Shown: positions 1-64,000 of the stretch, piece after piece | How the letters are laid out: every line of letters starts with the position of its first letter | Numbering within the stretch: position 1 is the first letter of the stretch | Source of the DNA: Candidatus Melainabacteria bacterium 17Bon1m | GTDB taxonomy: Bacteria; Cyanobacteriota; Vampirovibrionia; Obscuribacterales; Obscuribacteraceae | Assembly (NCBI GenBank): GCA_032128875.1 | Contig: JAVLKG010000002.1 | Span: forward strand, 1,066,202-1,130,201 | Direction: 5' to 3' | DNA length: 64,000 bases | Translations under genes and position numbers: made by a program | Notes under the pieces: generated by a model | The model's database searches: none | Seen by the model: the letters and a program-made list of their open reading frames with translations, nothing else | What the model was told of the DNA's origin: nothing

Positions 1-3000
1 AATTCCGGTCATAGAATCCTTCGGTTTTGCAGCCGGCATGCCGGTCATCGAATCGCTGGGTTTGGGTGGCGGCGGCGCCGATGCTTCCTTGTCACTTGGA
101 GGCTGCACCTGGGACACTTTGGCAGAAAGCAAGTTCCCAAGACCTGTACTTTTCTTTTGCGATGACTCGAGAGGTGAAGTTGGCTGTGTGGGTGGTTCCA
201 TAGACTCGGAATCAGGCTCTGGTTTCTTAGCTTCTTCAGCAGGCGAAGCGGCTGGTAATTTTGTCTCTGAAAGCTTACCAGCAGAACCCAAAGATTGCAT
301 ACCCGTCTTCGATTCACGAAGGTTTTCGGGAGGTTTTTCCGGTGACTTCTCTGCGGCCTGTGCGCTGTCGGCGTTCTTCTTCGCAAACAATGCACCTAAG
401 CCGGTTTTAGACTCCGATGTGGGTGGTTTATCTTTGCCGGCGGCTGCTTGTAAGAGCCTTGCGGCCGCGCCCGTTCCAGCTGAGCTGTCGGTTTCCGGTT
501 TCTTTGCAGTTGTCTCTGGTTTAATATCCGAAGATTCTTGTTTTAAGAAACTGGCGGCCGCGCTGCCCATAAAATCGGGTTCGGGAGCTTCAGATGACTC
601 GGACGGCTCTTTATCTTCGAGCTCTGGACCTGGTTGGAAAAGATCGTTGGGACTCGTCGCAAATTGGTCGGCCTCAGGCAGAGCCGCCGTTTCACTTTGA
701 GATTCTTTCTGCAATTGAGCTGCTTTATTCGCGGCTTGCGCCAGGCGATCAGCCATCGACATAGGAGTTTTGGACTCTGCCAGCTCATCTACACTGGGAG
801 CAGAAGATAGAAAATCCGGCAATACTTCTTTTTCGTCCGAGCCAAAATTAAATGGCTGCTCATCCGCAACATCTTTAGGCGCGCGCATCAAAAGTTCGCT
901 TTCATCTAAGGCCGGCTCTATGAGCGTCGAATCGTGACGCTTCGGTCGCAGAGGATCTTGTGGCTTAGGCGCTATGGGTTTTTCCTTTGCTGGCGGTTCT
1001 TTCGGCGGCACAGGCGCAGCAGGTGGAGCTGGTGTAGCCGTTGCAGCTGGCTCCTGCGGTTTTGTTTCTTTAGGTGCAATCTCGTCGGCAACGTCTTTCG
1101 GTGCACGAGTCAACAACTCATCTTCGCTGATGGCCGCTTCAATCAATGTCTGATCGTGACGCTTCGGTCTGAGTTGATCTCCCGGCTTTACTGCTGGTTT
1201 TGTCTCGCTGGCGAGCGGTTTTTGTTCTGCTGGTTTGGAAACAGGCGCAGGCGGTGATGGTGGCGGGGGTGGTGCCGGAGGCGTCGACGCAATTGGTGTT
1301 GGTTTTACAGCAGGCTCAGGCGGAGATTTCGCAACCGGAGCCTGTTGCGGCAAATCGGCAACATCTTTAGGGGCGCGCATCAAAAGTTCGCTTTCATCAA
1401 TTGCGGGTTCGATCAATGTTTGATCGGCGCGTTTCGGCCTGCCAAGATCCGGTGATTTTGGAGGCAATGGTTTTGACTCTTGAACCGCCCTCTCTTTGAG
1501 CGTCTCGTCCAGTGGTTTTGATGCTTGAGACTGCGCCGGAGCAGCTGGTTTTGCAGGTGCTGGAGGAGCCGGAGGAATGGGGGCCGGCGGCGGAGGTGGA
1601 GGAGGTGGTGGTGGCGCCGGTCCGTCCGCGATATCGTTCGGAACTCGTGTCAGTAACTCATCTTCCGTTATAACTGGTTCAATAAGCGTCTGATCTGCAC
1701 GTTGGCGTTCTGGTGCAGCTGAAGGCTTGGCAGATAGTGGCGCTGCTGATGCCGCGACTTTTGGTGGCTCTTGTTTGCCTGCAGCTTCTTCTTCTTCGTC
1801 ACCGAAATCAAGCTCTATTGCAGATTTGAACCGCGACATTGCTTCGTTGACTTCTTGTTTCTTTTCTCCTGCCGCTGGTGGCACGGGTGGTGCACCGGAA
1901 GAGGACTGACCAGCCGGGGATGGTGGCATATTTGGTGCACCAGGCGCTTGTGGCGGAACCGAACCCTGAGCTGGAACGCCCATAGGTTGAGTTCTCTGAG
2001 CCTGTGGTGCAGCGCCGATTTTTTGACCTTGTTGAATTTGTTGCCCTTGCGGAGCGCCAGGAGCACCCGGCGGTTTTGGTGCTGCGCCTTGCGGTTGTCC
2101 AGCGCCGATGCGTTGTGGCTGTCCTGCTCCTGGGGCGCCTGGTGCACCGGCAACTGGGCGTGCTGGGGCTCCTGGCTGTGGGGAGGGTGGTGTCATCTGT
2201 GGTGCAGAACCAGAACTTTGAGCATTGGGTGCTTGCGGAATTCCGCCTTGATGATTCGGCACTGCGGCCGGCTGCCCTGGCTGTTGAACAGGATTTTGAC
2301 CGGACTTTTGGACAGCAGGGACCGCAGGACCACCTTTGCTGGGAGGTTGCACAAGTGGTCTGCGTGGTTGGAGCGCAGGATTTGGCAATGGTGGTGTCGC
2401 CTGTGGTGCAACCGCGGCAGCCGGCGTCGGCGTGGGAGGTGGAGGTGGTGTCGCAGGCGGCGGACTTGGTGGTGCTGCTTGCGCTTGCTGCGAAGAAGCA
2501 TAATTGGTGACGGATGGACGAGCCGGTGCCGGCGCTTCCAGCATAGGAGAGATTGTCGGCGTTATACCAAGACCGGGCAACGGAGAGTATCCCGGCGGAG
2601 GAGGGGGCGGAGGTTGTCCTGCCTTGAAAATCGGCGCATTTGGGTCTTCTCCCCATCCGCTTTCAAAGGAAGACTCGCCATTTGAATGAACTTCTTGCCC
2701 TTGACCCTTCTTGAGCCATTTTTCCGGATCTAGTGGAGCAGGCGCTGCTGGAGCGTCGTCGCGTTGCGGTTCCAGCGCCCAGAGATCGTCTCCAATTTCA
2801 CCAGCCAGCGCGCGCGCTGCTTCATTGGTATATGTCATGACCGGCAGTGGTGGGGGAGGTGGTGGTTGAGGGAGATCGTCTCCCCAGGGAATCACTTGAC
2901 CCCCGGACCCGCCGGTAGTAAGCCGCTCTTCGGGCTGAAATTCAAAAGCATCGACCTTGACACTGTCCGTCTTTTTGGTCGGACGCGGCGAAGGAGGCGG

Positions 3001-3960
3001 ACTCTTGATGCCTTTGCAAGCATCCTTGAGGGCTCTCCAGAATTCATTGATATCGGAGTATCTGGCGTCAGGCTTTTTCGCTAATGCTTTTGCAATGACA
3101 CTTTCCAATTCATCAGGAAACTTGAGGTCGCTGCGAACGGCGCCCAATTTTATCGGCGGTTCGGTGACGTGTGCGAGCATGAGTGCTCGGTGTTCTTCAT
3201 GCTGGAATGGTCTCTCGCCGGTCAGCATCTCGAAAACCATGACAGCCATAGAATATATGTCACTGCGAGCATCGAGCGGCATGCCCTGGCACTGCTCCGG
3301 GCTCATGTATGCGGGACTTCCCGCTACTGTTTTCGGACGCCCGACTTGAGCGGATTTGGCTTCAGGTACATCGGCAATACCGAAGTCGAGAACTTTTACG
3401 TAGTCATTAACATAGTCGTCACCATCGCCCATTTCTTCCAGAACAATGTTTTCCGGCTTGATGTCACGGTGAACGATGTCTTGCGAATGAGCTTCTGAAA
3501 GCGCATCGCAAACTTGCTCCACGATTGGCAGTGCGCGAGACGGGTGCAGGAATTTGCGCTCTTTGATCAGGTCGGCAAGAGTTCCGCCTTCCAGGTAATC
3601 CATGACCAGATAAGGCTGTTGGTCATCAGTGATGCCGTGTTCCCAGAGGGTGATAATGTGCGGATGGCGCAATTTGCTTGCCGCTGCAAACTCTCTCAAG
3701 ACTCTGTCCAAAGAACCAGAGTCGGCTCCCAAGAAGCTGTGCAGCACTTTGACAGCCACTTCTCGTCCCATCATCAGACGGGTCGCTTTGTACACGATGC
3801 CGCTCGAGCCTTTGCCGATGACAGAATCGACAACATAACGGTCGTTGATCAAAGCGCCGATAAGTGGGTCTTTACCGACCGACTCAAGAACGGAATTGTC
3901 CCTTGGACAAGCCGCCATTCCGTCGGCAAAGTACTGATTGCATCTGAGACAAAGCTTCAT
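1..3960 (-). CDS. Hanks-type Ser/Thr protein kinase with N-terminal zinc ribbon and very long Pro/Ala/Gln-rich disordered tail; 3' end runs off the window
   Basis: Read manually because it is absent from the ORF track (no stop inside the window). ATG at 3960 gives MKLCLRCNQYFADGMAACPRD..., then GKGSSGIVYKA, VAVKVL, HRDIKPEN, DFG, GSPAYMSPEQ. The frame is open to position 1 (...DSMTGI). Confidence 0.93.
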   Translation of the reverse strand, partial: MKLCLRCNQYFADGMAACPRDNSVLESVGKDPLIGALINDRYVVDSVIGKGSSGIVYKATRLMMGREVAVKVLHSFLGADSGSLDRVLREFAAASKLRHPHIITLWEHGITDDQQPYLVMDYLEGGTLADLIKERKFLHPSRALPIVEQVCDALSEAHSQDIVHRDIKPENIVLEEMGDGDDYVNDYVKVLDFGIADVPEAKSAQVGRPKTVAGSPAYMSPEQCQGMPLDARSDIYSMAVMVFEMLTGERPFQHEEHRALMLAHVTEPPIKLGAVRSDLKFPDELESVIAKALAKKPDARYSDINEFWRALKDACKGIKSPPPSPRPTKKTDSVKVDAFEFQPEERLTTGGSGGQVIPWGDDLPQPPPPPPLPVMTYTNEAARALAGEIGDDLWALEPQRDDAPAAPAPLDPEKWLKKGQGQEVHSNGESSFESGWGEDPNAPIFKAGQPPPPPPPGYSPLPGLGITPTISPMLEAPAPARPSVTNYASSQQAQAAPPSPPPATPPPPPTPTPAAAVAPQATPPLPNPALQPRRPLVQPPSKGGPAVPAVQKSGQNPVQQPGQPAAVPNHQGGIPQAPNAQSSGSAPQMTPPSPQPGAPARPVAGAPGAPGAGQPQRIGAGQPQGAAPKPPGAPGAPQGQQIQQGQKIGAAPQAQRTQPMGVPAQGSVPPQAPGAPNMPPSPAGQSSSGAPPVPPAAGEKKQEVNEAMSRFKSAIELDFGDEEEEAAGKQEPPKVAASAAPLSAKPSAAPERQRADQTLIEPVITEDELLTRVPNDIADGPAPPPPPPPPPPAPIPPAPPAPAKPAAPAQSQASKPLDETLKERAVQESKPLPPKSPDLGRPKRADQTLIEPAIDESELLMRAPKDVADLPQQAPVAKSPPEPAVKPTPIASTPPAPPPPPSPPAPVSKPAEQKPLASETKPAVKPGDQLRPKRHDQTLIEAAISEDELLTRAPKDVADEIAPKETKPQEPAATATPAPPAAPVPPKEPPAKEKPIAPKPQDPLRPKRHDSTLIEPALDESELLMRAPKDVADEQPFNFGSDEKEVLPDFLSSAPSVDELAESKTPMSMADRLAQAANKAAQLQKESQSETAALPEADQFATSPNDLFQPGPELEDKEPSESSEAPEPDFMGSAAASFLKQESSDIKPETTAKKPETDSSAGTGAAARLLQAAAGKDKPPTSESKTGLGALFAKKNADSAQAAEKSPEKPPENLRESKTGMQSLGSAGKLSETKLPAASPAEEAKKPEPDSESMEPPTQPTSPLESSQKKSTGLGNLLSAKVSQVQPPSDKEASAPPPPKPSDSMTGMPAAKPKDSMTGI
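862..1701 (-). repeat. Four dispersed copies of a 26-aa motif R-[AH]-D-[QS]-T-L-I-E-x-x-[IL]-x-E-[DS]-E-L-L-[TM]-R-x-P-x-D-[IV]-A-D in the kinase tail
   Basis: Copies at 1624-1701, 1354-1431, 1084-1161 and 862-939, separated by Pro-rich linkers. Confidence 0.9.
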
Positions 3961-4194
3961 GTGTTGCGGTTTTAGGCTTCCTGTAGTTTCAGCTACTTAG
4001 TGATAAATGCTTGCCCCGGGTGTGATTCTGTTCCGGCTCACGCCATATTGATTAACGCCAGCAACAGGTGAAGGAACCGTGCCCCCTCATTTAAGATACC
4101 CTGTTAATAAATCAATATTCGTCATAAGACAAAAAACAAAGGTTTTTCACAGGTTAAATTCGCTGTTCCGCCACTTGACCGCCTCTCAAGGCCT

Positions 4195-5394
4195 TCAGAT
4201 TGTGGAAACTTTGCTCTGGCGAGCATACCAGTCTCCAGGCAAGCGCTCGACAATACCCGCCAACTCAAGCATGGTAAGGGTCGCAGACAGCTCGCCTGCG
4301 GACATTTCCAGCTTTTGGCTCAAAACATCAAAGTGCACCGGCTCGCCCGTTACCAGTTCGAATACTTCCTTTTCGCGACCAAAAAGTTCGACCATAGTCG
4401 GTACTTCTCGCGGCGTCGGAACTGATACCCAGTTGAGAGCATTCAAAACGTCAATGTAATTCATGACCAGTTGAGCTTTATTGGCCGCAATGAGCTTATT
4501 GCAACCCATCGACATCGGAGCGTCGACGCGCCCCGGTATCGCGAAGATTTCACGGCTTTGTTCAAAACCGATGTCAGCCGTTATTAAGGAACCGGAAGTT
4601 GCTCCTGCCTCAATTACGACTACACCTTTGCTTAGTCCGCTGATAATTCTGTTGCGGGCGGGAAACCGCCAAGGTTCAGGCTTTGTACCGGGAAAGAATT
4701 CGGAAAGAACAGCACCATGAGTACCGTCGATCAGACCGTTGTAGAGGGGTTTGTTTGAAGTCGGGTAGCAAAGATCTGGACCACTAGCCAAGACCGCTAC
4801 AGTCCTGCCACCACCTTCGATGGCTCCCCAGTGGCAAAGCGAATCAACACCAACTGCCATGCCACTGACTACCGTTGCACCGGCTTGCGCCAATCCACGG
4901 GCGAACTCCTTAGCCAACCTTTGTCCGTAAGTTGTCGGTCTGCGAGTGCCGACAATAGCAATCGAATGATCCAATTCCTGCGGAGTGAGCTGCCCTTTCA
5001 TGTAGAGGACAATCGGAGGATCGGCGATTTCACGCAGCCGAGACGGATAGAGCGGATGGTTCAACGGCAATGCTGTAACGCCAGTTTTTTCAAGCGTTTC
5101 TAATAACTGATCGAAATTCACTTCTTTGCGCTTTTGGACGATTTGCTCAATTTGTTCGGTCTTTAGCCAAGGCAAAGTCCTAAGCTCGGCGGCGCTTGCG
5201 ATCCATGCCGCTTCGATAGACAAAAAGTGGTCGAAAAGCATGCGTAGCCGCTTTCCACCAAGACCAACTCCGGACAACTGGTCGAACGCCAGCCAGTATG
5301 GCAACTCACGAGTCAGTTGTTGTCGCAACTCTTTTTCGTCGCGGTTGGTAATTTCGCTGAAAACTTCATCGTCCGGCAGTTGGCCGCAACTCAT
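4195..5394 (-). CDS. dprA: DNA-processing protein DprA/Smf
   Basis: Motifs YPSRLREIADPP, AIVGTR, VSGMAVGVD, FPARNRIISGLS, SGSLITA and a C-terminal winged helix (LELAG). Start placed at ATG 5394, downstream of GAGGAG. Confidence 0.95.
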   Translation of the reverse strand: MSCGQLPDDEVFSEITNRDEKELRQQLTRELPYWLAFDQLSGVGLGGKRLRMLFDHFLSIEAAWIASAAELRTLPWLKTEQIEQIVQKRKEVNFDQLLETLEKTGVTALPLNHPLYPSRLREIADPPIVLYMKGQLTPQELDHSIAIVGTRRPTTYGQRLAKEFARGLAQAGATVVSGMAVGVDSLCHWGAIEGGGRTVAVLASGPDLCYPTSNKPLYNGLIDGTHGAVLSEFFPGTKPEPWRFPARNRIISGLSKGVVVIEAGATSGSLITADIGFEQSREIFAIPGRVDAPMSMGCNKLIAANKAQLVMNYIDVLNALNWVSVPTPREVPTMVELFGREKEVFELVTGEPVHFDVLSQKLEMSAGELSATLTMLELAGIVERLPGDWYARQSKVSTI

Positions 5395-5644
5395 GTCGAC
5401 TCTCCTCAGGCCCAAAACCCAATAACTCTTACTGTCGTGTCCCCCGGACAAGTTGGAAAACAGGTGCTCGCTGATTGTGACAGACCCTACATGTTTAACG
5501 CATCTACAAATAATTTATCGGTCGCCCACTGCCCCAGGTTGGGATTCTTCTCCCCACTACCAACCATCCCTAACTGCATATAAGCATGTCTACGTAATTT
5601 CACCAGTTACAGTCCCTTGCGCCAATTTTATGATTCCAAGCATC

Positions 5645-6385
5645 ATGAAAAATCCGCGATACATTGTCATCGCGCGCCTGGGCGCTCTCATTGTCCTGGC
5701 GGCAAGCTTATCCACCGCCGTCATGGCGCAGGAGCCCGCCGCCAGCCGTCCTGCACCTTTCAAACTGAACGCTCAAGTCAACCAAAATCCGCAATTGAGC
5801 CGTGAGGGGGGCGATATGATCGTCTCTCATCTCTCTCCTGCAAATCAGCAACAGACAAGCGGACTAATTCCGCCCGGTGTGCCTGCTCAGGCAAAAGTCG
5901 CTCCTGGTCCCTTAGGGTTCAATCCAAATTCTCCACTTATCGGCAATGCTCGAGCTGTTGCCGAGTCCCAACAAGCTCCTCAGGCCTATCTAAGCGAGTA
6001 CGACGTTGACTGGTCCAGTTGGATTAGCCAAATGGCCGCTCGTTGGCATTACAACCTGAAGAGGTTGGAAGCACAATCGAATATTTGCTTTGTTACTGAA
6101 CGCCCTGCTTTGATTCAATTTACCTGTGCCTCGAATGGGCAGGTCGGCAATTTTTCTCTAAAACAGTCGTCCGGTATATATGCGTACGACCAGTTGCAGA
6201 TGTTAGCATTGAGTCAGGTTACCCCTTTGCCGCCATTTCCCAAGGGGACCAGATGCGCCACCATTACTCTTGTACAGGGTTGGGAATCGCATGCAAAACA
6301 ACCGGGAGAAAACGGTTTTGATCCAAGAGCGTTTGGACGGCGCTTTCCAATGGAGAAAGTCCAGCAATGGGTAAGGTCAAACTAA
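5645..6385 (+). CDS. Secreted protein with TonB C-terminal-like domain
   Basis: Signal peptide from ATG 5645 (MKNPRYIVIARLGALIVLAAS...A). C-terminal pattern IQF...NGQV...SSG..AYD..AL....PLPPFP is typical of TonB_C/TolA_C folds. Confidence 0.65.
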   Translation: MKNPRYIVIARLGALIVLAASLSTAVMAQEPAASRPAPFKLNAQVNQNPQLSREGGDMIVSHLSPANQQQTSGLIPPGVPAQAKVAPGPLGFNPNSPLIGNARAVAESQQAPQAYLSEYDVDWSSWISQMAARWHYNLKRLEAQSNICFVTERPALIQFTCASNGQVGNFSLKQSSGIYAYDQLQMLALSQVTPLPPFPKGTRCATITLVQGWESHAKQPGENGFDPRAFGRRFPMEKVQQWVRSN

Positions 6386-7728
6386 GCACCTCACTTACTA
6401 GTCTTCTTTTATCTGTAAATCTAGCTCTGGCAGGCGTTTTCTCAATCCCTGCCCTGGGACAAGGCACCGGTGGCAGTGTCAAACAGCAGCTATCGGCTTT
6501 GGAACAACGACTGTTTTTCAAAACCTACGAAGATGCCGACGACCAATCTCGCCTGCAGAGAATTGAAAAACAGGTATTCGGTCAACCTCTGGAAGGGGCT
6601 ACACAAGAGCGTCTTTCAAAGATAAGTTCTGCTCTGCCGCCAATGCGCGAACCGGAGCGCACCGCGCCTGGTGCACCACAACAGCAGCCGGCGCCACCAC
6701 AGGCGACACAACAAAGTCATAACGAATATGAAGCCGAAGACGCAATTGAAAAAGCTCGATTGCAGGTTCAAGCCGCCAAAGAGGCAGAACTTCAGCGGCT
6801 TCTAGCAGAAGGGGTGCAGCTCTGGCGCAATCGAAGAGCACATGAAGCGACCGAAAAATTCGAACAGGTCATTCGGCTTGATCCGAATAATGCCGAAGCA
6901 CATTTTAGTATGGGCATTATTTATGAGGCGTCCGGCAACTTTGCCGAGGCCCTTTCCAGTTATCAGCGCGCATCGGCATCAAGGCCGGACAATAAGGATT
7001 ATAAGAGCGCTATTGGCGATGTAGAAAAGAAAGCGCGCTCCAAAGAGAAAAACGATGGCTTGAGTGGCGAGCTGAAGATGATGGCAGAAGATGCCGCAGC
7101 AGCATTTAGGCGCGGTGAGTACATGTCGGCTCTCGACCTATATAAGCAGTTCGAAGCGCGCACACCGCCGCAGGCAAATATCAAATACAACATCGGGACG
7201 ATTTATCTGATGATGAAAAACTATCAGATGGCGCTCGAATACTACAAGCAAGCAAAAAAGCTCAAGCCTTCCGAACCTAAATATGTGCAAGCTGTGCAAC
7301 AGCTGGAAAGCAATATGAAGAAGGACACCGCTGAGCGCAAGCAGGCGCAAAAGGAATCTCAAGCCGCCTACGAAGAGCAGGAAAAGCGGCGTATGCAGGC
7401 GCAAAACCGTAACGTGCCTAATATCAATCCAGGGGCGAATAAATTTGCTCAGCTCGGCACCCAACCCTCTGCACAAAAGGGTCAGGAGTTTATGAACAGC
7501 GTCGGGCTAATCGGAAAGAGCGGGCGCGACGGTGTCGTGATAGTGGCAGTGGGAATTGCCTCGAGAGCGACGCGAGCCGGAATATTGCAAGGCGATGTAA
7601 TCAAAGCGGTTGATGGAATGGTCATCAAAAGCACCGGCGATCTCAACAGTGCCATCGAGTCCAAAGGTGGCCAGCAAATACAGTTGACCGTGCAACGTGG
7701 AAATCAGCTCGGTCTGGTGCGCTTCTAA
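6367..7728 (+). CDS. Secreted TPR-repeat protein with C-terminal PDZ domain
   Basis: Signal peptide; TPRs (LDPNNAEAHFSMGIIY, KYNIGTIY); PDZ-like A.RAGILQGDVIKAVDG...LTVQRG. Confidence 0.85.
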   Translation: MGKVKLSTSLTSLLLSVNLALAGVFSIPALGQGTGGSVKQQLSALEQRLFFKTYEDADDQSRLQRIEKQVFGQPLEGATQERLSKISSALPPMREPERTAPGAPQQQPAPPQATQQSHNEYEAEDAIEKARLQVQAAKEAELQRLLAEGVQLWRNRRAHEATEKFEQVIRLDPNNAEAHFSMGIIYEASGNFAEALSSYQRASASRPDNKDYKSAIGDVEKKARSKEKNDGLSGELKMMAEDAAAAFRRGEYMSALDLYKQFEARTPPQANIKYNIGTIYLMMKNYQMALEYYKQAKKLKPSEPKYVQAVQQLESNMKKDTAERKQAQKESQAAYEEQEKRRMQAQNRNVPNINPGANKFAQLGTQPSAQKGQEFMNSVGLIGKSGRDGVVIVAVGIASRATRAGILQGDVIKAVDGMVIKSTGDLNSAIESKGGQQIQLTVQRGNQLGLVRF

Positions 7729-7772
7729 AACTTGCGTTTTAATAGCATTAATAAGGATGGGGCAGTATTTCC

Positions 7773-7865
7773 TTGCATTTCGGCAGTTTTTCTTGCCAAT
7801 CAACTCAAAACCAATGCCAGGTAAGAAATCCCGGCTTTCAATCTGAATCGAACTGCCGAATGCAA
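7773..7865. repeat. Long-spaced inverted repeat between convergent genes
   Basis: TTGCATTTCGGCAGTT (7773-7788) pairs with AACTGCCGAATGCAA (7851-7865) with a one-base bulge and about 62 nt of spacer. Confidence 0.5.
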
Positions 7866-7869
7866 AAAT

Positions 7870-9054
7870 CTATTTTGCGTGTGCCAATTCGGTTGTCTTA
7901 CTGCTTGCGGATGCCTGAGCGGCGCCGGATCCACCAACATGCTTGATATTGTATATGGTGTCACGCTCAACGGGCGTGTAACCAGCTTGGGAAATCAGAT
8001 ATTCCATCTCTTCTTTCGCCAGTTGCAGCGGCGTCATGGCGCCAGCAGCGTGCGTTATCTTCTCTTCGCCAATGGTGCCGTCCATATCGTCTGCGCCGAA
8101 TGAAAGCGCTATTTGCGCTATTTTTTCGCCGAGTTGAATCCAGTAAGCTTTGATGTGCGGGAAATTGTCCAGCAAAATGCGCGACACCGCTACGTCTTTG
8201 AGCAAGTCATATCCTGTCGGCTCTTCAACTTCACCTTTGATAGTGGTGCCTTCGTAGTAGCACTTCAGTGGAATGAAACATTGGAAGCCGCCGGTTTTGT
8301 CTTGTTGTTCTCGCAACAAGAGCATGTGATCGACTTTGTTTTCAATTGATTCGCTAATACCTGTGAGCATCGTAGCGTTACTGTACAAGCCAAGCTTGTG
8401 TGCGATGCCATGAATTTCCAACCAGACGTGTGCTGGTGTCTTCTTCACAGCCATGCGCTGACGAACGCCTTCGTCAAATATTTCGGCGCCGCCGCCGGGC
8501 ATTGACTGAAGACCCGCTGCAATCAAGCGTTTTAAGCAATCTTCGTAGCTGATCTTTTCACGATCGGCCAGGTATTCGATTTCTACCGCAGTCATTGCTT
8601 TCATATGGATGTGCGGGAATTTTGCCTTAATCTCTTTGAGAATCGTCTCGTAGTATTTGAGATCTGCAGCCGGGGTGAGACCTCCAACCATGTGGATTTC
8701 GTTGATGCCTAATGCAGCACCTTTAGCGGCTTCTTCCAAAACCCGCTCGACAGACCACATGTACGCCTTGCCTTTTTCGGCAGGATTGGCGTACGAGCAG
8801 AATTTGCATGTCTCACCGCAAATATTCGTCGGGTTGAGATGCATGTTGTGGATGTAATAAACGTACTTTTCTTTGTCCAGTCCGGCTTTTTTCTTTCGAG
8901 CGTATTCGCCGAGTGCGCCGATCACTGTGAGGTCATTGGACTGATAGAGTCGAATCGCATCGTCGCGCGTGATGCGGGTGCCGTTAACTACCTTCTCTGC
9001 AATATCGCTGAGCGGGTGTTTGCTTTCAATGATTTTTTCTATCGCAAGTTCCAC
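7870..9054 (-). CDS. mqnE: Radical SAM enzyme of the CofH/MqnC/MqnE family, most like aminofutalosine synthase (futalosine menaquinone pathway)
   Basis: HLNPTNICGETCKFC (CxxxCxxC), EIHMVGG, MPGGGAEIF, HIKAYW, FGADDMDGT.EEKITHAAGA. Confidence 0.85.
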   Translation of the reverse strand: MELAIEKIIESKHPLSDIAEKVVNGTRITRDDAIRLYQSNDLTVIGALGEYARKKKAGLDKEKYVYYIHNMHLNPTNICGETCKFCSYANPAEKGKAYMWSVERVLEEAAKGAALGINEIHMVGGLTPAADLKYYETILKEIKAKFPHIHMKAMTAVEIEYLADREKISYEDCLKRLIAAGLQSMPGGGAEIFDEGVRQRMAVKKTPAHVWLEIHGIAHKLGLYSNATMLTGISESIENKVDHMLLLREQQDKTGGFQCFIPLKCYYEGTTIKGEVEEPTGYDLLKDVAVSRILLDNFPHIKAYWIQLGEKIAQIALSFGADDMDGTIGEEKITHAAGAMTPLQLAKEEMEYLISQAGYTPVERDTIYNIKHVGGSGAAQASASSKTTELAHAK

Positions 9055-9238
9055 TTTCTCGTCCTCAAGATTCCGGTCGGCTGCTGCGGTTGAAATGCTC
9101 GCTGTGCAAGCCTGGACTTAATTACAATGCGGTTGATCCTATCATGTCGGCGGCTTGTAACCGACCAGGCAGGCCCTCTTGTTGAGATAATGTCGTGATA
9201 GAGATTAGATATGGTTATTCTTTCGGGAAAGCGCCGGA

Positions 9239-10321
9239 ATGCGGGATCTCTCAGCTAGACAATATGATGCACATTACCGAAGACTAGGTCTAGCACCGGG
9301 TTCTGGTCCTGCCGAAATCGACGCGGCTGCCATGGCACTGCGGGCAAAACTGAGCCCAGGGCGCTTGAAAGATGGACCGCTCAAGGAAATTGCGCCTATC
9401 AGGTTGGTCGAAATCGGCGAATCTGCGCTGCTTTTGATTGACTATTGGCAACGTCATGATATTGCCCCGCCCAGTATCCAGAGCCGTTATCTGGCAGGTT
9501 CACACGCCTTTGCCGGAATCGAGTCGGTTAATGCAATAACGAAACAGGCTGAGCAAGATGCCGTAAAAGAGCCAAAAACGCTGCCCGTTCTGATTGCTGA
9601 GCCAGACGAGAGAGAAAAGCAGACACACCTCTTTCCTCCTGAAAATGAGAGTGAAATAACATTTTTGGAGCCTGTTGGACCTCAAGCGCCTCAGCTCAAT
9701 TTCAGCTATTCACTTTTCAAAAAGGTCGATGGGGCTGTCTCCCCAAACGCCGATCTAATCAAATCACGTTCAATAATCGGTCTTATAGTTCTGGCAATCA
9801 TCTGGGTTGTGATACCGCTTTTACTTGTCAAAACCGTTGCCTTCATTTTTGAAGACTGTGGCATTGAGCGCTGGTTGGAGTATTTCAGCATTCTTGCCAA
9901 AGTGATTCCGGTTTGTTTTGTTCCGCCGCTAGTCATGTATGAATATGCCTTCTTTCGCCAGTTGCAGTTTCCTTTTGCCGGTGCGCTGAGATTGCCTGTT
10001 GCACAGGCTATGGACAGGTGTGTAGAAAGACTGACAGTTGCGAGTATAGGAAATTCTGCTGGCTGGACCGTTGAAAGCAGGCATGTCCGAGAGCGCAATG
10101 GTGAGGTAGTTGCAGGCGAAATTGTCGCTGCTTACAGTGGCACAAGCACCGACAGGAAAGTGCCGCTCAAGATTTACATGCGTATTGAAAAACTCAGCAC
10201 CAGCAGCAGTTTTCTTATCTATTGGTTCGAGCTTGATTGGAAATTGCTCTTCAAGGGCAAAGCAGTATCGCGCATGAAGTCTGCGCGTTTCGAACTAGAC
10301 AGGCTGATTAAAGAAAGCTGA
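9239..10321 (+). CDS. Membrane protein with degenerate J-domain-like N-terminus
   Basis: HYRRLGLAPG...EIDAA..ALRAKLSPGR resembles a J domain with HPD replaced by SPG; two hydrophobic helices near aa 180-235. Confidence 0.5.
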   Translation: MRDLSARQYDAHYRRLGLAPGSGPAEIDAAAMALRAKLSPGRLKDGPLKEIAPIRLVEIGESALLLIDYWQRHDIAPPSIQSRYLAGSHAFAGIESVNAITKQAEQDAVKEPKTLPVLIAEPDEREKQTHLFPPENESEITFLEPVGPQAPQLNFSYSLFKKVDGAVSPNADLIKSRSIIGLIVLAIIWVVIPLLLVKTVAFIFEDCGIERWLEYFSILAKVIPVCFVPPLVMYEYAFFRQLQFPFAGALRLPVAQAMDRCVERLTVASIGNSAGWTVESRHVRERNGEVVAGEIVAAYSGTSTDRKVPLKIYMRIEKLSTSSSFLIYWFELDWKLLFKGKAVSRMKSARFELDRLIKES

Positions 10322-10352
10322 ATTTGAGCTGCGCTCAAAGCGGATTGTGCCT

Positions 10353-11183
10353 TCAGCACTCGAATTCCGTGGTCTCAGGATAACCGTCATCTATAGGCAT
10401 GCCGGCAAAAATGTGGTCGTCAGCATGTTTGTTTGAGTACACACCGTAAAAGAGATAGACCGCGGCCAAAATTCCGTAGATGCCCAGCCAGAGCTGGAAA
10501 AACTGGTTTGATACTATCAACAGTGTGCCAAGTACAACACCTGGCGTTACTGCTACAACAGATACGCGCACTAGTTTGCTATATGAGAGATAAAAGCTCA
10601 TGGTGGCTGTGAAGACTCGACCAATAAAGCCTAAAACAAGGACTTGCGATGCCACCCAAGCAAAGTGAATAGGAAGGAGAACGCCAGCTACGATCACGCC
10701 CAACCATGTCTTGAGAAATTTGATGTGCTTCGAGACACCCAAAGGATCAAGTACAAGCGTCCAAATCTTCTCGTAAATCCATTTTTTTACTCTGCCTTGA
10801 TCGCGAACGAAATGTGCGCAGTCAGTTTCGCCAAAAATAATGGGGGCAAATTCAGCTGCTTCAGCTGGTGCCTGGCTGGTCTTATCAAAACGAATTGCCG
10901 GTCTGTCCTGAATCGTAATTACGTATGGCAGCTCTTTATCAATGGTCATTCGACCATCTTTGAGCGTTATCGTAGGCATTTGCGGCAAAATGACCTTTTC
11001 TACCTGCAAAATGATTGCATTTGCCCAGGCATGCACCCAAATGCCGATACATATGGTCGATGTAAGAACCAGGACGAAGAGATAACCAAACCCGATGCCC
11101 CGCCATTCGCGAGCCGCCCGGATGTACGCGTCTCTCGAATAGAACGACAAATATAGAGTTCGAATGTTGTTAATCCAGGCCAT
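10353..11183 (-). CDS. DUF1189-like multi-pass membrane protein
   Basis: SFYS..Y......W.G.GFGYL, P.ITLKDG, C-terminal TM helices with VAVTP. Confidence 0.65.
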   Translation of the reverse strand: MAWINNIRTLYLSFYSRDAYIRAAREWRGIGFGYLFVLVLTSTICIGIWVHAWANAIILQVEKVILPQMPTITLKDGRMTIDKELPYVITIQDRPAIRFDKTSQAPAEAAEFAPIIFGETDCAHFVRDQGRVKKWIYEKIWTLVLDPLGVSKHIKFLKTWLGVIVAGVLLPIHFAWVASQVLVLGFIGRVFTATMSFYLSYSKLVRVSVVAVTPGVVLGTLLIVSNQFFQLWLGIYGILAAVYLFYGVYSNKHADDHIFAGMPIDDGYPETTEFEC

Positions 11184-11281
11184 TTGCCTGCCTCGCAGAC
11201 TGTCCTTGGTAGATATCGTCTAGATTACATCCTAACGCAAAGCGCCCAGGAAGCAACACCTAGAATCTTGCAGTCGCGAAC

Positions 11282-11869
11282 CTAAGACTGGCGCCAGTTT
11301 GAATTCGTTCGCGAGGTAAGAATATGGTCCTGCCATTTGCCATTCAAGCACAGATAGTCCCTGGCGTAGCCTTCGACGACAAATCCAAGTCGACTCAATA
11401 CGCCGGCGCTCTTAAGATTGTGCGGAACGTAATTCGCCATGATACGGTGAACATTCATCTCCTGAAAGGCAAAGTCGATCGCGACAGCAGCTGCTTCTGT
11501 CATATAGCCTTGCCCCTGTTGGTCTTTGTCGAGGCTATAGCCGAGATAGCAAAATTGAGCAGCTCTTCTCAGAATTGAGGTGAAATTAACTGTGGCAATG
11601 ACCCGCTTTCCATAACCGTGTTCGCCTTTACGAAGGAAGGCAAATAGGTTTAGCGCTTCATCGCGCTGGTATGCGTCGACATTTTTCACAAGCCTGTCGC
11701 TCCAATGCATCGCGGTATAAAACGATTCCGGCATAAGCGCTTGTGAGTTTGCGATGTGCTCTCGATTTCTAACGTAATAATCGACGACTTCATCGACGTC
11801 GTTTTCACCTGGCATCGTTAATACCAGTCGCTCGGAAAACAAGAGAGGAATAGTTTTGGTTGGAGGCAT
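11282..11869 (-). CDS. rimJ: RimJ/RimL-family GNAT acetyltransferase
   Basis: CYLGYSLD...QGQGYMTEA, HRIMANYVPHNLKS..VL.RLGF..EGYARDYL..NGKWQDH. Confidence 0.85.
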   Translation of the reverse strand: MPPTKTIPLLFSERLVLTMPGENDVDEVVDYYVRNREHIANSQALMPESFYTAMHWSDRLVKNVDAYQRDEALNLFAFLRKGEHGYGKRVIATVNFTSILRRAAQFCYLGYSLDKDQQGQGYMTEAAAVAIDFAFQEMNVHRIMANYVPHNLKSAGVLSRLGFVVEGYARDYLCLNGKWQDHILTSRTNSNWRQS

Positions 11870-11985
11870 TACTTATCTTCCGGCTTGATACAAAGCTCAA
11901 TTGCCCATGGTTTCTTGCGAAACACCATCATCAGTCAAGTGACAGAGTCAGATCTTAGCGCGTTTCATTTCACATATACTCAGAG

Positions 11986-13080
11986 ATGGGGGGCTCATCT
12001 GTGGGACAATTTCGATGCCTATGGATGGATGGTTATTTGATAAGTAGTTTGAAAGTTAGCAAAATTTGCCTGCTTTCTTCCGCGCTGGTGTTGTTCGCAG
12101 CCGGTTGCGCACCAGTGTCCGACAAACCAGATATCTCAAAACTGATCAAATCTTCAATTGAAGCTCGCGCGGCTGGACATGAGGATCTGGCGGCAAACGA
12201 TCTAAAAGAGGCTTATGAAAATCTGCCGGCTAGGGGACCCGGCAGGGTTGAGGCAATAAATCAGCTCTACGTTCCCACACTGGATTTAGCTGCTGACTTG
12301 CGAAAATCCGGACGCCTTTCTTTGTCTAATACTATGTACGACAAAGCAATAGAGATCGAGCCAGAATGCACGTTAGGCGGCAGGTCCTCAGCTAGGCGAC
12401 TTAAGCGTGAAACGGAAGAAGTTTTTGACACAGAAGAAAGAATAATTACAAACCAGAGCACGTATAGCGCTCAAAAAGCAAGAATCAAAGCTCTTCAAGA
12501 TAAAACGGAGAGTCTCGAGCGGCGTGTCCTGACCGATGATCCCAAGCCACTAGAAGACGAAGCGATCAAGCATTTGGATGTTATTCGAAATTCTTTTGGC
12601 GTCGCTAGTTCACAATACGTGGACGCAGTTCGCGCCACAGGAGAGATTTTAATCAAGCTGAATAAGGCTCCGGTTGCAGTGAGAATCTTAGAAGTTGATA
12701 TCAGACAACTTTCTGAACCAAAAATTGAAAGCATCAAAACTGGTGATATTGATGCTGTTCAAGATCTCTACTTCCATATTCCGCTAAAGAGCGAACTAGC
12801 ATATCTTCAGATAAAAACCGGCCAGCTTGATGAAGCAGAGCAAAATGCTCGCAAGTCTTGCGAACTGGCAAAGTGTGTCGGTGGCGAGATGAAGAGCCGA
12901 TTGGCTGTGGCACAGTTGACGCTCGCCACTGTCTTGAACCTCAAAGGAGATAAGGAAGGAGCGCTCAGGCTTTTGAAGGAAACTTTGCCACTTCTTCGAG
13001 TAGAGAAGTTGGGCAAAGATTCAGAAAGATGCAAAAAAATGATTGAGCAAATTGAAAAAGCTCAAACCGGAAAGCAGTAA
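11986..13080 (+). CDS. TPR-like helical lipoprotein (true start probably 15-20 codons downstream)
   Basis: Lipobox VLFAAG-C followed by helical repeats; N-terminal domain similar to the next gene. Confidence 0.65.
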   Translation: MGGSSVGQFRCLWMDGYLISSLKVSKICLLSSALVLFAAGCAPVSDKPDISKLIKSSIEARAAGHEDLAANDLKEAYENLPARGPGRVEAINQLYVPTLDLAADLRKSGRLSLSNTMYDKAIEIEPECTLGGRSSARRLKRETEEVFDTEERIITNQSTYSAQKARIKALQDKTESLERRVLTDDPKPLEDEAIKHLDVIRNSFGVASSQYVDAVRATGEILIKLNKAPVAVRILEVDIRQLSEPKIESIKTGDIDAVQDLYFHIPLKSELAYLQIKTGQLDEAEQNARKSCELAKCVGGEMKSRLAVAQLTLATVLNLKGDKEGALRLLKETLPLLRVEKLGKDSERCKKMIEQIEKAQTGKQ

Positions 13081-13083
13081 GAC

Positions 13084-14481
13084 ATGGAAAAAGAGCTCTT
13101 ATCGAAATTTGCGGCGTTTGCAACCACGGCGATCATGTGTCTCGCCGCTTGTGGTCAAACTGTCAAGAAAGATGTGTTTGCAGACTTGATTAATGATGGC
13201 GCTCAGGCCAGATCTACAGGTCATGAAGATCGAGCTGCCAACAGCTTGAAAGAAGCTTTCGAAATGTTGCCTCCGGTTGGAAGTCCAAAACGGGTGGAAT
13301 GCGTCAACAGACTCTATCCAGAAATTCTGGCATTATCAGCGGATTTAAGACGCTCTGGTCGCTTCAGTCTTTCGAAAACCATGTTGGACAAAGCAATAGA
13401 AATTGAGTCTGAGTGCAACTTGCCGGACAAGAAATCTGCAGTTGCTCTGAAGGAAGAGACAGAGAAAGTCGGCGAAATGGAATTGAGTTTGCTGAAGCGA
13501 GCAGACAAGGCAAAAGAGCTTCGGTTCGAGTTGAAGCAGTTGAAACATACGACTCGCGATCTTGCAAAGCAATTTGCCAGCGGCGATTTTGAACAAGTCG
13601 CACGCGACGGTCGCGCGCACCTGGAGGTTTTACGAAAGACCAGAGGTGTAGCCAGTAAAGCCTATTGCGATGCGCGAAGGTTGATCATCGAATCGATGCT
13701 TCATCAGGGAAACCCTGAGGGTGCATTGAAGCTTCTTGAAGATGATGTTCTTGAACTGAATACGTTTAAAGACAGCGAATTAATGAATGCGGACGAGGAG
13801 GCTGTCGAAAATGCACTTTTCCTTAGTCCGTTGCTCGCCCAGATTTCCGGGTTGCAACTAACTCTCGGAAAGCAAGCTGAAGCAGAGAAGAGTGCGCGCC
13901 GCTCACTTGAGATTGCAAAAATCCTTGGCGGCAAGGCTAACCCTGATGCTTCTTCCAGTCAGCTAGTCTTGGCTATTATCCTGAAGCAACAAGGCAAGAA
14001 TAAGGAAGCGCTACTGAGCGCGCGCGGAGCATTGCCTCTTCTGGCGAATGCAAAGCATCAGCGACAAAACTGGATTCGTTGTCTTTGTACGATCGCAGAG
14101 CTCGAAGATTTGTTGGGCTTGAAAGTTGAGGCGAGAAGAGACTTTGACCAGTTGATAAACGAGGCGGAAACTGCCAGAGATCCCGGCGCGGCGAGTGTGT
14201 CTCTTGCGGTTGCAGCGGCTTATTATCGAACACAAGGCGATCAAGCAAAGTATTTGAAACTGAAAGAAGAAGCGATAACTCTAGCTCAGCGAAAAAGTGA
14301 GCCGCCATTTTCTGTGGCAATGACATACGAGACGCTAGGTGACTCTTCTGTGCGTTTTTCGAAGTTTTCCGAGGCGCTGCAGTCATACGAGACAGCGGTT
14401 AGATATGCTTCCCAACATCAAAAAGAAAGCATAGAGCAAAAAATTGCAGCTTGCAAAAAGAACAAGTCCGTAGCTTCGTAG
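13084..14481 (+). CDS. TPR-like helical lipoprotein, tandem paralog of the upstream gene
   Basis: Lipobox MCLAA-C; shared motifs GHED.AAN.LKEA.E.LP and ADLR.SGR.SLS.TM.DKAIEIE.EC. Confidence 0.7.
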   Translation: MEKELLSKFAAFATTAIMCLAACGQTVKKDVFADLINDGAQARSTGHEDRAANSLKEAFEMLPPVGSPKRVECVNRLYPEILALSADLRRSGRFSLSKTMLDKAIEIESECNLPDKKSAVALKEETEKVGEMELSLLKRADKAKELRFELKQLKHTTRDLAKQFASGDFEQVARDGRAHLEVLRKTRGVASKAYCDARRLIIESMLHQGNPEGALKLLEDDVLELNTFKDSELMNADEEAVENALFLSPLLAQISGLQLTLGKQAEAEKSARRSLEIAKILGGKANPDASSSQLVLAIILKQQGKNKEALLSARGALPLLANAKHQRQNWIRCLCTIAELEDLLGLKVEARRDFDQLINEAETARDPGAASVSLAVAAAYYRTQGDQAKYLKLKEEAITLAQRKSEPPFSVAMTYETLGDSSVRFSKFSEALQSYETAVRYASQHQKESIEQKIAACKKNKSVAS

Positions 14482-14494
14482 TTCCAGTTTCAAA

Positions 14495-15691
14495 CTAGAT
14501 AAAACTGTTTCGCTTCTTGCTTTCCTTGGCGCTGAGCTTGACCGGTTTCAACCCAAGCTGTACAAGTTGGCGTGCGACCAACTCGAAAAACCGTTGTCTG
14601 TCACCGCCTTTTATTACAGCCAGGTTGTGAGCCTCTGCTAAACAGACTGGGTAGCCCATCCCCTTCTTCACCTGTGCTTTCACGGCTACCAGTGCACTAT
14701 CCAGGAGTTCTTTGTGCTCCAGCATCCAGCGAGGAAATTCAATGCGCGCGACTTCGTTGCCTACATTGAAATAGGCAAAACAAATTCTATGATCGGCGGC
14801 CATCAGTTTTGTCACCGACGCACCAGACTGAAAAGCTGCAGTGCGCTCGCCGTATTTAAGAGAATTTGCCACCAACTGGCGGTCGCTCAGCGGCCAGATC
14901 TTAGAGCATGGGAAATCTTCTTCGTTTAGCTGACCGCAATGATCGCGGCAGTGGCTATTTTCATAAGGGCAAATATACACTCGCAAGTCATTGACCACGT
15001 CGCCGCTTCGGCTGTTGCTCAGGTATCCGAAAAGAGGTACACCGGCGTCGTGCAATTTGTCGAAGGCATCAGACATTCTCTTAAGGTATGTCTCGATGTA
15101 TCCTCCTGGCATTTTTTCCACAGACCATGGGATAAGGGAGCCGTCGACTAGTGCCACAACCGGTGCTCCGCGCAGCAGTGACTGAAGCGACAACTCAACC
15201 AATTTTTCCAGTTCTAGCATTTGCCTTTCGAGTGAAACATACAGCTCGTCAATGTGCATCCGCCTTCTGTCTACCAGTGGATAGAGGTCATCGTCCGTAT
15301 GGAAAAGCCTGGGCTCGGTATCAAGAATCGGAGGTGCTTTTATGCCGTAACTGATTACCGCGGAGCCGATATTCAAAAGAAAGCACGTGTGAATCTCATG
15401 GTGACTCGGCATGATCTGAGAGCCATCTACTGCCACAACTGTGACCGGTTGGTCAGCGGAATTGCTTGCGACCACTACATTTTTGTCGATCGGCTCCAGA
15501 GGAATTGCCGTTGGCCACCACGTCCAGGCCCGGTTTTGCTCGAGTTTTTCCACAAAAATTTCTTGATTCGCAAGCGCACTTTTGTAGGCTGCTTCTCCTG
15601 CTTCCAGCGTTTCTTTTTTTGATAGCGCGGTTGGAAGCCCTTCGACTCCAACTTTCTCTATTTGCTGAATCAGTTTGCGAAAGTCCAGCAT
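14495..15691 (-). CDS. nurA: NurA-family nuclease
   Basis: AVDGSQIMPSHHE, LVDGSLIPW, ARIEFP.W, KGMGYPVCLAEAHNLAVI, plus a Cys/His insert CPYENSHCRDHC...C. Start taken as ATG 15691 (TAATG overlap with the upstream stop). Confidence 0.9.
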   Translation of the reverse strand: MLDFRKLIQQIEKVGVEGLPTALSKKETLEAGEAAYKSALANQEIFVEKLEQNRAWTWWPTAIPLEPIDKNVVVASNSADQPVTVVAVDGSQIMPSHHEIHTCFLLNIGSAVISYGIKAPPILDTEPRLFHTDDDLYPLVDRRRMHIDELYVSLERQMLELEKLVELSLQSLLRGAPVVALVDGSLIPWSVEKMPGGYIETYLKRMSDAFDKLHDAGVPLFGYLSNSRSGDVVNDLRVYICPYENSHCRDHCGQLNEEDFPCSKIWPLSDRQLVANSLKYGERTAAFQSGASVTKLMAADHRICFAYFNVGNEVARIEFPRWMLEHKELLDSALVAVKAQVKKGMGYPVCLAEAHNLAVIKGGDRQRFFELVARQLVQLGLKPVKLSAKESKKRNSFI

Positions 15692-17016
15692 TATGGCTTG
15701 CCCTCGATTTTTGAGGTCTGCGTGCGTCTGAGTCGCTCTTCGTGCCGCTTTAGGATCGCACGAAGTTTTTGAATGGAGCCCAGCGGGTTCTTGTTTTTCG
15801 ATGAATCCGTCAGAAGCTCTATTGCTGTGGAAAAACATTCATCAGTCGCAAATGATTTTGAAATCGCTTTGGCAAGTTCTGAAAAGCTTCTGATATCCTG
15901 TGTTTGTGACGTTTTTTCAGCAGGTGATGTAGATGCTGTCAGTGCAGAAATTATGTATTCGTCAAAAGAACGGTACACAAATTCATTCTCAGTCGAGCCG
16001 GAAAAGAAATTATCCTCGGTCAATTCCGGTGGCACTAAAGGCGGTGTCATTGAGTTTAGCTGTAAAAATGAATCGCAGACTGCAATCAACAGATTGTGAG
16101 CAGTTTTTACCGAAGAATTTAAGGGTTGCTTTTCTTCAGGATGAGGCAAAAATGACAGGCAAACAAAATCCTCGCCGATGTGAAAGTCCAGAAGGTGAGG
16201 CAGGAGTGCAAGACCGCTGATTTGAATCGAAGAAAGATTGTTTGCAAGTTGCTTTCTTGTATCGGATTCAAGCGAGCCTGAGAGATTGAATCGTCTAATG
16301 CAAACGGTTCGACAGTCTGTCCAGAGATCCTGCCAGAGTTCTTGCCAAACGTCATGCTCTTTCCATTCAGCGGCATCAGTTTGTTGGATAAGTTTGTAAC
16401 GTCCCAACCAATTTTCAAAATGTGTGTTTCTCTGATCTCTTGTAAGCCCCTGCACAGGCTCTTTCGACTGCGCCGGTTTTGATGTTTCAGTGCATTGAGT
16501 AATGGTATCGAGCGGTATGACTTTGAAGCTAAGACTGACCTGCGGGGCTACTGGACGCTTTTGGCTTCGTTTGCAAATCTGTCGGGAAAGCCTCTCTAAA
16601 ACCATCGTTGACTCTGTCTTCGCTGTCTCAGGAAGGTAAATGAAATACTTGCCGGAGCCTGCATAAGCCACGCGGTCTTCATGACGCAATTGCGTACTAA
16701 TTTCTCGCTCAATAACTTGCGCCAGCTTTTCGGCTTGTTCGGAACTCTTAGATTTTGCAATATGAGCAAATTCGAATAGCTCGATAGATGCCAATGTAAA
16801 CTTATTGTTTGTGGTCTTCGCTGCGTCTATAAGGTCTTTGCAGGATACTGATTTGCTGTCTATTCCGCTCTTCTCGGATTTTGCCGCGCGTAGGCGCCTT
16901 TCCAGACCTGGGCGCAGTATTTCTGCCTCAGCCTCTGATGTCGAACGCTCTGGCTTCTGCTTTTCCGGCTTCTTTTCGGGAGACAAAATGATGCTCCTCT
17001 TCCGATAGAGTGGCAT
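15691..17016 (-). CDS. Degenerate GGDEF-like domain fused to a kinase-like (pseudokinase) domain
   Basis: STQLRHEDRVAYAGSGKYFIYLPET aligns with the GGDEF region LRxxDxxxRxGGDEFxxxLP. LGRYKLIQQ...LPHLLDF...PPLVPPELTEDNFF...DIRSFSEL follows a Hanks kinase layout without HRD or DFG. Confidence 0.55.
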   Translation of the reverse strand: MPLYRKRSIILSPEKKPEKQKPERSTSEAEAEILRPGLERRLRAAKSEKSGIDSKSVSCKDLIDAAKTTNNKFTLASIELFEFAHIAKSKSSEQAEKLAQVIEREISTQLRHEDRVAYAGSGKYFIYLPETAKTESTMVLERLSRQICKRSQKRPVAPQVSLSFKVIPLDTITQCTETSKPAQSKEPVQGLTRDQRNTHFENWLGRYKLIQQTDAAEWKEHDVWQELWQDLWTDCRTVCIRRFNLSGSLESDTRKQLANNLSSIQISGLALLPHLLDFHIGEDFVCLSFLPHPEEKQPLNSSVKTAHNLLIAVCDSFLQLNSMTPPLVPPELTEDNFFSGSTENEFVYRSFDEYIISALTASTSPAEKTSQTQDIRSFSELAKAISKSFATDECFSTAIELLTDSSKNKNPLGSIQKLRAILKRHEERLRRTQTSKIEGKP

Positions 17017-17070
17017 TGAGGCCAGGCTGTAATATACTTGTGAGATCCTATCAGATCGGAATAATTGCCA

Positions 17071-17529
17071 ATGGCCAAAAAAGAGCCTAAACCTCTTCAG
17101 CTAGTATGCGACCTGGCGCCTACGCTGGCGCAAAGAGTGTTTCAAATTCGTGAGATGCGAAATCTTACTGTCAAAGATTTGGCGAAATTGTCGCGATTCA
17201 GCGTGAGCCGAATTGAGGACATCGAATCAGGCGTTGAAACCTGGCTATCAGCCAGCGACAGACAGTTGCTGGCACGCGCGCTGAATGTTGAACCTGTGTT
17301 ATTGCTGGAGGTTGAAGCAAAACGCTTAGACAGCGCCAGCGAAGAAGAAAAGTTGAAGGTTCATACGGAACTGGCGGAGAAAATTCTGACAGGGTTGAGG
17401 GAAGCAAGTTGCCCTAACTGCGGCGGTTCTCTTAAATGCTCTGTTGAACATGGTCTTGATCTGGACGGCAAAGTTCAAGAATATGCCAAAGCTTTTTGCC
17501 TCAAATGTCCGTTCGTGCTTAGAGCTTAG
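17071..17529 (+). CDS. XRE-family HTH protein with C-terminal zinc ribbon
   Basis: IREMRNLTVKDLAKLS...RIEDIESG HTH; CPNC...CLKC. Confidence 0.8.
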   Translation: MAKKEPKPLQLVCDLAPTLAQRVFQIREMRNLTVKDLAKLSRFSVSRIEDIESGVETWLSASDRQLLARALNVEPVLLLEVEAKRLDSASEEEKLKVHTELAEKILTGLREASCPNCGGSLKCSVEHGLDLDGKVQEYAKAFCLKCPFVLRA

Positions 17530-17555
17530 CGATTTTCTATTTTGGAGTCTTTACT

Positions 17556-18374
17556 TTGAGAATTCTTCTTTCCAACGATGATGGCATCAATGCGCCCGGC
17601 ATTCGCGCATTGGCAGAACGGCTTTCAAGAGACAGCAATCATGAAGTTTACGTGGTCGCGCCTGATCGCGAACGCAGTGCAACAGGGCATTGCCTGACAC
17701 TTCATAAACCCTTGCGCGTAACCGTTGAAGAGTTGCCTGGGAATGTGAAGAAGGCCTGGTCAACTACCGGCACGCCCAGTGATTCGGTAAAGTTGGCGGT
17801 ATCCGAGTTGCTGCCTGAAAAACCAGATCTTGTGATTTCTGGAATCAACAATGGACCGAATTTAGGAAGCGAAATTCTTTACTCTGGTACAGTTGCCGCC
17901 GCCATGGAAGCTGCTTTTCTTGGACTTTCTTCAATTGCTGTGAGTCTATTTTGGGGTGAAACTCGTCGCTTCGATGTTGCTGCGGAGTTTATAGCCAGAT
18001 TGATTGGCTCCGTTCCTGATATGAAAATGCGTGAGCGCAGTCTACTGAATATCAATGTTCCCAACGTTCCGTTTGATGAAATTGCCGGAGTTTCAGTCAC
18101 CGAGGCTGGTATCAGATTGTACGATGATCGTTTTGAAAGACGCGAAGATCCGCGCGGCAAAACCTATTACTGGCTGACAGGACACGCGGTGGACAAGGAT
18201 GAAGCGAAGACAAGCGATGTCTATGCTGTTTTGAACAAGAAAATTTCAATCACGCCGGTCGTGTTTAACATGACAGATCATCAAGCCGTCACCAGATTGA
18301 GCGCCCTTGCTCAAATCGATGCGGCGCTTGAAACAGCTAAGATTGCAGGAAAAGAAGAAGCTGCCAGAAAGTAG
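17556..18374 (+). CDS. surE: 5'/3'-nucleotidase SurE
   Basis: ILLSNDDGI.APGI, APDRERSATGH, GTPSDSV, SGINNGPNLG...YSGTVAAA. Confidence 0.96.
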   Translation: MRILLSNDDGINAPGIRALAERLSRDSNHEVYVVAPDRERSATGHCLTLHKPLRVTVEELPGNVKKAWSTTGTPSDSVKLAVSELLPEKPDLVISGINNGPNLGSEILYSGTVAAAMEAAFLGLSSIAVSLFWGETRRFDVAAEFIARLIGSVPDMKMRERSLLNINVPNVPFDEIAGVSVTEAGIRLYDDRFERREDPRGKTYYWLTGHAVDKDEAKTSDVYAVLNKKISITPVVFNMTDHQAVTRLSALAQIDAALETAKIAGKEEAARK

Positions 18375-18403
18375 AACGATTAAAGAGAAGCTGAAAGCAA
18401 TAA

Positions 18404-19150
18404 ATGTCTGAGTCTAAGTCTAAACCTGACCAAATAACATCCGGACTCGATCCGGATCTCGCAGCCAGGACTTTTTTCCGTGATCCTCAATGGCTATTCA
18501 AGACAGGTATCGGCGGTTTTTTGAATGTTTTGTCCTTCATTCTCTGCGCCGTGAATTACCTTCTGATTCCGATTGCGTTTCTCCTCTGGGGAGTAGTTAC
18601 CGGCTATGTATTGCGTGCGGCCCGGACGCACATCAAAAATCCAGAAGACAAATTGCCTGAGTGGAATGATTGGTTAGACCTACTAATATCTGGTCTCACG
18701 TGGATGGCTATCTACACTGGGCAATTGCTCTTTTTCTTCTCCGTGTTTTCCACTTTGATGCTTGTGGGACTCTCCTTCGGCATGGTCAGCGCGGCCAACC
18801 CAAGCAACTTAGCTTGGTCTTTTGGAAGCCTTTATGGTCTCGTCGCGTTGGCTTCGGTCATCAGCATGAATTCAGCGTATTTGATGATCAACTTGGCTCA
18901 AGAAGAGCAGCTTTCCGGTGCGTTTGCAGTCAATGTCGTCATTTCGAAAGTGCTGTCGCGACCGGCGGACTTCATTCTTGCCTGGTTGTTGTCATTGGGA
19001 ATTCAATTGGCGGCGATTGTTTTGCCGGCATTAACTGTCGTCGGCTTGTTCTTTCTGCCGTCGATTTGGTTTGCAGGTCAAGTGCTGAGCGCGTTGGTAC
19101 TCGCCCAAGTGTGGGCTTCGGTACCGCGTGAGGCGAAAGTTAGTGCTTGA
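18404..19150 (+). CDS. DUF4013-like membrane protein
   Basis: F.DPQW..K..IGG, GY..R, LPEWNDW.DL...GL, several TM helices. Confidence 0.75.
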   Translation: MSESKSKPDQITSGLDPDLAARTFFRDPQWLFKTGIGGFLNVLSFILCAVNYLLIPIAFLLWGVVTGYVLRAARTHIKNPEDKLPEWNDWLDLLISGLTWMAIYTGQLLFFFSVFSTLMLVGLSFGMVSAANPSNLAWSFGSLYGLVALASVISMNSAYLMINLAQEEQLSGAFAVNVVISKVLSRPADFILAWLLSLGIQLAAIVLPALTVVGLFFLPSIWFAGQVLSALVLAQVWASVPREAKVSA

Positions 19151-19664
19151 CGACGGTCTTTAGACGACCTTCATTCGTAAAGTACAGCTGGTGATTAACA
19201 GGACCCTGGACATATGGCGAGCCAACAGGCGTGGCCATTGGCATTGAATGGTTCTGCTTGTACCAAGCAGCCAACCATTTCCAGACTTCCATGACCTTCT
19301 GATAGCTGACTTTGGCAAACTTGTTACCCGCCACCCATGCTGCGTCCGCAGCTTCTTCCAGGGACTTGGGAACGGTGATTGTTGTAGTGCGCCCCTGTGT
19401 CTGAACAATTGGAGTAGTCTGTCTGGGTTGGGGGCTCGGCGCCATGTTCGGGACCGTAATCGTAATCGGGCGCGGCATTCCCGGGATCACTGCGGCTATC
19501 TGTCTATGGTTGTTATCGGACTGCTTGTCTACGTGCTTGGCAAGTGATTGTTGTCCGCTGAGGAGGGCAGCAGTCAGGCAGATACCGGCGAGGATATGCC
19601 GACGATTCTTAATGGATATAGACAGTTGCATCTTTTTTGAAATTGCCTTTGCGACCGAAAACAC
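19140..19664 (-). CDS. Hypothetical secreted protein (start uncertain)
   Basis: Signal-like RRHILAGICLTAALLSGQQSLA followed by a Pro/Thr-rich mature part. Confidence 0.55.
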   Translation of the reverse strand: MFSVAKAISKKMQLSISIKNRRHILAGICLTAALLSGQQSLAKHVDKQSDNNHRQIAAVIPGMPRPITITVPNMAPSPQPRQTTPIVQTQGRTTTITVPKSLEEAADAAWVAGNKFAKVSYQKVMEVWKWLAAWYKQNHSMPMATPVGSPYVQGPVNHQLYFTNEGRLKTVVKH

Positions 19665-19902
19665 ACACCAGGGTGCCTTCCGGCGCCGATTATCCCATAA
19701 GAACGTCGTCGAAAGCCGCTCGGCTGGATTATATCTTGATAACCGATTGGTATCTTTGGCCGGATCTTGTCACTGCATCCCCAATTTGGGCGCTTGAATC
19801 TGTCGTAAAGTGTGCTCAATACACTCTTTGGAGCTGCGAGCACTTATGGTAGGATAGGCATAATTCTGGCACAGTTAAGCCAGAGCCTGTGTACATTGGT
19901 TA

Positions 19903-20064
19903 ATGGACGAAACGCAAACTAACAAGTCCAGCTCAGACGACCCCCCTCAGTGGTGCTCGTCTTTTCGTGCGGCAAGTTATACAGCAGCTTTCATATATTC
20001 AAAACTCCGGCTCGTGCAAGGCATACAGCCGGTTTTCCATTTAAGAGCCTTTTGCGACCGATAA
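19903..20064 (+). CDS. Possible 53-aa leader ORF upstream of the CNNM transporter
   Basis: ATG 19903 gives MDETQTNKSSSDDPPQW...FCDR, TAA 20062-20064, ending just before AAGGAG at 20067-20072. Confidence 0.3.
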   Translation: MDETQTNKSSSDDPPQWCSSFRAASYTAAFIYSKLRLVQGIQPVFHLRAFCDR

Positions 20065-20086
20065 ACAAGGAGTAAGCATCCAGCGT

Positions 20087-21490
20087 TTGGATGCGTGATT
20101 TGCCATTCTTCAAATTCTGTGGATTCCAGTTCTAATCATCTTTAACGCCTTTTTCGTGGCGGCGGAGATGGCGCTCGCGCGTGTCAGAAGAACCCGTATC
20201 GATCAGTTGGCCGAAGAGGGCAACCGCGCAGCTATTTTGACTCAACGCGCGATGGAAGATACGGACGGATTTATCTCTGCCTGCCAATTAGGAATCACAA
20301 TCGCAACCCTGTGTTTGGGTGCGGTGGGCGAATCGACGTTTGCTGAAGATCTGGCAAAGCTTGTGGAGAGTGTTTTCTCCGGAGTTATTTCGAGCGCATC
20401 GATTCTCACAGCTGTCAAAGGATTTTGCTACATTCTTGCCTTCTGCGTAACGGCGTTTTTGCAGACAGCATTCGGTGAATTGCTGCCAAAACAGTGGACA
20501 TTCCAGAGAGCCGAGCAAACCATTTTGCTTTTCATCTATCCGATGAATGTATGGTGCTGGATAACACGACCGTTCAACTATGTATTGAAAGGCTTCACTG
20601 AAATTGTGATGCGAGCATGCGGCGTCAAGGATGTGCTGGAGCATGAGCAAGTACACACTGAAGAAGAGCTGAAAATGCTCGTGTCCGAAAGCCATGAAGG
20701 TGGTGTGCTTGAGCCTGAAGAGGAAGAGATGCTGCACAGTGTCTTCGACTTCGCCGAAACCACAGCCGGCGAGATCATGACTCCTCGAACAGATCTTATA
20801 GGTATTGCAGGCAGTGCCACGGTCAAGGCATTCGTTGATGTGGCTCTTAAACACGGTTTCTCCCGCCTGCCCGTATTCGAAGACAATCCGGACAACATAT
20901 TTGGATTGGTGCATATCCGCGACTGTTTGCGTGCGATTCTAGAGCACAAAGAATCAACGAGCGTGGGCGAACTAGCCAGAAAGGTTCTGGTTGTTCCTGA
21001 GAATAAGAGCCTTGGCGATTTGTTGCCGGAGTTTCAAAAGATGAAAACTCACATGGCAATTGTTGTCGACGAGTATGGTGCTACTCGCGGTATCGTCACG
21101 TTGGAAGACTTGCTTGAGGAATTAGTCGGCGAAATCGCTGATGAATACGACATCGTCAAAGAGTATATTCAACCGCAAATCGATGGATCGATCATAATCG
21201 ACGGTAAACTTGACCTTGAAGAAGCGAATGAAAAGCTCGGTTTGAACATCGAAGACGAAGAATTCAACACAATGGGCGGTCACGTTTTTGGCATGCTCGG
21301 TCACGCACCTGAATTGGGCGATGAGATCAAAACAGATGAATACATTCTGCGAGTGGAAGAGTCTGATCGCCGTCGCATCAACAAGCTGCGTCTGATCATG
21401 TTGAAGTCGCCCGTGCCTGCACCAGAAAACGGCACGAGCACAACTAGTAAGAAGCGTAATACGAAGTCAGTGGAGGTTCCTCGCAATTAG
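20087..21490 (+). CDS. Hemolysin-family CNNM(DUF21)-CBS-CorC/HlyC Mg2+/Co2+ transporter-like protein; in-frame TGA at codon 4 of the apparent start
   Basis: FNAFFVAAE, QLGIT, GELLPK, IMTPR, FSRLPV, VVDEYG...GIVTLEDLLEELVGEI.DEYD. Family similarity extends upstream of the track start at 20156. Confidence 0.88.
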
Positions 21491-21521
21491 CGCGACGGAG
21501 ACACCTACAAAAGCCCAACTG

Positions 21522-22343
21522 ATGAAGGCAGCCCGCGTTTTTCATACGAAAAAACGTCTAGGTCAGAATTTCCTCGTTGACCCCGATGTTCTCTCCAGAA
21601 TCGCCGGCGCACTGGAATTAGATTCTACAGATTGTGTCGTAGAAATCGGTCCCGGTCTAGGTTTTCTGACCAGGTTTCTTTCACCTTATGGCTGCCGTAT
21701 CCTTGCAGTGGATCTCGATCGTGAGTGTGTCGAAGAACTCGAGAAAAGCAATTACGAAGGTGTTGAAATCTTTCATCAGGACTTCCTTCAGTTCGATTTG
21801 AATTCTATCGAGTGCGAGTCGCTGAAGGTCGCTGGCAACGTACCGTATCAAATCACTACCCCGATTGTAGCCAGACTATTCGGTGAAATCGGCTCGCCAG
21901 CACCGTGGCTGCCGAAAATCGAAAGCGTTGTTATGACTGTTCAGAAGGAAGTAGCAGAGCGCTTTGTTGCCAAACCCAACAACAAAGAATACAGTCAGAT
22001 TACGCTACTCATCAAATATTTCGCTGAGGCCGAGCTGCTGGAAGTAGTTCCCAAAGATTCATTCGTTCCTGAGCCAAATGTCAACTCCGCCGTTGTGCGC
22101 ATGATACCGCACGAGCGGCCGCCCATCGACTGTGTCGATCACAAATTACTAAGGCAGATTATTCGCGCCGGTTTCAAACAGCGTCGAAAGATGTTGAGGA
22201 ACAATCTCACGTTTCTCAATAAGACACCGGAAGAGTTAGGCAAACTCTTCGCATCCTTAAAGATTGATCCAATGGTACGTGCAGAGCGGCTTTCACTCGA
22301 TCAATTTGCTAAGATTGCCAACGCTGTGACAGCCCTCAGGTAG
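21522..22343 (+). CDS. rsmA: 16S rRNA dimethyladenosine transferase
   Basis: KKRLGQNFL, EIGPGLGFLT, NVPYQIT, F.QRRKMLRN, RAERLS. Confidence 0.96.
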   Translation: MKAARVFHTKKRLGQNFLVDPDVLSRIAGALELDSTDCVVEIGPGLGFLTRFLSPYGCRILAVDLDRECVEELEKSNYEGVEIFHQDFLQFDLNSIECESLKVAGNVPYQITTPIVARLFGEIGSPAPWLPKIESVVMTVQKEVAERFVAKPNNKEYSQITLLIKYFAEAELLEVVPKDSFVPEPNVNSAVVRMIPHERPPIDCVDHKLLRQIIRAGFKQRRKMLRNNLTFLNKTPEELGKLFASLKIDPMVRAERLSLDQFAKIANAVTALR

Positions 22344-22346
22344 AGC

Positions 22347-23345
22347 ATGCAGTTAGAGACAGAACTGAAAGCAGTCGTAAAATCGCCTGCCAAAGTAAAT
22401 TTGACTTTCGACGTCACGGGTGATTTGCCAGGTGGATATCATTCCATCGTTTCTATTTTTCATTCCATAACCCTCGAAGATGTTCTCAATTTGCAGATAG
22501 CACAGGGTGTCAGTGAAGAAGTCGAGATGGAGCTCACTGCCGAATTCCTTGGAGAGCCAGGTGCGTTTCCCCTTGACCAAAACAATTTAATTGCAAAGGC
22601 AGCTAAGGCATTCAACGTCGCTACGGGACTATTGAAAAACAGATTTCTTCGCATTGCAGTGAAGAAGCAAATTCCGATTGGCGCCGGCTTAGCAGGTGGC
22701 AGCTCTAACGCCGCTGCGATTCTTGTTGCATTGAATGATCTTTTCGATGAACCGTTGAAAGAAAAAGAACTGTTGGAAATTGCCACTAATCTTGGTGCAG
22801 ATGTTCCCTTTCTGATAAAAGGCGGTACACAACTCGGAAAAGGCAAAGGAGAAATATTGACGCCGCTCGTAATGGACGAGCGCTTTGCGTTTGTGGTTGT
22901 AAAACCGCGTCAGCTAGCTATTTCCACGCCATCTGTTTTCGCTGCATATGACAAATGGGTAGCAGAAAAAACACCGGAGTGGAGACCTTCAATCGATCAT
23001 CAAAAGACGATTGATGCTTTGGCGAGCGGAAATCTGGAAACGGCGACTAAGTCTTTTGCAAATGTCTTTGAGCCGATCGTTTTTGACATGTATCAATCCT
23101 TGTCCTTAATAAAGCAGCGTTTGCTGGAGCTTGGCTGCTGGTCTGCACAGTTGAGTGGCAGTGGTCCTAGCATTTTTGCAGTGGTTGCGAATCTGGAAAT
23201 GGCTCATATGATTCGACGCAAGTTCAAAGAAGAGGAAACTCGTGGTGACAGCCTTTGGTTAAAACGAGAAGGCTGGGAAATTGATTGTTTTATCGCTGAA
23301 TCAAGTGGAAGTGGCGTTGAATTCTTGAAAGAGGGGCTTAACTAG
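22347..23345 (+). CDS. ispE: 4-diphosphocytidyl-2-C-methyl-D-erythritol kinase
   Basis: PAKVNL, KQIPIGAGLAGGSSNAAA, LGADVPF, LSGSGPS. Confidence 0.96.
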   Translation: MQLETELKAVVKSPAKVNLTFDVTGDLPGGYHSIVSIFHSITLEDVLNLQIAQGVSEEVEMELTAEFLGEPGAFPLDQNNLIAKAAKAFNVATGLLKNRFLRIAVKKQIPIGAGLAGGSSNAAAILVALNDLFDEPLKEKELLEIATNLGADVPFLIKGGTQLGKGKGEILTPLVMDERFAFVVVKPRQLAISTPSVFAAYDKWVAEKTPEWRPSIDHQKTIDALASGNLETATKSFANVFEPIVFDMYQSLSLIKQRLLELGCWSAQLSGSGPSIFAVVANLEMAHMIRRKFKEEETRGDSLWLKREGWEIDCFIAESSGSGVEFLKEGLN

Positions 23346-23346
23346 G

Positions 23347-24213
23347 ATGGTGAAGAAATCATCGGAATCAGCGAAAAAGCCTTTGGCTAAGATAATAAAA
23401 GCGAGCGCAAAATCGAGTTCACGCAGTTCGAAATCTAGTTCCAAACCAAGTTCCAAACTGGGTTCTAAAGCGAACTCGAAGGTCAGCGCCAAGGCTAAGA
23501 CTGAAAAGACACTACTAAAGTCCAAAGCGAAAGCTGATTCAAATCCAAAGACAAAAGCAATTAGAAGCGAGAAGACGATAAAGCTGGTTTCAAAAGCGAC
23601 CGCTCATGAAATGATGGCGCGTTTGAGAAAGCTGTATCCCGACGCTGACTGCGAGTTGAATTTCGAATCTGCTTTCCAGCTTCTCACGGCTGTAATTATG
23701 TCTGCACAAACGACTGATGTTCAGGTCAACAAAGTCACCGGCAAATTGTTTTCTAAATTTCCTACTGCAAAAGATCTTGCCGAAGGCGACATAGAAGAGA
23801 TTAAGGAGATAATCAAACCGACCGGCTATTACAACGCTAAAGCTCAGAGCATTCAGACTTGTGCGCAACAACTGGTGACGCGGTTTGGTGGTGTGGTTCC
23901 GCAAACCCTGGAAGAGTTGACCACGTTGCCCGGCGTTGGAAGAAAGACGGCAAACGTTGTCCTTGGGGTCGTGTTTGGTGAGCGTGGTTGGACTGTAGAC
24001 ACTCATGTGCAGCGCATTACTAAACGCCTGGGTCTAACCAAGAATGATGACCCTTACAAGATTGAATTGGATTTACAAAAGCTATTTCCTGACGACGATT
24101 GGTCTCTTCTGTCCATAACGATTATTTGGCATGGTCGCCGCATGTGTTTTGCACGAAAGCCTGACTGTCCCGCTTGTCCGCTCAATGAAATTTGTCCGAG
24201 CAGCGAAGTCTAA
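23347..24213 (+). CDS. nth: Endonuclease III with Lys/Ser-rich N-terminal extension
   Basis: SAQTTD..VN, HhH motif LPGVGRKTANVV, VDTHV.R, 4Fe-4S motif C.ARKP.C..CPL...CP. Confidence 0.95.
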   Translation: MVKKSSESAKKPLAKIIKASAKSSSRSSKSSSKPSSKLGSKANSKVSAKAKTEKTLLKSKAKADSNPKTKAIRSEKTIKLVSKATAHEMMARLRKLYPDADCELNFESAFQLLTAVIMSAQTTDVQVNKVTGKLFSKFPTAKDLAEGDIEEIKEIIKPTGYYNAKAQSIQTCAQQLVTRFGGVVPQTLEELTTLPGVGRKTANVVLGVVFGERGWTVDTHVQRITKRLGLTKNDDPYKIELDLQKLFPDDDWSLLSITIIWHGRRMCFARKPDCPACPLNEICPSSEV

Positions 24214-24233
24214 TTGTGAGGTAGGCTGGAATC

Positions 24234-25487
24234 ATGAGTAATCAGACGCCTGGCGGCTCCCCGCTCCCCAAAAGAGAATTTCGTCCTGCCAAGCCAAGCC
24301 CATGGCTGATAAAGGCTGCACAAAAGTTTGTGCAGGCGGAATTGGCGCTGAAATACAAGCTTCATTTGGCTGACGAGGATCTTGAAATAGTTCGCAAGCT
24401 GCCGCCTGGCGCCGGTGTTATTTTGATTCCGAATCATGCTGATGAAACAGACCCGCGAATTTGCCTAGAACTTTCGCGCCGAACCGGTAAGCGTTTCATT
24501 TCGATGTGCAATCGTGAAGCTTTCGATGAAATTTACGGTGCCGCAGGATGGGCATTGCAGCGGCTCGGGCATTTTTCGGTTGAAAGAGGGGCGCATGACA
24601 GTTCTGCAAAAGAGTTTGCCATTGAAACCGTACAGAAGGGCGAAGAAGTCCTGGTTATTTTTCCTGAGGGAGAAATCTTCTATTTGAACGAAGTCGTTCA
24701 AGCGTTTCACAGTGGTGCAGTTGAAATCTGCATGCAGGCGATTGTTGATAAACGAAAGAGTGATCCGAACTTCACTGCATTTCTTGTCCCTATGGCGATC
24801 AAGTATCACTACAATGAGCCGATTGAAAATCTCATTCTTACACGCATTGAGAAGATGGAAGCACGTCTTTCAATCAAGGAATATGCACCGACTCTTGCTG
24901 GACGGTTGCATCAAATTCAAAAGACATTGTTGGAGCGCGAGCAGGCGGCATACAAAATTCAGATTGAAACAACAGGGCAAGAAGATCTCTACCAGGAAAT
25001 TGTGGAAACTGAAAATGCCATCATCAGCCAGGTGGAAGAAAAACATAAAGCAATGCCAGTTTCCCAGTCTCACCTTATCGATCAGTCATGGCAATTGAGC
25101 GCAGAACTAAAAGAAGATCTTGCAGCGCAAACAGACGTTGCTGTGAAGAAAGAGTTAGAACAAGACATTGACGCTCTGCGCGAAGTTGCGCAGCTCTCAA
25201 GCTGGCGTCCGGAATACTACGGTGACGATACTTCGCTCGACCGGCTTGCTGAAGCCCTAATGAAGATGGAGAGAGAACTCTATAGAATTAAGCGTCCAGC
25301 ACCACTTACGACACGCGATGTGTATATCAAACTTGCGGAACCCATCGACCTTTCAAATGTGCTTGCTGATTATCTCCAAGATGCGAAATCTGTGCGCCAT
25401 AAATTGACTAATGATCTTCATGAGCAAATTCAAGAATTGGTCAATCAGCTAGTGCAAAAGGCAAAAAGCTTTGGCAGGCGAAAATAA
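24234..25487 (+). CDS. Glycerolipid acyltransferase (PlsC-like, cyanobacterial long form)
   Basis: PNHADETDP (NHx4D), FSVERG, IFPEGE, P.AIKY.Y. Confidence 0.85.
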   Translation: MSNQTPGGSPLPKREFRPAKPSPWLIKAAQKFVQAELALKYKLHLADEDLEIVRKLPPGAGVILIPNHADETDPRICLELSRRTGKRFISMCNREAFDEIYGAAGWALQRLGHFSVERGAHDSSAKEFAIETVQKGEEVLVIFPEGEIFYLNEVVQAFHSGAVEICMQAIVDKRKSDPNFTAFLVPMAIKYHYNEPIENLILTRIEKMEARLSIKEYAPTLAGRLHQIQKTLLEREQAAYKIQIETTGQEDLYQEIVETENAIISQVEEKHKAMPVSQSHLIDQSWQLSAELKEDLAAQTDVAVKKELEQDIDALREVAQLSSWRPEYYGDDTSLDRLAEALMKMERELYRIKRPAPLTTRDVYIKLAEPIDLSNVLADYLQDAKSVRHKLTNDLHEQIQELVNQLVQKAKSFGRRK

Positions 25488-25511
25488 TCCGAAAGCGATA
25501 GACTGCTTTAG

Positions 25512-26444
25512 ATGCGGAAATTTTTTCACTTAATTTTTAATCTCTGTCTGCTCATACTAGCAGCGCTGACTGTTGCTAGTTTCCTTGGAAAATACAACTT
25601 TATTTGTGAGTTGCTTAGTCATTTTCGCCCATACTTTTGTCTTTCAGCGTTGGCGGTGATGTTGTTGCTTTTCATTGCAAAGGAGAAGCGTTCAGCGTTC
25701 GTTGCTCTTTGCTTGTTACTCCTGAATGGCGTGCAAGTTCTTTCTCTCTACCTTCCATATTCGACCGTAAGCGCTTCAAGCGCTTCTCGAGTCAAATTTT
25801 TGCAGATGAATATTTGGGGTGGTAAGAATCGTAATTATGATGCCGTTGTCTCCGAGATCCGGAGTGAGAACGCAGACATCGTAGGTATTTCGGAAATTAC
25901 TCAAGGTTGGTGGGCGGTTCTTCAACCCAAATTGAGAGATTATCCTTATCAGGTTGTAGAGCAAAGTTATGGCGGCATCTGCCTCGTTAGTCGCCTCCCA
26001 ATTAAAGATGGTCGGGTAGAGCATTTTGGCAAGCTAAAACGACCACGCATCGTTGCTAACGTTCTCATAAAAGATCGATGGGTGAAGGTTATCTTTGCCC
26101 ATCCAGTTATACCGATGCGACACGTCGGCATGAGAGATGGCGAGTTGGCAGCAATTGCTGTCGATGCACGATCTTCATCCGCGCCGGTAATTCTCGCGGG
26201 AGACTTAAACTGCACTCCTTGGTCTTATTTTTTTTACAAGTTAGAGCGCGACGGCAAATTACGCGACACTGAAAAGGGCTTTGGCTATCAGCCTTCGTGG
26301 AGTATGTTTCAGCCATTGCCACTCTTTTGTATTGATCACTGCCTTGCCAGTGCTCAGTTTTCAACTGTAAAACGCTACAACGGACGTTTCGTGGGCTCCG
26401 ATCACTTACCGGTTATCACCGAGCTGAGTTTGCAGTCCTTGTAG
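25512..26444 (+). CDS. Membrane-anchored endonuclease/exonuclease/phosphatase-family protein (YafD-like)
   Basis: Three N-terminal TM helices, ELLSHFRP, AGDLNCTPWS, IDHCL, GSDHLPV. Confidence 0.88.
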   Translation: MRKFFHLIFNLCLLILAALTVASFLGKYNFICELLSHFRPYFCLSALAVMLLLFIAKEKRSAFVALCLLLLNGVQVLSLYLPYSTVSASSASRVKFLQMNIWGGKNRNYDAVVSEIRSENADIVGISEITQGWWAVLQPKLRDYPYQVVEQSYGGICLVSRLPIKDGRVEHFGKLKRPRIVANVLIKDRWVKVIFAHPVIPMRHVGMRDGELAAIAVDARSSSAPVILAGDLNCTPWSYFFYKLERDGKLRDTEKGFGYQPSWSMFQPLPLFCIDHCLASAQFSTVKRYNGRFVGSDHLPVITELSLQSL

Positions 26445-26565
26445 TTTTCTCTATTCAATCAGCGTGTTGCTCAGGTTTTCTGACCAATTAAAAAGACGAT
26501 TCCTTTGCCTTCTCGCGTGTCATCTTTTGGTACACTCGGTTAAATTAGGGTGAGTGGGCATTTGA

Positions 26566-27582
26566 GTGAGTCAGAAAAGCCTGATAGCTAGCCGTTATAC
26601 GTCGCTTGCATTAGCCGTATATATGCTTGGCGTATGCGCGCCGACTTTCGCGCAGACAAGCCAAGAATCATCTGTCATAGAAGGCAAACGGTTTAAACAA
26701 TATGAAACCGTCGAATCACCTAACAGCGAAAATTTGCCTCCTGTTCTATTGCAGGTAGCTAGATTCACCGGCGCTCTTCCAATTATGAAAGAGATTGAAG
26801 TGCTGCAGTCTGATTTGAAGCAAAACAGTCCTGCAGCGTTTGACCCGCTGGCGACTCTAGCGAAGCGGCAGAAGTTGGTTTATTTAAGAGAAAAGCTGAA
26901 TAACGTACTTGAAACTTCCAACTTGGAAGTGAATGCTGCCCGCGGTCAAATTGAAGGTCTCATGTCTGAAGTGCAGACGCAGCAAGCGAAGATGGTTGAA
27001 AAACGAGCGAGGACGCTGCGTCGCAACACAATAATCAACTTTGTCTCTGGTGGTATTACAAAATTAGTTGGCTACTCGATTGCATTGGGGGGCAACGACA
27101 CTACTTCGAACATTTTGGAGATTTTTGATGGCGGTGTTCAGTGTGGTTTGTCTGGCACTGTCATCAAAGATCTACACTCTGAGAGTCGTGTGGTCGGCAG
27201 GATGCCTGTGATGCTCACGCAGCTAGAGCGTGCAGACGATCCTGACGGCGTTTATCCACGTCAGGTTTGGAATTATTTGAGCGAATCGTCATCCGGTGAC
27301 GTTGGTATGCCACGGCGCCAAGAGCTTACAAAAAATTGGGAGAGCAGAGGCTTTTACGAGCATCACACAAAGTTCAAAAACCTCAAAGAGAATTCCAATT
27401 TGCAAGGCAATCTTGCGTTAGCTAGAATCACTCCCCAATTGTTGGACGACCGGCAAGCAATGTTGTCTGAATTGCGATCGGCTGTTTCAGAAATGCACGA
27501 GAGCTTGATGGAGTTGAGCCTGAGAATCAAGCAATCGTACAAAGATGATCCATCTTTCGACTGGCCGATTGCCGCTCAATAG
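26566..27582 (+). CDS. Hypothetical secreted helical protein, paralog of 47054-48061
   Basis: Signal peptide, coiled coil, NFVSGG hairpin, YP.QVWNYL, LL..RQAML..L.S.V..M. Confidence 0.7.
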   Translation: MSQKSLIASRYTSLALAVYMLGVCAPTFAQTSQESSVIEGKRFKQYETVESPNSENLPPVLLQVARFTGALPIMKEIEVLQSDLKQNSPAAFDPLATLAKRQKLVYLREKLNNVLETSNLEVNAARGQIEGLMSEVQTQQAKMVEKRARTLRRNTIINFVSGGITKLVGYSIALGGNDTTSNILEIFDGGVQCGLSGTVIKDLHSESRVVGRMPVMLTQLERADDPDGVYPRQVWNYLSESSSGDVGMPRRQELTKNWESRGFYEHHTKFKNLKENSNLQGNLALARITPQLLDDRQAMLSELRSAVSEMHESLMELSLRIKQSYKDDPSFDWPIAAQ

Positions 27583-27605
27583 GCAATTTGATGCCTAAAC
27601 TGTGC

Positions 27606-29096
27606 TCAATAAGTGCAAGTTAGAGCCTGCATTTTTGCAGATGCTTGGAGGTATTCAACTTGAGCATCGACAAGTTTTATCTTGGCGTCAAACAATTGAC
27701 GTTCGCGCTGAGTTACAAGAAATACTGTACTGTCGCCGAAGTTGAAACGCTTTTTCTCACCCACATAAACAGCTTCCGACTTTTCTACTTGCTTGGTGAC
27801 TGCAAGAAATTTTTGATGCGACGCATTGAGAGTTGCCGCTGCGCTCATCACCTCTGCCACCAGGCGCTGTCTTTCTGAAATTTCTTCAGCGTTTAACGCA
27901 TCAATATTGAAGTGTGCGGACTTTATTCTTCCTCTCGCATTGCGCAAGTAAAGGGGAGAGCTGAAGGTGACCTGGGTGCGAAATACGTTGCCAACTCCTG
28001 AAATACCGCCGTCATATCCATAGGTAGCGAGTGCGTCGGCTTGAGGCAGGAGATCATTTCTGGCAAGCTTCAATTGCAGTTTGGCCTGCTCTTTTTCCAA
28101 TGCAATTCGCTTTAACTCTGGACGGCGGTCAACTGCCTTCCGCACGCTTTCATCAATCTCAGCAGCGGTGAACTCTTGAGGCGTAGGCCACAATTGAGGA
28201 ACATTCATTTCATCAAGGAATGGAGCCGGTCTTCCACTGCTATCAAATAGATAGACGGCTAATTCGTAAGTCGCTTTTTTGAACTCAAGCTCTGCAGCAA
28301 TTTTGTCGGCGGTCCGTCGCTGGAAATCTTCCTCTGCTTCCGTGACTTGAATTTTCGGCAAGTCCCCGGCGCTTGAACGCTTGTCTGCTGCCGAGACGAG
28401 AAATTCGGATAGTTGTACAAGACGTCGTGCGACCTGCATTTTTCTCTGAGCCCCGACCCAATTCCAGTACGCAATGTTGGCGCGCAACAGAATGTCGAGA
28501 CGATTGAGCGAAAAAGCTTGAGTTGCAACTGGCTCGCCAATTTTGGCCAATTTTTCGTTTGTCTCACGCTCATTGATTATAAAGCCGCGCAAAAGCGGAA
28601 CAGCAACACCACCTCCAAACTCGCCTATAAAGCCTGTTTCAATGTAAGGTGATTGCGATGTTCTTGGATTGAAACGATAGGTGCCAAGTAAACTTATCCC
28701 AGAGCGAGTGGGAATTTCGATTGCTGGCTGGTTATAGATTACTCTCTTGAGAGTGTCGAATTTCGATGTGTTTTGCATCCACGCATAACCGTTGAGCGTT
28801 CGGATTACGGGATCGAATACTCCTTGCACTTCCATGCGCCGCGCAGAAGCAACTCGTCGGCGCGAGTCCGCCGCGTCTATGCGCGGATAATTGTTGTCGA
28901 CAGCTGAAAGAAAAATCGATGGCGTGAGGATCGTACCGCCTTGTGTGATCGTTATTGAATAGTCCGCTTTCGTTCTGGCACGTGGGGCAAAACCAAGCGG
29001 TTCATAAATGCCGTCCGCGCATTGAGCAGGCATGACTGAGCAGGTCAGGGACCAGACGAGAAGCAAAGCAAGAACAACGCGAAGGGGTTTCATCAA
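27606..29096 (-). CDS. TolC-family outer membrane channel
   Basis: Signal peptide, G.FDP, VPLLRG, AYWNWV.A, RPEL, GDSTVFLV..RE. Confidence 0.9.
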   Translation of the reverse strand: MMKPLRVVLALLLVWSLTCSVMPAQCADGIYEPLGFAPRARTKADYSITITQGGTILTPSIFLSAVDNNYPRIDAADSRRRVASARRMEVQGVFDPVIRTLNGYAWMQNTSKFDTLKRVIYNQPAIEIPTRSGISLLGTYRFNPRTSQSPYIETGFIGEFGGGVAVPLLRGFIINERETNEKLAKIGEPVATQAFSLNRLDILLRANIAYWNWVGAQRKMQVARRLVQLSEFLVSAADKRSSAGDLPKIQVTEAEEDFQRRTADKIAAELEFKKATYELAVYLFDSSGRPAPFLDEMNVPQLWPTPQEFTAAEIDESVRKAVDRRPELKRIALEKEQAKLQLKLARNDLLPQADALATYGYDGGISGVGNVFRTQVTFSSPLYLRNARGRIKSAHFNIDALNAEEISERQRLVAEVMSAAATLNASHQKFLAVTKQVEKSEAVYVGEKKRFNFGDSTVFLVTQRERQLFDAKIKLVDAQVEYLQASAKMQALTCTY

Positions 29097-30517
29097 GGGC
29101 TTTTTCGTTTGGCGCTATCCTTCACTGTTGAATCAGTCTGAAGACTTGGAATATTAGGGTTGTTCGGATCTTGAGGCTGAATGGTCGGCTGCCAACCATT
29201 CAACTGTCGCCATAGCTCATACCAGAGCGGCACGTCGCTAAGGAGAATCCAACCGGTGACTTGAGCGCCTGGGCGCAGGAAGGTAGTTGATGGCCATGGA
29301 TCAGCTTGTTTGTTTGCAATAGCGGTCTTATCAGGCTCGACAATTACGCGGTAGCGATTTTTTCCGTCGTCGGTTGCATCGATAACGCTCACTACGCCAG
29401 CAAATGTTCCGATAGCAATGCGCGGCCAGCCGATAAACTGAAGTGCCGGCCAACCGGCGATCTGCAGACGCACAGGGCGACCGACCGAAACTAGTGGCGC
29501 GTCCCAATCTCTGATATTGATCTCTGCGGCGCGGTCTTGAGTATGTGGTGCAATCACTGCCAAAACGTCGCCGGCATTTACCATAGCTCCTGCGCCCACG
29601 CGCATGAGCCGGACAATTCTGCCGGAGCAAGGGGCGTCGACTGTCCTTTGATCGACGCGTTTTTCGAAGTTGTCGATGTCGATCTGAAGTTTGTAGATGT
29701 CGGCATCAGTACTTGCCACCAATTGATTTGCGTCGGCGCGTGCTGCCTTTATAGCGTTGATATTGCCGCCAGTGTCTGCGTCTGTGCGCTTGTTCTCCAG
29801 CAGCGAAATGCTCGCATCTTCTTTGGCTACATCAAGAGCTGCCAATGCTCTTTCCAGTTCTGTCTTAGAGCGAATGGTGTCCAGCTCGGCAAGCTCTTTG
29901 TCACGTTTTGAACGAAGCCCGTCGTTGAACAAAGACTCAACTCGATCTGATTGCCATTGAGCTGTTTTTAAACTTTGCTTGGCCGCTTCCACAGCTTGCT
30001 CGGCTTGATAGACACGATCGTTAGCCTGCTTTACTCTTTCAATTGTGGCTGGAACAGCAGCTTTACGAACTCCGGCTGAGGCGTTTACTTGATCGCTCAA
30101 AGCTTCGGCACGCGCCTTAAGTGCATCTCGCTTGGCCATAAGCGCAGTCTTCTGTGCGAGCAATGTCTTGAGTTGTGTGTTGTCGAGAAATCGCGAATCG
30201 AGCTCAGCTAAAGAAACAATCTTTTGACCTTTTTCGACGTCTTGACCGTCACGGACAAACCAATTGACGATGCGCCCTGGAATTTGCGCTTCAATAGTCT
30301 GAGGACGATCCATCGGTGAAAAGACTATTATTCTGCCTGTTCCAGTCACCGATTGACGCCAGGGAAGAAATAATGCTGCGACGATCGACGCGACCATGAT
30401 GAGAAGAACGCCGCTAATCATCACCGTAAACAAAACTGGCGTTCGCACCATTTGCAAGGAGCGAAAATGCGGCAATTTCCTTTCTCTGGATGTTTCTTTG
30501 TCTTCAACGGTATTCAT
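29093..30517 (-). CDS. HlyD-family membrane fusion protein
   Basis: N-terminal TM, LPWRQSVTGTG, biotinyl-like halves, long coiled coil, GWPALQF.GWP...GTF.G.V, LWYELWRQLNG. Confidence 0.9.
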   Translation of the reverse strand: MNTVEDKETSRERKLPHFRSLQMVRTPVLFTVMISGVLLIMVASIVAALFLPWRQSVTGTGRIIVFSPMDRPQTIEAQIPGRIVNWFVRDGQDVEKGQKIVSLAELDSRFLDNTQLKTLLAQKTALMAKRDALKARAEALSDQVNASAGVRKAAVPATIERVKQANDRVYQAEQAVEAAKQSLKTAQWQSDRVESLFNDGLRSKRDKELAELDTIRSKTELERALAALDVAKEDASISLLENKRTDADTGGNINAIKAARADANQLVASTDADIYKLQIDIDNFEKRVDQRTVDAPCSGRIVRLMRVGAGAMVNAGDVLAVIAPHTQDRAAEINIRDWDAPLVSVGRPVRLQIAGWPALQFIGWPRIAIGTFAGVVSVIDATDDGKNRYRVIVEPDKTAIANKQADPWPSTTFLRPGAQVTGWILLSDVPLWYELWRQLNGWQPTIQPQDPNNPNIPSLQTDSTVKDSAKRKSP

Positions 30518-30520
30518 TGA

Positions 30521-32314
30521 CTACTTGCGAATAAGCTCCACGAGTTTTGGAAACAGTTGTTCGAGCTGGCTATCTTTTTTGGAAAGCAGCTCTTTTAGAT
30601 TGCCTGACTCAACGACCTGTCCATTGCGCAGAAAGACCATTCTGTTCGAATGAAAAATGGTATCGGCGTCCTGAGAGATATCGATAATGGTCCAGGGCAT
30701 GTCGGCGGCAAACAGGCGATCGAGAATTTGCATTTTGCTTCGCTCTTCAATACCGGTAAATGCTTCATCAAGTATCAGCAAGCGCGGCTTTTGGGCAATG
30801 GCTCTTGCTATCAAAAGTTTTTGCGCTTGCCCGCGAGATAAATTTCGTCCGCCGCTCAACAGCTCAGTCTTCAACCCATCGCGCATACTGACGAGTTCTG
30901 AGTCGAAATCAACTATCTTGAGAGCCCAGAGCATTTCCTCATGGGATATTTCACTGCGTCCAAACGTGACGTTAGTTTCAATTGTGCCTTCAAAAATCTC
31001 ATTTGAGTCTGTGACCAGTGAAACAATGCTGCGCAGACTCTCGTAATTGATATCGCGCACATCCATGCCGTTAATTTGCACCAGCCCAGAACTTGGCTCA
31101 ATCAGCCCGCTAAGAACAAGCGCAAGAGTGGATTTGCCTGACGCATTTGGTCCCATCAGGCTGATTCTTTCACCCGGCCGCAGTTGAAGGTTCAAGCCAT
31201 TGATGACATTTGTTTTTTGCCCGTAATCGACATGAAGACCTTGAATATTGAGTGAGGCACCACCTTGAGTGGGAGCGCAATTGCTTCCGTCGATTCTTTC
31301 TAACGGCAGGTCTTCTACGTAGCCAATTTTGCCGAGCGCTGAGAGTAACTCATATAGTGTTTGCAGGTGTCTGATTAAACGCTCGAGTGCCGGTAGCATC
31401 TGAGTAACCAGCAATTGAGCGGCGACAAGTTGCCCCAAGGCGAGTTGTCTTTCGATGACGAGCCAACCGCCAATACCGAGAACACCGGCAGCAGCGAAGG
31501 CTTGAAACAGCGCTAGCCCAGATGCCTGGCGGAAAAGCACACTGAAGTGTTTGCGTCGTGCATCCGTGTACTCGAAGACCAAATTGTCGGTTCGCTCGAG
31601 TATGTGCATTGGAAACTTGTTGAGCTTGATCGAGGTTTCACAACGCCCCAGTTCTTCTAGCCATTCGGCTACCAGGTATCTTTTCGATGTCTCATTGCTT
31701 CTGGTTTTATATCCATCAAATCCGAATAGAAAGACCTCACAGAGCACAAAGCCAATTACAATCATTACAAAGGCAAGCAGGTAAGGGCTATACAGCGCCA
31801 TGAGCGTTAGCCCGATAAGAATCTGCAAGGTGGCGGCGGGGACGTCTAGCAGCAGATTGGCAAAATTTCCCTGAATCGTAATTACATCGAAGAAGCGATT
31901 TACTAAATCTGGGAGATATTCTTTGGACAATTGCGAGTGCTGAATGCGAGGCACTCGATAAGCGATACGCAACGCGATGCGGTTGAAAACGCGCTGCCTG
32001 ACCAGTTCTACAAGCCATATAGTCAAGAGTCGAAGGAGGGCGGCGAAGAGTAGTCCGCCTAAAACCAAACCGGCAATTACGGTAATCGGTTGCAGGAAAA
32101 ATCCCGCCGCAATTGTGTTTACAACCATTTGAGTCGACAGAGGCACTGCCAAACTCATGACACCGCCTAGCGAACTGTAGATGAGAATTAAGAAGAGGTC
32201 TTTCTTGTCCTCGACGATCATTCGCCAGAGGCGATAGTAAGGAGATGTCGGTTTGTCCTTCTGGTTTGCATCACCGGCTGGGTAAAGGACTTTTGTCAGA
32301 GAATCGACAGACAT
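30521..32314 (-). CDS. Type I secretion-like ABC exporter (TMD+NBD) with H-loop His replaced by Gln
   Basis: TM domain; Walker A GPNASGKST, signature LSRGQ, Walker B LILDEA, switch region DISQD. Confidence 0.9.
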   Translation of the reverse strand: MSVDSLTKVLYPAGDANQKDKPTSPYYRLWRMIVEDKKDLFLILIYSSLGGVMSLAVPLSTQMVVNTIAAGFFLQPITVIAGLVLGGLLFAALLRLLTIWLVELVRQRVFNRIALRIAYRVPRIQHSQLSKEYLPDLVNRFFDVITIQGNFANLLLDVPAATLQILIGLTLMALYSPYLLAFVMIVIGFVLCEVFLFGFDGYKTRSNETSKRYLVAEWLEELGRCETSIKLNKFPMHILERTDNLVFEYTDARRKHFSVLFRQASGLALFQAFAAAGVLGIGGWLVIERQLALGQLVAAQLLVTQMLPALERLIRHLQTLYELLSALGKIGYVEDLPLERIDGSNCAPTQGGASLNIQGLHVDYGQKTNVINGLNLQLRPGERISLMGPNASGKSTLALVLSGLIEPSSGLVQINGMDVRDINYESLRSIVSLVTDSNEIFEGTIETNVTFGRSEISHEEMLWALKIVDFDSELVSMRDGLKTELLSGGRNLSRGQAQKLLIARAIAQKPRLLILDEAFTGIEERSKMQILDRLFAADMPWTIIDISQDADTIFHSNRMVFLRNGQVVESGNLKELLSKKDSQLEQLFPKLVELIRK

Positions 32315-32526
32315 TAAGTTGGATTTGCACGGCGTAGAGAACGAGACAAATTAAGTGTGCCTGAAACGAATCGCAAATCCAAGCGACAGTATAAAGAAAG
32401 GCTCTAATTCTATCTAAGCAAGCGAAATCGATATATCTTTAGTGCATACGAAAATGGCGGTTCGGTGCCAACTCAGTCGTGGGGCGAAAGAGCTGGCACC
32501 GAACTTTGGCGTTGGAAAAACTTGTT

Positions 32527-34332
32527 TTAGCTAGGTTGGAAGCTGGTTTCCTTTGATGTGTCGTGGGGCAACGAGACTGTGAATGTGGTGCCGTCAACGT
32601 CTGATTTGCAAGAAATATTTCCTTTATGCGCATCGACAATCTGTCTGCACATGTAAAGTCCGAGCCCGACTTTTGGTAGATAGCCGGTTCCGTCTTCTTC
32701 TCCTGTCAATGGACGTTCGAATAGTTTGTTTCTCTGATCGAGTTCGATAAAGGAACCACTGTTATTCACTTCGAACATGACGTGGTCACCCCTGCGAAAT
32801 GCTCTCAGCGAGATCGTGCCGCCTGCGGGCATATATTTCAGGGCATTCTCAAGCAGATTTTGGATAACTACCCGTAGCGATTCGCTATTGCCGACGATAC
32901 CGACATCTCCGCTTTCGCTCAGGTTCAATTCAATATTTACTTTCTTAGCGTCAGCATCTTGTTGGAATTTTGCAGCACAGTCTCTAATTAAGCTGGTTAC
33001 GCTTGCGTATTCCGATGCTTGAATATCCGAATCTCTGTCGTATTTATACACAGAGATGATGTGCTGAATCATGCGCAGCAATTCATTATTGCCTTCGACA
33101 ATCTTCGTGAGAATCCGCTCTTGTTCGGTCTCTAATTTGCCTAGCTTTCCTTCCGTCATTAGATTCAGAATTCGGTTTGTTCCAACAATTGGGTTTTTCA
33201 AATCGTTGGCAAGCATCGCCATGAAATCATCTCTTTGGTTCATAAGTAGAATTCGGCGATTGTTCTCTTCGGCATTTTTTCGGTCTGTTACGTCCTCCAG
33301 TGTTCCGATTAATTGTCGCTTGCCGTCAGCCTTTCCGGTAAGTGGAACAGCCTTAGCCTTAATCCATTTTGTGACGCCTGAAAGAGTATGAATGCGAAAC
33401 TCTTGCGACCACTCATTTCCTTTTTCTACCGCTTCTTTCCATGAAGCAAGTGTTCTTTCGCGGTCACTCTCTACAACAAGAGTCCACCATTCCTTTCCCT
33501 TTTCAATGGGGGAGGCTGTGAGTTGAAACCACGGCAGACCAATTACTTCCCAGCCATCATCTGCATTGGATTCGAAAATGACAGTGGGCACCGAGCTGCA
33601 TAAATTGCGGAATTTCTCTTCCGATCTTTTTACCTGTTCTGTCCTTTCAATGACTTGTTCTTCGATTATCTGATTGGTCAATTCCATCTGAGCTTGTTTT
33701 TCAGCGATGCGCAGTTTCTCCCGCATATCGAGAACACATTTTCGTATAAGGAATACATCCGCAAAAAGCACCCAGCTCGAATGTTCTACCCAACGCCAGG
33801 GCTCTGGGTACGTGACGCCGTAGACGGAAAACGGCAGATAAACTCCGCGCACGATGTGATCTAGCGCCGTCATGACTGTTGCCGTTACCAAAACTCTCCA
33901 GTCCGCATAGAAAGCGAGGAAAGTGAGTGATCCAAAAATAAGGAAGTGCGTTTCTAAACGACCACCACATAGGTGAATAATTAAGGCAGTCATTAATATC
34001 TGCGCTACTGCTATGGTTTGTCTGGTTAATGCTTTGCCCGAGTAGAACCATGCCAAACCAACCGGCAGAATGATAATCGCCATACCCAACCAAATTGAAA
34101 GCATGACGTGAATGTGAGTGTTTGATGAAACGCCTTCCCAAGAAGTTGGCGACACCAAAAATGCTGTCAGCACCCCGCCCAGCCATTCTATGATTAGCAG
34201 AACCGCGAACATATGGTCGCAGTCGGCATAATTTCTTCGCACGAGGGCTTCGAAAATCGATTTTGTCTTCGAGCTGATCAACTCGGCGACTTCACTGTGC
34301 AATTTTAATTGTTCGATCCGATCGACGCTCAC
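32527..34332 (-). CDS. Membrane sensor histidine kinase-like protein (His-rich TM sensor, PAS, HisKA, HATPase) lacking the phospho-His
   Basis: IHLCGGRLETHF...DH..RG...WRWVEH sensor; PAS/PAC (EFRI...KWI...GTLEDVTDRK); H-box LANDLKNP; N-box NLLENALKY; GLGLYMC..IV.AH.G. Start taken as GTG 34332 (GTGA overlap with the upstream stop). Confidence 0.9.
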   Translation of the reverse strand: MSVDRIEQLKLHSEVAELISSKTKSIFEALVRRNYADCDHMFAVLLIIEWLGGVLTAFLVSPTSWEGVSSNTHIHVMLSIWLGMAIIILPVGLAWFYSGKALTRQTIAVAQILMTALIIHLCGGRLETHFLIFGSLTFLAFYADWRVLVTATVMTALDHIVRGVYLPFSVYGVTYPEPWRWVEHSSWVLFADVFLIRKCVLDMREKLRIAEKQAQMELTNQIIEEQVIERTEQVKRSEEKFRNLCSSVPTVIFESNADDGWEVIGLPWFQLTASPIEKGKEWWTLVVESDRERTLASWKEAVEKGNEWSQEFRIHTLSGVTKWIKAKAVPLTGKADGKRQLIGTLEDVTDRKNAEENNRRILLMNQRDDFMAMLANDLKNPIVGTNRILNLMTEGKLGKLETEQERILTKIVEGNNELLRMIQHIISVYKYDRDSDIQASEYASVTSLIRDCAAKFQQDADAKKVNIELNLSESGDVGIVGNSESLRVVIQNLLENALKYMPAGGTISLRAFRRGDHVMFEVNNSGSFIELDQRNKLFERPLTGEEDGTGYLPKVGLGLYMCRQIVDAHKGNISCKSDVDGTTFTVSLPHDTSKETSFQPS

Positions 34333-34988
34333 AGAACCGCCCTCAAAGCACAGCCAAAAACTGGTGTGGTAGTGTATTTGACTTTCCTTGCCAAAATGCA
34401 CTGTTTGGCTAAATCAAAATAATGGTTGTCTCCTCTATGACCTCGAGATCCTGTGATTCCGCCAGTAAATTGCAAAACGCCTCTGCCGTCGTAAATCATT
34501 ACGTGCCCGGAAGTAGTGACACCAAAAGTTTCCGCCTGCGAGCCACTGGTGTCGTATTCAATGGTCACGTTGCGAATTCTTTTGACACGTTGAATTATTG
34601 GAGCTGATGACCATTCAGCTTCTTTTTCTGGTGGCATGTAGAAAACGACTGTGCCAACCGAATCCTTTTCGCCTTCGCGCATCAGTTCGTGAAATTCATC
34701 TACGCTCGCCTCAGAGCAAGGGCAGCCTGGGTGCAAGAACATAACAATGTTTTGTCGTCCATGCGCAAGTTGTACATCGCTGCACTGCGGAAAAACTCTT
34801 TTGGAGTTTGCCAGCGGGCTTGGTGTAAGCTCATACTCGTACAGCACTAAGTGCCCGACAAAGAGCAAAGATATCCAGATCAGATAGGCGGCAAGAAAAA
34901 GACAAACGAACGCAGTTTGACGTATGCCGAACGTCTTCTTGTCAGTAGATTGAGATTCAGATTTTGAGCTTTCCATCTTGATCTGCAA
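34329..34988 (-). CDS. Membrane-anchored thioredoxin-like protein ('RedB'-type) with HPxCPC motif
   Basis: One TM helix, FLHPGCPCSEAS, FGVTTSGH..IYD..G.L.F.GGIT.SRGH.GDN, PVFGC. Confidence 0.75.
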   Translation of the reverse strand: MQIKMESSKSESQSTDKKTFGIRQTAFVCLFLAAYLIWISLLFVGHLVLYEYELTPSPLANSKRVFPQCSDVQLAHGRQNIVMFLHPGCPCSEASVDEFHELMREGEKDSVGTVVFYMPPEKEAEWSSAPIIQRVKRIRNVTIEYDTSGSQAETFGVTTSGHVMIYDGRGVLQFTGGITGSRGHRGDNHYFDLAKQCILARKVKYTTTPVFGCALRAVL

Positions 34989-34999
34989 CCTGCTTTAAA

Positions 35000-36637
35000 T
35001 CAAACGCCCAGCCCTTCCAAATCCTTTTTCAATTCGTGCATCGATTGATGCCGCTGATATTTGTCTTTGCGTAGTGTTTTTGTGATGATGGCTTGCAAGC
35101 GATTGTCGACAGTGACTCCTGCTGTGGCTGCAGCTAACGCAATCGGCGGGCATTCTTCGTTGACTTGCTTATACATGGCTTCCACGATGTTTTCGGTCAT
35201 GAAAGGTGGATGCCCTACGAGTGTTTCGTACATCAGCGTGCCCATGGAATAAACGTCGGAGTTAGCCTCCAGCTGCAGTCCCATGCACTGCTCCGGGCTC
35301 ATGTAAGTCGGCGATCCGAATACCTGCCCGGGCACTGTCAGTCCCGCACCTTCAGTTTCGGCTGCAACCAATTTAGCTGTGCCGAAGTCGACCAGTTTGA
35401 CGTTCAAATCAGGTTTTCCATAATTAACTACAAGTACATTGCTTGGCTTCAAATCTCTGTGAATGATGCCATTATCGTGTGCGTGTCCAAGTCCGCTGCA
35501 CACTTGTTTGAATACCTCGACTGATTGTTTCCAAGGCAAGTGCTTATGTTCGGCAATGAGCTCATCGAGGCTGCTTCCGCCCAGGTAGTCCATGATCATG
35601 AACGCCTGACCTTCGGGTGATAGACCGAAATCAATTACGTTGACGATGTTTCCGTGCGTCAGCGAACTGGCTGCCGCAGCCTCTTGTCGGAAGCGCTTCA
35701 ATAAAGAAATATCGGATATTAGTTCAAGGTGCATGATTTTTATAGCGACAAGCTTGTGCATGTAGCGATGTCGCGCTTTGTATACAGCACCACTGGTGCC
35801 GCATCCAAGCAGTGCGAGAATTTCGTAGCGGTCAGCGAAGACGCTTCCGATCATCGCATCTTCTTTCAGCTCGTTACCATCATATGGGCAACGAGTGAAT
35901 TCTACGCCAAGGCGTACTCGGCAATTTGGACAGATTTTGGACATCTGAAAGTCTTGCGAGTTTTTCGCATTGCGAGAGATTTTCGTCGCCGGAACGCTAT
36001 TGCCGGACCAAGAAACTTTCTGAATCAGCTTTTTCAAATAGGACTGTACTTCGCTGTCCTTCAGACCAACTTGTGTGCCGATTTCGTCCGACGAAGCACC
36101 TTCCAGAATCAAGCCGAGCACTTTCAATTCGCTTTCCGTCAGCGCTAATCTTTCGCTGGTAATTTGTGGATCAGCCAATTTCGCCGAGTGAAGAACGCGG
36201 CGCGCGATGTCATCGTCGAGCCAAGCAGCACCTGATGCAACTGAATTGATTGCCGTGTTGAGTTTGGCCGTTGAGATATCTTTCAAGCAATAGCCATCCG
36301 CACCGGCAGCCAGCGCAGCAAAGATTGATTTATCTTCTTCATGGCTAGTAAGGATCATGACGCGTGTATTCATTTGAGCTTTGATACGGCGAGTTGCCTC
36401 GATGCCGTCGAATCCAGGCAAGCCGATGTCCATGAGGATGACCTGTGGCTTCAACTCTAAGGCTTTCTGCACAGCGCTAGGACCATCGGCTGCGACGCCG
36501 ACGATTTGAATATTGCGCATATATTGAAGGGTCAGGTTGAGACCAAGGCGCAGCACCTCTTGGTCTTCCACCACCAACACACTAATAAGGTCGCTGGCAC
36601 GTGTATTCTCGGCTTCAAAACGTCTCATGGTATTCAT
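35000..36637 (-). CDS. NarL-type response regulator (REC + LuxR-like HTH) fused to a zinc ribbon and Hanks Ser/Thr kinase
   Basis: VLVVED, LMDIGLPG.DG, LTS, GYCLK; LTESELKVLGLILEG.S..EI; CPNC...CPYD; GCGTSGAVYKA, AIK, HRDLKPSN, DFG, GSPTYMSPEQ. Confidence 0.92.
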   Translation of the reverse strand: MNTMRRFEAENTRASDLISVLVVEDQEVLRLGLNLTLQYMRNIQIVGVAADGPSAVQKALELKPQVILMDIGLPGFDGIEATRRIKAQMNTRVMILTSHEEDKSIFAALAAGADGYCLKDISTAKLNTAINSVASGAAWLDDDIARRVLHSAKLADPQITSERLALTESELKVLGLILEGASSDEIGTQVGLKDSEVQSYLKKLIQKVSWSGNSVPATKISRNAKNSQDFQMSKICPNCRVRLGVEFTRCPYDGNELKEDAMIGSVFADRYEILALLGCGTSGAVYKARHRYMHKLVAIKIMHLELISDISLLKRFRQEAAAASSLTHGNIVNVIDFGLSPEGQAFMIMDYLGGSSLDELIAEHKHLPWKQSVEVFKQVCSGLGHAHDNGIIHRDLKPSNVLVVNYGKPDLNVKLVDFGTAKLVAAETEGAGLTVPGQVFGSPTYMSPEQCMGLQLEANSDVYSMGTLMYETLVGHPPFMTENIVEAMYKQVNEECPPIALAAATAGVTVDNRLQAIITKTLRKDKYQRHQSMHELKKDLEGLGV

Positions 36638-36812
36638 TGCTCACCCCAAAGCTGACAGGCGGTATACCGCCAGCCACTAGACGAACCACCTAGGTCCGTA
36701 CCGCCCTTACTCTTCCACTATCCTGTATGCTCGTCCTACGCGCATCACTCGAAAGTGCGAAAAGGGAGTGATTTCCGGTCACCCAAAGGTTCTGGTTTTC
36801 GGTGATTTAGCT

Positions 36813-37508
36813 TTAGCCTGCCGCTTCGACGTCGTATGCGTCAGAGTCACCATGTGATTCTTCGTCCTCGCCTTCACCATCAAAGGCACGATCGAGTTGG
36901 CGATAAACCCGACCCAGAGCGACCGAGCAGACGATGGAAGCGGGCAAAACTCCGACCACAAAACATATCAGCCCGCCGAAGACGACCATGCAGAGAGTGA
37001 AATATAATGCCAAGAGTTGCAACAGGTGACCTTTCGTGATGGCAAAACTGCGTTTTAGTGCCTCAATCGGACCCATCTCCTGGTCAATAATCAAATAGGA
37101 GTAAAGTCCCAGTGCCAGTCCTGCATATATACCTGGAATGGCGAGGAAGACTAGTCCTGTCCCGACCACGACCACGAAGATAAGGCTGGCAATGGTAAAA
37201 GGTATTGTGTACTTGAATCCGGCAAGGACGTCGCCGATACCGGCAGGCTCGTCGTCCATGCACAAAAGGGTGACTCTTGTCGACAGCATTAGTGTTATGA
37301 GTTGCACTACAACACTGGCAACTTTCAGCCACCACGGCGACTCGTGATTTTGAGCAAAAATGGCAAAAATTGTGGAAGCGGTATTGATCATCCCATGAGG
37401 AATCCACAAAATTACCGTCCAGAGCACCAACGCCAACCAGCGTCTGGTCAGAACATCCCAGCCGAATTCCAATGATTTTGCGATGTGGAAAGGTGGGTTT
37501 TCGGACAT
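36813..37508 (-). CDS. Hypothetical integral membrane protein (DUF975/YciC-like)
   Basis: Multiple TM helices; IPGIY, GPIEALKRSF.ITKGH, G.ICFVVG. Confidence 0.65.
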   Translation of the reverse strand: MSENPPFHIAKSLEFGWDVLTRRWLALVLWTVILWIPHGMINTASTIFAIFAQNHESPWWLKVASVVVQLITLMLSTRVTLLCMDDEPAGIGDVLAGFKYTIPFTIASLIFVVVVGTGLVFLAIPGIYAGLALGLYSYLIIDQEMGPIEALKRSFAITKGHLLQLLALYFTLCMVVFGGLICFVVGVLPASIVCSVALGRVYRQLDRAFDGEGEDEESHGDSDAYDVEAAG

Positions 37509-37701
37509 CTGCAAGCTCCTAGTGAACGCTTCTCACTCCAAAAGGTTATACCCGCCAAGCTATATAGGCTTGAGATATATGTCCAATAATCAGAGAATAT
37601 AAAAGGTAGAGCCCTCTTACTATCAATACTTTTGCGTTGTTTTGTCCACTGAAATGGCGTATCTTTAAGGCTGTCGGCGAGCCTTTCGGCTGCCCTGGAA
37701 A

Positions 37702-40700
37702 GTGCCTAGAGTGGCAAAATTGACTCCTAACAATCCGACCACTCCCTCGCTGCCATTGGCGGCAGCAACGGCTATCGACAATCAATTCATTACTGACCCA
37801 GCCGAAATACCGCCAGCTCTGCGTGAACTGTCGTTTCGTTATCCGCTTCGTCGTTATCAGCAAGAAATTCTCGAGCTGGTCAAAATCAAGATGGAACGTG
37901 GCGAAAGGGAGCTGCATATCGTCGCACCGCCCGGTGCTGGAAAAACTATCATCGGACTGCAGTTGATAAGCACCTTGAAGGTGCCTGCGGTTATCCTCGC
38001 ACCCAATACTACGATTCAGTCGCAGTGGGGTCATAAGCTGGACCTTTTCATTCCGAATCATTTGACCGGTATGGTCAGCATGTCCGACATTTTAGGTACT
38101 CATGAAGACAAACCACTGAAGCCCGTCACAGTGTTGACGTATCAAGTGTTGTCCACTCCGGGAAGGGAGCAGGAATATCTCGAAAAGTTGGCGCATCAAA
38201 ATTGGTCGCAAGAGATCGCTAAGGGCCGTTCGATCTCCTCGGGCGAGGCTGAGCTGCGAATTTTAGACTTGTTGCAGAACAACCAGGCAGCATACAACAA
38301 AGAGATGTCCCGGCACGTAAGCAGGTTGCGGAAAAAACTTGCTGATGTGATGGACCTCAAAGACGTTTTGCACCCGAATGCTCTTGAACTGTTGCAGGCA
38401 TTGAGAAGACAAAAAACGCGCCTGATTCTTTTTGACGAGTGCCACCACCTCACCGATTACTGGGCGGCCATAATGAGCCTGCTTGTGAAACATTTGGATG
38501 ATCCGATTATTGTCGGTCTCACCGGTACTCCGCCCGAAGGCAAGTCCAAGCTGCAAGAAACCCGCTATCTTTCGCTTGTTGGCGAGATCGATTATCAGGT
38601 TCCTACTCCTGCTTTGGTGAAAGAAGGCGGTCTCGCGCCCTTTCAGGATCTGGTGATGTTCACGCAGCCAACTGAAAAAGAGTTTCTCTTCCTTGAATCT
38701 CAACATGTCGATTTCCACCGTTTAATCGCTGACCTTGCAGGCATCGAACAGCCTCCACCTCATCAGGAAAATCCATTTGGAAACGGCGATGATGGAGACG
38801 ATGAATACGCGGAGAATGAAGATGATTTGGCTGGGGAATTTTCAGCCCCCGCTCTCACTGCGGGACCGCGAGATTTAGAGAAACAGCCTGAACCGAAACT
38901 GATCGATCCGGCGGCGATTCCAATAGTTGACGATCAATTTGAAGAAGATACCGCATTTGGTGTAATGTCCGGCGGCGATTTAGATTTTAGTCCTGGTCCC
39001 GATCTTGTCGAAATCGAAAGTTCTACTTTAGTTGAGGTTCCAACACCTTCGGAACTCCCTTCATCTTCGGAACTCCCCGCAGCTGCTGAGCTCCCTGCAA
39101 TTGCTGAACTCCCTGCAATTGCTGAACTCTCTGCAAATGCTGAACTTATTGCACCAGCGGGAGTACAAGAACCAACCGAACCGGTGACACCACCTCTGAC
39201 AGAGTGGGTTTTGAGTCGTTTGAATGAAACTGCCTATGATAAAGATACTGGTGCCTTTAGAAGTTTTGTTCAGCTGCGTCCTCAGTTTGCCTCTGCACTC
39301 TATAGATACTTGACTAAAACCGGTCGTCCTCTTCCCGGCAATATTCGGGCGACGGAGGAATTGCTCCAGTCTCCGACAATTGATGACTGGATGATGATCC
39401 TCGAAGATTTTGCTTCGCACAGATTGAAACTCAGTCAGAATAAGAAGGACCACGAACTCTACGATCAAGTACGCAGTTCGATGCGAAAGCTCGGTTATTC
39501 AATTACAGAACAAGGGCTGCGAAAAACCGCCTCGCCAATTGACAGGGTCTTAGCATTCAGCAAGAGCAAGACGCACGCTGTCTGCCGGATTTTGGACACT
39601 GAATACGCCAGCCTGCAAGACCGTTTGCGCGCAGTAGTGGTGACTGATTTTGAACGGATGTCTGCAACTTCGGTGAAATCGCTGAAGGGTGTTCTTGACG
39701 CGGAAGCGGGCGGAGCCGTCGCGACACTGCGGACCTTGCTTGCTGCACCAATTTCGGCCATGCTCAATCCTTGCCTTGTGACTGGGTCGCTCGTGCTTGT
39801 TGACCGGCGCATCAAAGATCAATTTGTCAAAGTTTTTGATGAGTTACTCAAGCGAGACGGCCTTGATGTTCAACTGATAGCTGATGATGATTCCAATGAG
39901 CCTTGGGTGGAAATCAGTGCGAACACTTCACAGTGGCAATCGCGTTTGTACGTTGCAGTCGCCACTGAGATATTCGAGCTTGGTATAACTAAGTGTCTAA
40001 TTGGCACACGTGGTTTGTTTGGCGAAGGTTGGGACAGTCAGTCGCTTAACACTCTGATCGACCTGACTACGACAACTTCGCCGGTTTCGGTTAAACAATT
40101 GCGTGGACGCTCGATTCGTATTCATACAAAAGATCCGTTAGGTGGGCGTAAAGTTGCGAATAACTGGGATGTTATTTGTATTGCTCCCTCTTTAGAGAAA
40201 GGTTTGAACGATTACCATCGATTTGTTCGCAAGCACGATGGATATTATGGAATCGCCGATGATGGGCAGATCGAATGTGGCGTCGGGCACGTCCATCCTT
40301 CTTTTTCAGAGCTCACTCCTGCTGAAGTTTTTGCTTCCGCGGTCGACCTGAACAACGAGATGTTGAAGCGCGCGTTAGTGAGAGATCAAATTTATGATCT
40401 CTGGAAAGTTGGTATGCCGTATCACAATCGCACCCTCGGTTGCGTTGAGTTGACGTCGCTGAGAAAGCTCAATCTTACGCCGGCATATCTGAAGCGCAAT
40501 GCTGGATACAAAGATCATGCCAAGGAAATGCGAGCAGCTTTGAGCGGCATTTATGTCGAACATGCGGCACTCGGAGCGCTGACCGCTGCTATCGTCGGTG
40601 GTGGCGCTGCTTTCTGGGGTGCCCCTGTCTTGCTTGCGGCTTTGCCATTTGCCGCGGCATTAGTACTTGCGTTCAAGCGACACAAACGCCTTTTTACAAA

Positions 40701-41253
40701 CTTCCAAGAGCAAGTTTGCGAGCCAGGCACAGTTGAAGCGTCCTTGGGCGATATGACATTCGCATTGCTGTCTGCACTTAAGCGAGTGCGCCAATTGCCT
40801 AAATACATTGATAAAGACAGCATCAAGATTTCGCAGCGTTCTGATGGCAGCTATCGGGTATTCCTTGATGATGTTGAAGCCAATCACTCCAAAATATTCA
40901 CCAGTGCTTTCAAAGAATTGATGTCTCCAGTTGTCGATCAACCGTACCTAATTCCCAAGTATGAGTTCGCTCTTCCATATGTCGATGGAGATAGACAGTC
41001 CAAAGACTCGCAAAAGCGCAAAAGACTGTTCTTCAAAAGCTATCTGAGAGGTTCGGCTCAACCGAGAATCGCAACATACCACGTTGTTCCAAAGTTGCTT
41101 GCACGTTCGCAAAAAGGGCGAGAAGCTTTTCAGGACGCCTGGAATAAATATGTCAGCCCGGGATACATCGTAGAGACAGAAACAAAACCGGAAGTTTTGC
41201 AGAAATACTTTGGAATGGGACCTAGCTTGGCCGAGCGTCTGTTATGGGAATGA
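37702..41253 (+). CDS. SF2 DEAD/DEAH-box helicase-like ATPase with acidic insert and C-terminal transmembrane hairpin
   Basis: Q-motif LRRYQQE, APPGAGKTIIG, DECHHL, GLTGTP, LFGEGWD, QLRGRSIR; hydrophobic hairpin AALGALTAAIVGGGAAFWGAPVLLAALPFAAALVLA. Confidence 0.88.
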   Translation: MPRVAKLTPNNPTTPSLPLAAATAIDNQFITDPAEIPPALRELSFRYPLRRYQQEILELVKIKMERGERELHIVAPPGAGKTIIGLQLISTLKVPAVILAPNTTIQSQWGHKLDLFIPNHLTGMVSMSDILGTHEDKPLKPVTVLTYQVLSTPGREQEYLEKLAHQNWSQEIAKGRSISSGEAELRILDLLQNNQAAYNKEMSRHVSRLRKKLADVMDLKDVLHPNALELLQALRRQKTRLILFDECHHLTDYWAAIMSLLVKHLDDPIIVGLTGTPPEGKSKLQETRYLSLVGEIDYQVPTPALVKEGGLAPFQDLVMFTQPTEKEFLFLESQHVDFHRLIADLAGIEQPPPHQENPFGNGDDGDDEYAENEDDLAGEFSAPALTAGPRDLEKQPEPKLIDPAAIPIVDDQFEEDTAFGVMSGGDLDFSPGPDLVEIESSTLVEVPTPSELPSSSELPAAAELPAIAELPAIAELSANAELIAPAGVQEPTEPVTPPLTEWVLSRLNETAYDKDTGAFRSFVQLRPQFASALYRYLTKTGRPLPGNIRATEELLQSPTIDDWMMILEDFASHRLKLSQNKKDHELYDQVRSSMRKLGYSITEQGLRKTASPIDRVLAFSKSKTHAVCRILDTEYASLQDRLRAVVVTDFERMSATSVKSLKGVLDAEAGGAVATLRTLLAAPISAMLNPCLVTGSLVLVDRRIKDQFVKVFDELLKRDGLDVQLIADDDSNEPWVEISANTSQWQSRLYVAVATEIFELGITKCLIGTRGLFGEGWDSQSLNTLIDLTTTTSPVSVKQLRGRSIRIHTKDPLGGRKVANNWDVICIAPSLEKGLNDYHRFVRKHDGYYGIADDGQIECGVGHVHPSFSELTPAEVFASAVDLNNEMLKRALVRDQIYDLWKVGMPYHNRTLGCVELTSLRKLNLTPAYLKRNAGYKDHAKEMRAALSGIYVEHAALGALTAAIVGGGAAFWGAPVLLAALPFAAALVLAFKRHKRLFTNFQEQVCEPGTVEASLGDMTFALLSALKRVRQLPKYIDKDSIKISQRSDGSYRVFLDDVEANHSKIFTSAFKELMSPVVDQPYLIPKYEFALPYVDGDRQSKDSQKRKRLFFKSYLRGSAQPRIATYHVVPKLLARSQKGREAFQDAWNKYVSPGYIVETETKPEVLQKYFGMGPSLAERLLWE
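39049..39156 (+). repeat. Six degenerate 18-bp tandem repeats within the helicase insert (SELPSS SELPAA AELPAI AELPAI AELSAN AELIAP)
   Basis: For example GCTGAGCTCCCTGCAATT GCTGAACTCCCTGCAATT GCTGAACTCTCTGCAAAT. Confidence 0.85.
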
Positions 41254-42323
41254 AGTTAACACTTACTCTGTCTAAATTACTGGCAGTCGCAATTTTGGTG
41301 ACGTCGTCTTTCTCCGCAAGTCAGGCTCAGGCAAAAGATTTTAAAGAGACATTTGCGTCCGCAAAAGAAAAAGGTGAGTATCTCTTTTCGAAAGGCGATA
41401 TCGACGGAGCAGCTGCCGCATTTAAGTTGGCCAGCGAGTTGAAGCCATCGGCTTACGAAGTTCATTTGACTCTGGTCAATATTTATTTCAAGAAAAATCA
41501 GCTTGATCGCGCGATTGAGGAGTGCAAAAAGCTCATCGAGTTGAAGCCCAACAATCAGGATTCTCACGTGATGATGGCGAATTTGATGCGCTCTATTGGT
41601 GAGAATAAAAAGGCTATCGAAGAGTTTCAACTGGCAATGAAGCTTGGTGCTAAAGATCAGTCTATCTATTCTGCCCTTGGATTTTCCTATCTGCATGAAG
41701 GAGATCTTGCCAACGCAGAACTCTATTTGAAAAAATCTTCCGTCGAAAAGGAACATCCCGTTGACGCGTTTATCGGTTTGGCAATTGTTCATTACAAGAA
41801 AAAGGAATTTGCCAACGCGCTTTCCGACCTTGATCGCGTTCTTGCTGAGAAGCCGGAGTCTGCCGAAGCGCGAAAGTTGAGAGGTGAGGTGCTTCTAGAA
41901 CTCGGTCGCGTAGATGAGGGAGAGGAAGAACTGAAAAAAGCGATCGCAATAATGCCAAATCTTAGATCTGCCCATATGGCTTTAGCTAACGTTTATTTTC
42001 GCAAGAAAGATCTCGCACAAGCGGAGAAGGCACTGCGTAAAGTTCTCGACCTGAAAGAAGAAGATGCTGAGATGCATTATGCGTTGGGCGTGATTTTGGA
42101 TAGGCAGGGCCGCGCGATAGAAGCCGCAGGACAATTTGAATTGGGCGCGCAAACAGATCGCAATCCGGAATCGGCTGAAAAAATGCGTGCGCATGCCGAA
42201 GACTTGCGCCGTCAATCGATCGATATGACTACTAACAAGCAATACAAGTCGCTGCTAAATCTTGGCGGTGAGCCGACTCCGGAATCGGTTTTTGGTTTGC
42301 AATACGAAAGTTTAATCAAGTGA
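41250..42323 (+). CDS. Secreted TPR-repeat protein
   Basis: ATGA overlap with the helicase stop; signal peptide ending AQA; about 8 TPR units. Confidence 0.85.
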   Translation: MKLTLTLSKLLAVAILVTSSFSASQAQAKDFKETFASAKEKGEYLFSKGDIDGAAAAFKLASELKPSAYEVHLTLVNIYFKKNQLDRAIEECKKLIELKPNNQDSHVMMANLMRSIGENKKAIEEFQLAMKLGAKDQSIYSALGFSYLHEGDLANAELYLKKSSVEKEHPVDAFIGLAIVHYKKKEFANALSDLDRVLAEKPESAEARKLRGEVLLELGRVDEGEEELKKAIAIMPNLRSAHMALANVYFRKKDLAQAEKALRKVLDLKEEDAEMHYALGVILDRQGRAIEAAGQFELGAQTDRNPESAEKMRAHAEDLRRQSIDMTTNKQYKSLLNLGGEPTPESVFGLQYESLIK

Positions 42324-42361
42324 AACTAAAAGTGTAAGAACAGGCAGATTAAGGGCAAGCT

Positions 42362-42934
42362 ATGAAGAGTTCAAAATTGGGAAGAAGCACATTCCGTATT
42401 TACGTTGCTGGGATTGTATTTGCTCTCGTGGGGTGTCTGCCTGTTTTGCCTGCGTATAGCGCAGATGCACCTGAAAAGCAGCCTGAGCCACTGACCGTGA
42501 AATTCGCTTATTTCAATTTCGGAAAGATTCGTGCCGGAATTCCTGAAGTGGCCAATTCTGAAGCTATTCGAATAAATTCAGAAGCGCAGCTGAGAAAGGA
42601 TGTTGAGACCTGGAATTCTAAGCTGATCAAAATGCGCGAGGAGAAGAAACCAGCAGCGGAAATCGAGAAGACTAAGCAAGAGGCTCAAGCTGTTGTTCGT
42701 GCTAAGCAAGAAGCTTTAGCTCAACTCGTAGAGTCTGCAAATTTGTCTGTCCGCGTGAGGGTCGCTCAGGCTGCAGAAGCTGAAGCGCGTTCTAGAAATA
42801 TCGATCTTGTAGTCGATGGTCAGGGGCTTTATGCCGGTGGTCAAAAGGTCTTCGATCATGGAGTCGACATTACTCAAGCAGTGCTGAAGAGACTTCTTGC
42901 AGAGAGTGATGATAAGCAAAAGCTACCTCGTTAG
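42362..42934 (+). CDS. OmpH/Skp-like periplasmic chaperone
   Basis: Signal peptide, KFAYFNF, coiled coil, IDLVVD...LYAGG...DIT..VLKRL. Confidence 0.75.
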   Translation: MKSSKLGRSTFRIYVAGIVFALVGCLPVLPAYSADAPEKQPEPLTVKFAYFNFGKIRAGIPEVANSEAIRINSEAQLRKDVETWNSKLIKMREEKKPAAEIEKTKQEAQAVVRAKQEALAQLVESANLSVRVRVAQAAEAEARSRNIDLVVDGQGLYAGGQKVFDHGVDITQAVLKRLLAESDDKQKLPR

Positions 42935-43057
42935 GTGGTTTTAGCCTCTTTTGATACCTCAGTTGCAGCCACCAAATTGTTTTGATCATGTCTCTCGACA
43001 GGATCAAACGTTGAGACTAAGATGAAAGCAGTTGAGTTGTACGAGGTCGAATTAGAT

Positions 43058-43189
43058 ATGGCCGACAATTGTGGAGACGATTGCAAACGTTGTGATGACG
43101 AAAGCTGCGGCAATTGCGCAAAATGCGAATGCTGCTGCGAGTGCTGCGATTGTTCAAAAAATGAAGGTAAAAGCTGCTCCTGCGAATAG
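43058..43189 (+). CDS. Metallothionein-like Cys-rich small protein (43 aa, 14 Cys)
   Basis: MADNCGDDCKRCDDESCGNCAKCECCCECCDCSKNEGKSCSCE then TAG; GAGGT 10 nt upstream; below the ORF-track size cutoff. An alternative in-frame ATG lies at 43022. Confidence 0.8.
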   Translation: MADNCGDDCKRCDDESCGNCAKCECCCECCDCSKNEGKSCSCE

Positions 43190-43291
43190 TCGCTAGAGCA
43201 GCTTTTGATAGTTTTGCGCTTTGGTTGCTGATAAATCGGCCGCCTTTGCGCTTTTGTGTTTAATTCGGCAGGCCTTATGGCTGCCCAATTA

Positions 43292-43516
43292 CTAGTCTTT
43301 GAGGTGGGATCTCAGAAGTACGCCTGAGAGCAATTCAAATGCTGCTTCATCGAAATTGTTGTCGCGCAATGCCTTCTCGAGGAAATCCTTCTCTTCTGCA
43401 GAGACGTGACCATCAGCCATGATGATTTCGCGGATGACCTTGGCTTCGTACTTGGAAATCTTGCCGTCATCTTCAAGTACTTGTTTCAGAGCTTCTTCCA
43501 AATTCAGTGCAGACAC
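43292..43516 (-). CDS. Small acidic protein with two DG-x-[IV]-S-x-x-E loops (TerB/EF-hand-like, possible metal binding)
   Basis: LEDDGKISKYE and MADGHVSAEE; GTG 43516 lies 8 nt after AGGAG. Confidence 0.65.
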   Translation of the reverse strand: MSALNLEEALKQVLEDDGKISKYEAKVIREIIMADGHVSAEEKDFLEKALRDNNFDEAAFELLSGVLLRSHLKD

Positions 43517-43586
43517 AATGCTCACTCCTATACCGTAGACCCATGAGTTGAGATTATACTTACATTTTTCATTCGGAGATAAACGA

Positions 43587-43928
43587 GTGTCAGAACCGAC
43601 AACAAAGGTTGAAATCACTCCCCAAGAGCTCAAGGCTAAACGCGACCAGGGCGAAAGCCTGATTGTGCTTGACATTCGTGAGCCCCACGAGCTCAAGATC
43701 TCGGTCCTGCCCGATATTTTGCACATTCCGATGGCCGAGCTGACAGATAGAATCGAAGAGCTGGAAGCCAAAAAGGACAATGAGATTGTGGTTGTCTGCC
43801 GTGCTGGCAATCGCAGTAGCGTTATAGCCGAGTTTTTAAGAGAAAACGGGTTCGATCGAGTCTATAACCTGACCGGTGGGATGAACCTGTGGGCTGATAC
43901 GGTCGATTCTTCGTTCCAGAAATACTAA
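43587..43928 (+). CDS. Single-domain rhodanese/sulfurtransferase
   Basis: LDIREPHE, HIPM, CRAGNRS, NLTGGMNLW; GTG 43587 after GGAG. Confidence 0.9.
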   Translation: MSEPTTKVEITPQELKAKRDQGESLIVLDIREPHELKISVLPDILHIPMAELTDRIEELEAKKDNEIVVVCRAGNRSSVIAEFLRENGFDRVYNLTGGMNLWADTVDSSFQKY

Positions 43929-44139
43929 AAAACCGCTAAAAGATAGCTCCAGCTGGCGATTAAGCTTTTTTGCGAAACCTCAAGACCATGTGGGTGAATT
44001 AAGAGGGGAGGTTTCGAATTTGCCGTCTGTCGTGGAATATCGGGTTCAGACAGACCAAGATCTCACCCTTATCTACCCTTGACATCTATTTAATAGAAGC
44101 CTATTCTGAGCGAATCACCTGTACGCCTTACTAAAAACT

Positions 44140-45018
44140 ATGAAAAAACGCCTCCTTGCGCTTCCCGCCTTACTCCTTACTACCTCAGTTTTAGTTTCTG
44201 CCTCTCCCGCCTTAGCCGATCCGCCAGCGGACCAGGGTTTGCCGCCAGGTGGTGAGCAGCAATTGCAGCCTATGCAGCCTGTCATGGCAACTCCTGCAAA
44301 TTACTATCCGCAAGGTGGGGCTCCGCAGGCTTATCCGCCACAAGGCGCTATGCAATCAGGCAATCCTCAGCAGTACGGCGCGCCGCAATATCAACAAAAT
44401 GCTGGATACCCGCAGCAAGGTTATCCTCAAGGCGCACCGTATCAAGCTGGTGTTTCCGAAGCTGTGCCGGGTCAGCAAATGGCGCCTGGGCAACAGATGG
44501 CTCCAGGGCAAATGCCCCCGCAGCAGCAGGGTTATCAGCAGCAACAAGCTTATCAACCACAGCAAGCTTATCAACCACAGCAAGGTTTTCAGCAACAAAG
44601 CCCTTATGAAATGCAAGAACAGGCAATTCAAAAGGGGCACATGCAAAATCGCAATGACCTCGACAAATACAATCCACCGCCAGACGTACCGAACGCCGCT
44701 CCGGATCCGAGTTATCGTGGAGAGGTTTCTAAAGGACCAGGCGTAAAAGGCGTAGTCGGCAAAGCCGCCAAGATTTTGGGGCGCACAACTCAAGCAGCTG
44801 CTCCCTACGCGGCTTCATTCCTTGTCACTACAGCTGCCTACAAAATGGCCAATCGCAACGGCTACAACCGCGGTTATAACAACGGTTATGGTGGCTATGG
44901 TTACGGAATGCCGATGGGTGGTTATGGAATGCCGATGGGCGGAATGCCGGGCATGGGAATGTATGGAATGCCTGGAATGGGAATGGGTATTCCCATGTAC
45001 GGAATGCCAAGCTTCTAA
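44140..45018 (+). CDS. Secreted low-complexity Gln/Pro/Gly/Tyr/Met-rich protein
   Basis: Signal peptide ending ALA; QQAYQP and PGQQMA repeats; C-terminal GYG/MPMG repeats. Confidence 0.75.
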   Translation: MKKRLLALPALLLTTSVLVSASPALADPPADQGLPPGGEQQLQPMQPVMATPANYYPQGGAPQAYPPQGAMQSGNPQQYGAPQYQQNAGYPQQGYPQGAPYQAGVSEAVPGQQMAPGQQMAPGQMPPQQQGYQQQQAYQPQQAYQPQQGFQQQSPYEMQEQAIQKGHMQNRNDLDKYNPPPDVPNAAPDPSYRGEVSKGPGVKGVVGKAAKILGRTTQAAAPYAASFLVTTAAYKMANRNGYNRGYNNGYGGYGYGMPMGGYGMPMGGMPGMGMYGMPGMGMGIPMYGMPSF

Positions 45019-45097
45019 CCGAACCTTGTGACATCAGCCGCTTTAGCCCGGTTGTGGCTATGTGATACTTGTCTCCTCATTCATTGGAGACAAGGCA

Positions 45098-45532
45098 ATG
45101 TCTGTCATTCGCGATCAATACAAATGGAACATGCTCGAGGCAATAGGCGGGCAAATCACTGAGATTTCAGAAGGATTTGCGAGAGGGCATTTGCCGTTGA
45201 GCGAGCAAGTCATGCAGCCGACGGGTGTTTTTCATGCCGGCGCTATAACCGTACTCGCTGATGAGGTCGCTTCAGCAGCCATCTTCGGCACGCATGCTTC
45301 GGACCCAAAAGCGCAGGACAAGCTATTTCCCTATTCGGTTCAAATCAGTCTCAACCTTCTTTCGAATGACCCACACGGACCGTTGACTGCAGAATCAAAA
45401 GTTGTGCGACGTGGACGAATGACCGTCGTGGACACCGTTGTCGCAACATCCACTGGTGAAACTGCGGCTTTGATGCGCAGCACACACATGATGGTTGATT
45501 TGAGCAAAAAAGGTCCTCACAAGAAGGGCTAG
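45098..45532 (+). CDS. PaaI-family hotdog thioesterase
   Basis: QPTGVFHAGAI.VLADE; ATG 45098 after GGAG. Confidence 0.85.
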   Translation: MSVIRDQYKWNMLEAIGGQITEISEGFARGHLPLSEQVMQPTGVFHAGAITVLADEVASAAIFGTHASDPKAQDKLFPYSVQISLNLLSNDPHGPLTAESKVVRRGRMTVVDTVVATSTGETAALMRSTHMMVDLSKKGPHKKG

Positions 45533-45616
45533 AGATTTATTTCAAAGCCGGGAGGAAATGGCTCCTCTGGGTATGTCCTAAATGGAAGAAGCTTTCTTTT
45601 TTATGGAGAGATAAAG

Positions 45617-47044
45617 GTGCCTGGCAGATCACATAAGTCGCAGCCTTCTGAAGAAGAATTGGCTCTCTTGCACGACAACACCGTGTCGCCGCGCGATGAT
45701 AGACGAATTCGCGGCAAGATGTTGCGTGACGTTGTGCCGCGCGAGTCTCATTGTGAATGGAAGGCACCCAAGGATCGCCCGGATCCGGTTGATATGCTCG
45801 AAGATTCGAATAAAGGACGTATCCAGCACTTGATTCCTATCCGTTATGGACGAATGCTTCAAACACCTTTCACTTTTTTCCGAGGAGCTGCTGCCCTCAT
45901 GGCGCGAGATCTCTCGAATACGCCAAACTCTAAAGTGAAAGTTCAGGCATGTGGCGACTGCCACCTTATGAATTTCGGTGCCTTCGCTACGCCCGAACGC
46001 AACGTGGTTTTTGATATCAACGACTTTGATGAAACACTCCCAGCGCCTTGGGAGTGGGACATAAAACGGCTTGCAGCCAGCTTTGTACTTGCATGTCGCG
46101 ACAACGGACTGAAACCTAAGGCTGAGCTGAATGCGGCTGAAGCTGTGGCTCAAGGTTACAGAGAGAAGATGGCCTCCATGTCGAAGTTGAGTATTATGGA
46201 CATCTGGTATGAGCAGGTGCCATGGGAAAGTGTAATCGCCAACACAGGCGACGTCGACTTGCAAAAACGGAGAGCAGATCAGCTCAAGAAAGCAAAGAAG
46301 CGCACTATTCAGCTCTACTACTTTCCAAAACTCGTTGAAACTGGCGGCGAGTCTTACAAAATCAAAGACAATCCACCGCTGATTTTTCACCCCGATGTCG
46401 ATGATACCAAGTTCTACAAAAGTATCGAAGAATCTCTCAAAAACTACCGCAGCACTTTGCAGTGGGACAAACAAAGGCTATTCGATCGGTACAAGCTAGT
46501 CGACTTTGCTATCAAAGTCGTTGGCATCGGCAGCGTGGGCACCACCTGCGGTATCTTACTATTCCTCGCACCTGATGACGAACCACTTCTGCTGCAAGCG
46601 AAAGAGGCACGTCCATCTGTTCTTGAAGCGTATGCTGGTAAGAGTGCGTTTGACAATAATGGCGAACGTGTTGTTGCCGGACAACGCATTGTCCAGTCTG
46701 CCAGTGATATATTCCTTGGTTGGACGAAATCAGAAGAAGGAAAAGACTTCTATATTCGTCAACTCCGAGATACAAAAGTAAAGCTCGAACCACAATTTTG
46801 GGACGCCAAGGAAATGGTCGACATCGCAAAATTACAGGGTGCCGTATTGGCACGGGCACATGCTCGGTCAGGCGACGCTGCTGTAATCAGTGGATATCTC
46901 GGCAATGGCGCGGAATTCGACAAAGCAATTGGTCAGTTTGCCATTGCCTATGCGGATCAAACTGAAAAGGATTTCGCTGCGCTATCGGCTGCAGTTGCTA
47001 GTGGACGTGTGAAGGCGGCTGCGATCGAGCCGGACAAAGACTGA
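45617..47044 (+). CDS. DUF2252 family protein (kinase-like fold)
   Basis: IRYGRM..PFTFFRGAA, CGDCHL.NFG, FDINDFDE, WEWDIKRL, KVVG.GSVG, LARAHARSGD. Confidence 0.9.
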   Translation: MPGRSHKSQPSEEELALLHDNTVSPRDDRRIRGKMLRDVVPRESHCEWKAPKDRPDPVDMLEDSNKGRIQHLIPIRYGRMLQTPFTFFRGAAALMARDLSNTPNSKVKVQACGDCHLMNFGAFATPERNVVFDINDFDETLPAPWEWDIKRLAASFVLACRDNGLKPKAELNAAEAVAQGYREKMASMSKLSIMDIWYEQVPWESVIANTGDVDLQKRRADQLKKAKKRTIQLYYFPKLVETGGESYKIKDNPPLIFHPDVDDTKFYKSIEESLKNYRSTLQWDKQRLFDRYKLVDFAIKVVGIGSVGTTCGILLFLAPDDEPLLLQAKEARPSVLEAYAGKSAFDNNGERVVAGQRIVQSASDIFLGWTKSEEGKDFYIRQLRDTKVKLEPQFWDAKEMVDIAKLQGAVLARAHARSGDAAVISGYLGNGAEFDKAIGQFAIAYADQTEKDFAALSAAVASGRVKAAAIEPDKD

Positions 47045-47053
47045 TCGTTTTCG

Positions 47054-48061
47054 TCAGATCTGCTTTGTGCCGCGGATGGCCATCATAAGTTCTAAAAGCA
47101 AACGCTTCATCTTGAGCACTTCGCTTGAAAGCTGATCGAGCATTGTTTGTCTGGTAGACAGAAGGTCAATAGTGATCGTTTTGGGAATGCTCTTAGTCCC
47201 GGTGACTAGATCGACCTGCCTTTCTGATGATCGGGAATTGAATGACGGCATGTTGTTGTCTTCAATCCATCTGTCGATTATCAGGTCTACGCGACGTTTT
47301 CCTGTTGGTTCGTTTGGAGGCACCGCTGCCAGAAAGTTCCACACGGAGTCAGGATATTCGCAATGCAAGCCGACCGGGCGATCGAAGAGTTTTGACAACA
47401 TATTGGGCTCTTCTTTGTACGAGTATTTCTTGCCGGAGACCTGTCTCATTGCGTAGAAAGAAGCGAAAGATGGAATGACGCCGGCGAGCACACCTAAAAC
47501 ACCAGAAGGTATTGATAGTATCGGTGCTTTGTATGTCGGTATGGCGATCGCTTCGCAAGCGGCCCAAAGTGCTCCATTTGTCCCGAACGATACAGCGTTT
47601 GTAATTGCGACTGCGCGATCTCTTTCAGCGGTCATGTGCTGAAGCATATCGGCATACAGACTTTGCTCTTCGAGAATTTGTGCTTCGACGTAATCGACTT
47701 CTAGGTCTGCTTGGGTAATTAATTCGAGAGCCTCATGGCGGGCTTCACTGAGAGCGAGCCTGATTGCAGAAGTGTCTGCATCGCTGCTATTTCCTCGATC
47801 CTTTAGCTGCGCTCTTAATGATTGAACTTGTTGCAAAACTGGGTTTAGTCCGAGCTGATCGCCTAGTGCCACCGCTTCTGGTGACATGCTCGAACTATGT
47901 AAATCAATTTTGACTTGAAGGATTTTTCCAGGAACATGCACGGAGTTTGGCATGGCCGGTGAGGATGACGATGTAGATGCGATAGCAAATTGAGAATTGC
48001 CGAAAATCAACGCCGCAAACGAGAGTGCAAATAGCCGTTGAAGCCCTCTTGCCGAACCCAT
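47054..48061 (-). CDS. Hypothetical secreted helical protein, paralog of 26566-27582
   Basis: Signal peptide, LEVD, SFGTNG, hydrophobic PSGVLGVLAGVIPS, YP.SVWNFL, LL.TRQTML.QL.SEV. Confidence 0.7.
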   Translation of the reverse strand: MGSARGLQRLFALSFAALIFGNSQFAIASTSSSSPAMPNSVHVPGKILQVKIDLHSSSMSPEAVALGDQLGLNPVLQQVQSLRAQLKDRGNSSDADTSAIRLALSEARHEALELITQADLEVDYVEAQILEEQSLYADMLQHMTAERDRAVAITNAVSFGTNGALWAACEAIAIPTYKAPILSIPSGVLGVLAGVIPSFASFYAMRQVSGKKYSYKEEPNMLSKLFDRPVGLHCEYPDSVWNFLAAVPPNEPTGKRRVDLIIDRWIEDNNMPSFNSRSSERQVDLVTGTKSIPKTITIDLLSTRQTMLDQLSSEVLKMKRLLLELMMAIRGTKQI

Positions 48062-48287
48062 CAGATTTCCTTCTGTTTTACCGAACTGCGACACTGCATA
48101 TGACCTTCGCACTCTGTATTTTAGAACAATCTTGCAATGACGGAAACCGGCTATGCATCTTATATACAGCCGGCTGTCGTTGGATTTTGTTTGACTATGG
48201 GAAGTAACCCGATCGTATGCGTCGACTTCTCATAGCGTTTGCGCGAAGCAACCTGGCACCGGTTTGCTTCTTTGCTCCTGGTCTGCT

Positions 48288-48343
48288 CTGTCACAACTCT
48301 GTCACTGGTCTGTCGCCGTTCTATCACGGATGGATTCTAACCT
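48288..48343 (+). promoter_or_regulatory. Pho-box-like array (OmpR/PhoB-family site) followed by a candidate -10 element
   Basis: CTGTCAC, CTGTCAC, CTGTCGC and CTATCAC start at 48288, 48299, 48310 and 48321 (exact 11-bp period); TAACCT lies 10 nt after the last unit. Confidence 0.65.
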
Positions 48344-48400
48344 TTGAGCACTGGGCAAAGCATTTGCCCAGCCCCTAACTTTTTACGAGGCTTGAATGTC

Positions 48401-49333
48401 ATGGGCGATTGCAACTTAGTAGGCAAAAAAGATTGCGTAGAGAAAAAGACAGTCGATTCTTCTGCGGCACTTTCTCATGAGGTTCAGGCGATTCAATTAC
48501 CAGGGCGCCTTTTATCTGAACAGTATTCCGGCTACGGACATGGTGACTTCGCTTACAGTGCAAGTCGCTCTGGTTCAAGACCCGCAGAAACAGTAGCGTC
48601 TCAGACTTGTGCAACTGGGCAACTGGATTTTGAGAAAGATGATGTGTTTAGCAAGAAACCTCTGGAAAAGAAACTGTCAGGCGATAAACTTCAGAAAATG
48701 GAACTAGACTATGCGCCTGTTCCAACGATTTACCCAATGGCAAATCAAATGTTCGATCGAGTCGATCGGAATCAAGATGCAACGATGTCCAGTCGCGAAA
48801 TAACACTCGCTCTGCATGGTGATGATCTAAATGCGAAAGAAAAGTACATGCTAGAGACGCTCAAGAAGAACAAAGAGCTAATCGACAATGACCGCAACGG
48901 CATTTCCATGCGGGATATTAAAGAGTTCGACGCAAAAATCACTCAGTACAACAATGAACTGGCAGTATCGAGGAAGTTTGCTCCGGAGACTGCAGACCTC
49001 GCTCGCGAACTGCACCAACATGGAAAAATGATCGACCAAAATCATGATGGAAAGTTCAGCAGAGAAGAACTTCAACAGTTTTATGCTCAGACTAAACACG
49101 AGTTTTTACTGAAACCGACTGCCGAAGGAAAGCAGGAACTCCAGACCCTCGGTTGGGGGATTGCACACTTTGAGCGGTTTACAGGTCGTGCTAATGGTGG
49201 AGAAATAACTGCTCAATCGCTCCAGTTGCAGGCCCTACGCGAAATGGATCGCGAACTACCCCGAGGGTATCGTCAGAATTTTCTTTCTGCTAGCGACCGC
49301 TACCGCGTTGAAAGGTATCAACAGTCACGATAA
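48401..49333 (+). CDS. EF-hand calcium-binding protein
   Basis: Loops DRNQDATMSSRE and DQNHDGKFSREE, and a weaker DNDRNGISMRD. Confidence 0.75.
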   Translation: MGDCNLVGKKDCVEKKTVDSSAALSHEVQAIQLPGRLLSEQYSGYGHGDFAYSASRSGSRPAETVASQTCATGQLDFEKDDVFSKKPLEKKLSGDKLQKMELDYAPVPTIYPMANQMFDRVDRNQDATMSSREITLALHGDDLNAKEKYMLETLKKNKELIDNDRNGISMRDIKEFDAKITQYNNELAVSRKFAPETADLARELHQHGKMIDQNHDGKFSREELQQFYAQTKHEFLLKPTAEGKQELQTLGWGIAHFERFTGRANGGEITAQSLQLQALREMDRELPRGYRQNFLSASDRYRVERYQQSR

Positions 49334-49476
49334 GAGCCAGTATTGGTCGCGGAAATGTTTGAACTAGTACATTCAGGTGATGTCAGAAAGCCTGGGATGC
49401 ATAATACTGGAAATACTCGCTGCATTTCTTGCGTAGTGCGCAGCTTACGCCGGAGTCATTCCAACAGGTATTTTCA

Positions 49477-49907
49477 ATGCGTGTTTTTATTTTGGAAGAC
49501 TGTGAAATTTTCAGGCTGTCGCTAACGCTTATCCTGGCGCAGGAAAGCGATATTGAGATTTAGGTGCAATAAACAGTAATTCCGAAGATGTCTGCGAGCG
49601 TATCTTGTCTGCCAATTGCGACGTCTTGCTAATTGGCTTACGGCTGAGGAATCGCAGTGGTCTTGAAATCGCACGTCGAATCAAGGAGAAAAATCCGGGC
49701 ATTCCTATTCTGGCATTGGGTTTTTCCACTGATGTCGCTAATGTCGCTGAGATGAAGAAGTCCGGAATAAACGTCTTTGTGCCAATGCACTCCACTAATG
49801 ATTACATCACCAACAAAGTCAGAAATGCGCGCGAAAGTCTCGAGAGATGCGACTTCTCAGGCATGACTGGTTCTCCGCGTGTAAGTATCGTCCCAACCAA
49901 TCTTTAG
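49477..49907 (+). pseudogene. Frameshifted atypical single-domain receiver (REC) gene
   Basis: ATG 49477 gives MRVFILEDCEIFRLSLTLILAQESDIEI then TAG. REC similarity continues in a shifted frame as GAINS...DVLLIGLRL...GLEIARRIKEKNP.IPILAL. Confidence 0.7.
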
Positions 49908-50009
49908 TTTGTCCTTGCTCGGCTCGACTGTTCATCCTTGATCAAGCGAAGCCGCAAGGAACCCAACGACGGAAGGTGTTCTGCGCCGCAACTAATTTGG
50001 TCCAGTGAG

Positions 50010-50219
50010 CTACGCTGCTGCCTTTTTGACCCACTTTCCATTGCGTTTTTCATAAGTCTTTTTTACTGCCGCCCAGGCAATCTTAAACGACGTCACCTCG
50101 TCCTCGCCATGATGCGTTTGGTAGGCGCTGTTGAACGCGTCTTTGAAGATCTTCTGGGCGTGCCGCGGTAGGTTGTTTTTCACAGGCGGCGGTAAATCAT
50201 CGATTGAAAGATATGGCAT
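50010..50219 (-). CDS. chaB: ChaB-family protein
   Basis: MPY.SIDDLP..VKNNLP.HAQ.IF..AFNSAY...AW.AVKK.YEK...KW. Confidence 0.92.
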   Translation of the reverse strand: MPYLSIDDLPPPVKNNLPRHAQKIFKDAFNSAYQTHHGEDEVTSFKIAWAAVKKTYEKRNGKWVKKAAA

Positions 50220-50253
50220 AGCTTTCTCCTCAAATTCACCTTCACCTTGGGTC

Positions 50254-50279
50254 TGACGGCAGTTGCGATTCGAGGTTCC
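50254..50279 (-). promoter_or_regulatory. ECF sigma-type promoter for chaB
   Basis: GGAACC-N16-GTCA on the minus strand. Confidence 0.6.
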
Positions 50280-50326
50280 AAACCGTTACTCAGAGGTTAA
50301 GTTAGGCGCCCGTATACTTTCTTCAG

Positions 50327-50352
50327 GGAACTACCGGCTCATGTTCCGGTCA
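50327..50352 (+). promoter_or_regulatory. ECF sigma-type promoter for the dehydrogenase
   Basis: GGAACT-N16-GTCA on the plus strand. Confidence 0.6.
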
Positions 50353-50407
50353 TCACCGACTGGATAGTAAGTCGCGAACGCTCAAAAGATAAAAGAAAGG
50401 GGGCAGC

Positions 50408-51619
50408 ATGAAAGCAGTTGTATTCCATGGAGTCGGACATATCGTTGTAGATGAGGTCGACGACCCGAAGCTCGAGGCCCCGACGGACGCGATCATCAAA
50501 ATCGTTACTAGTTCGATTTGCGGAACCGATTTGCACATGCTCAGAGGCACTATGACGGGTATGCGCTATGGCACTATACTCGGGCACGAAGCCGTGGGAA
50601 TAGTGGAAAAGGTGGGTCAGTCCGTAACTTCGGTGAAGCCAGGAGATCGAGTCGTGGTCTGCTCGACAATCGCATGTGGTGAATGCGTCTATTGTGAAGC
50701 CAAAGAGTACTCTTGCTGCGACCGATCTAACCCAAATGGACCTCAAGCCGGAACAGCTTTCTTCGGAGGACCGGAGGCGACCGGAGCCTTCAATGGACTG
50801 CAAGCTGAGCGCGCTCGAATTCCTTTCGCTGATTCTGTTTTGGTAAAGCTGAAGAAGTCCGTCTCCGACGCTGACGCATTACTTTGCTCTGACATTTTCC
50901 CCACAGGATACATGGGCGTTGAGATGGCTGACGTGAAGGAAGGGGACTATGTTGCTGTATTTGGCTGCGGACCTGTTGGTCAAATGGCTATTGCGGTAGC
51001 AAAGTACCTTGGTGCAAAAGAGGTCTTTGCCATTGACGTTTTGCCGGATCGATTAAAGGTTGCAAAACAGCAAGGAGCGATTCCAATCAATTTCGAAAAA
51101 GTAGACCCGGTAGAGCAACTCAGAAAGCTCACCAACGGCTATGGGCCTGATGCCGTCATAGATGCTGTGGGCATTGACGCTCAGCGTCCCCACAAAGGAC
51201 CTGCGACATCGATTGTCGGGGTCGTGGAGTCTGTTCTTGAGAAAACAGCCGGTGCACCATTAGCAGTGCTAACAGGAAACCATTGGCAGAAGGGCGATGG
51301 TCCAGAGCAGGTTCTGCAATGGTGCGTTGAAGCGGTTAGGAAGAGTGGCGTCATCTCTATAATCGGTGTCTATCCTGAGACGGAAGAGAACTTTCCGATT
51401 GGCAAAGTAATGTCGAAAGCGCTTACCGTAAGAGCAGCTAATTGCAGTCATCGGAAATACATTCCGAAGTGCCTGAAGATGATGGAAGACACGCCTTTCC
51501 GCCCGTCGACGATCCTGACTGTTTTTGAAGGGCTCGAAAATGCTGTCGATTGCTACAAACACTTCGACAAACGTGAACCCGGCTGGTTGAAAGTCGAGTT
51601 GATTCCGGAAGCGGAATAG
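50408..51619 (+). CDS. Zn-dependent MDR dehydrogenase (formaldehyde dehydrogenase-like)
   Basis: ICGTDLH, GHEAVG, C.EC.YC......C, SDIFPTGY, GCGPVG, IDAVG. Confidence 0.9.
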   Translation: MKAVVFHGVGHIVVDEVDDPKLEAPTDAIIKIVTSSICGTDLHMLRGTMTGMRYGTILGHEAVGIVEKVGQSVTSVKPGDRVVVCSTIACGECVYCEAKEYSCCDRSNPNGPQAGTAFFGGPEATGAFNGLQAERARIPFADSVLVKLKKSVSDADALLCSDIFPTGYMGVEMADVKEGDYVAVFGCGPVGQMAIAVAKYLGAKEVFAIDVLPDRLKVAKQQGAIPINFEKVDPVEQLRKLTNGYGPDAVIDAVGIDAQRPHKGPATSIVGVVESVLEKTAGAPLAVLTGNHWQKGDGPEQVLQWCVEAVRKSGVISIIGVYPETEENFPIGKVMSKALTVRAANCSHRKYIPKCLKMMEDTPFRPSTILTVFEGLENAVDCYKHFDKREPGWLKVELIPEAE

Positions 51620-52011
51620 TGCTTTGCGCAAAGCGCCAGCTCGAAATTCGAGAAAGGTGGCCTTATCGAAGTCATTGCGAATTCCTTCCGTTGCAATTTC
51701 GACAGCAGAGCGCAAATCTCTTCGATTCAGCAGGTGCGCATAAGAGTTCTAAGCAATTGGAACAACCAGGAGACCAGCCTAAACTCCATTTTCCCTCTTT
51801 CACCACAATAGTGCGAGAAATGCGCCCGATTGCGACTCAAAAAGCCTCAACTGTTCACTTCTGTTTGACGTTCGGGTCTTTTAATCTCAAGTGTGCATTC
51901 AGGCAAGATGTATCCGAAACAACACAGGAAATTAAGTAAGGGTGAAGGAAAGCATGGTTGTCAAGCGGAGCGCTTATTATCGTAGCGTCAGTCCCTTCCC
52001 CAAACCGAAAA

Positions 52012-52596
52012 ATGGAAATAACAACAACTTTCTGGGTCTTCGTAATCCTGATCACAGTTGCTATCGTTACTATTGGATTCGATCGTGTTTTTCACAATAG
52101 AGAACGCCCGGCATTCGCACTCGGAATCTGGATATCAGCGATTGCTATTTGCGGCATGTTTCTTCTTTTTTCATTCCATTCTCAACTAAGTCACAAGGCA
52201 GCGCTGCTGACTTTCTTTGCCTTGTTGTTGATTGTCTTTGCAGGAAATCTTTTGGTTGATCAGAACAACATCGAAGATCAAGAATCTGGTCGTATGTCCC
52301 GCTACGGCACATGGTGGGATGGTTGGGAGGACAACTATTTTTCGAATATTGTGGATAAGTGGAAAACATGGGCTGCTATCGCCTTTGTCGGCGTCTTAAT
52401 GTTCAGCGTCGCTTTGAAAAATGACCCTGCCGATGGTGCCGCTGCACAGATGATCAATTCTTCGACGAACAGCAACAAAGTCGCTATCAAGAAGGTAGAG
52501 GCTAAAACCACGCACAATCAAGTTCATCATGCTCAGCCAACCAAGCAAAAGATGCACAACTCAAAACAGGAAGTTCATCAACGAAAAACTGATTAG
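52012..52596 (+). CDS. Hypothetical membrane protein (4 TM)
   Basis: Three N-terminal hydrophobic helices, a Trp-rich loop, a fourth helix and a basic tail. Confidence 0.6.
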   Translation: MEITTTFWVFVILITVAIVTIGFDRVFHNRERPAFALGIWISAIAICGMFLLFSFHSQLSHKAALLTFFALLLIVFAGNLLVDQNNIEDQESGRMSRYGTWWDGWEDNYFSNIVDKWKTWAAIAFVGVLMFSVALKNDPADGAAAQMINSSTNSNKVAIKKVEAKTTHNQVHHAQPTKQKMHNSKQEVHQRKTD

Positions 52597-52597
52597 T

Positions 52598-54199
52598 TTA
52601 CCTTGGTTCTTCCCACGAGATAATACGATAGTTAAGTACGGCATATCCACTGCCCGTTGAATTTTTCATTAAGCCAAACTGCGGTGCTGGAGCCATTCCC
52701 GAGCTCGATGGAGGTGCGGTATTAGTAGCGTTAGGATCATAAACTATAGATCTTGCACCAGCAATACTTCCAATTTTTTGAACGTTTACGTTGTTTCCAA
52801 CTAATGCTCCGTGGAAGCTGGAGTTTGCGCTTAAACCGACAGTGATAGAAGCATTAGGCGCGTAAACTAGTCCATACAAACTTGAGTTACTGCTCGTCGA
52901 GAAATTCAAAGTTTTTTGTCCGCTGTAAAACATCTGGAAATTATTTGGTGAGACTGTTGTACCGTTAAAGGAAACATTACCTTGAACGTCAATTGGTGTT
53001 GCAACGTCAGTGCTGCCTCTTACATAAAGGTTGACGCCACTCGATGAATCTGATGGCGTGGATTGAATGTTTAACGTGCCTCCATTTTCAATTGAAACGC
53101 TGTCAACGACATAACTTCCAGGTTGAATTGTTACTGTTTGCCCCGTTGGAACCTTCAAGCTACCTAAGTCTGTGACTTTTGCGCTGCTTGGCATAGATAC
53201 ATCAGCGGGTTCTGTGATGGTGCCTGAGACTTGCGCTTCTTGTGTTGGTTGAGGCGTAACGACGGGTGCCATTTGAGTTAGTTTGCCAGAGTTGTCTATA
53301 ACACCTGCTGTTGGAGTACTTCCATATTGTCCATCTCCGTAAACGTTTCCACCAGTAGCGTCCGAAGTGAGTGGTGGTGTTGTGACAGTAGGATTCACAT
53401 CATTGATAGTTCCTGATGCCGAAACATTGCCTTTGACTATGGCATTGGTGGTGGCCTTAATGCTTGTCGGCGTGCCATTTGAAACAGGAGGGCTGTACGC
53501 ATTAATAGAACCGTTTATGGTGCTAGCTCCATCAAGACTTATTAGACCATTGCTCCCGATATTGGCGCCGAGATTACTGCCTCCTTCGATTGATATATCA
53601 ACACCGTCTCCTATTCGCAAAGTTGAGTTTGCCTGCAAGGCAGAGTTGGAGAAGAGTGTAGATGAAACAAGCGTGTTGCCAGATGATGGCGGGTATTCGG
53701 ATGGAGAAGTATTTGGAGACAATGAAAATTCGGGTTTTAGTAGGACCCTGATTTTATGTGTGTATCCACCTTTTGCCGCACTAATTGTTAGGAATTTATA
53801 GGTTGGAAGAATTACAGCATAAGGATACGTAGTCTGTTCTGGTGAGTAGATTCCCTTCGTCTGAAGAGTTGTAAGATCAGCATCAGCTAAGCTGATTTCA
53901 ATCTTTCCTTTGTTCGTAATTGAGTCAGGGGGTATTAACTTGTCTACGGTAACTGCTTGCAGGTCTTCGCCGTTTTCTTGCAGTTGCTTATACCTAGCCA
54001 TTGCATATCTCAGACAGTTCTCTGAAATGTCGAAAACTTGATCGCGTTGTGTCAGAGATGATACGTGATTGAAGATTGGGAATAGTGAGGAACCCAAAGC
54101 CAAAGCCGCACCCGCTGTTATGCCTCCCACTACGACTACGTACATAAGGGAAACTCCTCGGTCACGTTTATTCGTTTTCTTCTTATGGAATAGCTGCAT
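52598..54199 (-). CDS. PilX/GspK-like minor pilin with large beta-rich C-terminal domain
   Basis: RDRG-VSLMYVVVV prepilin-like site without E+5; GLVYAPNA...F.GALVG...YD...ISWEE tail; ATG 54199 after GAGGGGG. Confidence 0.75.
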   Translation of the reverse strand: MQLFHKKKTNKRDRGVSLMYVVVVGGITAGAALALGSSLFPIFNHVSSLTQRDQVFDISENCLRYAMARYKQLQENGEDLQAVTVDKLIPPDSITNKGKIEISLADADLTTLQTKGIYSPEQTTYPYAVILPTYKFLTISAAKGGYTHKIRVLLKPEFSLSPNTSPSEYPPSSGNTLVSSTLFSNSALQANSTLRIGDGVDISIEGGSNLGANIGSNGLISLDGASTINGSINAYSPPVSNGTPTSIKATTNAIVKGNVSASGTINDVNPTVTTPPLTSDATGGNVYGDGQYGSTPTAGVIDNSGKLTQMAPVVTPQPTQEAQVSGTITEPADVSMPSSAKVTDLGSLKVPTGQTVTIQPGSYVVDSVSIENGGTLNIQSTPSDSSSGVNLYVRGSTDVATPIDVQGNVSFNGTTVSPNNFQMFYSGQKTLNFSTSSNSSLYGLVYAPNASITVGLSANSSFHGALVGNNVNVQKIGSIAGARSIVYDPNATNTAPPSSSGMAPAPQFGLMKNSTGSGYAVLNYRIISWEEPR

Positions 54200-54962
54200 A
54201 ATTCCCCCTCGTATAAACTTCTCTAGAAAAGGCAATTGACTTTGGGGTTGCACTTTGTGATTGAGATGCCGTGTCGAAAATTTCTAGAGTTACTTGGGCG
54301 CCTTTTGTAAGAGCAGATGGAACCGATGTAGGTGGATAATAATTAGAAGGTATTCCTGCTGATCTGTAGAATTCAGCTAGTTTTATCAGTGGTTTGAATA
54401 CCTTTGGAGGCGGAGTATTTGCGATCGAATCGGTGACATCTGAGGGATTAATTGGACCGACTATACCTGTAAGAATTGTTTGGGGGTCACCACCGACCGA
54501 AAAGTCTTTCTTTTGTAAAACAAACAAACCTTTTCCAGGATCTCGTTTATCGGGAAGTATTTTATAGATCACCGTTTTTGTTTCAGTTGAAACATATCCA
54601 TTTTGATCAAAAATTGGTTGGGTCAGAATTAGCGTTTGATAGTCTGCAACATAATTTGGAGCTGGTGCGTTCCAGGTAGCAACCGAGTTGTCTCCAGGAA
54701 TGTTTGCGGCAGGAGTGTAGCTGCTGGGAACTGCCTTTGCAAGTCTCACATCATAGTCAAATAGAGCAATTGCTCTTCTTGCATTCACAATTCCGTCCAT
54801 TTTTCCTACGGTGCGGAAGGCGACTATGTTATGAGCGGCACAGAGTTCTGTGATTGCAACTCCTACAAAACTCATAATGAGAATTGCGGACAGAAGCTCA
54901 ATTAAAGACATTCCAAATGAATGTCTTAACCTTGTCGCGATCAACTTTCTATTCCTAGTCAT
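54183..54962 (-). CDS. Type IV minor pilin (PilW/GspJ-like)
   Basis: RHSFG-MSLIELLSAILIM class III signal; D.R.A motif. Confidence 0.8.
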   Translation of the reverse strand: MTRNRKLIATRLRHSFGMSLIELLSAILIMSFVGVAITELCAAHNIVAFRTVGKMDGIVNARRAIALFDYDVRLAKAVPSSYTPAANIPGDNSVATWNAPAPNYVADYQTLILTQPIFDQNGYVSTETKTVIYKILPDKRDPGKGLFVLQKKDFSVGGDPQTILTGIVGPINPSDVTDSIANTPPPKVFKPLIKLAEFYRSAGIPSNYYPPTSVPSALTKGAQVTLEIFDTASQSQSATPKSIAFSREVYTRGNYAAIP

Positions 54963-55557
54963 TTTTGAAAATGAAAATACTTCTCGAAACTTTTTTTGAT
55001 TCCCTTCCGCCTACGTCATAACTTATATCAATGTCAACTTTCACGCTTTCAATTGCAGTTAGCGATTTTGCATCTGTGATTGTTTCCTTGACTGAGCCTT
55101 TGAAGAAATTTCCATTAGTTAACGTCCACTTCCCCGTATCGCTAATTTGTCCTGAAAGTGGATTGATGGCACCAAAAACGGTATCAGCCTTTAAGAGATC
55201 AAATTGAAGAGGTGGTAGACGCGGAACGTTGGCTACATTGTTATCCGAATATAGATTCATCGTTTGAGTTCCAGCATTCACATAACTTGATAGCACCGCG
55301 TATGGAGTATTTTTTGCATTCTCAATTGCAGCTTCTGCAATTGCCGTTGCGTAGAGTTGTTTCTGCACATTATTTGAAACAACCATTGTTTGACTGAGCA
55401 AACTAGCCAACATCAGAATAAATATTGAACTGACGCCAACCGCGACTACCATTTCAACCAAAGTGAAGGCAAATTGTCTCCGCAAAGCTCTGGAACAGAA
55501 CTTCTGAAGTCGTATTTTTCGAAATTTGTCGTTTAGATTCATACCGGAGCGCACCAT
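54955..55557 (-). CDS. Type IV minor pilin (PilV/GspI-like)
   Basis: RRQFA-FTLVEMVVAV class III signal; A...IE..K..PY. Confidence 0.8.
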   Translation of the reverse strand: MVRSGMNLNDKFRKIRLQKFCSRALRRQFAFTLVEMVVAVGVSSIFILMLASLLSQTMVVSNNVQKQLYATAIAEAAIENAKNTPYAVLSSYVNAGTQTMNLYSDNNVANVPRLPPLQFDLLKADTVFGAINPLSGQISDTGKWTLTNGNFFKGSVKETITDAKSLTAIESVKVDIDISYDVGGRESKKVSRSIFIFKND

Positions 55558-55621
55558 GGCTACTCAAGTTATTCCCTTGATGGTGAAAGCGATCTCGGTT
55601 TGGTCAGCCGTTCTCCCCCTC

Positions 55622-55651
55622 AGGGGGCGCATATAGAGCTTTCGCCCCTAC
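55622..55651. repeat. GTAG-type REP-like hairpin
   Basis: Minus strand reads GTAGGGGCG-N12-CGCCCC and overlaps the stop codon of the fimT-like gene. Confidence 0.5.
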
Positions 55652-56166
55652 TCCATCGTCGCTATGCCTTCGCGCGTCAGGGTCACGTGGCTCGATTTCC
55701 AGCCTTTGCTGATGGTAAAACTGGCACCTGGCATGGTAGGTGTGCCGGTGTCATCAAAAGTGACTGAACCGACGACATTCACGCCCTTTGGCAGAAGAAC
55801 CTCTTCTATTGTGCGATTGCCGTTCTGGATTAGGTAGGCAGTACCTTCATTTTGGGTGGCCGGGCGACCGCAAACGGTGATGCTCAGACCGTTTTCTTTG
55901 GAAATGTCTTTGGCTCGAACGAGATCTTTGACCAGGTCAACCCCTGTCTGGCGCACGGCCAGATTGGTTGAGGTCAGATCGACCACTCGAAAGGCAAAGA
56001 ATGGAATGGCAACGACCATGCTGGCGAAAATCAATGACTCGAATTTCCGAATCAGAGGCCAGTCGAGTTTGCTGCCCCTGTCGACTGGGCGTGCAGGGGG
56101 CGGAGCCGCCGGAGGTGCAGCTGGCTGGGCAACTGTTGGATTTTCGCTGGAAGTCTCTTCGGTCAT
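55648..56166 (-). CDS. FimT/GspH-like pseudopilin lacking a canonical prepilin site
   Basis: One TM helix, then DL.RA...S......ITVC, LPKGV, VTFD..G.P, VTL..EG. Confidence 0.6.
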   Translation of the reverse strand: MTEETSSENPTVAQPAAPPAAPPPARPVDRGSKLDWPLIRKFESLIFASMVVAIPFFAFRVVDLTSTNLAVRQTGVDLVKDLVRAKDISKENGLSITVCGRPATQNEGTAYLIQNGNRTIEEVLLPKGVNVVGSVTFDDTGTPTMPGASFTISKGWKSSHVTLTREGIATME

Positions 56167-56510
56167 TCGCTAATGGCAGCCTGGGTTCTAATGCCTGACA
56201 GTATAGTTGTACTATTCCACGACGCAAACCCCGAAATCCAAACTGCTTGGACCTTAAATGCCAGGGATCGGGCGCGGCCTTGCAATCATCTATACCCGAA
56301 AAGTACACTTAGGCTTATACGTCTTTATTTACAGTGTATACGGATTAAATATGCCGGTAAAAAATTTGCGTATTCCGAAAGACGGCGAAAAAAACGATTC
56401 TGGGGTTCCATTTAGCAACAATCCGGCAGATAAATCGTTGGCGCCTGAGCTTGCCAATATAGCGGGCGCGCCGATGCCAAGATTTTGTGGGTGCTAGGCC
56501 CTAACACTCA

Positions 56511-57527
56511 ATGAAATTCCTCGACATAGTCATTGCTGAAGAATCAAGCCTGAAGGAAAAGGAAGAGCGGGCGGGCGCGGACGGTCACGAGTTGGCGCCG
56601 ACTTTAGAAAAGCTTGGCTATGCCTATCACGCTCTCAATCGGTTTCATGACGCACAAGAGTCTTATGAAAGAGCATTGCGACTGAGGCTCGCGGCTGGTC
56701 AGGGCGACACGGCTGAGATTATTCCGTGCATTCATGCCCTCGGTTTGATGCACCGTTTGCAAGGCAACTATTCTGCCGCAGAGATGCATTACAAACACGC
56801 GCTCAGGCTGACTGAGCAGTTGGCTGGAGAAAGTTCGGTGGAGACCTGTGTCCGGAGAAATTATCTAGCCGGTCTTTTCTATGCGATGAAACGTTATGAC
56901 GAAGCGAATGAGTTGATCAATCGCAGTGCTGAGATATACACGTCAAAATTAGGTGGCTCGCACTCTACCGTAACTTTGTGTCTGCTTGCTCAGGCTCTTA
57001 TTTCTTTTCGCACCGGTCAAAAGGCGAAAGGCGACAAGCTGGTGAATCAAATTTCTACCAGCATGCAGGAAAATCTCGATTTCAAGGAAGCAGCTGGTGA
57101 AGCGAACGATGAGATTTTGAAGTTTGTTCTTTTGCAATTGCGGCAAGACAAATTGGAAGATGCCGAAGCGCTATTTCGTTTTGCCCTTGTTAGGGAAGCA
57201 AATATACTCTGGCCGAATCACCCTCTCGTAGCGAAGAACCTGCGGCGGTTGGGCGATTTGAATAGATCGATGAATCATTTAGAACGCGCGGCAGAACTTT
57301 ATCGTCAGTCTCTGGAGATGTATATGTCCACCATGGGGACTGCCGATCCTGATATTGCTACGTTGGCAGAATCCTTCGGGCAAGTCTTGATTCAGCTGAA
57401 TAAGCGTAAGGAGGCTGTCTGGCCGATGAAGGTCGCAGTCGATGTAAGAGAGATGTTTCAAGAAATTGAGCCAGAGCAGTACCAGAAAGCGAAAAACACT
57501 CTCGATAAATTGAATTCTAGTTTGTGA
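56511..57527 (+). CDS. TPR protein (kinesin-light-chain-type 42-aa repeats)
   Basis: LG..Y....R..DA...YERAL; HPLVA.NL..LG.L; DPDIA. Confidence 0.85.
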   Translation: MKFLDIVIAEESSLKEKEERAGADGHELAPTLEKLGYAYHALNRFHDAQESYERALRLRLAAGQGDTAEIIPCIHALGLMHRLQGNYSAAEMHYKHALRLTEQLAGESSVETCVRRNYLAGLFYAMKRYDEANELINRSAEIYTSKLGGSHSTVTLCLLAQALISFRTGQKAKGDKLVNQISTSMQENLDFKEAAGEANDEILKFVLLQLRQDKLEDAEALFRFALVREANILWPNHPLVAKNLRRLGDLNRSMNHLERAAELYRQSLEMYMSTMGTADPDIATLAESFGQVLIQLNKRKEAVWPMKVAVDVREMFQEIEPEQYQKAKNTLDKLNSSL

Positions 57528-57532
57528 TTCTC

Positions 57533-57585
57533 GTAGGGGATGCACAGGTGCCTCCCAGTCATGGAGCCGCATGCGGCTCCCCTAC
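57533..57585. repeat. REP-like doublet between convergent genes
   Basis: Termini GTAGGGGA and TCCCCTAC; internal perfect palindrome GGAGCCGCATGCGGCTCC. Confidence 0.75.
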
Positions 57586-57591
57586 ACATGT

Positions 57592-59325
57592 TTAGGCGGT
57601 TTGAATTTCCGCTGCATCCTTGAGTCCGAGTTCTTCGATCATTTTTTCGCGCATGACGAACTTTTGGATCTTGCCGGTCACGGTCATCGGAAATTCTTGA
57701 ACAATTCGAATGTGGCGAGGTACTTTGAAGTAGGCAACCTTCTCTTTGAGCCACTCCGAAATTGCTTCCGCTTTCACAGTCGAGCCTGGCTTTACCATCA
57801 CCCACATTGAAACATCTTCACCGAGGTGTGCGTCGGGGATGCCAAAAACCTGCGCTTGAATAACTTCCGGATGGACGTGCATAACTTCTTCGATTTCGCG
57901 AGGGTAGATGTTTTCTCCGCCCCTAATGATCATGTCTTTCTTGCGACCGGTAATATTGATGTATCCAGCTTCGTTCATCACTGCCAGATCGCCTGAGTGA
58001 AGCCAACGTGAGGCATCGATGCAATCCTGTGTCGCCTGCGGATTATTCCAATAGCCGAGCATCACCCCATGTCCGCGTGTGCATAATTCGCCTTGTACAC
58101 CTCTGGGGACGATCGCACCGGATACGGTATCGATTAGTTTGATTTCGAGTCCTGGAATTATTTTTCCGACTGTTGTTGCTCGGAGTTCCAACGAGTCGCT
58201 AATTGTAGTAGCTGTGATCAGTGGCGATGCTTCAGTCAATCCGTAGAGGATAACCACTTCCCTCATATGCATCTTGTCTGCCACTTTTCGCATCAGTTGA
58301 ACAGGGCAAGGAGCGCCTGCCATGAAGCCTCCGCGCAAATGCGAGAGATCGAACTTTTCAAAATCTGGATGTTCGAGTTCGCCAATGAACATCGTTGGAA
58401 CACCCGAGACGTGAGTGCATTTTTCAGCGGAAAGCGCTTCTAAAACCTTTTCTTCATCGTAGAAAGGGCAGGGAATGATCACCGCTCCACCGACAGAAAA
58501 GGATGCCATCGCAGATGACACCATGCCGCCGCAATGATAAAAGGGCATCGGTACACAGAAGCGGGTACTTTCATCCAAACCCATTGCTTGTGCCGCAAAC
58601 CAGGCGTTGTTCAGCAGGTTGTGATGGCTAAGGGTGACACCTTTGGGAAAACCGGTCGTGCCTGATGTGTATTGAATGTTGATTGGTTGATCGAATTGCA
58701 GATGCTGCATTCTTTCCTGCAGATCGCTATGCGGCACTTTATCGCCGAGTTCCAAAAGCGAATCAAACGCCTTCACGTTGCCGACCAACTTGTCTTTTAA
58801 ATCTTGCGCTTTGCCGATCACGAAGATCGACTCTAACTGAGGAGTGTCAGTGAGGTCGTATTTTGTGTCTGGAGAAAACACCTGGTGCGCGATCTCTCGC
58901 AGCATTTTTAGATAATCGGAACTTCGGTGTCCCGGAACAGTGATGAGCAGCTTAACGCCAGCCTGTTTGAGGGCATATTCGACTTCTTGAGTCTTATAGG
59001 ATGGATTGATATTGACCAGAATTCCGCCGACAGACCACACCGCAAGCATTGTGATCAGCCATTCGGCATTGTTGGTCGACCAAATTCCTACGCGGTCTCC
59101 GGTCTCGATCCCCATAGAAAGCAGACCTCTGGCGGTCTGGTTTACTTTCTCTTGAAGCTGTTTGTAGCTGAAGCGCTGATTTGATGCGATATCGATCAAG
59201 GCGTCCGCGCTTGCTCGGTTGGTCGAAATATCTAGAAAATAATTGCCAAGAGTGGCGCCAAGAAGCCGCTGGCTTGATGGGCCATGGTCGTAGCTCAACA
59301 AAGGAGCTTGTTGTGACTTTGTCAA
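57592..59325 (-). CDS. AMP-binding acyl-CoA synthetase (ACSF2/YngI-like)
   Basis: QYTSGTTGFPKG, YGLTEASP, RGHGVMLGYW, HSGDL, GRKKDMIIRGGENIYP, TVTGKIQK. Confidence 0.93.
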   Translation of the reverse strand: MTKSQQAPLLSYDHGPSSQRLLGATLGNYFLDISTNRASADALIDIASNQRFSYKQLQEKVNQTARGLLSMGIETGDRVGIWSTNNAEWLITMLAVWSVGGILVNINPSYKTQEVEYALKQAGVKLLITVPGHRSSDYLKMLREIAHQVFSPDTKYDLTDTPQLESIFVIGKAQDLKDKLVGNVKAFDSLLELGDKVPHSDLQERMQHLQFDQPINIQYTSGTTGFPKGVTLSHHNLLNNAWFAAQAMGLDESTRFCVPMPFYHCGGMVSSAMASFSVGGAVIIPCPFYDEEKVLEALSAEKCTHVSGVPTMFIGELEHPDFEKFDLSHLRGGFMAGAPCPVQLMRKVADKMHMREVVILYGLTEASPLITATTISDSLELRATTVGKIIPGLEIKLIDTVSGAIVPRGVQGELCTRGHGVMLGYWNNPQATQDCIDASRWLHSGDLAVMNEAGYINITGRKKDMIIRGGENIYPREIEEVMHVHPEVIQAQVFGIPDAHLGEDVSMWVMVKPGSTVKAEAISEWLKEKVAYFKVPRHIRIVQEFPMTVTGKIQKFVMREKMIEELGLKDAAEIQTA

Positions 59326-59351
59326 CGAAAGAGCCTACTGGTCAGTCCCTA

Positions 59352-59657
59352 CTACATTGGGAACGCTTCAGCGCCGCCCAAAATCAGGATGGTAGCAGCA
59401 GATCTTTCTTGTTGCCTTAGTACTTTCTTTGACTTGATCTTGGTGCCGGCTTGCTTCTCGACAGCTTTGATTACGTCGATTGCTTGTTGGACACCAGGAT
59501 CTTGATAACCAGGGTTTGGTGCTCCGGTATTCATAGCGAGCTTGTCCTGGCAGACTGGGCCAGAATTTGCCAAAGCTGGCACGGTTATGCAGCCCAGAAT
59601 CGCTGCAGCTACTGCCATTGCTTTAGTGCGTGATTTAGTCACAAATATTGCTCCCAT
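59352..59657 (-). CDS. Small hypothetical secreted protein
   Basis: Signal peptide ending PALA; ATG after CAGGTG. Confidence 0.55.
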   Translation of the reverse strand: MGAIFVTKSRTKAMAVAAAILGCITVPALANSGPVCQDKLAMNTGAPNPGYQDPGVQQAIDVIKAVEKQAGTKIKSKKVLRQQERSAATILILGGAEAFPM

Positions 59658-59746
59658 GAGCGGTCACCTGTTTGGAGTATAGGGGCGGTCTTTTGAAATG
59701 GAAACCATTCTTTAAATCGTTTAAGATTTCAGTACAATGTTGATAC

Positions 59747-61009
59747 ATGTCAAGTCCATCAGTGGGCATTCTTGGTAGATGGACCCTTTACAAAAGTTGG
59801 ATGGAACTTTCTAAAGTGAGAAAGCGCAGCGCACAATTTCCAACCTTGAGCTTTGCGGATAGGACCGTGTTGCCAAGCGCTGGGTTCCCGCGCCAGATAA
59901 TACTTTGCATAACTTTATGTTTGTCCACCGTACCGCAAATGGTTGGTCCCTCAGTTGTGGCTGTTTCTTTGTTTTTCAGCACACCTTCAGCGGTTTATGC
60001 CGATCCTCTGAGCACGATGAAGTCACGTGAGTTTCTTCAGAAGGGCAATAATCACCTGACCAGATTTGAGTTTCAACAAGCTCTAGACGCTTATACCGAG
60101 TGTCTTTTGTGCGATCCGAATAATCGGACTGCCAAAGACAATATTGTGCTCACTCACAATAACTGGGGCATTTGGTGGTTCCAAAAGCGCAAATATAAGG
60201 AAGCAAGAGAAGAGTGGGAGCAAGCTCTCAAGCTCAATCCTATGGATCGAAACGCACGAGCCAACATGCAAGTGTTGAAAGTGACGCTGAAGCAGCAAGG
60301 CTTGACCGAAGATGGAGAGAAACCAAAACCGCCCCAAGCACAAGCTCAGAAGCCGAGTGCAGACTTCCCTCCATCGCAAGCCATAATTTTGACGCCTGGT
60401 CTGAAGTCGTCAGGAGGATCGACGGGAGGGGCAACCGAAGCATCGTCCGAAGGACAGTCAGCTTTGACTGCTCCGCCTTCTTCATCGATTGTCCAGCCTT
60501 CCACATCGACGACATCAACAGGTGAGGCTAATTCGGCTTCGACTGGGTCTTCAAGCGGAGCCGCATTGTGGGATGGTAACGGTGCTTCCCAAGCTGATGG
60601 CAACTCCGGCTCAGCAGTAATCATCAAGAAAACTGCACCTGTAACCACAAATGGTGGCGAATCTTCAGGGTCAATAAGCACCTATTCAAGTGGTAGTAAT
60701 TATTCAAACGAGACGACAGGAGCGAAGTTCACAACCGCTCCTGTCACCCCAGCCAGTACCCAATCTTCGTCCCACAGCGAATCCTCTGAAGGTTCTGCAG
60801 CCTCTGCAGCTGCCACCGCAGGCGGTTCGCAAGGGGACAACATCGAGGATAGCCTCAGTCAAATCGAGCAGAAAATCTATGGTCGCAAGCAAGAGTCTCT
60901 ACCTATAATGAAACGGCTGGAAAAATTGGAGATCGATACGCACGGCAAAACAAAATCCGGCACGATCAAAGAACGAATTGATACTCTTAGGAAGAGCTAC
61001 GGATTCTAG
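59747..61009 (+). CDS. Secreted TPR protein with Ser/Thr/Gly-rich linker and C-terminal 'LE..FG...RL..LE' module (start uncertain)
   Basis: TPRs (DPNNRTAKDN, WEQALKLNP); low-complexity linker; LSQIEQKIYG...KRLEKLE. Confidence 0.75.
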   Translation: MSSPSVGILGRWTLYKSWMELSKVRKRSAQFPTLSFADRTVLPSAGFPRQIILCITLCLSTVPQMVGPSVVAVSLFFSTPSAVYADPLSTMKSREFLQKGNNHLTRFEFQQALDAYTECLLCDPNNRTAKDNIVLTHNNWGIWWFQKRKYKEAREEWEQALKLNPMDRNARANMQVLKVTLKQQGLTEDGEKPKPPQAQAQKPSADFPPSQAIILTPGLKSSGGSTGGATEASSEGQSALTAPPSSSIVQPSTSTTSTGEANSASTGSSSGAALWDGNGASQADGNSGSAVIIKKTAPVTTNGGESSGSISTYSSGSNYSNETTGAKFTTAPVTPASTQSSSHSESSEGSAASAAATAGGSQGDNIEDSLSQIEQKIYGRKQESLPIMKRLEKLEIDTHGKTKSGTIKERIDTLRKSYGF

Positions 61010-61029
61010 TCAAAGGTATTTATAAGTAG

Positions 61030-62247
61030 ATGGCAGATAATCCAGAGCATTCTGAACAGCAAGCCCGCGAGCTGATGCAGAAGGGCTACGAGCATTTGAG
61101 CGAAGGTGACGCTGGCGAGGCGAAGAAGCTGGGCAAGAAGCTTCTCAAAATGAAGTACTCAGGCGGCTATGAATTGCTTGCCAGAGCCTATGAGATGGAA
61201 GAACGCCCGCAGGATGCGATCGCCGTATTAGAAGAGGGCACGCGCGCTGTTCCGCAAATATGGTTGTTGTGGCAGCAACTTGGAAATTTGCAGTCAGACC
61301 AGGGCGATTTCCAGGCAGCAAATGAGTCCTACACCAAGGCGCTTGACTGCCCAGGTGTCGACTCATCTCAGATTTACTTCAACAAAGCGATTGCGTTGCA
61401 CCGCTGCAACATGCCGCAAGAGGCAATGGAAGCCCTTGATCAAGTCGAAAGCGATGACCTCCACTGGCCCGCGCTGGCACTACGTGTGGCTCTTTTGAAC
61501 GGGCTGGAGCAGTATCACAAGTCCGCAGATTTGGCGAAGCACCTTGCTGAGCGACTCTTGGGCTCGGAAGAGCTATTCACTCAGTACACCATCGAGCTTG
61601 CTGGAATTATCACTGAGTTGGGTATTGCCGTTGGTCGCGGCAACAATGACATTGACGGCGCGCGTCATTGCTTCATCCAAGCTTTGAGATACGTCAAAAA
61701 TTTCTCGTACGCCCTGGCAATGTTGCGCCAGGTCTATCATATGGAATCGACTGAGGCACAGCACTTCAGATTACTGGTCAGAGGCACTTGGTTCGAACCT
61801 ATAGAGCAGCATGGCACAGGTAATCCTGGGTTCTACAGCACCTTCGATATCGTTGCCGACAACGCGGAAGAAGCGATGGCTTTTGCAGCAGAACTCGAGC
61901 CAGATGAAGTAAGAGATTCACTTGTTGTTGAAGAAGTTTCTGTTCTTGGTCCGTGCCCCCAAGATCTAAAAGGCGTATACAACCGCACAGGTTATGCGTT
62001 TTACGATTTGAGCGCAGAAGGGGCCGTTACTGAAGGCAAGCCAGTTGGTCAAAAACCGACTAAGGCTGAAGGTAAAACTGAGCCTAAGACAGAAGCTAAG
62101 TCGAACGCAGAAACTAAGTCCAAGGCGGAAACCAAGTCCAAGGCAGAAACAAAATCTGACACTAAAGATTCTGCCGAAGACAAGTCGACGTCTAAGTCTA
62201 AAACGACTAAGAGCAAGCCATCTAAGGGCAAGTCCTCTAAGAAATAA
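61030..62247 (+). CDS. TPR protein with Lys-rich C-terminal tail
   Basis: TPRs (LWQQLGNLQS, YFNKAIAL); tail of KSKAET repeats. Confidence 0.8.
   Translation: MADNPEHSEQQARELMQKGYEHLSEGDAGEAKKLGKKLLKMKYSGGYELLARAYEMEERPQDAIAVLEEGTRAVPQIWLLWQQLGNLQSDQGDFQAANESYTKALDCPGVDSSQIYFNKAIALHRCNMPQEAMEALDQVESDDLHWPALALRVALLNGLEQYHKSADLAKHLAERLLGSEELFTQYTIELAGIITELGIAVGRGNNDIDGARHCFIQALRYVKNFSYALAMLRQVYHMESTEAQHFRLLVRGTWFEPIEQHGTGNPGFYSTFDIVADNAEEAMAFAAELEPDEVRDSLVVEEVSVLGPCPQDLKGVYNRTGYAFYDLSAEGAVTEGKPVGQKPTKAEGKTEPKTEAKSNAETKSKAETKSKAETKSDTKDSAEDKSTSKSKTTKSKPSKGKSSKK
62098..62151 (+). repeat. Three 18-bp tandem repeats (KSNAET KSKAET KSKAET)
   Basis: AAGTCGAACGCAGAAACT AAGTCCAAGGCGGAAACC AAGTCCAAGGCAGAAACA. 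Confidence 0.8.
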
Positions 62248-62344
62248 TATTGCGATTTGCACGTTATGCACTGCATTCTCGTGCAGGCTGTTTTGCGCTG
62301 CAATAGAATATTCGAAAGTTTCATTCGACTTATGGAGAATGCTG

Positions 62345-63268
62345 ATGAAGGCTCTTGTGATTGGCGCTTCCGGCTATATTGGCGGCTCGGTTGCAGCTAA
62401 GCTGCTGAACGAAGGTTTTGAAGTAATTGGCACAACAAGCTCTGATGATCGAGCTGCTGAATTGAAAAAGCTCAATATTGAACCGGCAGTTGGTTCGCAC
62501 AAAGACTCATCTTTCATTACGCCTCTCTGCGCGAAAGCAGATGTTGTGGTGAATGCTGCTGATTCTGACGCTCGGCAGCTTGTTGAGACCGTTATTGCTG
62601 CACTCAAGGGAACAGGCAAGCGGTTCGTCCACACCAGCGGATCTTCGATTGTTTCTGATACCGCATGTGGTGAGTGTTCAGACAAAGTTTATGATGAAAT
62701 TACTCCACTCGATCCAGTTCCACAAAAAGTTGCACGAGTTGAGATTGACCGTTTTATTTTGGATGCAGCAAAGGAAGACGTTCATACAGTCGTCATTTGC
62801 CCTTGTCTGATCTATGGACGTGGGCTAGGTCTGAGCAAAGAAAGCATTCAAGTGCCGGCGATGATCAATCAAGCGAAAAAGTCGAAAGTAGCTAGATGCG
62901 TCGGACGAGGACAGAATATTTGGTCCACTGTTCACATCGAAGATTTAGTAGATTTGTACGCTCTAGCTGCGAGCGGCTCTGTACCTGCAGGTACATTTTT
63001 ATTTGCAGAAAATGGCGAAATCAATTTTAAATCTTTAGCTGAAGCAATCAAATCATCTCTGAAATTGTCGGCACCAGTAGAAGAATGGCCTATCGAAGAT
63101 GCTGTTGCCGAATGGGGTGAAGGAATGGCAAAATTCGCACTCGGATCGAACTCGAGAATTCGAGGCAAAAGAAGCAGAGAGTTTGGCTGGAACCCCAAAC
63201 ACGACAGCGTTGTAAAAGACACTGAGCGCATGTGCCACAGCGCAGATATGAGAGTTTCAGCTCACTAG
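62345..63268 (+). CDS. NAD-dependent epimerase/dehydratase (atypical SDR)
   Basis: MKALVIGASGYIGG, HTSGS, P.LIYG.G, WSTVHIEDL; ATG 62345 lies 7 nt after GGAG. Confidence 0.9.
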   Translation: MKALVIGASGYIGGSVAAKLLNEGFEVIGTTSSDDRAAELKKLNIEPAVGSHKDSSFITPLCAKADVVVNAADSDARQLVETVIAALKGTGKRFVHTSGSSIVSDTACGECSDKVYDEITPLDPVPQKVARVEIDRFILDAAKEDVHTVVICPCLIYGRGLGLSKESIQVPAMINQAKKSKVARCVGRGQNIWSTVHIEDLVDLYALAASGSVPAGTFLFAENGEINFKSLAEAIKSSLKLSAPVEEWPIEDAVAEWGEGMAKFALGSNSRIRGKRSREFGWNPKHDSVVKDTERMCHSADMRVSAH

Positions 63269-63275
63269 CCAAAAA

Positions 63276-63329
63276 GTAAGGGAGCCGCATGCGGCTCCCT
63301 GAGCAAGGAGGCGCATGCGCCTCCGCTAC
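63276..63329. repeat. REP-like doublet between convergent genes
   Basis: GTAA-GGGAGCCGCATGCGGCTCCC-N7-GGAGGCGCATGCGCCTCC-GCTAC; the first palindrome is identical to the one at 57563-57580. Confidence 0.75.
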
Positions 63330-63345
63330 AGATTGTTTCTGTCGT

Positions 63346-63744
63346 TTACTTCTTAACCATCGAAAAGATCGAATAGAGATTGTTGTCGATGTCATAGAAG
63401 TTTGTGCTCATACCGACATGGTCGCCTGCTTCGCAAACGACTTCGCATTCGTTTTTGAAATTGACGCCTTTCTTAACGAGCTCTTCGCGTGCTTCGTGTA
63501 CATTGTCGACAGTGAATACAACGATTGGCTGTCCTTCGACTTTTCCAGGATGCTTTTCGCCGGGCTTCATTCCATGCAATGCCAAAGTGGTGGCACCGGT
63601 TTCCAATTCAACCCAACCTTCTTCTTCGGACTTGACGGTCATTCCGAGAATGTCGCGATAGAAAGGAACGGATTTCTTCGTGTCTTGAACGTAAACAATG
63701 ACGTAGCTCATTGTGGAAATTTTGATTTCAGATTTAACTGCCAT
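63346..63744 (-). CDS. VOC/glyoxalase-family protein
   Basis: YVQD..KS..FYRDILG, WVEL.TG...LALH, F.VDNV, F.D.DNN. Confidence 0.88.
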   Translation of the reverse strand: MAVKSEIKISTMSYVIVYVQDTKKSVPFYRDILGMTVKSEEEGWVELETGATTLALHGMKPGEKHPGKVEGQPIVVFTVDNVHEAREELVKKGVNFKNECEVVCEAGDHVGMSTNFYDIDNNLYSIFSMVKK

Positions 63745-63908
63745 TGGATTTTTCCTTTGTGCTTTCAGTAATTTTGTATATGGATTTTCTGGAGCGCAAA
63801 ATTGCTCCCGTTCGTGCTCTCAGCAAGTGAGTGCAGAACGTCCAACGCGGAATGCCGACAAAATAATATCCCATCGTTCTCGTATGCGTATTAACTGAAA
63901 ATGTCGGC

Positions 63909-63935
63909 GGGCGGCATTAATGCCGCCCCTCTTAC
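63909..63935. repeat. REP-like single palindrome
   Basis: GGGCGGCATTAATGCCGCCC followed by CTCTTAC (GTAAG on the minus strand). Confidence 0.55.
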
Positions 63936-64000
63936 TATGGTCTTGACAGTGATGCTGGACGCACATACAACTGTCGGGAAATAGTGCTGGGAGGAGAAAA

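Follow-up and report, generated by a model that had tools for sequence, protein, structure and literature searches.

A histidine-less membrane sensor in one operon with a regulator-Hanks kinase fusion in Obscuribacterales

Gene content and conservation of the operon

The window analysed here is a 64,000-nt stretch of contig JAVLKG010000002.1 from Candidatus Melainabacteria bacterium 17Bon1m. Its ORF list contains three co-oriented genes (g1, g2 and g3), all on the minus strand, in which g1 runs from 36637 to 35000, g2 from 34988 to 34329 and g3 from 34332 to 32527. Their features are as follows.

35000..36637, minus strand: g1, 545-aa response regulator joined to a Hanks-type Ser/Thr kinase, with REC, GerE-like HTH, Cys-rich linker and kinase (Pfam and NCBIfam matches)
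36248..36580, minus strand: g1 receiver, aa 20-130 (PF00072 Response_reg, 83.5 bits)
36428-36430, minus strand: codon of the g1 phospho-acceptor Asp70 (codon checked)
36014..36145, minus strand: g1 GerE/LuxR-type helix-turn-helix, aa 165-208 (PF00196, 24.1 bits against a cut-off of 23.5, borderline)
35879..35932, minus strand: g1 linker rich in Cys, CPNC..CPYD, aa 236-253, which may form a zinc-binding knuckle (from the translation)
35030..35827, minus strand: g1 Hanks-type protein kinase, aa 271-536 (PF00069 Pkinase, 173.9 bits)
34329..34988, minus strand: g2, RedB-like thioredoxin-fold protein with a membrane anchor (219 aa if started at TTG 34988, 215 aa if started at ATG 34976)
34716-34724, minus strand: g2 CPC codons, within HPGCPC, aa 86-91
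32527..34332, minus strand: g3, 601-aa His-less sensor (pseudo-histidine kinase) with 6TM, PAS, DHp and CA
33688..34218, minus strand: g3 six-helix membrane (6TM) domain, aa 39-215, in which His, Glu and Asp residues are conserved on the periplasmic side
33301..33501, minus strand: g3 PAS, aa 278-344 (PF08447, PAS_3, 38.2 bits)
33028..33255, minus strand: g3 DHp, aa 360-435, with Asn376 in place of the phospho-His and D377-x-x-N380 kept
33205-33207, minus strand: g3 Asn376 codon AAC (codon checked)
32560..32889, minus strand: g3 HATPase_c (CA), aa 482-591 (PF02518, 73.9 bits)

Between the stop codon TGA of g1 and the g2 start TTG 34988 lie 11 nt, and the g2 stop and the g3 start share a GTGA overlap. 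With the alternative in-frame start ATG 34976, which is the start used in the 215-aa g2 orthologs, the gap between g1 and g2 would be 23 nt. This check agreed with the tight packing described in an earlier note on this DNA, whose anatomical statements on all three genes proved correct throughout. The same note had listed findings that would speak against its proposal, and none of them came out against the observation. For instance, synteny was kept in relatives: g1-g2-g3 were complete and adjacent at seven loci from two genera (L013-L019), and three further ortholog loci, which are cut by contig ends, are consistent with this order. Furthermore, the fusion in g1 is not an assembly chimera, as an independent metagenome contig free of indels takes in g3 and g2 and the greater part of g1, REC-kinase junction included, and the fusion family comprises more than 100 clusters in the database. 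The contigs of the 'RNA' runs are 17-83 kb long and look like DNA. The three-gene set is conserved in these non-photosynthetic cyanobacteria (Obscuribacterales).

The earlier note had read g1 as an intact NarL-type receiver and a LuxR-like helix region joined through a zinc ribbon to a catalytically complete Hanks kinase. We found that aa 16-209 match the NCBIfam NarL model (1.2e-33), and that the receiver residues E24, D25, D70, T97 and K119 are kept in 30 of 30 g1 orthologs (60-98% identity). The kinase residues K300, E319, H393-R-D395, N400, D417-F-G and E449 are likewise present in 30/30, and the helix region was recovered as the borderline GerE match. Judged by these residues, g1 is intact on both sides, receiver and kinase, and putatively active. 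As for the zinc ribbon, it comes down to three cysteines (C236, C239 and C250), which are conserved in all 30 orthologs and in 102-103 of the 118 rows of the g1 family, and no family model matched the linker; CPNC..x10..CPYD may bind zinc. In addition, REC-HTH-kinase fusions make up an established family, of which this genome encodes further paralogs. The closest paralog (C2:79951, 64%) adjoins a canonical hybrid kinase of 1143 aa that carries HisKA, two REC and an HPt, which argues that fused regulators of this kind take phosphorelay input.

The thioredoxin-like partner and the membrane domain

The domain scan of g2 gave no match in Pfam or NCBIfam. However, the membrane-anchored thioredoxin-like protein with HPGCPC proposed earlier was recovered from one N-terminal TM helix and an AlphaFold model (pLDDT 84.5), for which Foldseek returned thioredoxin-like, TlpA/DsbE and AhpC folds (3u5r, E 2.4e-8). 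An ortholog with 89% identity bears the NCBI name 'RedB protein', and the relatives of g2 fall into 4275 representative clusters (E<=0.001). In g2, H86, C89, D146, S160, G161 and G212 are invariant, and C91 and C213 reach at least 90%. In one ortholog (G015) the second CPC Cys is Ala, which argues against an obligatory CPC disulfide. TlpA, DsbE/CcmG, ResA and Etrx share with g2 the fold (Foldseek E 2.4e-8 to 1e-4), the N-terminal membrane anchor and an active-site Cys where helix 1 starts. However, g2 has CxC instead of CxxC as well as an R-G-H motif and a Gly-Cys conserved at its C-terminus, and its gene always adjoins a sensor gene rather than cytochrome-maturation genes.

The membrane domain of g3 gave only noise in Pfam at E<=5, and its AlphaFold model has a pLDDT of 86.2. 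We found at least 570 related stretches in many phyla. The His-rich character noted earlier was confirmed, with H129, H159 and H184 invariant and H73, H75 and H120 at 90% or more. As no Cys is conserved in this domain, g2 and g3 are unlikely to undergo thiol-disulfide exchange with each other directly. Foldseek found nothing for it (best E 0.21), and the best structural matches were the 6TM anchors of class III adenylyl cyclases and ImcA (8sl3_A, Z 11.5, rmsd 3.8, 204 aligned; 6r3q_A, Z 10.6; 8wcn_B, Z 10.1), where by the tool's own caveat a Z below about 13 may mean only a common arrangement of helical bundles. Like g3, these anchors are 6TM bundles running into a long cytoplasmic signalling helix, but the sequence identity is only 7-10%.

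Of 80 loci, drawn from many phyla, 72 carry a g2-like gene directly upstream of the 6TM sensor gene. Thus, the pair is a widespread, uncurated module and is not special to this operon. The complex model of g2 and g3 scored 0.69, against 0.00 for the best of three controls; at least 95% of contacts agree between runs, and the partner pLDDT is at least 73. Of 157 solved complexes 116 reach the mark that it passes, as do 2 of 215 mismatched pairs; these counts apply only roughly here, because own alignments were supplied. In this model the TM helix of g2 lies against helices 2 and 3 of g3, and g2 H86, 88-90 and 213-217 face the g3 loops 63-68 and 165-169, which supports predicted binding of g2 to the g3 membrane domain.

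The same genome contains two more 6TM paralogs (C1:331756 and C2:619041), whose DHp is of another type (SHELRTPLT). In a canonical paralogous module of this genome (G000 C1:329000-339000), a g2-like gene and a 6TM sensor kinase are followed by a NarL-type regulator that shares 41% identity with g1 aa 18-219. In contrast to the operon, the kinase of this module keeps the His and canonical G1 and G2 boxes, its regulator has no fused kinase, and two extra single-receiver genes lie upstream. Outside this lineage, the Myxococcus xanthus Red system (redA-G) can be likened to g2-g3 by gene name and description, and it has no Ser/Thr kinase. As far as the available part of the source describes, the small gene RedB shares its operon there with the gene of a membrane-bound histidine kinase, redB mutants have no phenotype, and RedC autophosphorylates on His253; meanwhile, the kinase-like RedE, which still has a His, does not autophosphorylate and dephosphorylates a receiver as a transmitter phosphatase needing ADP (PMC2755868).

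Replacement of the phospho-acceptor histidine in g3

The domain scan and codon check bore out the PAS and HisKA-HATPase domains with Asn at the phospho-His position, with a HisKA match that is weak (20.9 bits, under the 26.9 cut-off). Asn376 aligns to the phospho-His of every His-bearing homolog. All 28 database orthologs (54-100% identity) have Asn in this column, while the other 65 proteins, more distant homologs, have His, including two GGDEF/EAL proteins in which the column is meaningless. At the locus level, Asn was found in 10/10 ortholog loci and His in 10/10 loci of the paralog family. Thus, the Asn codon is not a sequencing error, which the earlier note had named as a possible objection. 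The His-less sequences form one clade of 14 tips (support 0.89), three of them duplicates of loci already counted, and the sister pair L041/L047, with the same architecture, keeps the His and reads LSHDLKNPIIGTNRIL. On this tree the His loss appears to have a single origin.

Helix 1 of the DHp is the most conserved region of g3, with a mean pairwise identity of 0.88 among 26 orthologs, against 0.81 for the 6TM domain, 0.77 for CA and 0.68 for PAS. A375 to G384 are invariant in this set, and the DHp is evidently under purifying selection. In the motif N-D-L-K-N-P, both the H+4 Asn (N380, the phosphatase residue) and the next Pro are invariant. The N box and GLGL of CA are also invariant. However, the G1 box has Asn524 (32761-32763) for Asp and Phe for the second Gly, and the G2 box has Lys for the first Gly, and nucleotide binding by the CA domain is uncertain because of these non-canonical boxes; this weighs against a phosphatase role, since some transmitter phosphatases, RedE among them, require ADP. 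The G1 change is shared by the sister clade with His, so it is no proof by itself of a dead ATP site.

Possible modes of action

The best explanation, which we hold at a little less than an even chance, is a lineage-specific rewiring of the widespread two-protein membrane sensor, in which g3 acts on the g1 receiver and gates the fused kinase. Most likely, g3 is a kinase-dead sensor that dephosphorylates or docks this receiver. As input device, the periplasmic RedB-like thioredoxin fold of g2, held on one TM helix and bearing Cys-Pro-Cys and a C-terminal Cys, would dock on the His-rich six-helix domain of g3, and the cue would most plausibly be periplasmic redox or metal. The signal would then pass via PAS to the DHp-CA of g3 and would do so without autophosphorylation on His, which is precluded because every ortholog has Asn there. 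The most likely target is the intact g1 receiver, because the receiver-docking DHp helix 1 is near-invariant and the H+4 Asn is kept; the g3-g1 contact is a predicted one, adjacency alone being weak evidence. Here g3 would either dephosphorylate the receiver under control of the signal or bind it in the manner of DivL. The phosphorylation state of the receiver would gate the Hanks kinase, perhaps the weak HTH too, and the output would be other proteins phosphorylated on Ser/Thr. The phosphodonor would come from elsewhere, with acetyl phosphate and three short orphan kinases of this genome as candidates; these kinases bear His and belong to the DHp subfamily of g3 (C3:568464, C12:156326 and C9:79049, with a DHp helix 1 near-identical to that of g3).

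Two features, the kept H+4 Asn and the very high conservation of DHp helix 1, lend support to a phosphatase or docking role, either of which g3 may have. In HisKA kinases, phosphatase activity depends on the T/N of the motif H-E/D-x-x-T/N but not strictly on its His, and CrdS H371A and EnvZ His variants are kinase-negative and phosphatase-positive (PMC3510030). CrdS and NtrB read L-A-H-E-I-K-N-P-L, against N-D-L-K-N-P in g3 (PMC3510030, available part); those variants were made in the laboratory, whereas the g3 form occurs naturally, is fixed and has additional changes in its ATP lid.

A possible though unlikely alternative is docking alone, or reverse signalling. A non-catalytic g3 would read the phosphorylation state of the g1 receiver with its DHp-CA, or hold this receiver, as a scaffold that brings the kinase fusion to the membrane sensor or as an allosteric switch of that kinase. 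DivL of Caulobacter crescentus, which carries Tyr at the phospho-His position, acts with the single-domain regulator DivK in control of CckA. It resembles g3 in its histidine-kinase fold and replaced phospho-His, but g3 has Asn instead of Tyr, keeps the phosphatase residue, and is a 6TM sensor with a thioredoxin-like partner and, as presumed target, a regulator fused to a Hanks kinase. The available portions of two reports describe the DivL DHp-CA output domain as repurposed to engage a receiver protein (PMC4211667, PMC5361649). The top conservation of DHp helix 1 and the non-canonical G1 and G2 boxes also fit docking. Furthermore, PleC without its His lost phosphatase activity as well, according to the part of the source available (PMC3510030), and thus Asn376 could abolish both activities of g3. 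However, docking would not require the invariant H+4 Asn and next Pro, although it is compatible with them.

It is improbable that g3 instead serves the Hanks kinase, and not the receiver, as substrate or regulator, with g1 phosphorylating g3 on Ser/Thr or g3 inhibiting the kinase domain, so that the membrane signal is written as O-phosphorylation and an unrelated phosphorelay feeds the receiver. The tight packing of the three genes would suit this, and the 6TM sensor family is repeatedly tied to Hanks kinases: in L103 the same 6TM domain is fused straight to Pkinase, and the gene of a His-bearing 6TM hybrid kinase in G022 precedes one for a 783-aa Ser/Thr kinase. However, no conserved phospho-site was identified in g3, and the top conservation of its receiver-docking helix would be left unexplained. 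We consider it very improbable that g3 is a dominant modulator of His-bearing paralog kinases in the style of RetS-GacS, forming DHp heterodimers with the orphan short kinases or the two 6TM paralogs and linked to g1 only indirectly; several kinases with a near-identical DHp helix 1 are indeed at hand, but the 6TM paralogs differ in DHp and operon conservation links g3 to g1, not to those kinases. Finally, an ATP-using kinase of another kind, Ser/Thr or trans-phosphorylating, as in plant phytochromes, ethylene receptors and PDK-type GHKL kinases, is the least probable of these readings: the constrained CA domain, its invariant N box and GLGL and the atypical G1 of the His-keeping, presumably active sister proteins are set against the three G1 and G2 substitutions and the lack of any proposed acceptor.

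The earlier suggestion of an undescribed system stands for the combination of parts only. The g2 and 6TM pair is widespread, the fusion family is established and pseudo-histidine kinases are a known kind; because each part is already known, the novelty is in their combination. With g3 acting on the g1 receiver, the operon points to a so far undescribed link between the two principal phosphorylation systems of bacteria.

Gene order and surroundings of the operon

Going by the names of close relatives, the host belongs to the Obscuribacterales ('Melainabacteria'), which are non-photosynthetic cyanobacteria, and the window is C2:1066202-1130201 of its 7.55-Mb assembly. The focal operon includes three minus-strand genes, named g1, g2 and g3.

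Genes of the focal operon
36637..35000, minus strand: g1, ORF of 545 aa
34988..34329, minus strand: g2, ORF of 219 aa counted from TTG
34332..32527, minus strand: g3, ORF of 601 aa with a GTG start

These ORFs and the inspected junctions confirmed the tight packing that an earlier note on this DNA had described. The stop of g1 is followed by 11 nt and the TTG at 34988, and the stop/start overlap between g2 and g3 is GTGA. In addition, an in-frame ATG at 34976 is an alternative start of g2 and is used by the 215-aa orthologs of the protein collection.

The earlier note had also expected the three genes to stay together in relatives, and we found g1-g2-g3 complete and adjacent in seven relatives of two genera, with ORF starts assigned mechanically. 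Six of them belong to the same genus and one (genome G015) to another, and the identities of the latter to the focal operon are 73% for g1, 35% for g2, and 54% for g3. Three further loci are consistent with this order, though they are cut by contig ends. Furthermore, an independent metagenome contig spans 32200-36433, including the junction between receiver (REC) and kinase in g1, without indels. This contig, more than 100 clusters of the same architecture and four REC-kinase fusions in the host genome rule out an assembly chimera as the source of the g1 fusion. Positions 32200-37000 also lie inside 83-kb and 17-kb contigs with flat depth in two RNA-Seq-labelled runs (X2 and X3). Contigs of 17-83 kb in RNA-labelled runs look like library DNA, so these runs indicate presence only and give no evidence of expression.

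Genes flanking the operon
27606-32314, minus strand, 3' of g3 after a 212-nt gap: ABC exporter (597 aa), HlyD-type adaptor (474 aa) and TolC-like outer-membrane protein (496 aa)
36813-37514, minus strand, 5' of g1: membrane protein of 233 aa with a weak, sub-threshold DUF975 match
37702-41253, plus strand, divergent from the gene at 36813-37514: ResIII/DEAD helicase-like protein of 1183 aa with a long acidic repeat-rich insert

The set at 27606-32314 resembles an operon for type I secretion or efflux.

The kinase-fused regulator and the His-less sensor

Receiver-protein-kinase architectures appear in domain censuses. A domain scan of the three proteins, as proposed in the earlier note, found REC, a borderline GerE and Pkinase in g1, PAS_3, a weak HisKA and HATPase_c in g3, and no domain in g2.

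Domains of g1 (minus strand, Pfam)
aa 20-130: Response_reg (PF00072), 83.5 bits
aa 165-208: GerE HTH, 24.1 bits against a cut-off of 23.5
aa 271-536: Pkinase (PF00069), 173.9 bits

The NCBIfam NarL model aligned to aa 16-209 of g1 (1.2e-33), but its score of 116 is far under its own cut-off of 250, and the precomputed GerE match is absent from many members of the g1 family. The residue survey used 118 rows: the query plus 117 relatives from the database, each 500 aa or longer. In the receiver, E24, D25 (the acidic pair), D70 (the phospho-Asp), T97, and K119 were present in 30/30 g1 orthologs and almost throughout the 118 rows. The same was true of K300, E319, H393-R-D395, K397, N400, D417-F-G, and E449 in the kinase, where the Gly loop, VAIK Lys, helix C Glu, HRD..N, DFG, and APE-like Glu of Hanks kinases are all present. 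Thus, both the intact NarL-type receiver and the catalytically complete Hanks kinase of the earlier note stood. Its zinc ribbon stood in part: there are three conserved Cys in CPNC-x10-CPYD, but no family model supports a ribbon. Zinc binding by these Cys is plausible from the motif.

Almost all of the best 120 database matches to g1 were 510-600 aa long and carried both PF00072 and PF00069. There were 123 ORFs similar to the g1 kinase domain in the host genome, and its four REC-kinase fusions lie at C2:1101201 (the focal operon), C2:79951, C4:351094, and C2:773821. Matches to kinases of relatives often began at aa 219-233 of g1 and hence cover the Cys-rich linker, CPxC..CPxDG. This linker seems to be a common N-terminal element of kinases in this group. 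In addition, the nearest g1 paralog (64% identity) adjoins a 1143-aa hybrid kinase whose domains are HisKA (77.6 bits), two receivers and an HPt, which indicates that kinase-fused regulators are fed by ordinary phosphorelays.

In g3, Pfam placed PAS_3 at aa 278-344 and HATPase_c at aa 482-591 (73.9 bits). The HisKA match reached only 20.9 bits, under the gathering cut-off of 26.9; the His-bearing sisters of g3 are also under this cut-off (22.8 and 25.3 bits), so the low score is partly a trait of the subfamily. The H box of g3 reads F-M-A-M-L-A-N-D-L-K-N-P-I-V-G, and Asn376 (AAC, 33205-33207) occupies the phospho-acceptor column of every His-bearing homolog, as the earlier note had seen. Among 93 aligned database proteins, this column holds Asn in 28/28 g3 orthologs (54-100% identity, two of them fragments) and His in the other 65, two of which are GGDEF/EAL proteins, where the column is meaningless. 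Meanwhile, the loci of relatives have Asn in 10/10 g3 orthologs and His in 10/10 kinases of the paralog family. The conservation of the His to Asn change, which the earlier note had proposed to check, was thus found in both sets, and this conservation, along with the independent metagenome contig, rules out a sequencing or assembly error.

The His-less sequences formed one clade (support 0.89; of its 14 tips, three repeat loci that were already counted) in a quick, midpoint-rooted FastTree built on 101 membrane domains. Sister to this clade are two Obscuribacterales proteins with the same architecture, namely the N-terminal six-helix membrane domain (6TM), PAS, the dimerisation and His-phosphotransfer domain (DHp), and the catalytic domain (CA).

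Sister proteins of g3
L041:5914-7860, keeps His, unusual G1 box
L047:5881-7770, keeps His, unusual G1 box

The H box of both reads L-S-H-D-L-K-N-P-I-I-G-T-N-R-I-L, and neither locus has a g2-like gene upstream.

Mean pairwise identity among 26 g3 orthologs, by region
DHp helix 1: 0.88
6TM domain: 0.81
CA domain: 0.77
PAS: 0.68
DHp-CA linker: 0.45

Judged from these alignments, the change from His to Asn is a single substitution, now fixed, in a helix that otherwise hardly varies. D377, N380, and P381 are invariant, and N380 (26/26 orthologs) provides the T/N at H+4 of the HisKA transmitter phosphatase motif H-E/D-x-x-T/N. The N box of the CA domain is intact, whereas the G1 box is N-S-G-S-F against the canonical D-x-G-x-G and the G2 box is K-V-G-L-G-L against G-x-G-L-G-L. 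The reading of the Asp to Asn change in G1 as proof of a dead ATP site is withdrawn, since the two His-keeping sisters share the variant (Asn in place of Asp, with Tyr or Phe replacing the second Gly); it is not read as proof of lost ATP binding. A decaying pseudogene is rejected, because all ortholog frames are intact and the DHp and CA domains are strongly conserved. Taken at the sequence level, a kinase fold that has no phospho-His and appears to be under purifying selection makes g3 a pseudo-histidine kinase.

The RedB-like protein and the six-helix membrane domain

For g2, no Pfam or NCBIfam family was found at E 0.01, and the match to Pfam DUF6436 (13.3 bits, E 0.068) was below the gathering cut-off of 27.3. 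The AlphaFold model, built from 20 relatives (pLDDT 84.5), combines a thioredoxin-like domain with a single long helix at the N-terminus. A Foldseek search of this model against the PDB gave 190 matches at E ≤ 0.001, and those listed were all thioredoxin-like (thioredoxin-like, DsbE/TlpA, and AhpC proteins; best 3u5r, E 2.4e-8). H86, C89, D146, S160, G161, G176, G177, and G212 are invariant, and P87, P90, C91, T159, R182, G183, and C213 are at least 90% conserved. The active site is not CxxC; it is C89-P-C91, with an extra C-terminal Gly-Cys, and the G015 ortholog has C-P-A in place of C-P-C. The predicted fold, the Foldseek matches and this motif agree with the thioredoxin-like CPC protein of the earlier note.

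At E ≤ 0.001 the g2 family takes in 4275 representative clusters, which makes it a large one. An ortholog with 89% identity and a planctomycete member carry the NCBI label 'RedB protein'. The nearest atlas clusters are also named RedB, and some of them carry DUF6436. According to PMC2755868, redB of M. xanthus shares an operon with the membrane kinase RedC, and mutating it produced no phenotype. The tie of g2 to the Red system is one of labels. By gene content, no counterparts of RedD (dual receiver), RedE (soluble kinase-like), or RedF (single receiver) were seen in the operon.

The membrane domain of g3 gave only noise in Pfam at E ≤ 5, and its model had no Foldseek match in the PDB (best E 0.21). 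The top VIA-align hits were the six-helix anchors from adenylyl cyclases and ImcA (Z 11.5, 10.6, and 10.1), below the trust level of the tool for helical bundles. A MASE/PilS-like identity was not accepted; the atlas leads were weak (0.85-0.93, few shared features).

When one genome of each species was scanned with a pattern for the 6TM domain, at least 570 coding stretches were found; their sources are Planctomycetota, Verrucomicrobiota, Acidobacteriota, Deltaproteobacteria-labelled MAGs, Chloroflexota, Gemmatimonadota, Omnitrophota, Armatimonadota, and others. Among the best 80 of these loci (L037-L116), a g2-like gene lies directly upstream of the 6TM gene in 72, in many phyla (same strand, ending -100 to +400 nt from the start of the 6TM match). 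A RedB-like gene beside a membrane kinase, a trait of the Red type, is thus present in the focal operon as well as in 72/80 of these loci. The fused partner was a His-kinase core in 59 of the 80, a hybrid kinase in 11, GGDEF/EAL in 4, and Pkinase in 1, and the remaining 5 were cut or had no partner class. Only 3/80 had a REC-kinase neighbour, and these are the Obscuribacterales orthologs. From these surveys, the RedB-like protein and the 6TM domain appear to be a general two-protein sensor, the membrane part of which has no Pfam model.

Besides the focal operon, two loci join the 6TM domain and Hanks kinases. L103:2747-4663 (plus strand) encodes a 638-aa fusion of 6TM and Pkinase (aa 344-608, 175 bits), with no g2-like gene in the locus. 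Meanwhile, a locus of another genus (L025, G022:C20:11000-21500) has on the minus strand a g2-like gene (5795-6499), a His-bearing 6TM hybrid kinase (3288-5852), and then a 783-aa receiver-less Ser/Thr kinase (905-3256). This is a second kind of tie between a 6TM sensor and Hanks kinases.

When g3 aa 1-245 was modelled in complex with g2, the score was 0.69 (0.70, 0.68, and 0.69 in the single runs) and the best of three controls gave 0.00, with at least 95% contact agreement among runs and partner pLDDT of at least 73. The tool's mark is reached by 116/157 solved complexes and 2/215 mismatched pairs, and it is a rough guide here because we supplied our own alignments. The model supports, and does not show, binding of g2 to g3. 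In the model, the TM helix of g2 (31-54) packs against helices 2 and 3 of g3 (74-120), and H86, 88-90, 117-122, S160, and 213-217 of g2 face the g3 loops 63-68 and 165-169. These loops and the conserved H73, H75, H120, E127, H129, D158, H159, E183, and H184 of the 6TM domain all map to what is predicted to be the outer face of the six-helix bundle, with the topology judged by eye and the helices taken from the model. The six conserved His match the His-rich membrane part of the earlier note, and we infer a periplasmic metal or redox site shared by g2 and g3. However, a thiol-disulfide relay between them is unlikely, because the 6TM domain has no conserved Cys.

Origin, proposed mechanism and meaning

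A canonical counterpart of the operon is found on contig C1 of the same genome. It includes two single receivers, a g2-like gene, a 755-aa 6TM-GAF-PAS-HisKA-HATPase kinase that keeps its His, and a 235-aa NarL-type regulator that is 41% identical to g1 aa 18-219. Given this counterpart, the focal operon resembles a derivative of an ordinary RedB-like/6TM kinase/NarL regulator system; from the sequences, it looks like one in which the regulator is a kinase-fused family member and the kinase is without its His.

Several of these elements have precedents. Pseudo-histidine kinases (DivL, PsmA, and a ChrS variant) are known, and RedE is a kinase-like phosphatase according to PMC2755868. Membrane-anchored thioredoxins and receiver-enzyme fusions are also known. 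In the portions searched, which included PMC12189002, PMC9953108, and PMC11032199 and lay outside the response-regulator censuses, we found no description of the REC-GerE-Hanks kinase, of the focal operon, or of the RedB-like and 6TM pair as a sensor.

As its sequence reads, g3 cannot be a conventional autokinase. The g1 receiver would be its target, because this receiver is intact, the receiver-docking helix is the best-conserved part of g3, and the genes are (nearly) translationally coupled. According to PMC3510030, the T/N at H+4 of HisKA proteins is required for phosphatase activity and the acidic residue beside the His for kinase activity only; the His itself is dispensable for the phosphatase in EnvZ and CrdS, though not in PleC. 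Since g3 keeps D377, N380, and P381, this role of H+4 favours a signal-controlled phosphatase or a receiver-docking pseudo-kinase. It is quite possible, if a little short of probable, that g3 acts in this way and sets the state of the g1 receiver, which would gate the fused Hanks kinase. The main rival is a purely non-catalytic, DivL-like g3, which we consider unlikely.

Three orphan kinases in the genome (C3:568464-569552, C12:156326-157426, and C9:79049-80155) are about 365 aa long and have His and canonical G1 and G2 boxes. Their DHp helix 1 is near-identical to that of g3 (e.g., F-M-A-T-L-T-H-D-L-K-N-P-I-I-G-S-N-R-I-L), and no receiver gene adjoins any of them. As leads, they could donate phosphoryl groups to orphan regulators, the kinase-fused ones among them.

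More broadly, and with considerable doubt, the RedB-like protein and the His-rich 6TM domain might be a hitherto unrecognised, phylum-spanning periplasmic redox/metal sensor, an interchangeable input for His kinases, c-di-GMP enzymes, or Hanks kinases. Its Obscuribacteraceae version might then be a phosphatase-only or docking pseudo-kinase that solely sets the receiver state of a REC-fused Ser/Thr kinase. If true, this would be a hard-wired converter from His-Asp logic to Ser/Thr phosphorylation, with kinase and phosphatase on separate proteins.

That two-component systems and Hanks kinases engage in cross-talk is, as a rule, deduced from scattered phosphorylation events; in this operon, the link lies in gene structure (the receiver-kinase fusion) and in operon structure (the fixed His-less sensor adjoining it). 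If the mechanism holds, g3 would be a natural kinase-dead, signal-regulated transmitter on a kinase-output regulator, and the operon would be a tractable system for the gating of a Hanks kinase by receiver phosphorylation, with the L041 and L047 proteins as a natural biochemical comparison for g3. It would also give the first functional handle on the RedB-like and 6TM module, which is very common (thousands of clusters) and uncharacterised, and the widest interest most likely lies in this general sensory module. Furthermore, the finding bears on why Obscuribacterales hold so many Ser/Thr kinases, as seen in the 123 kinase-like ORFs of this genome.
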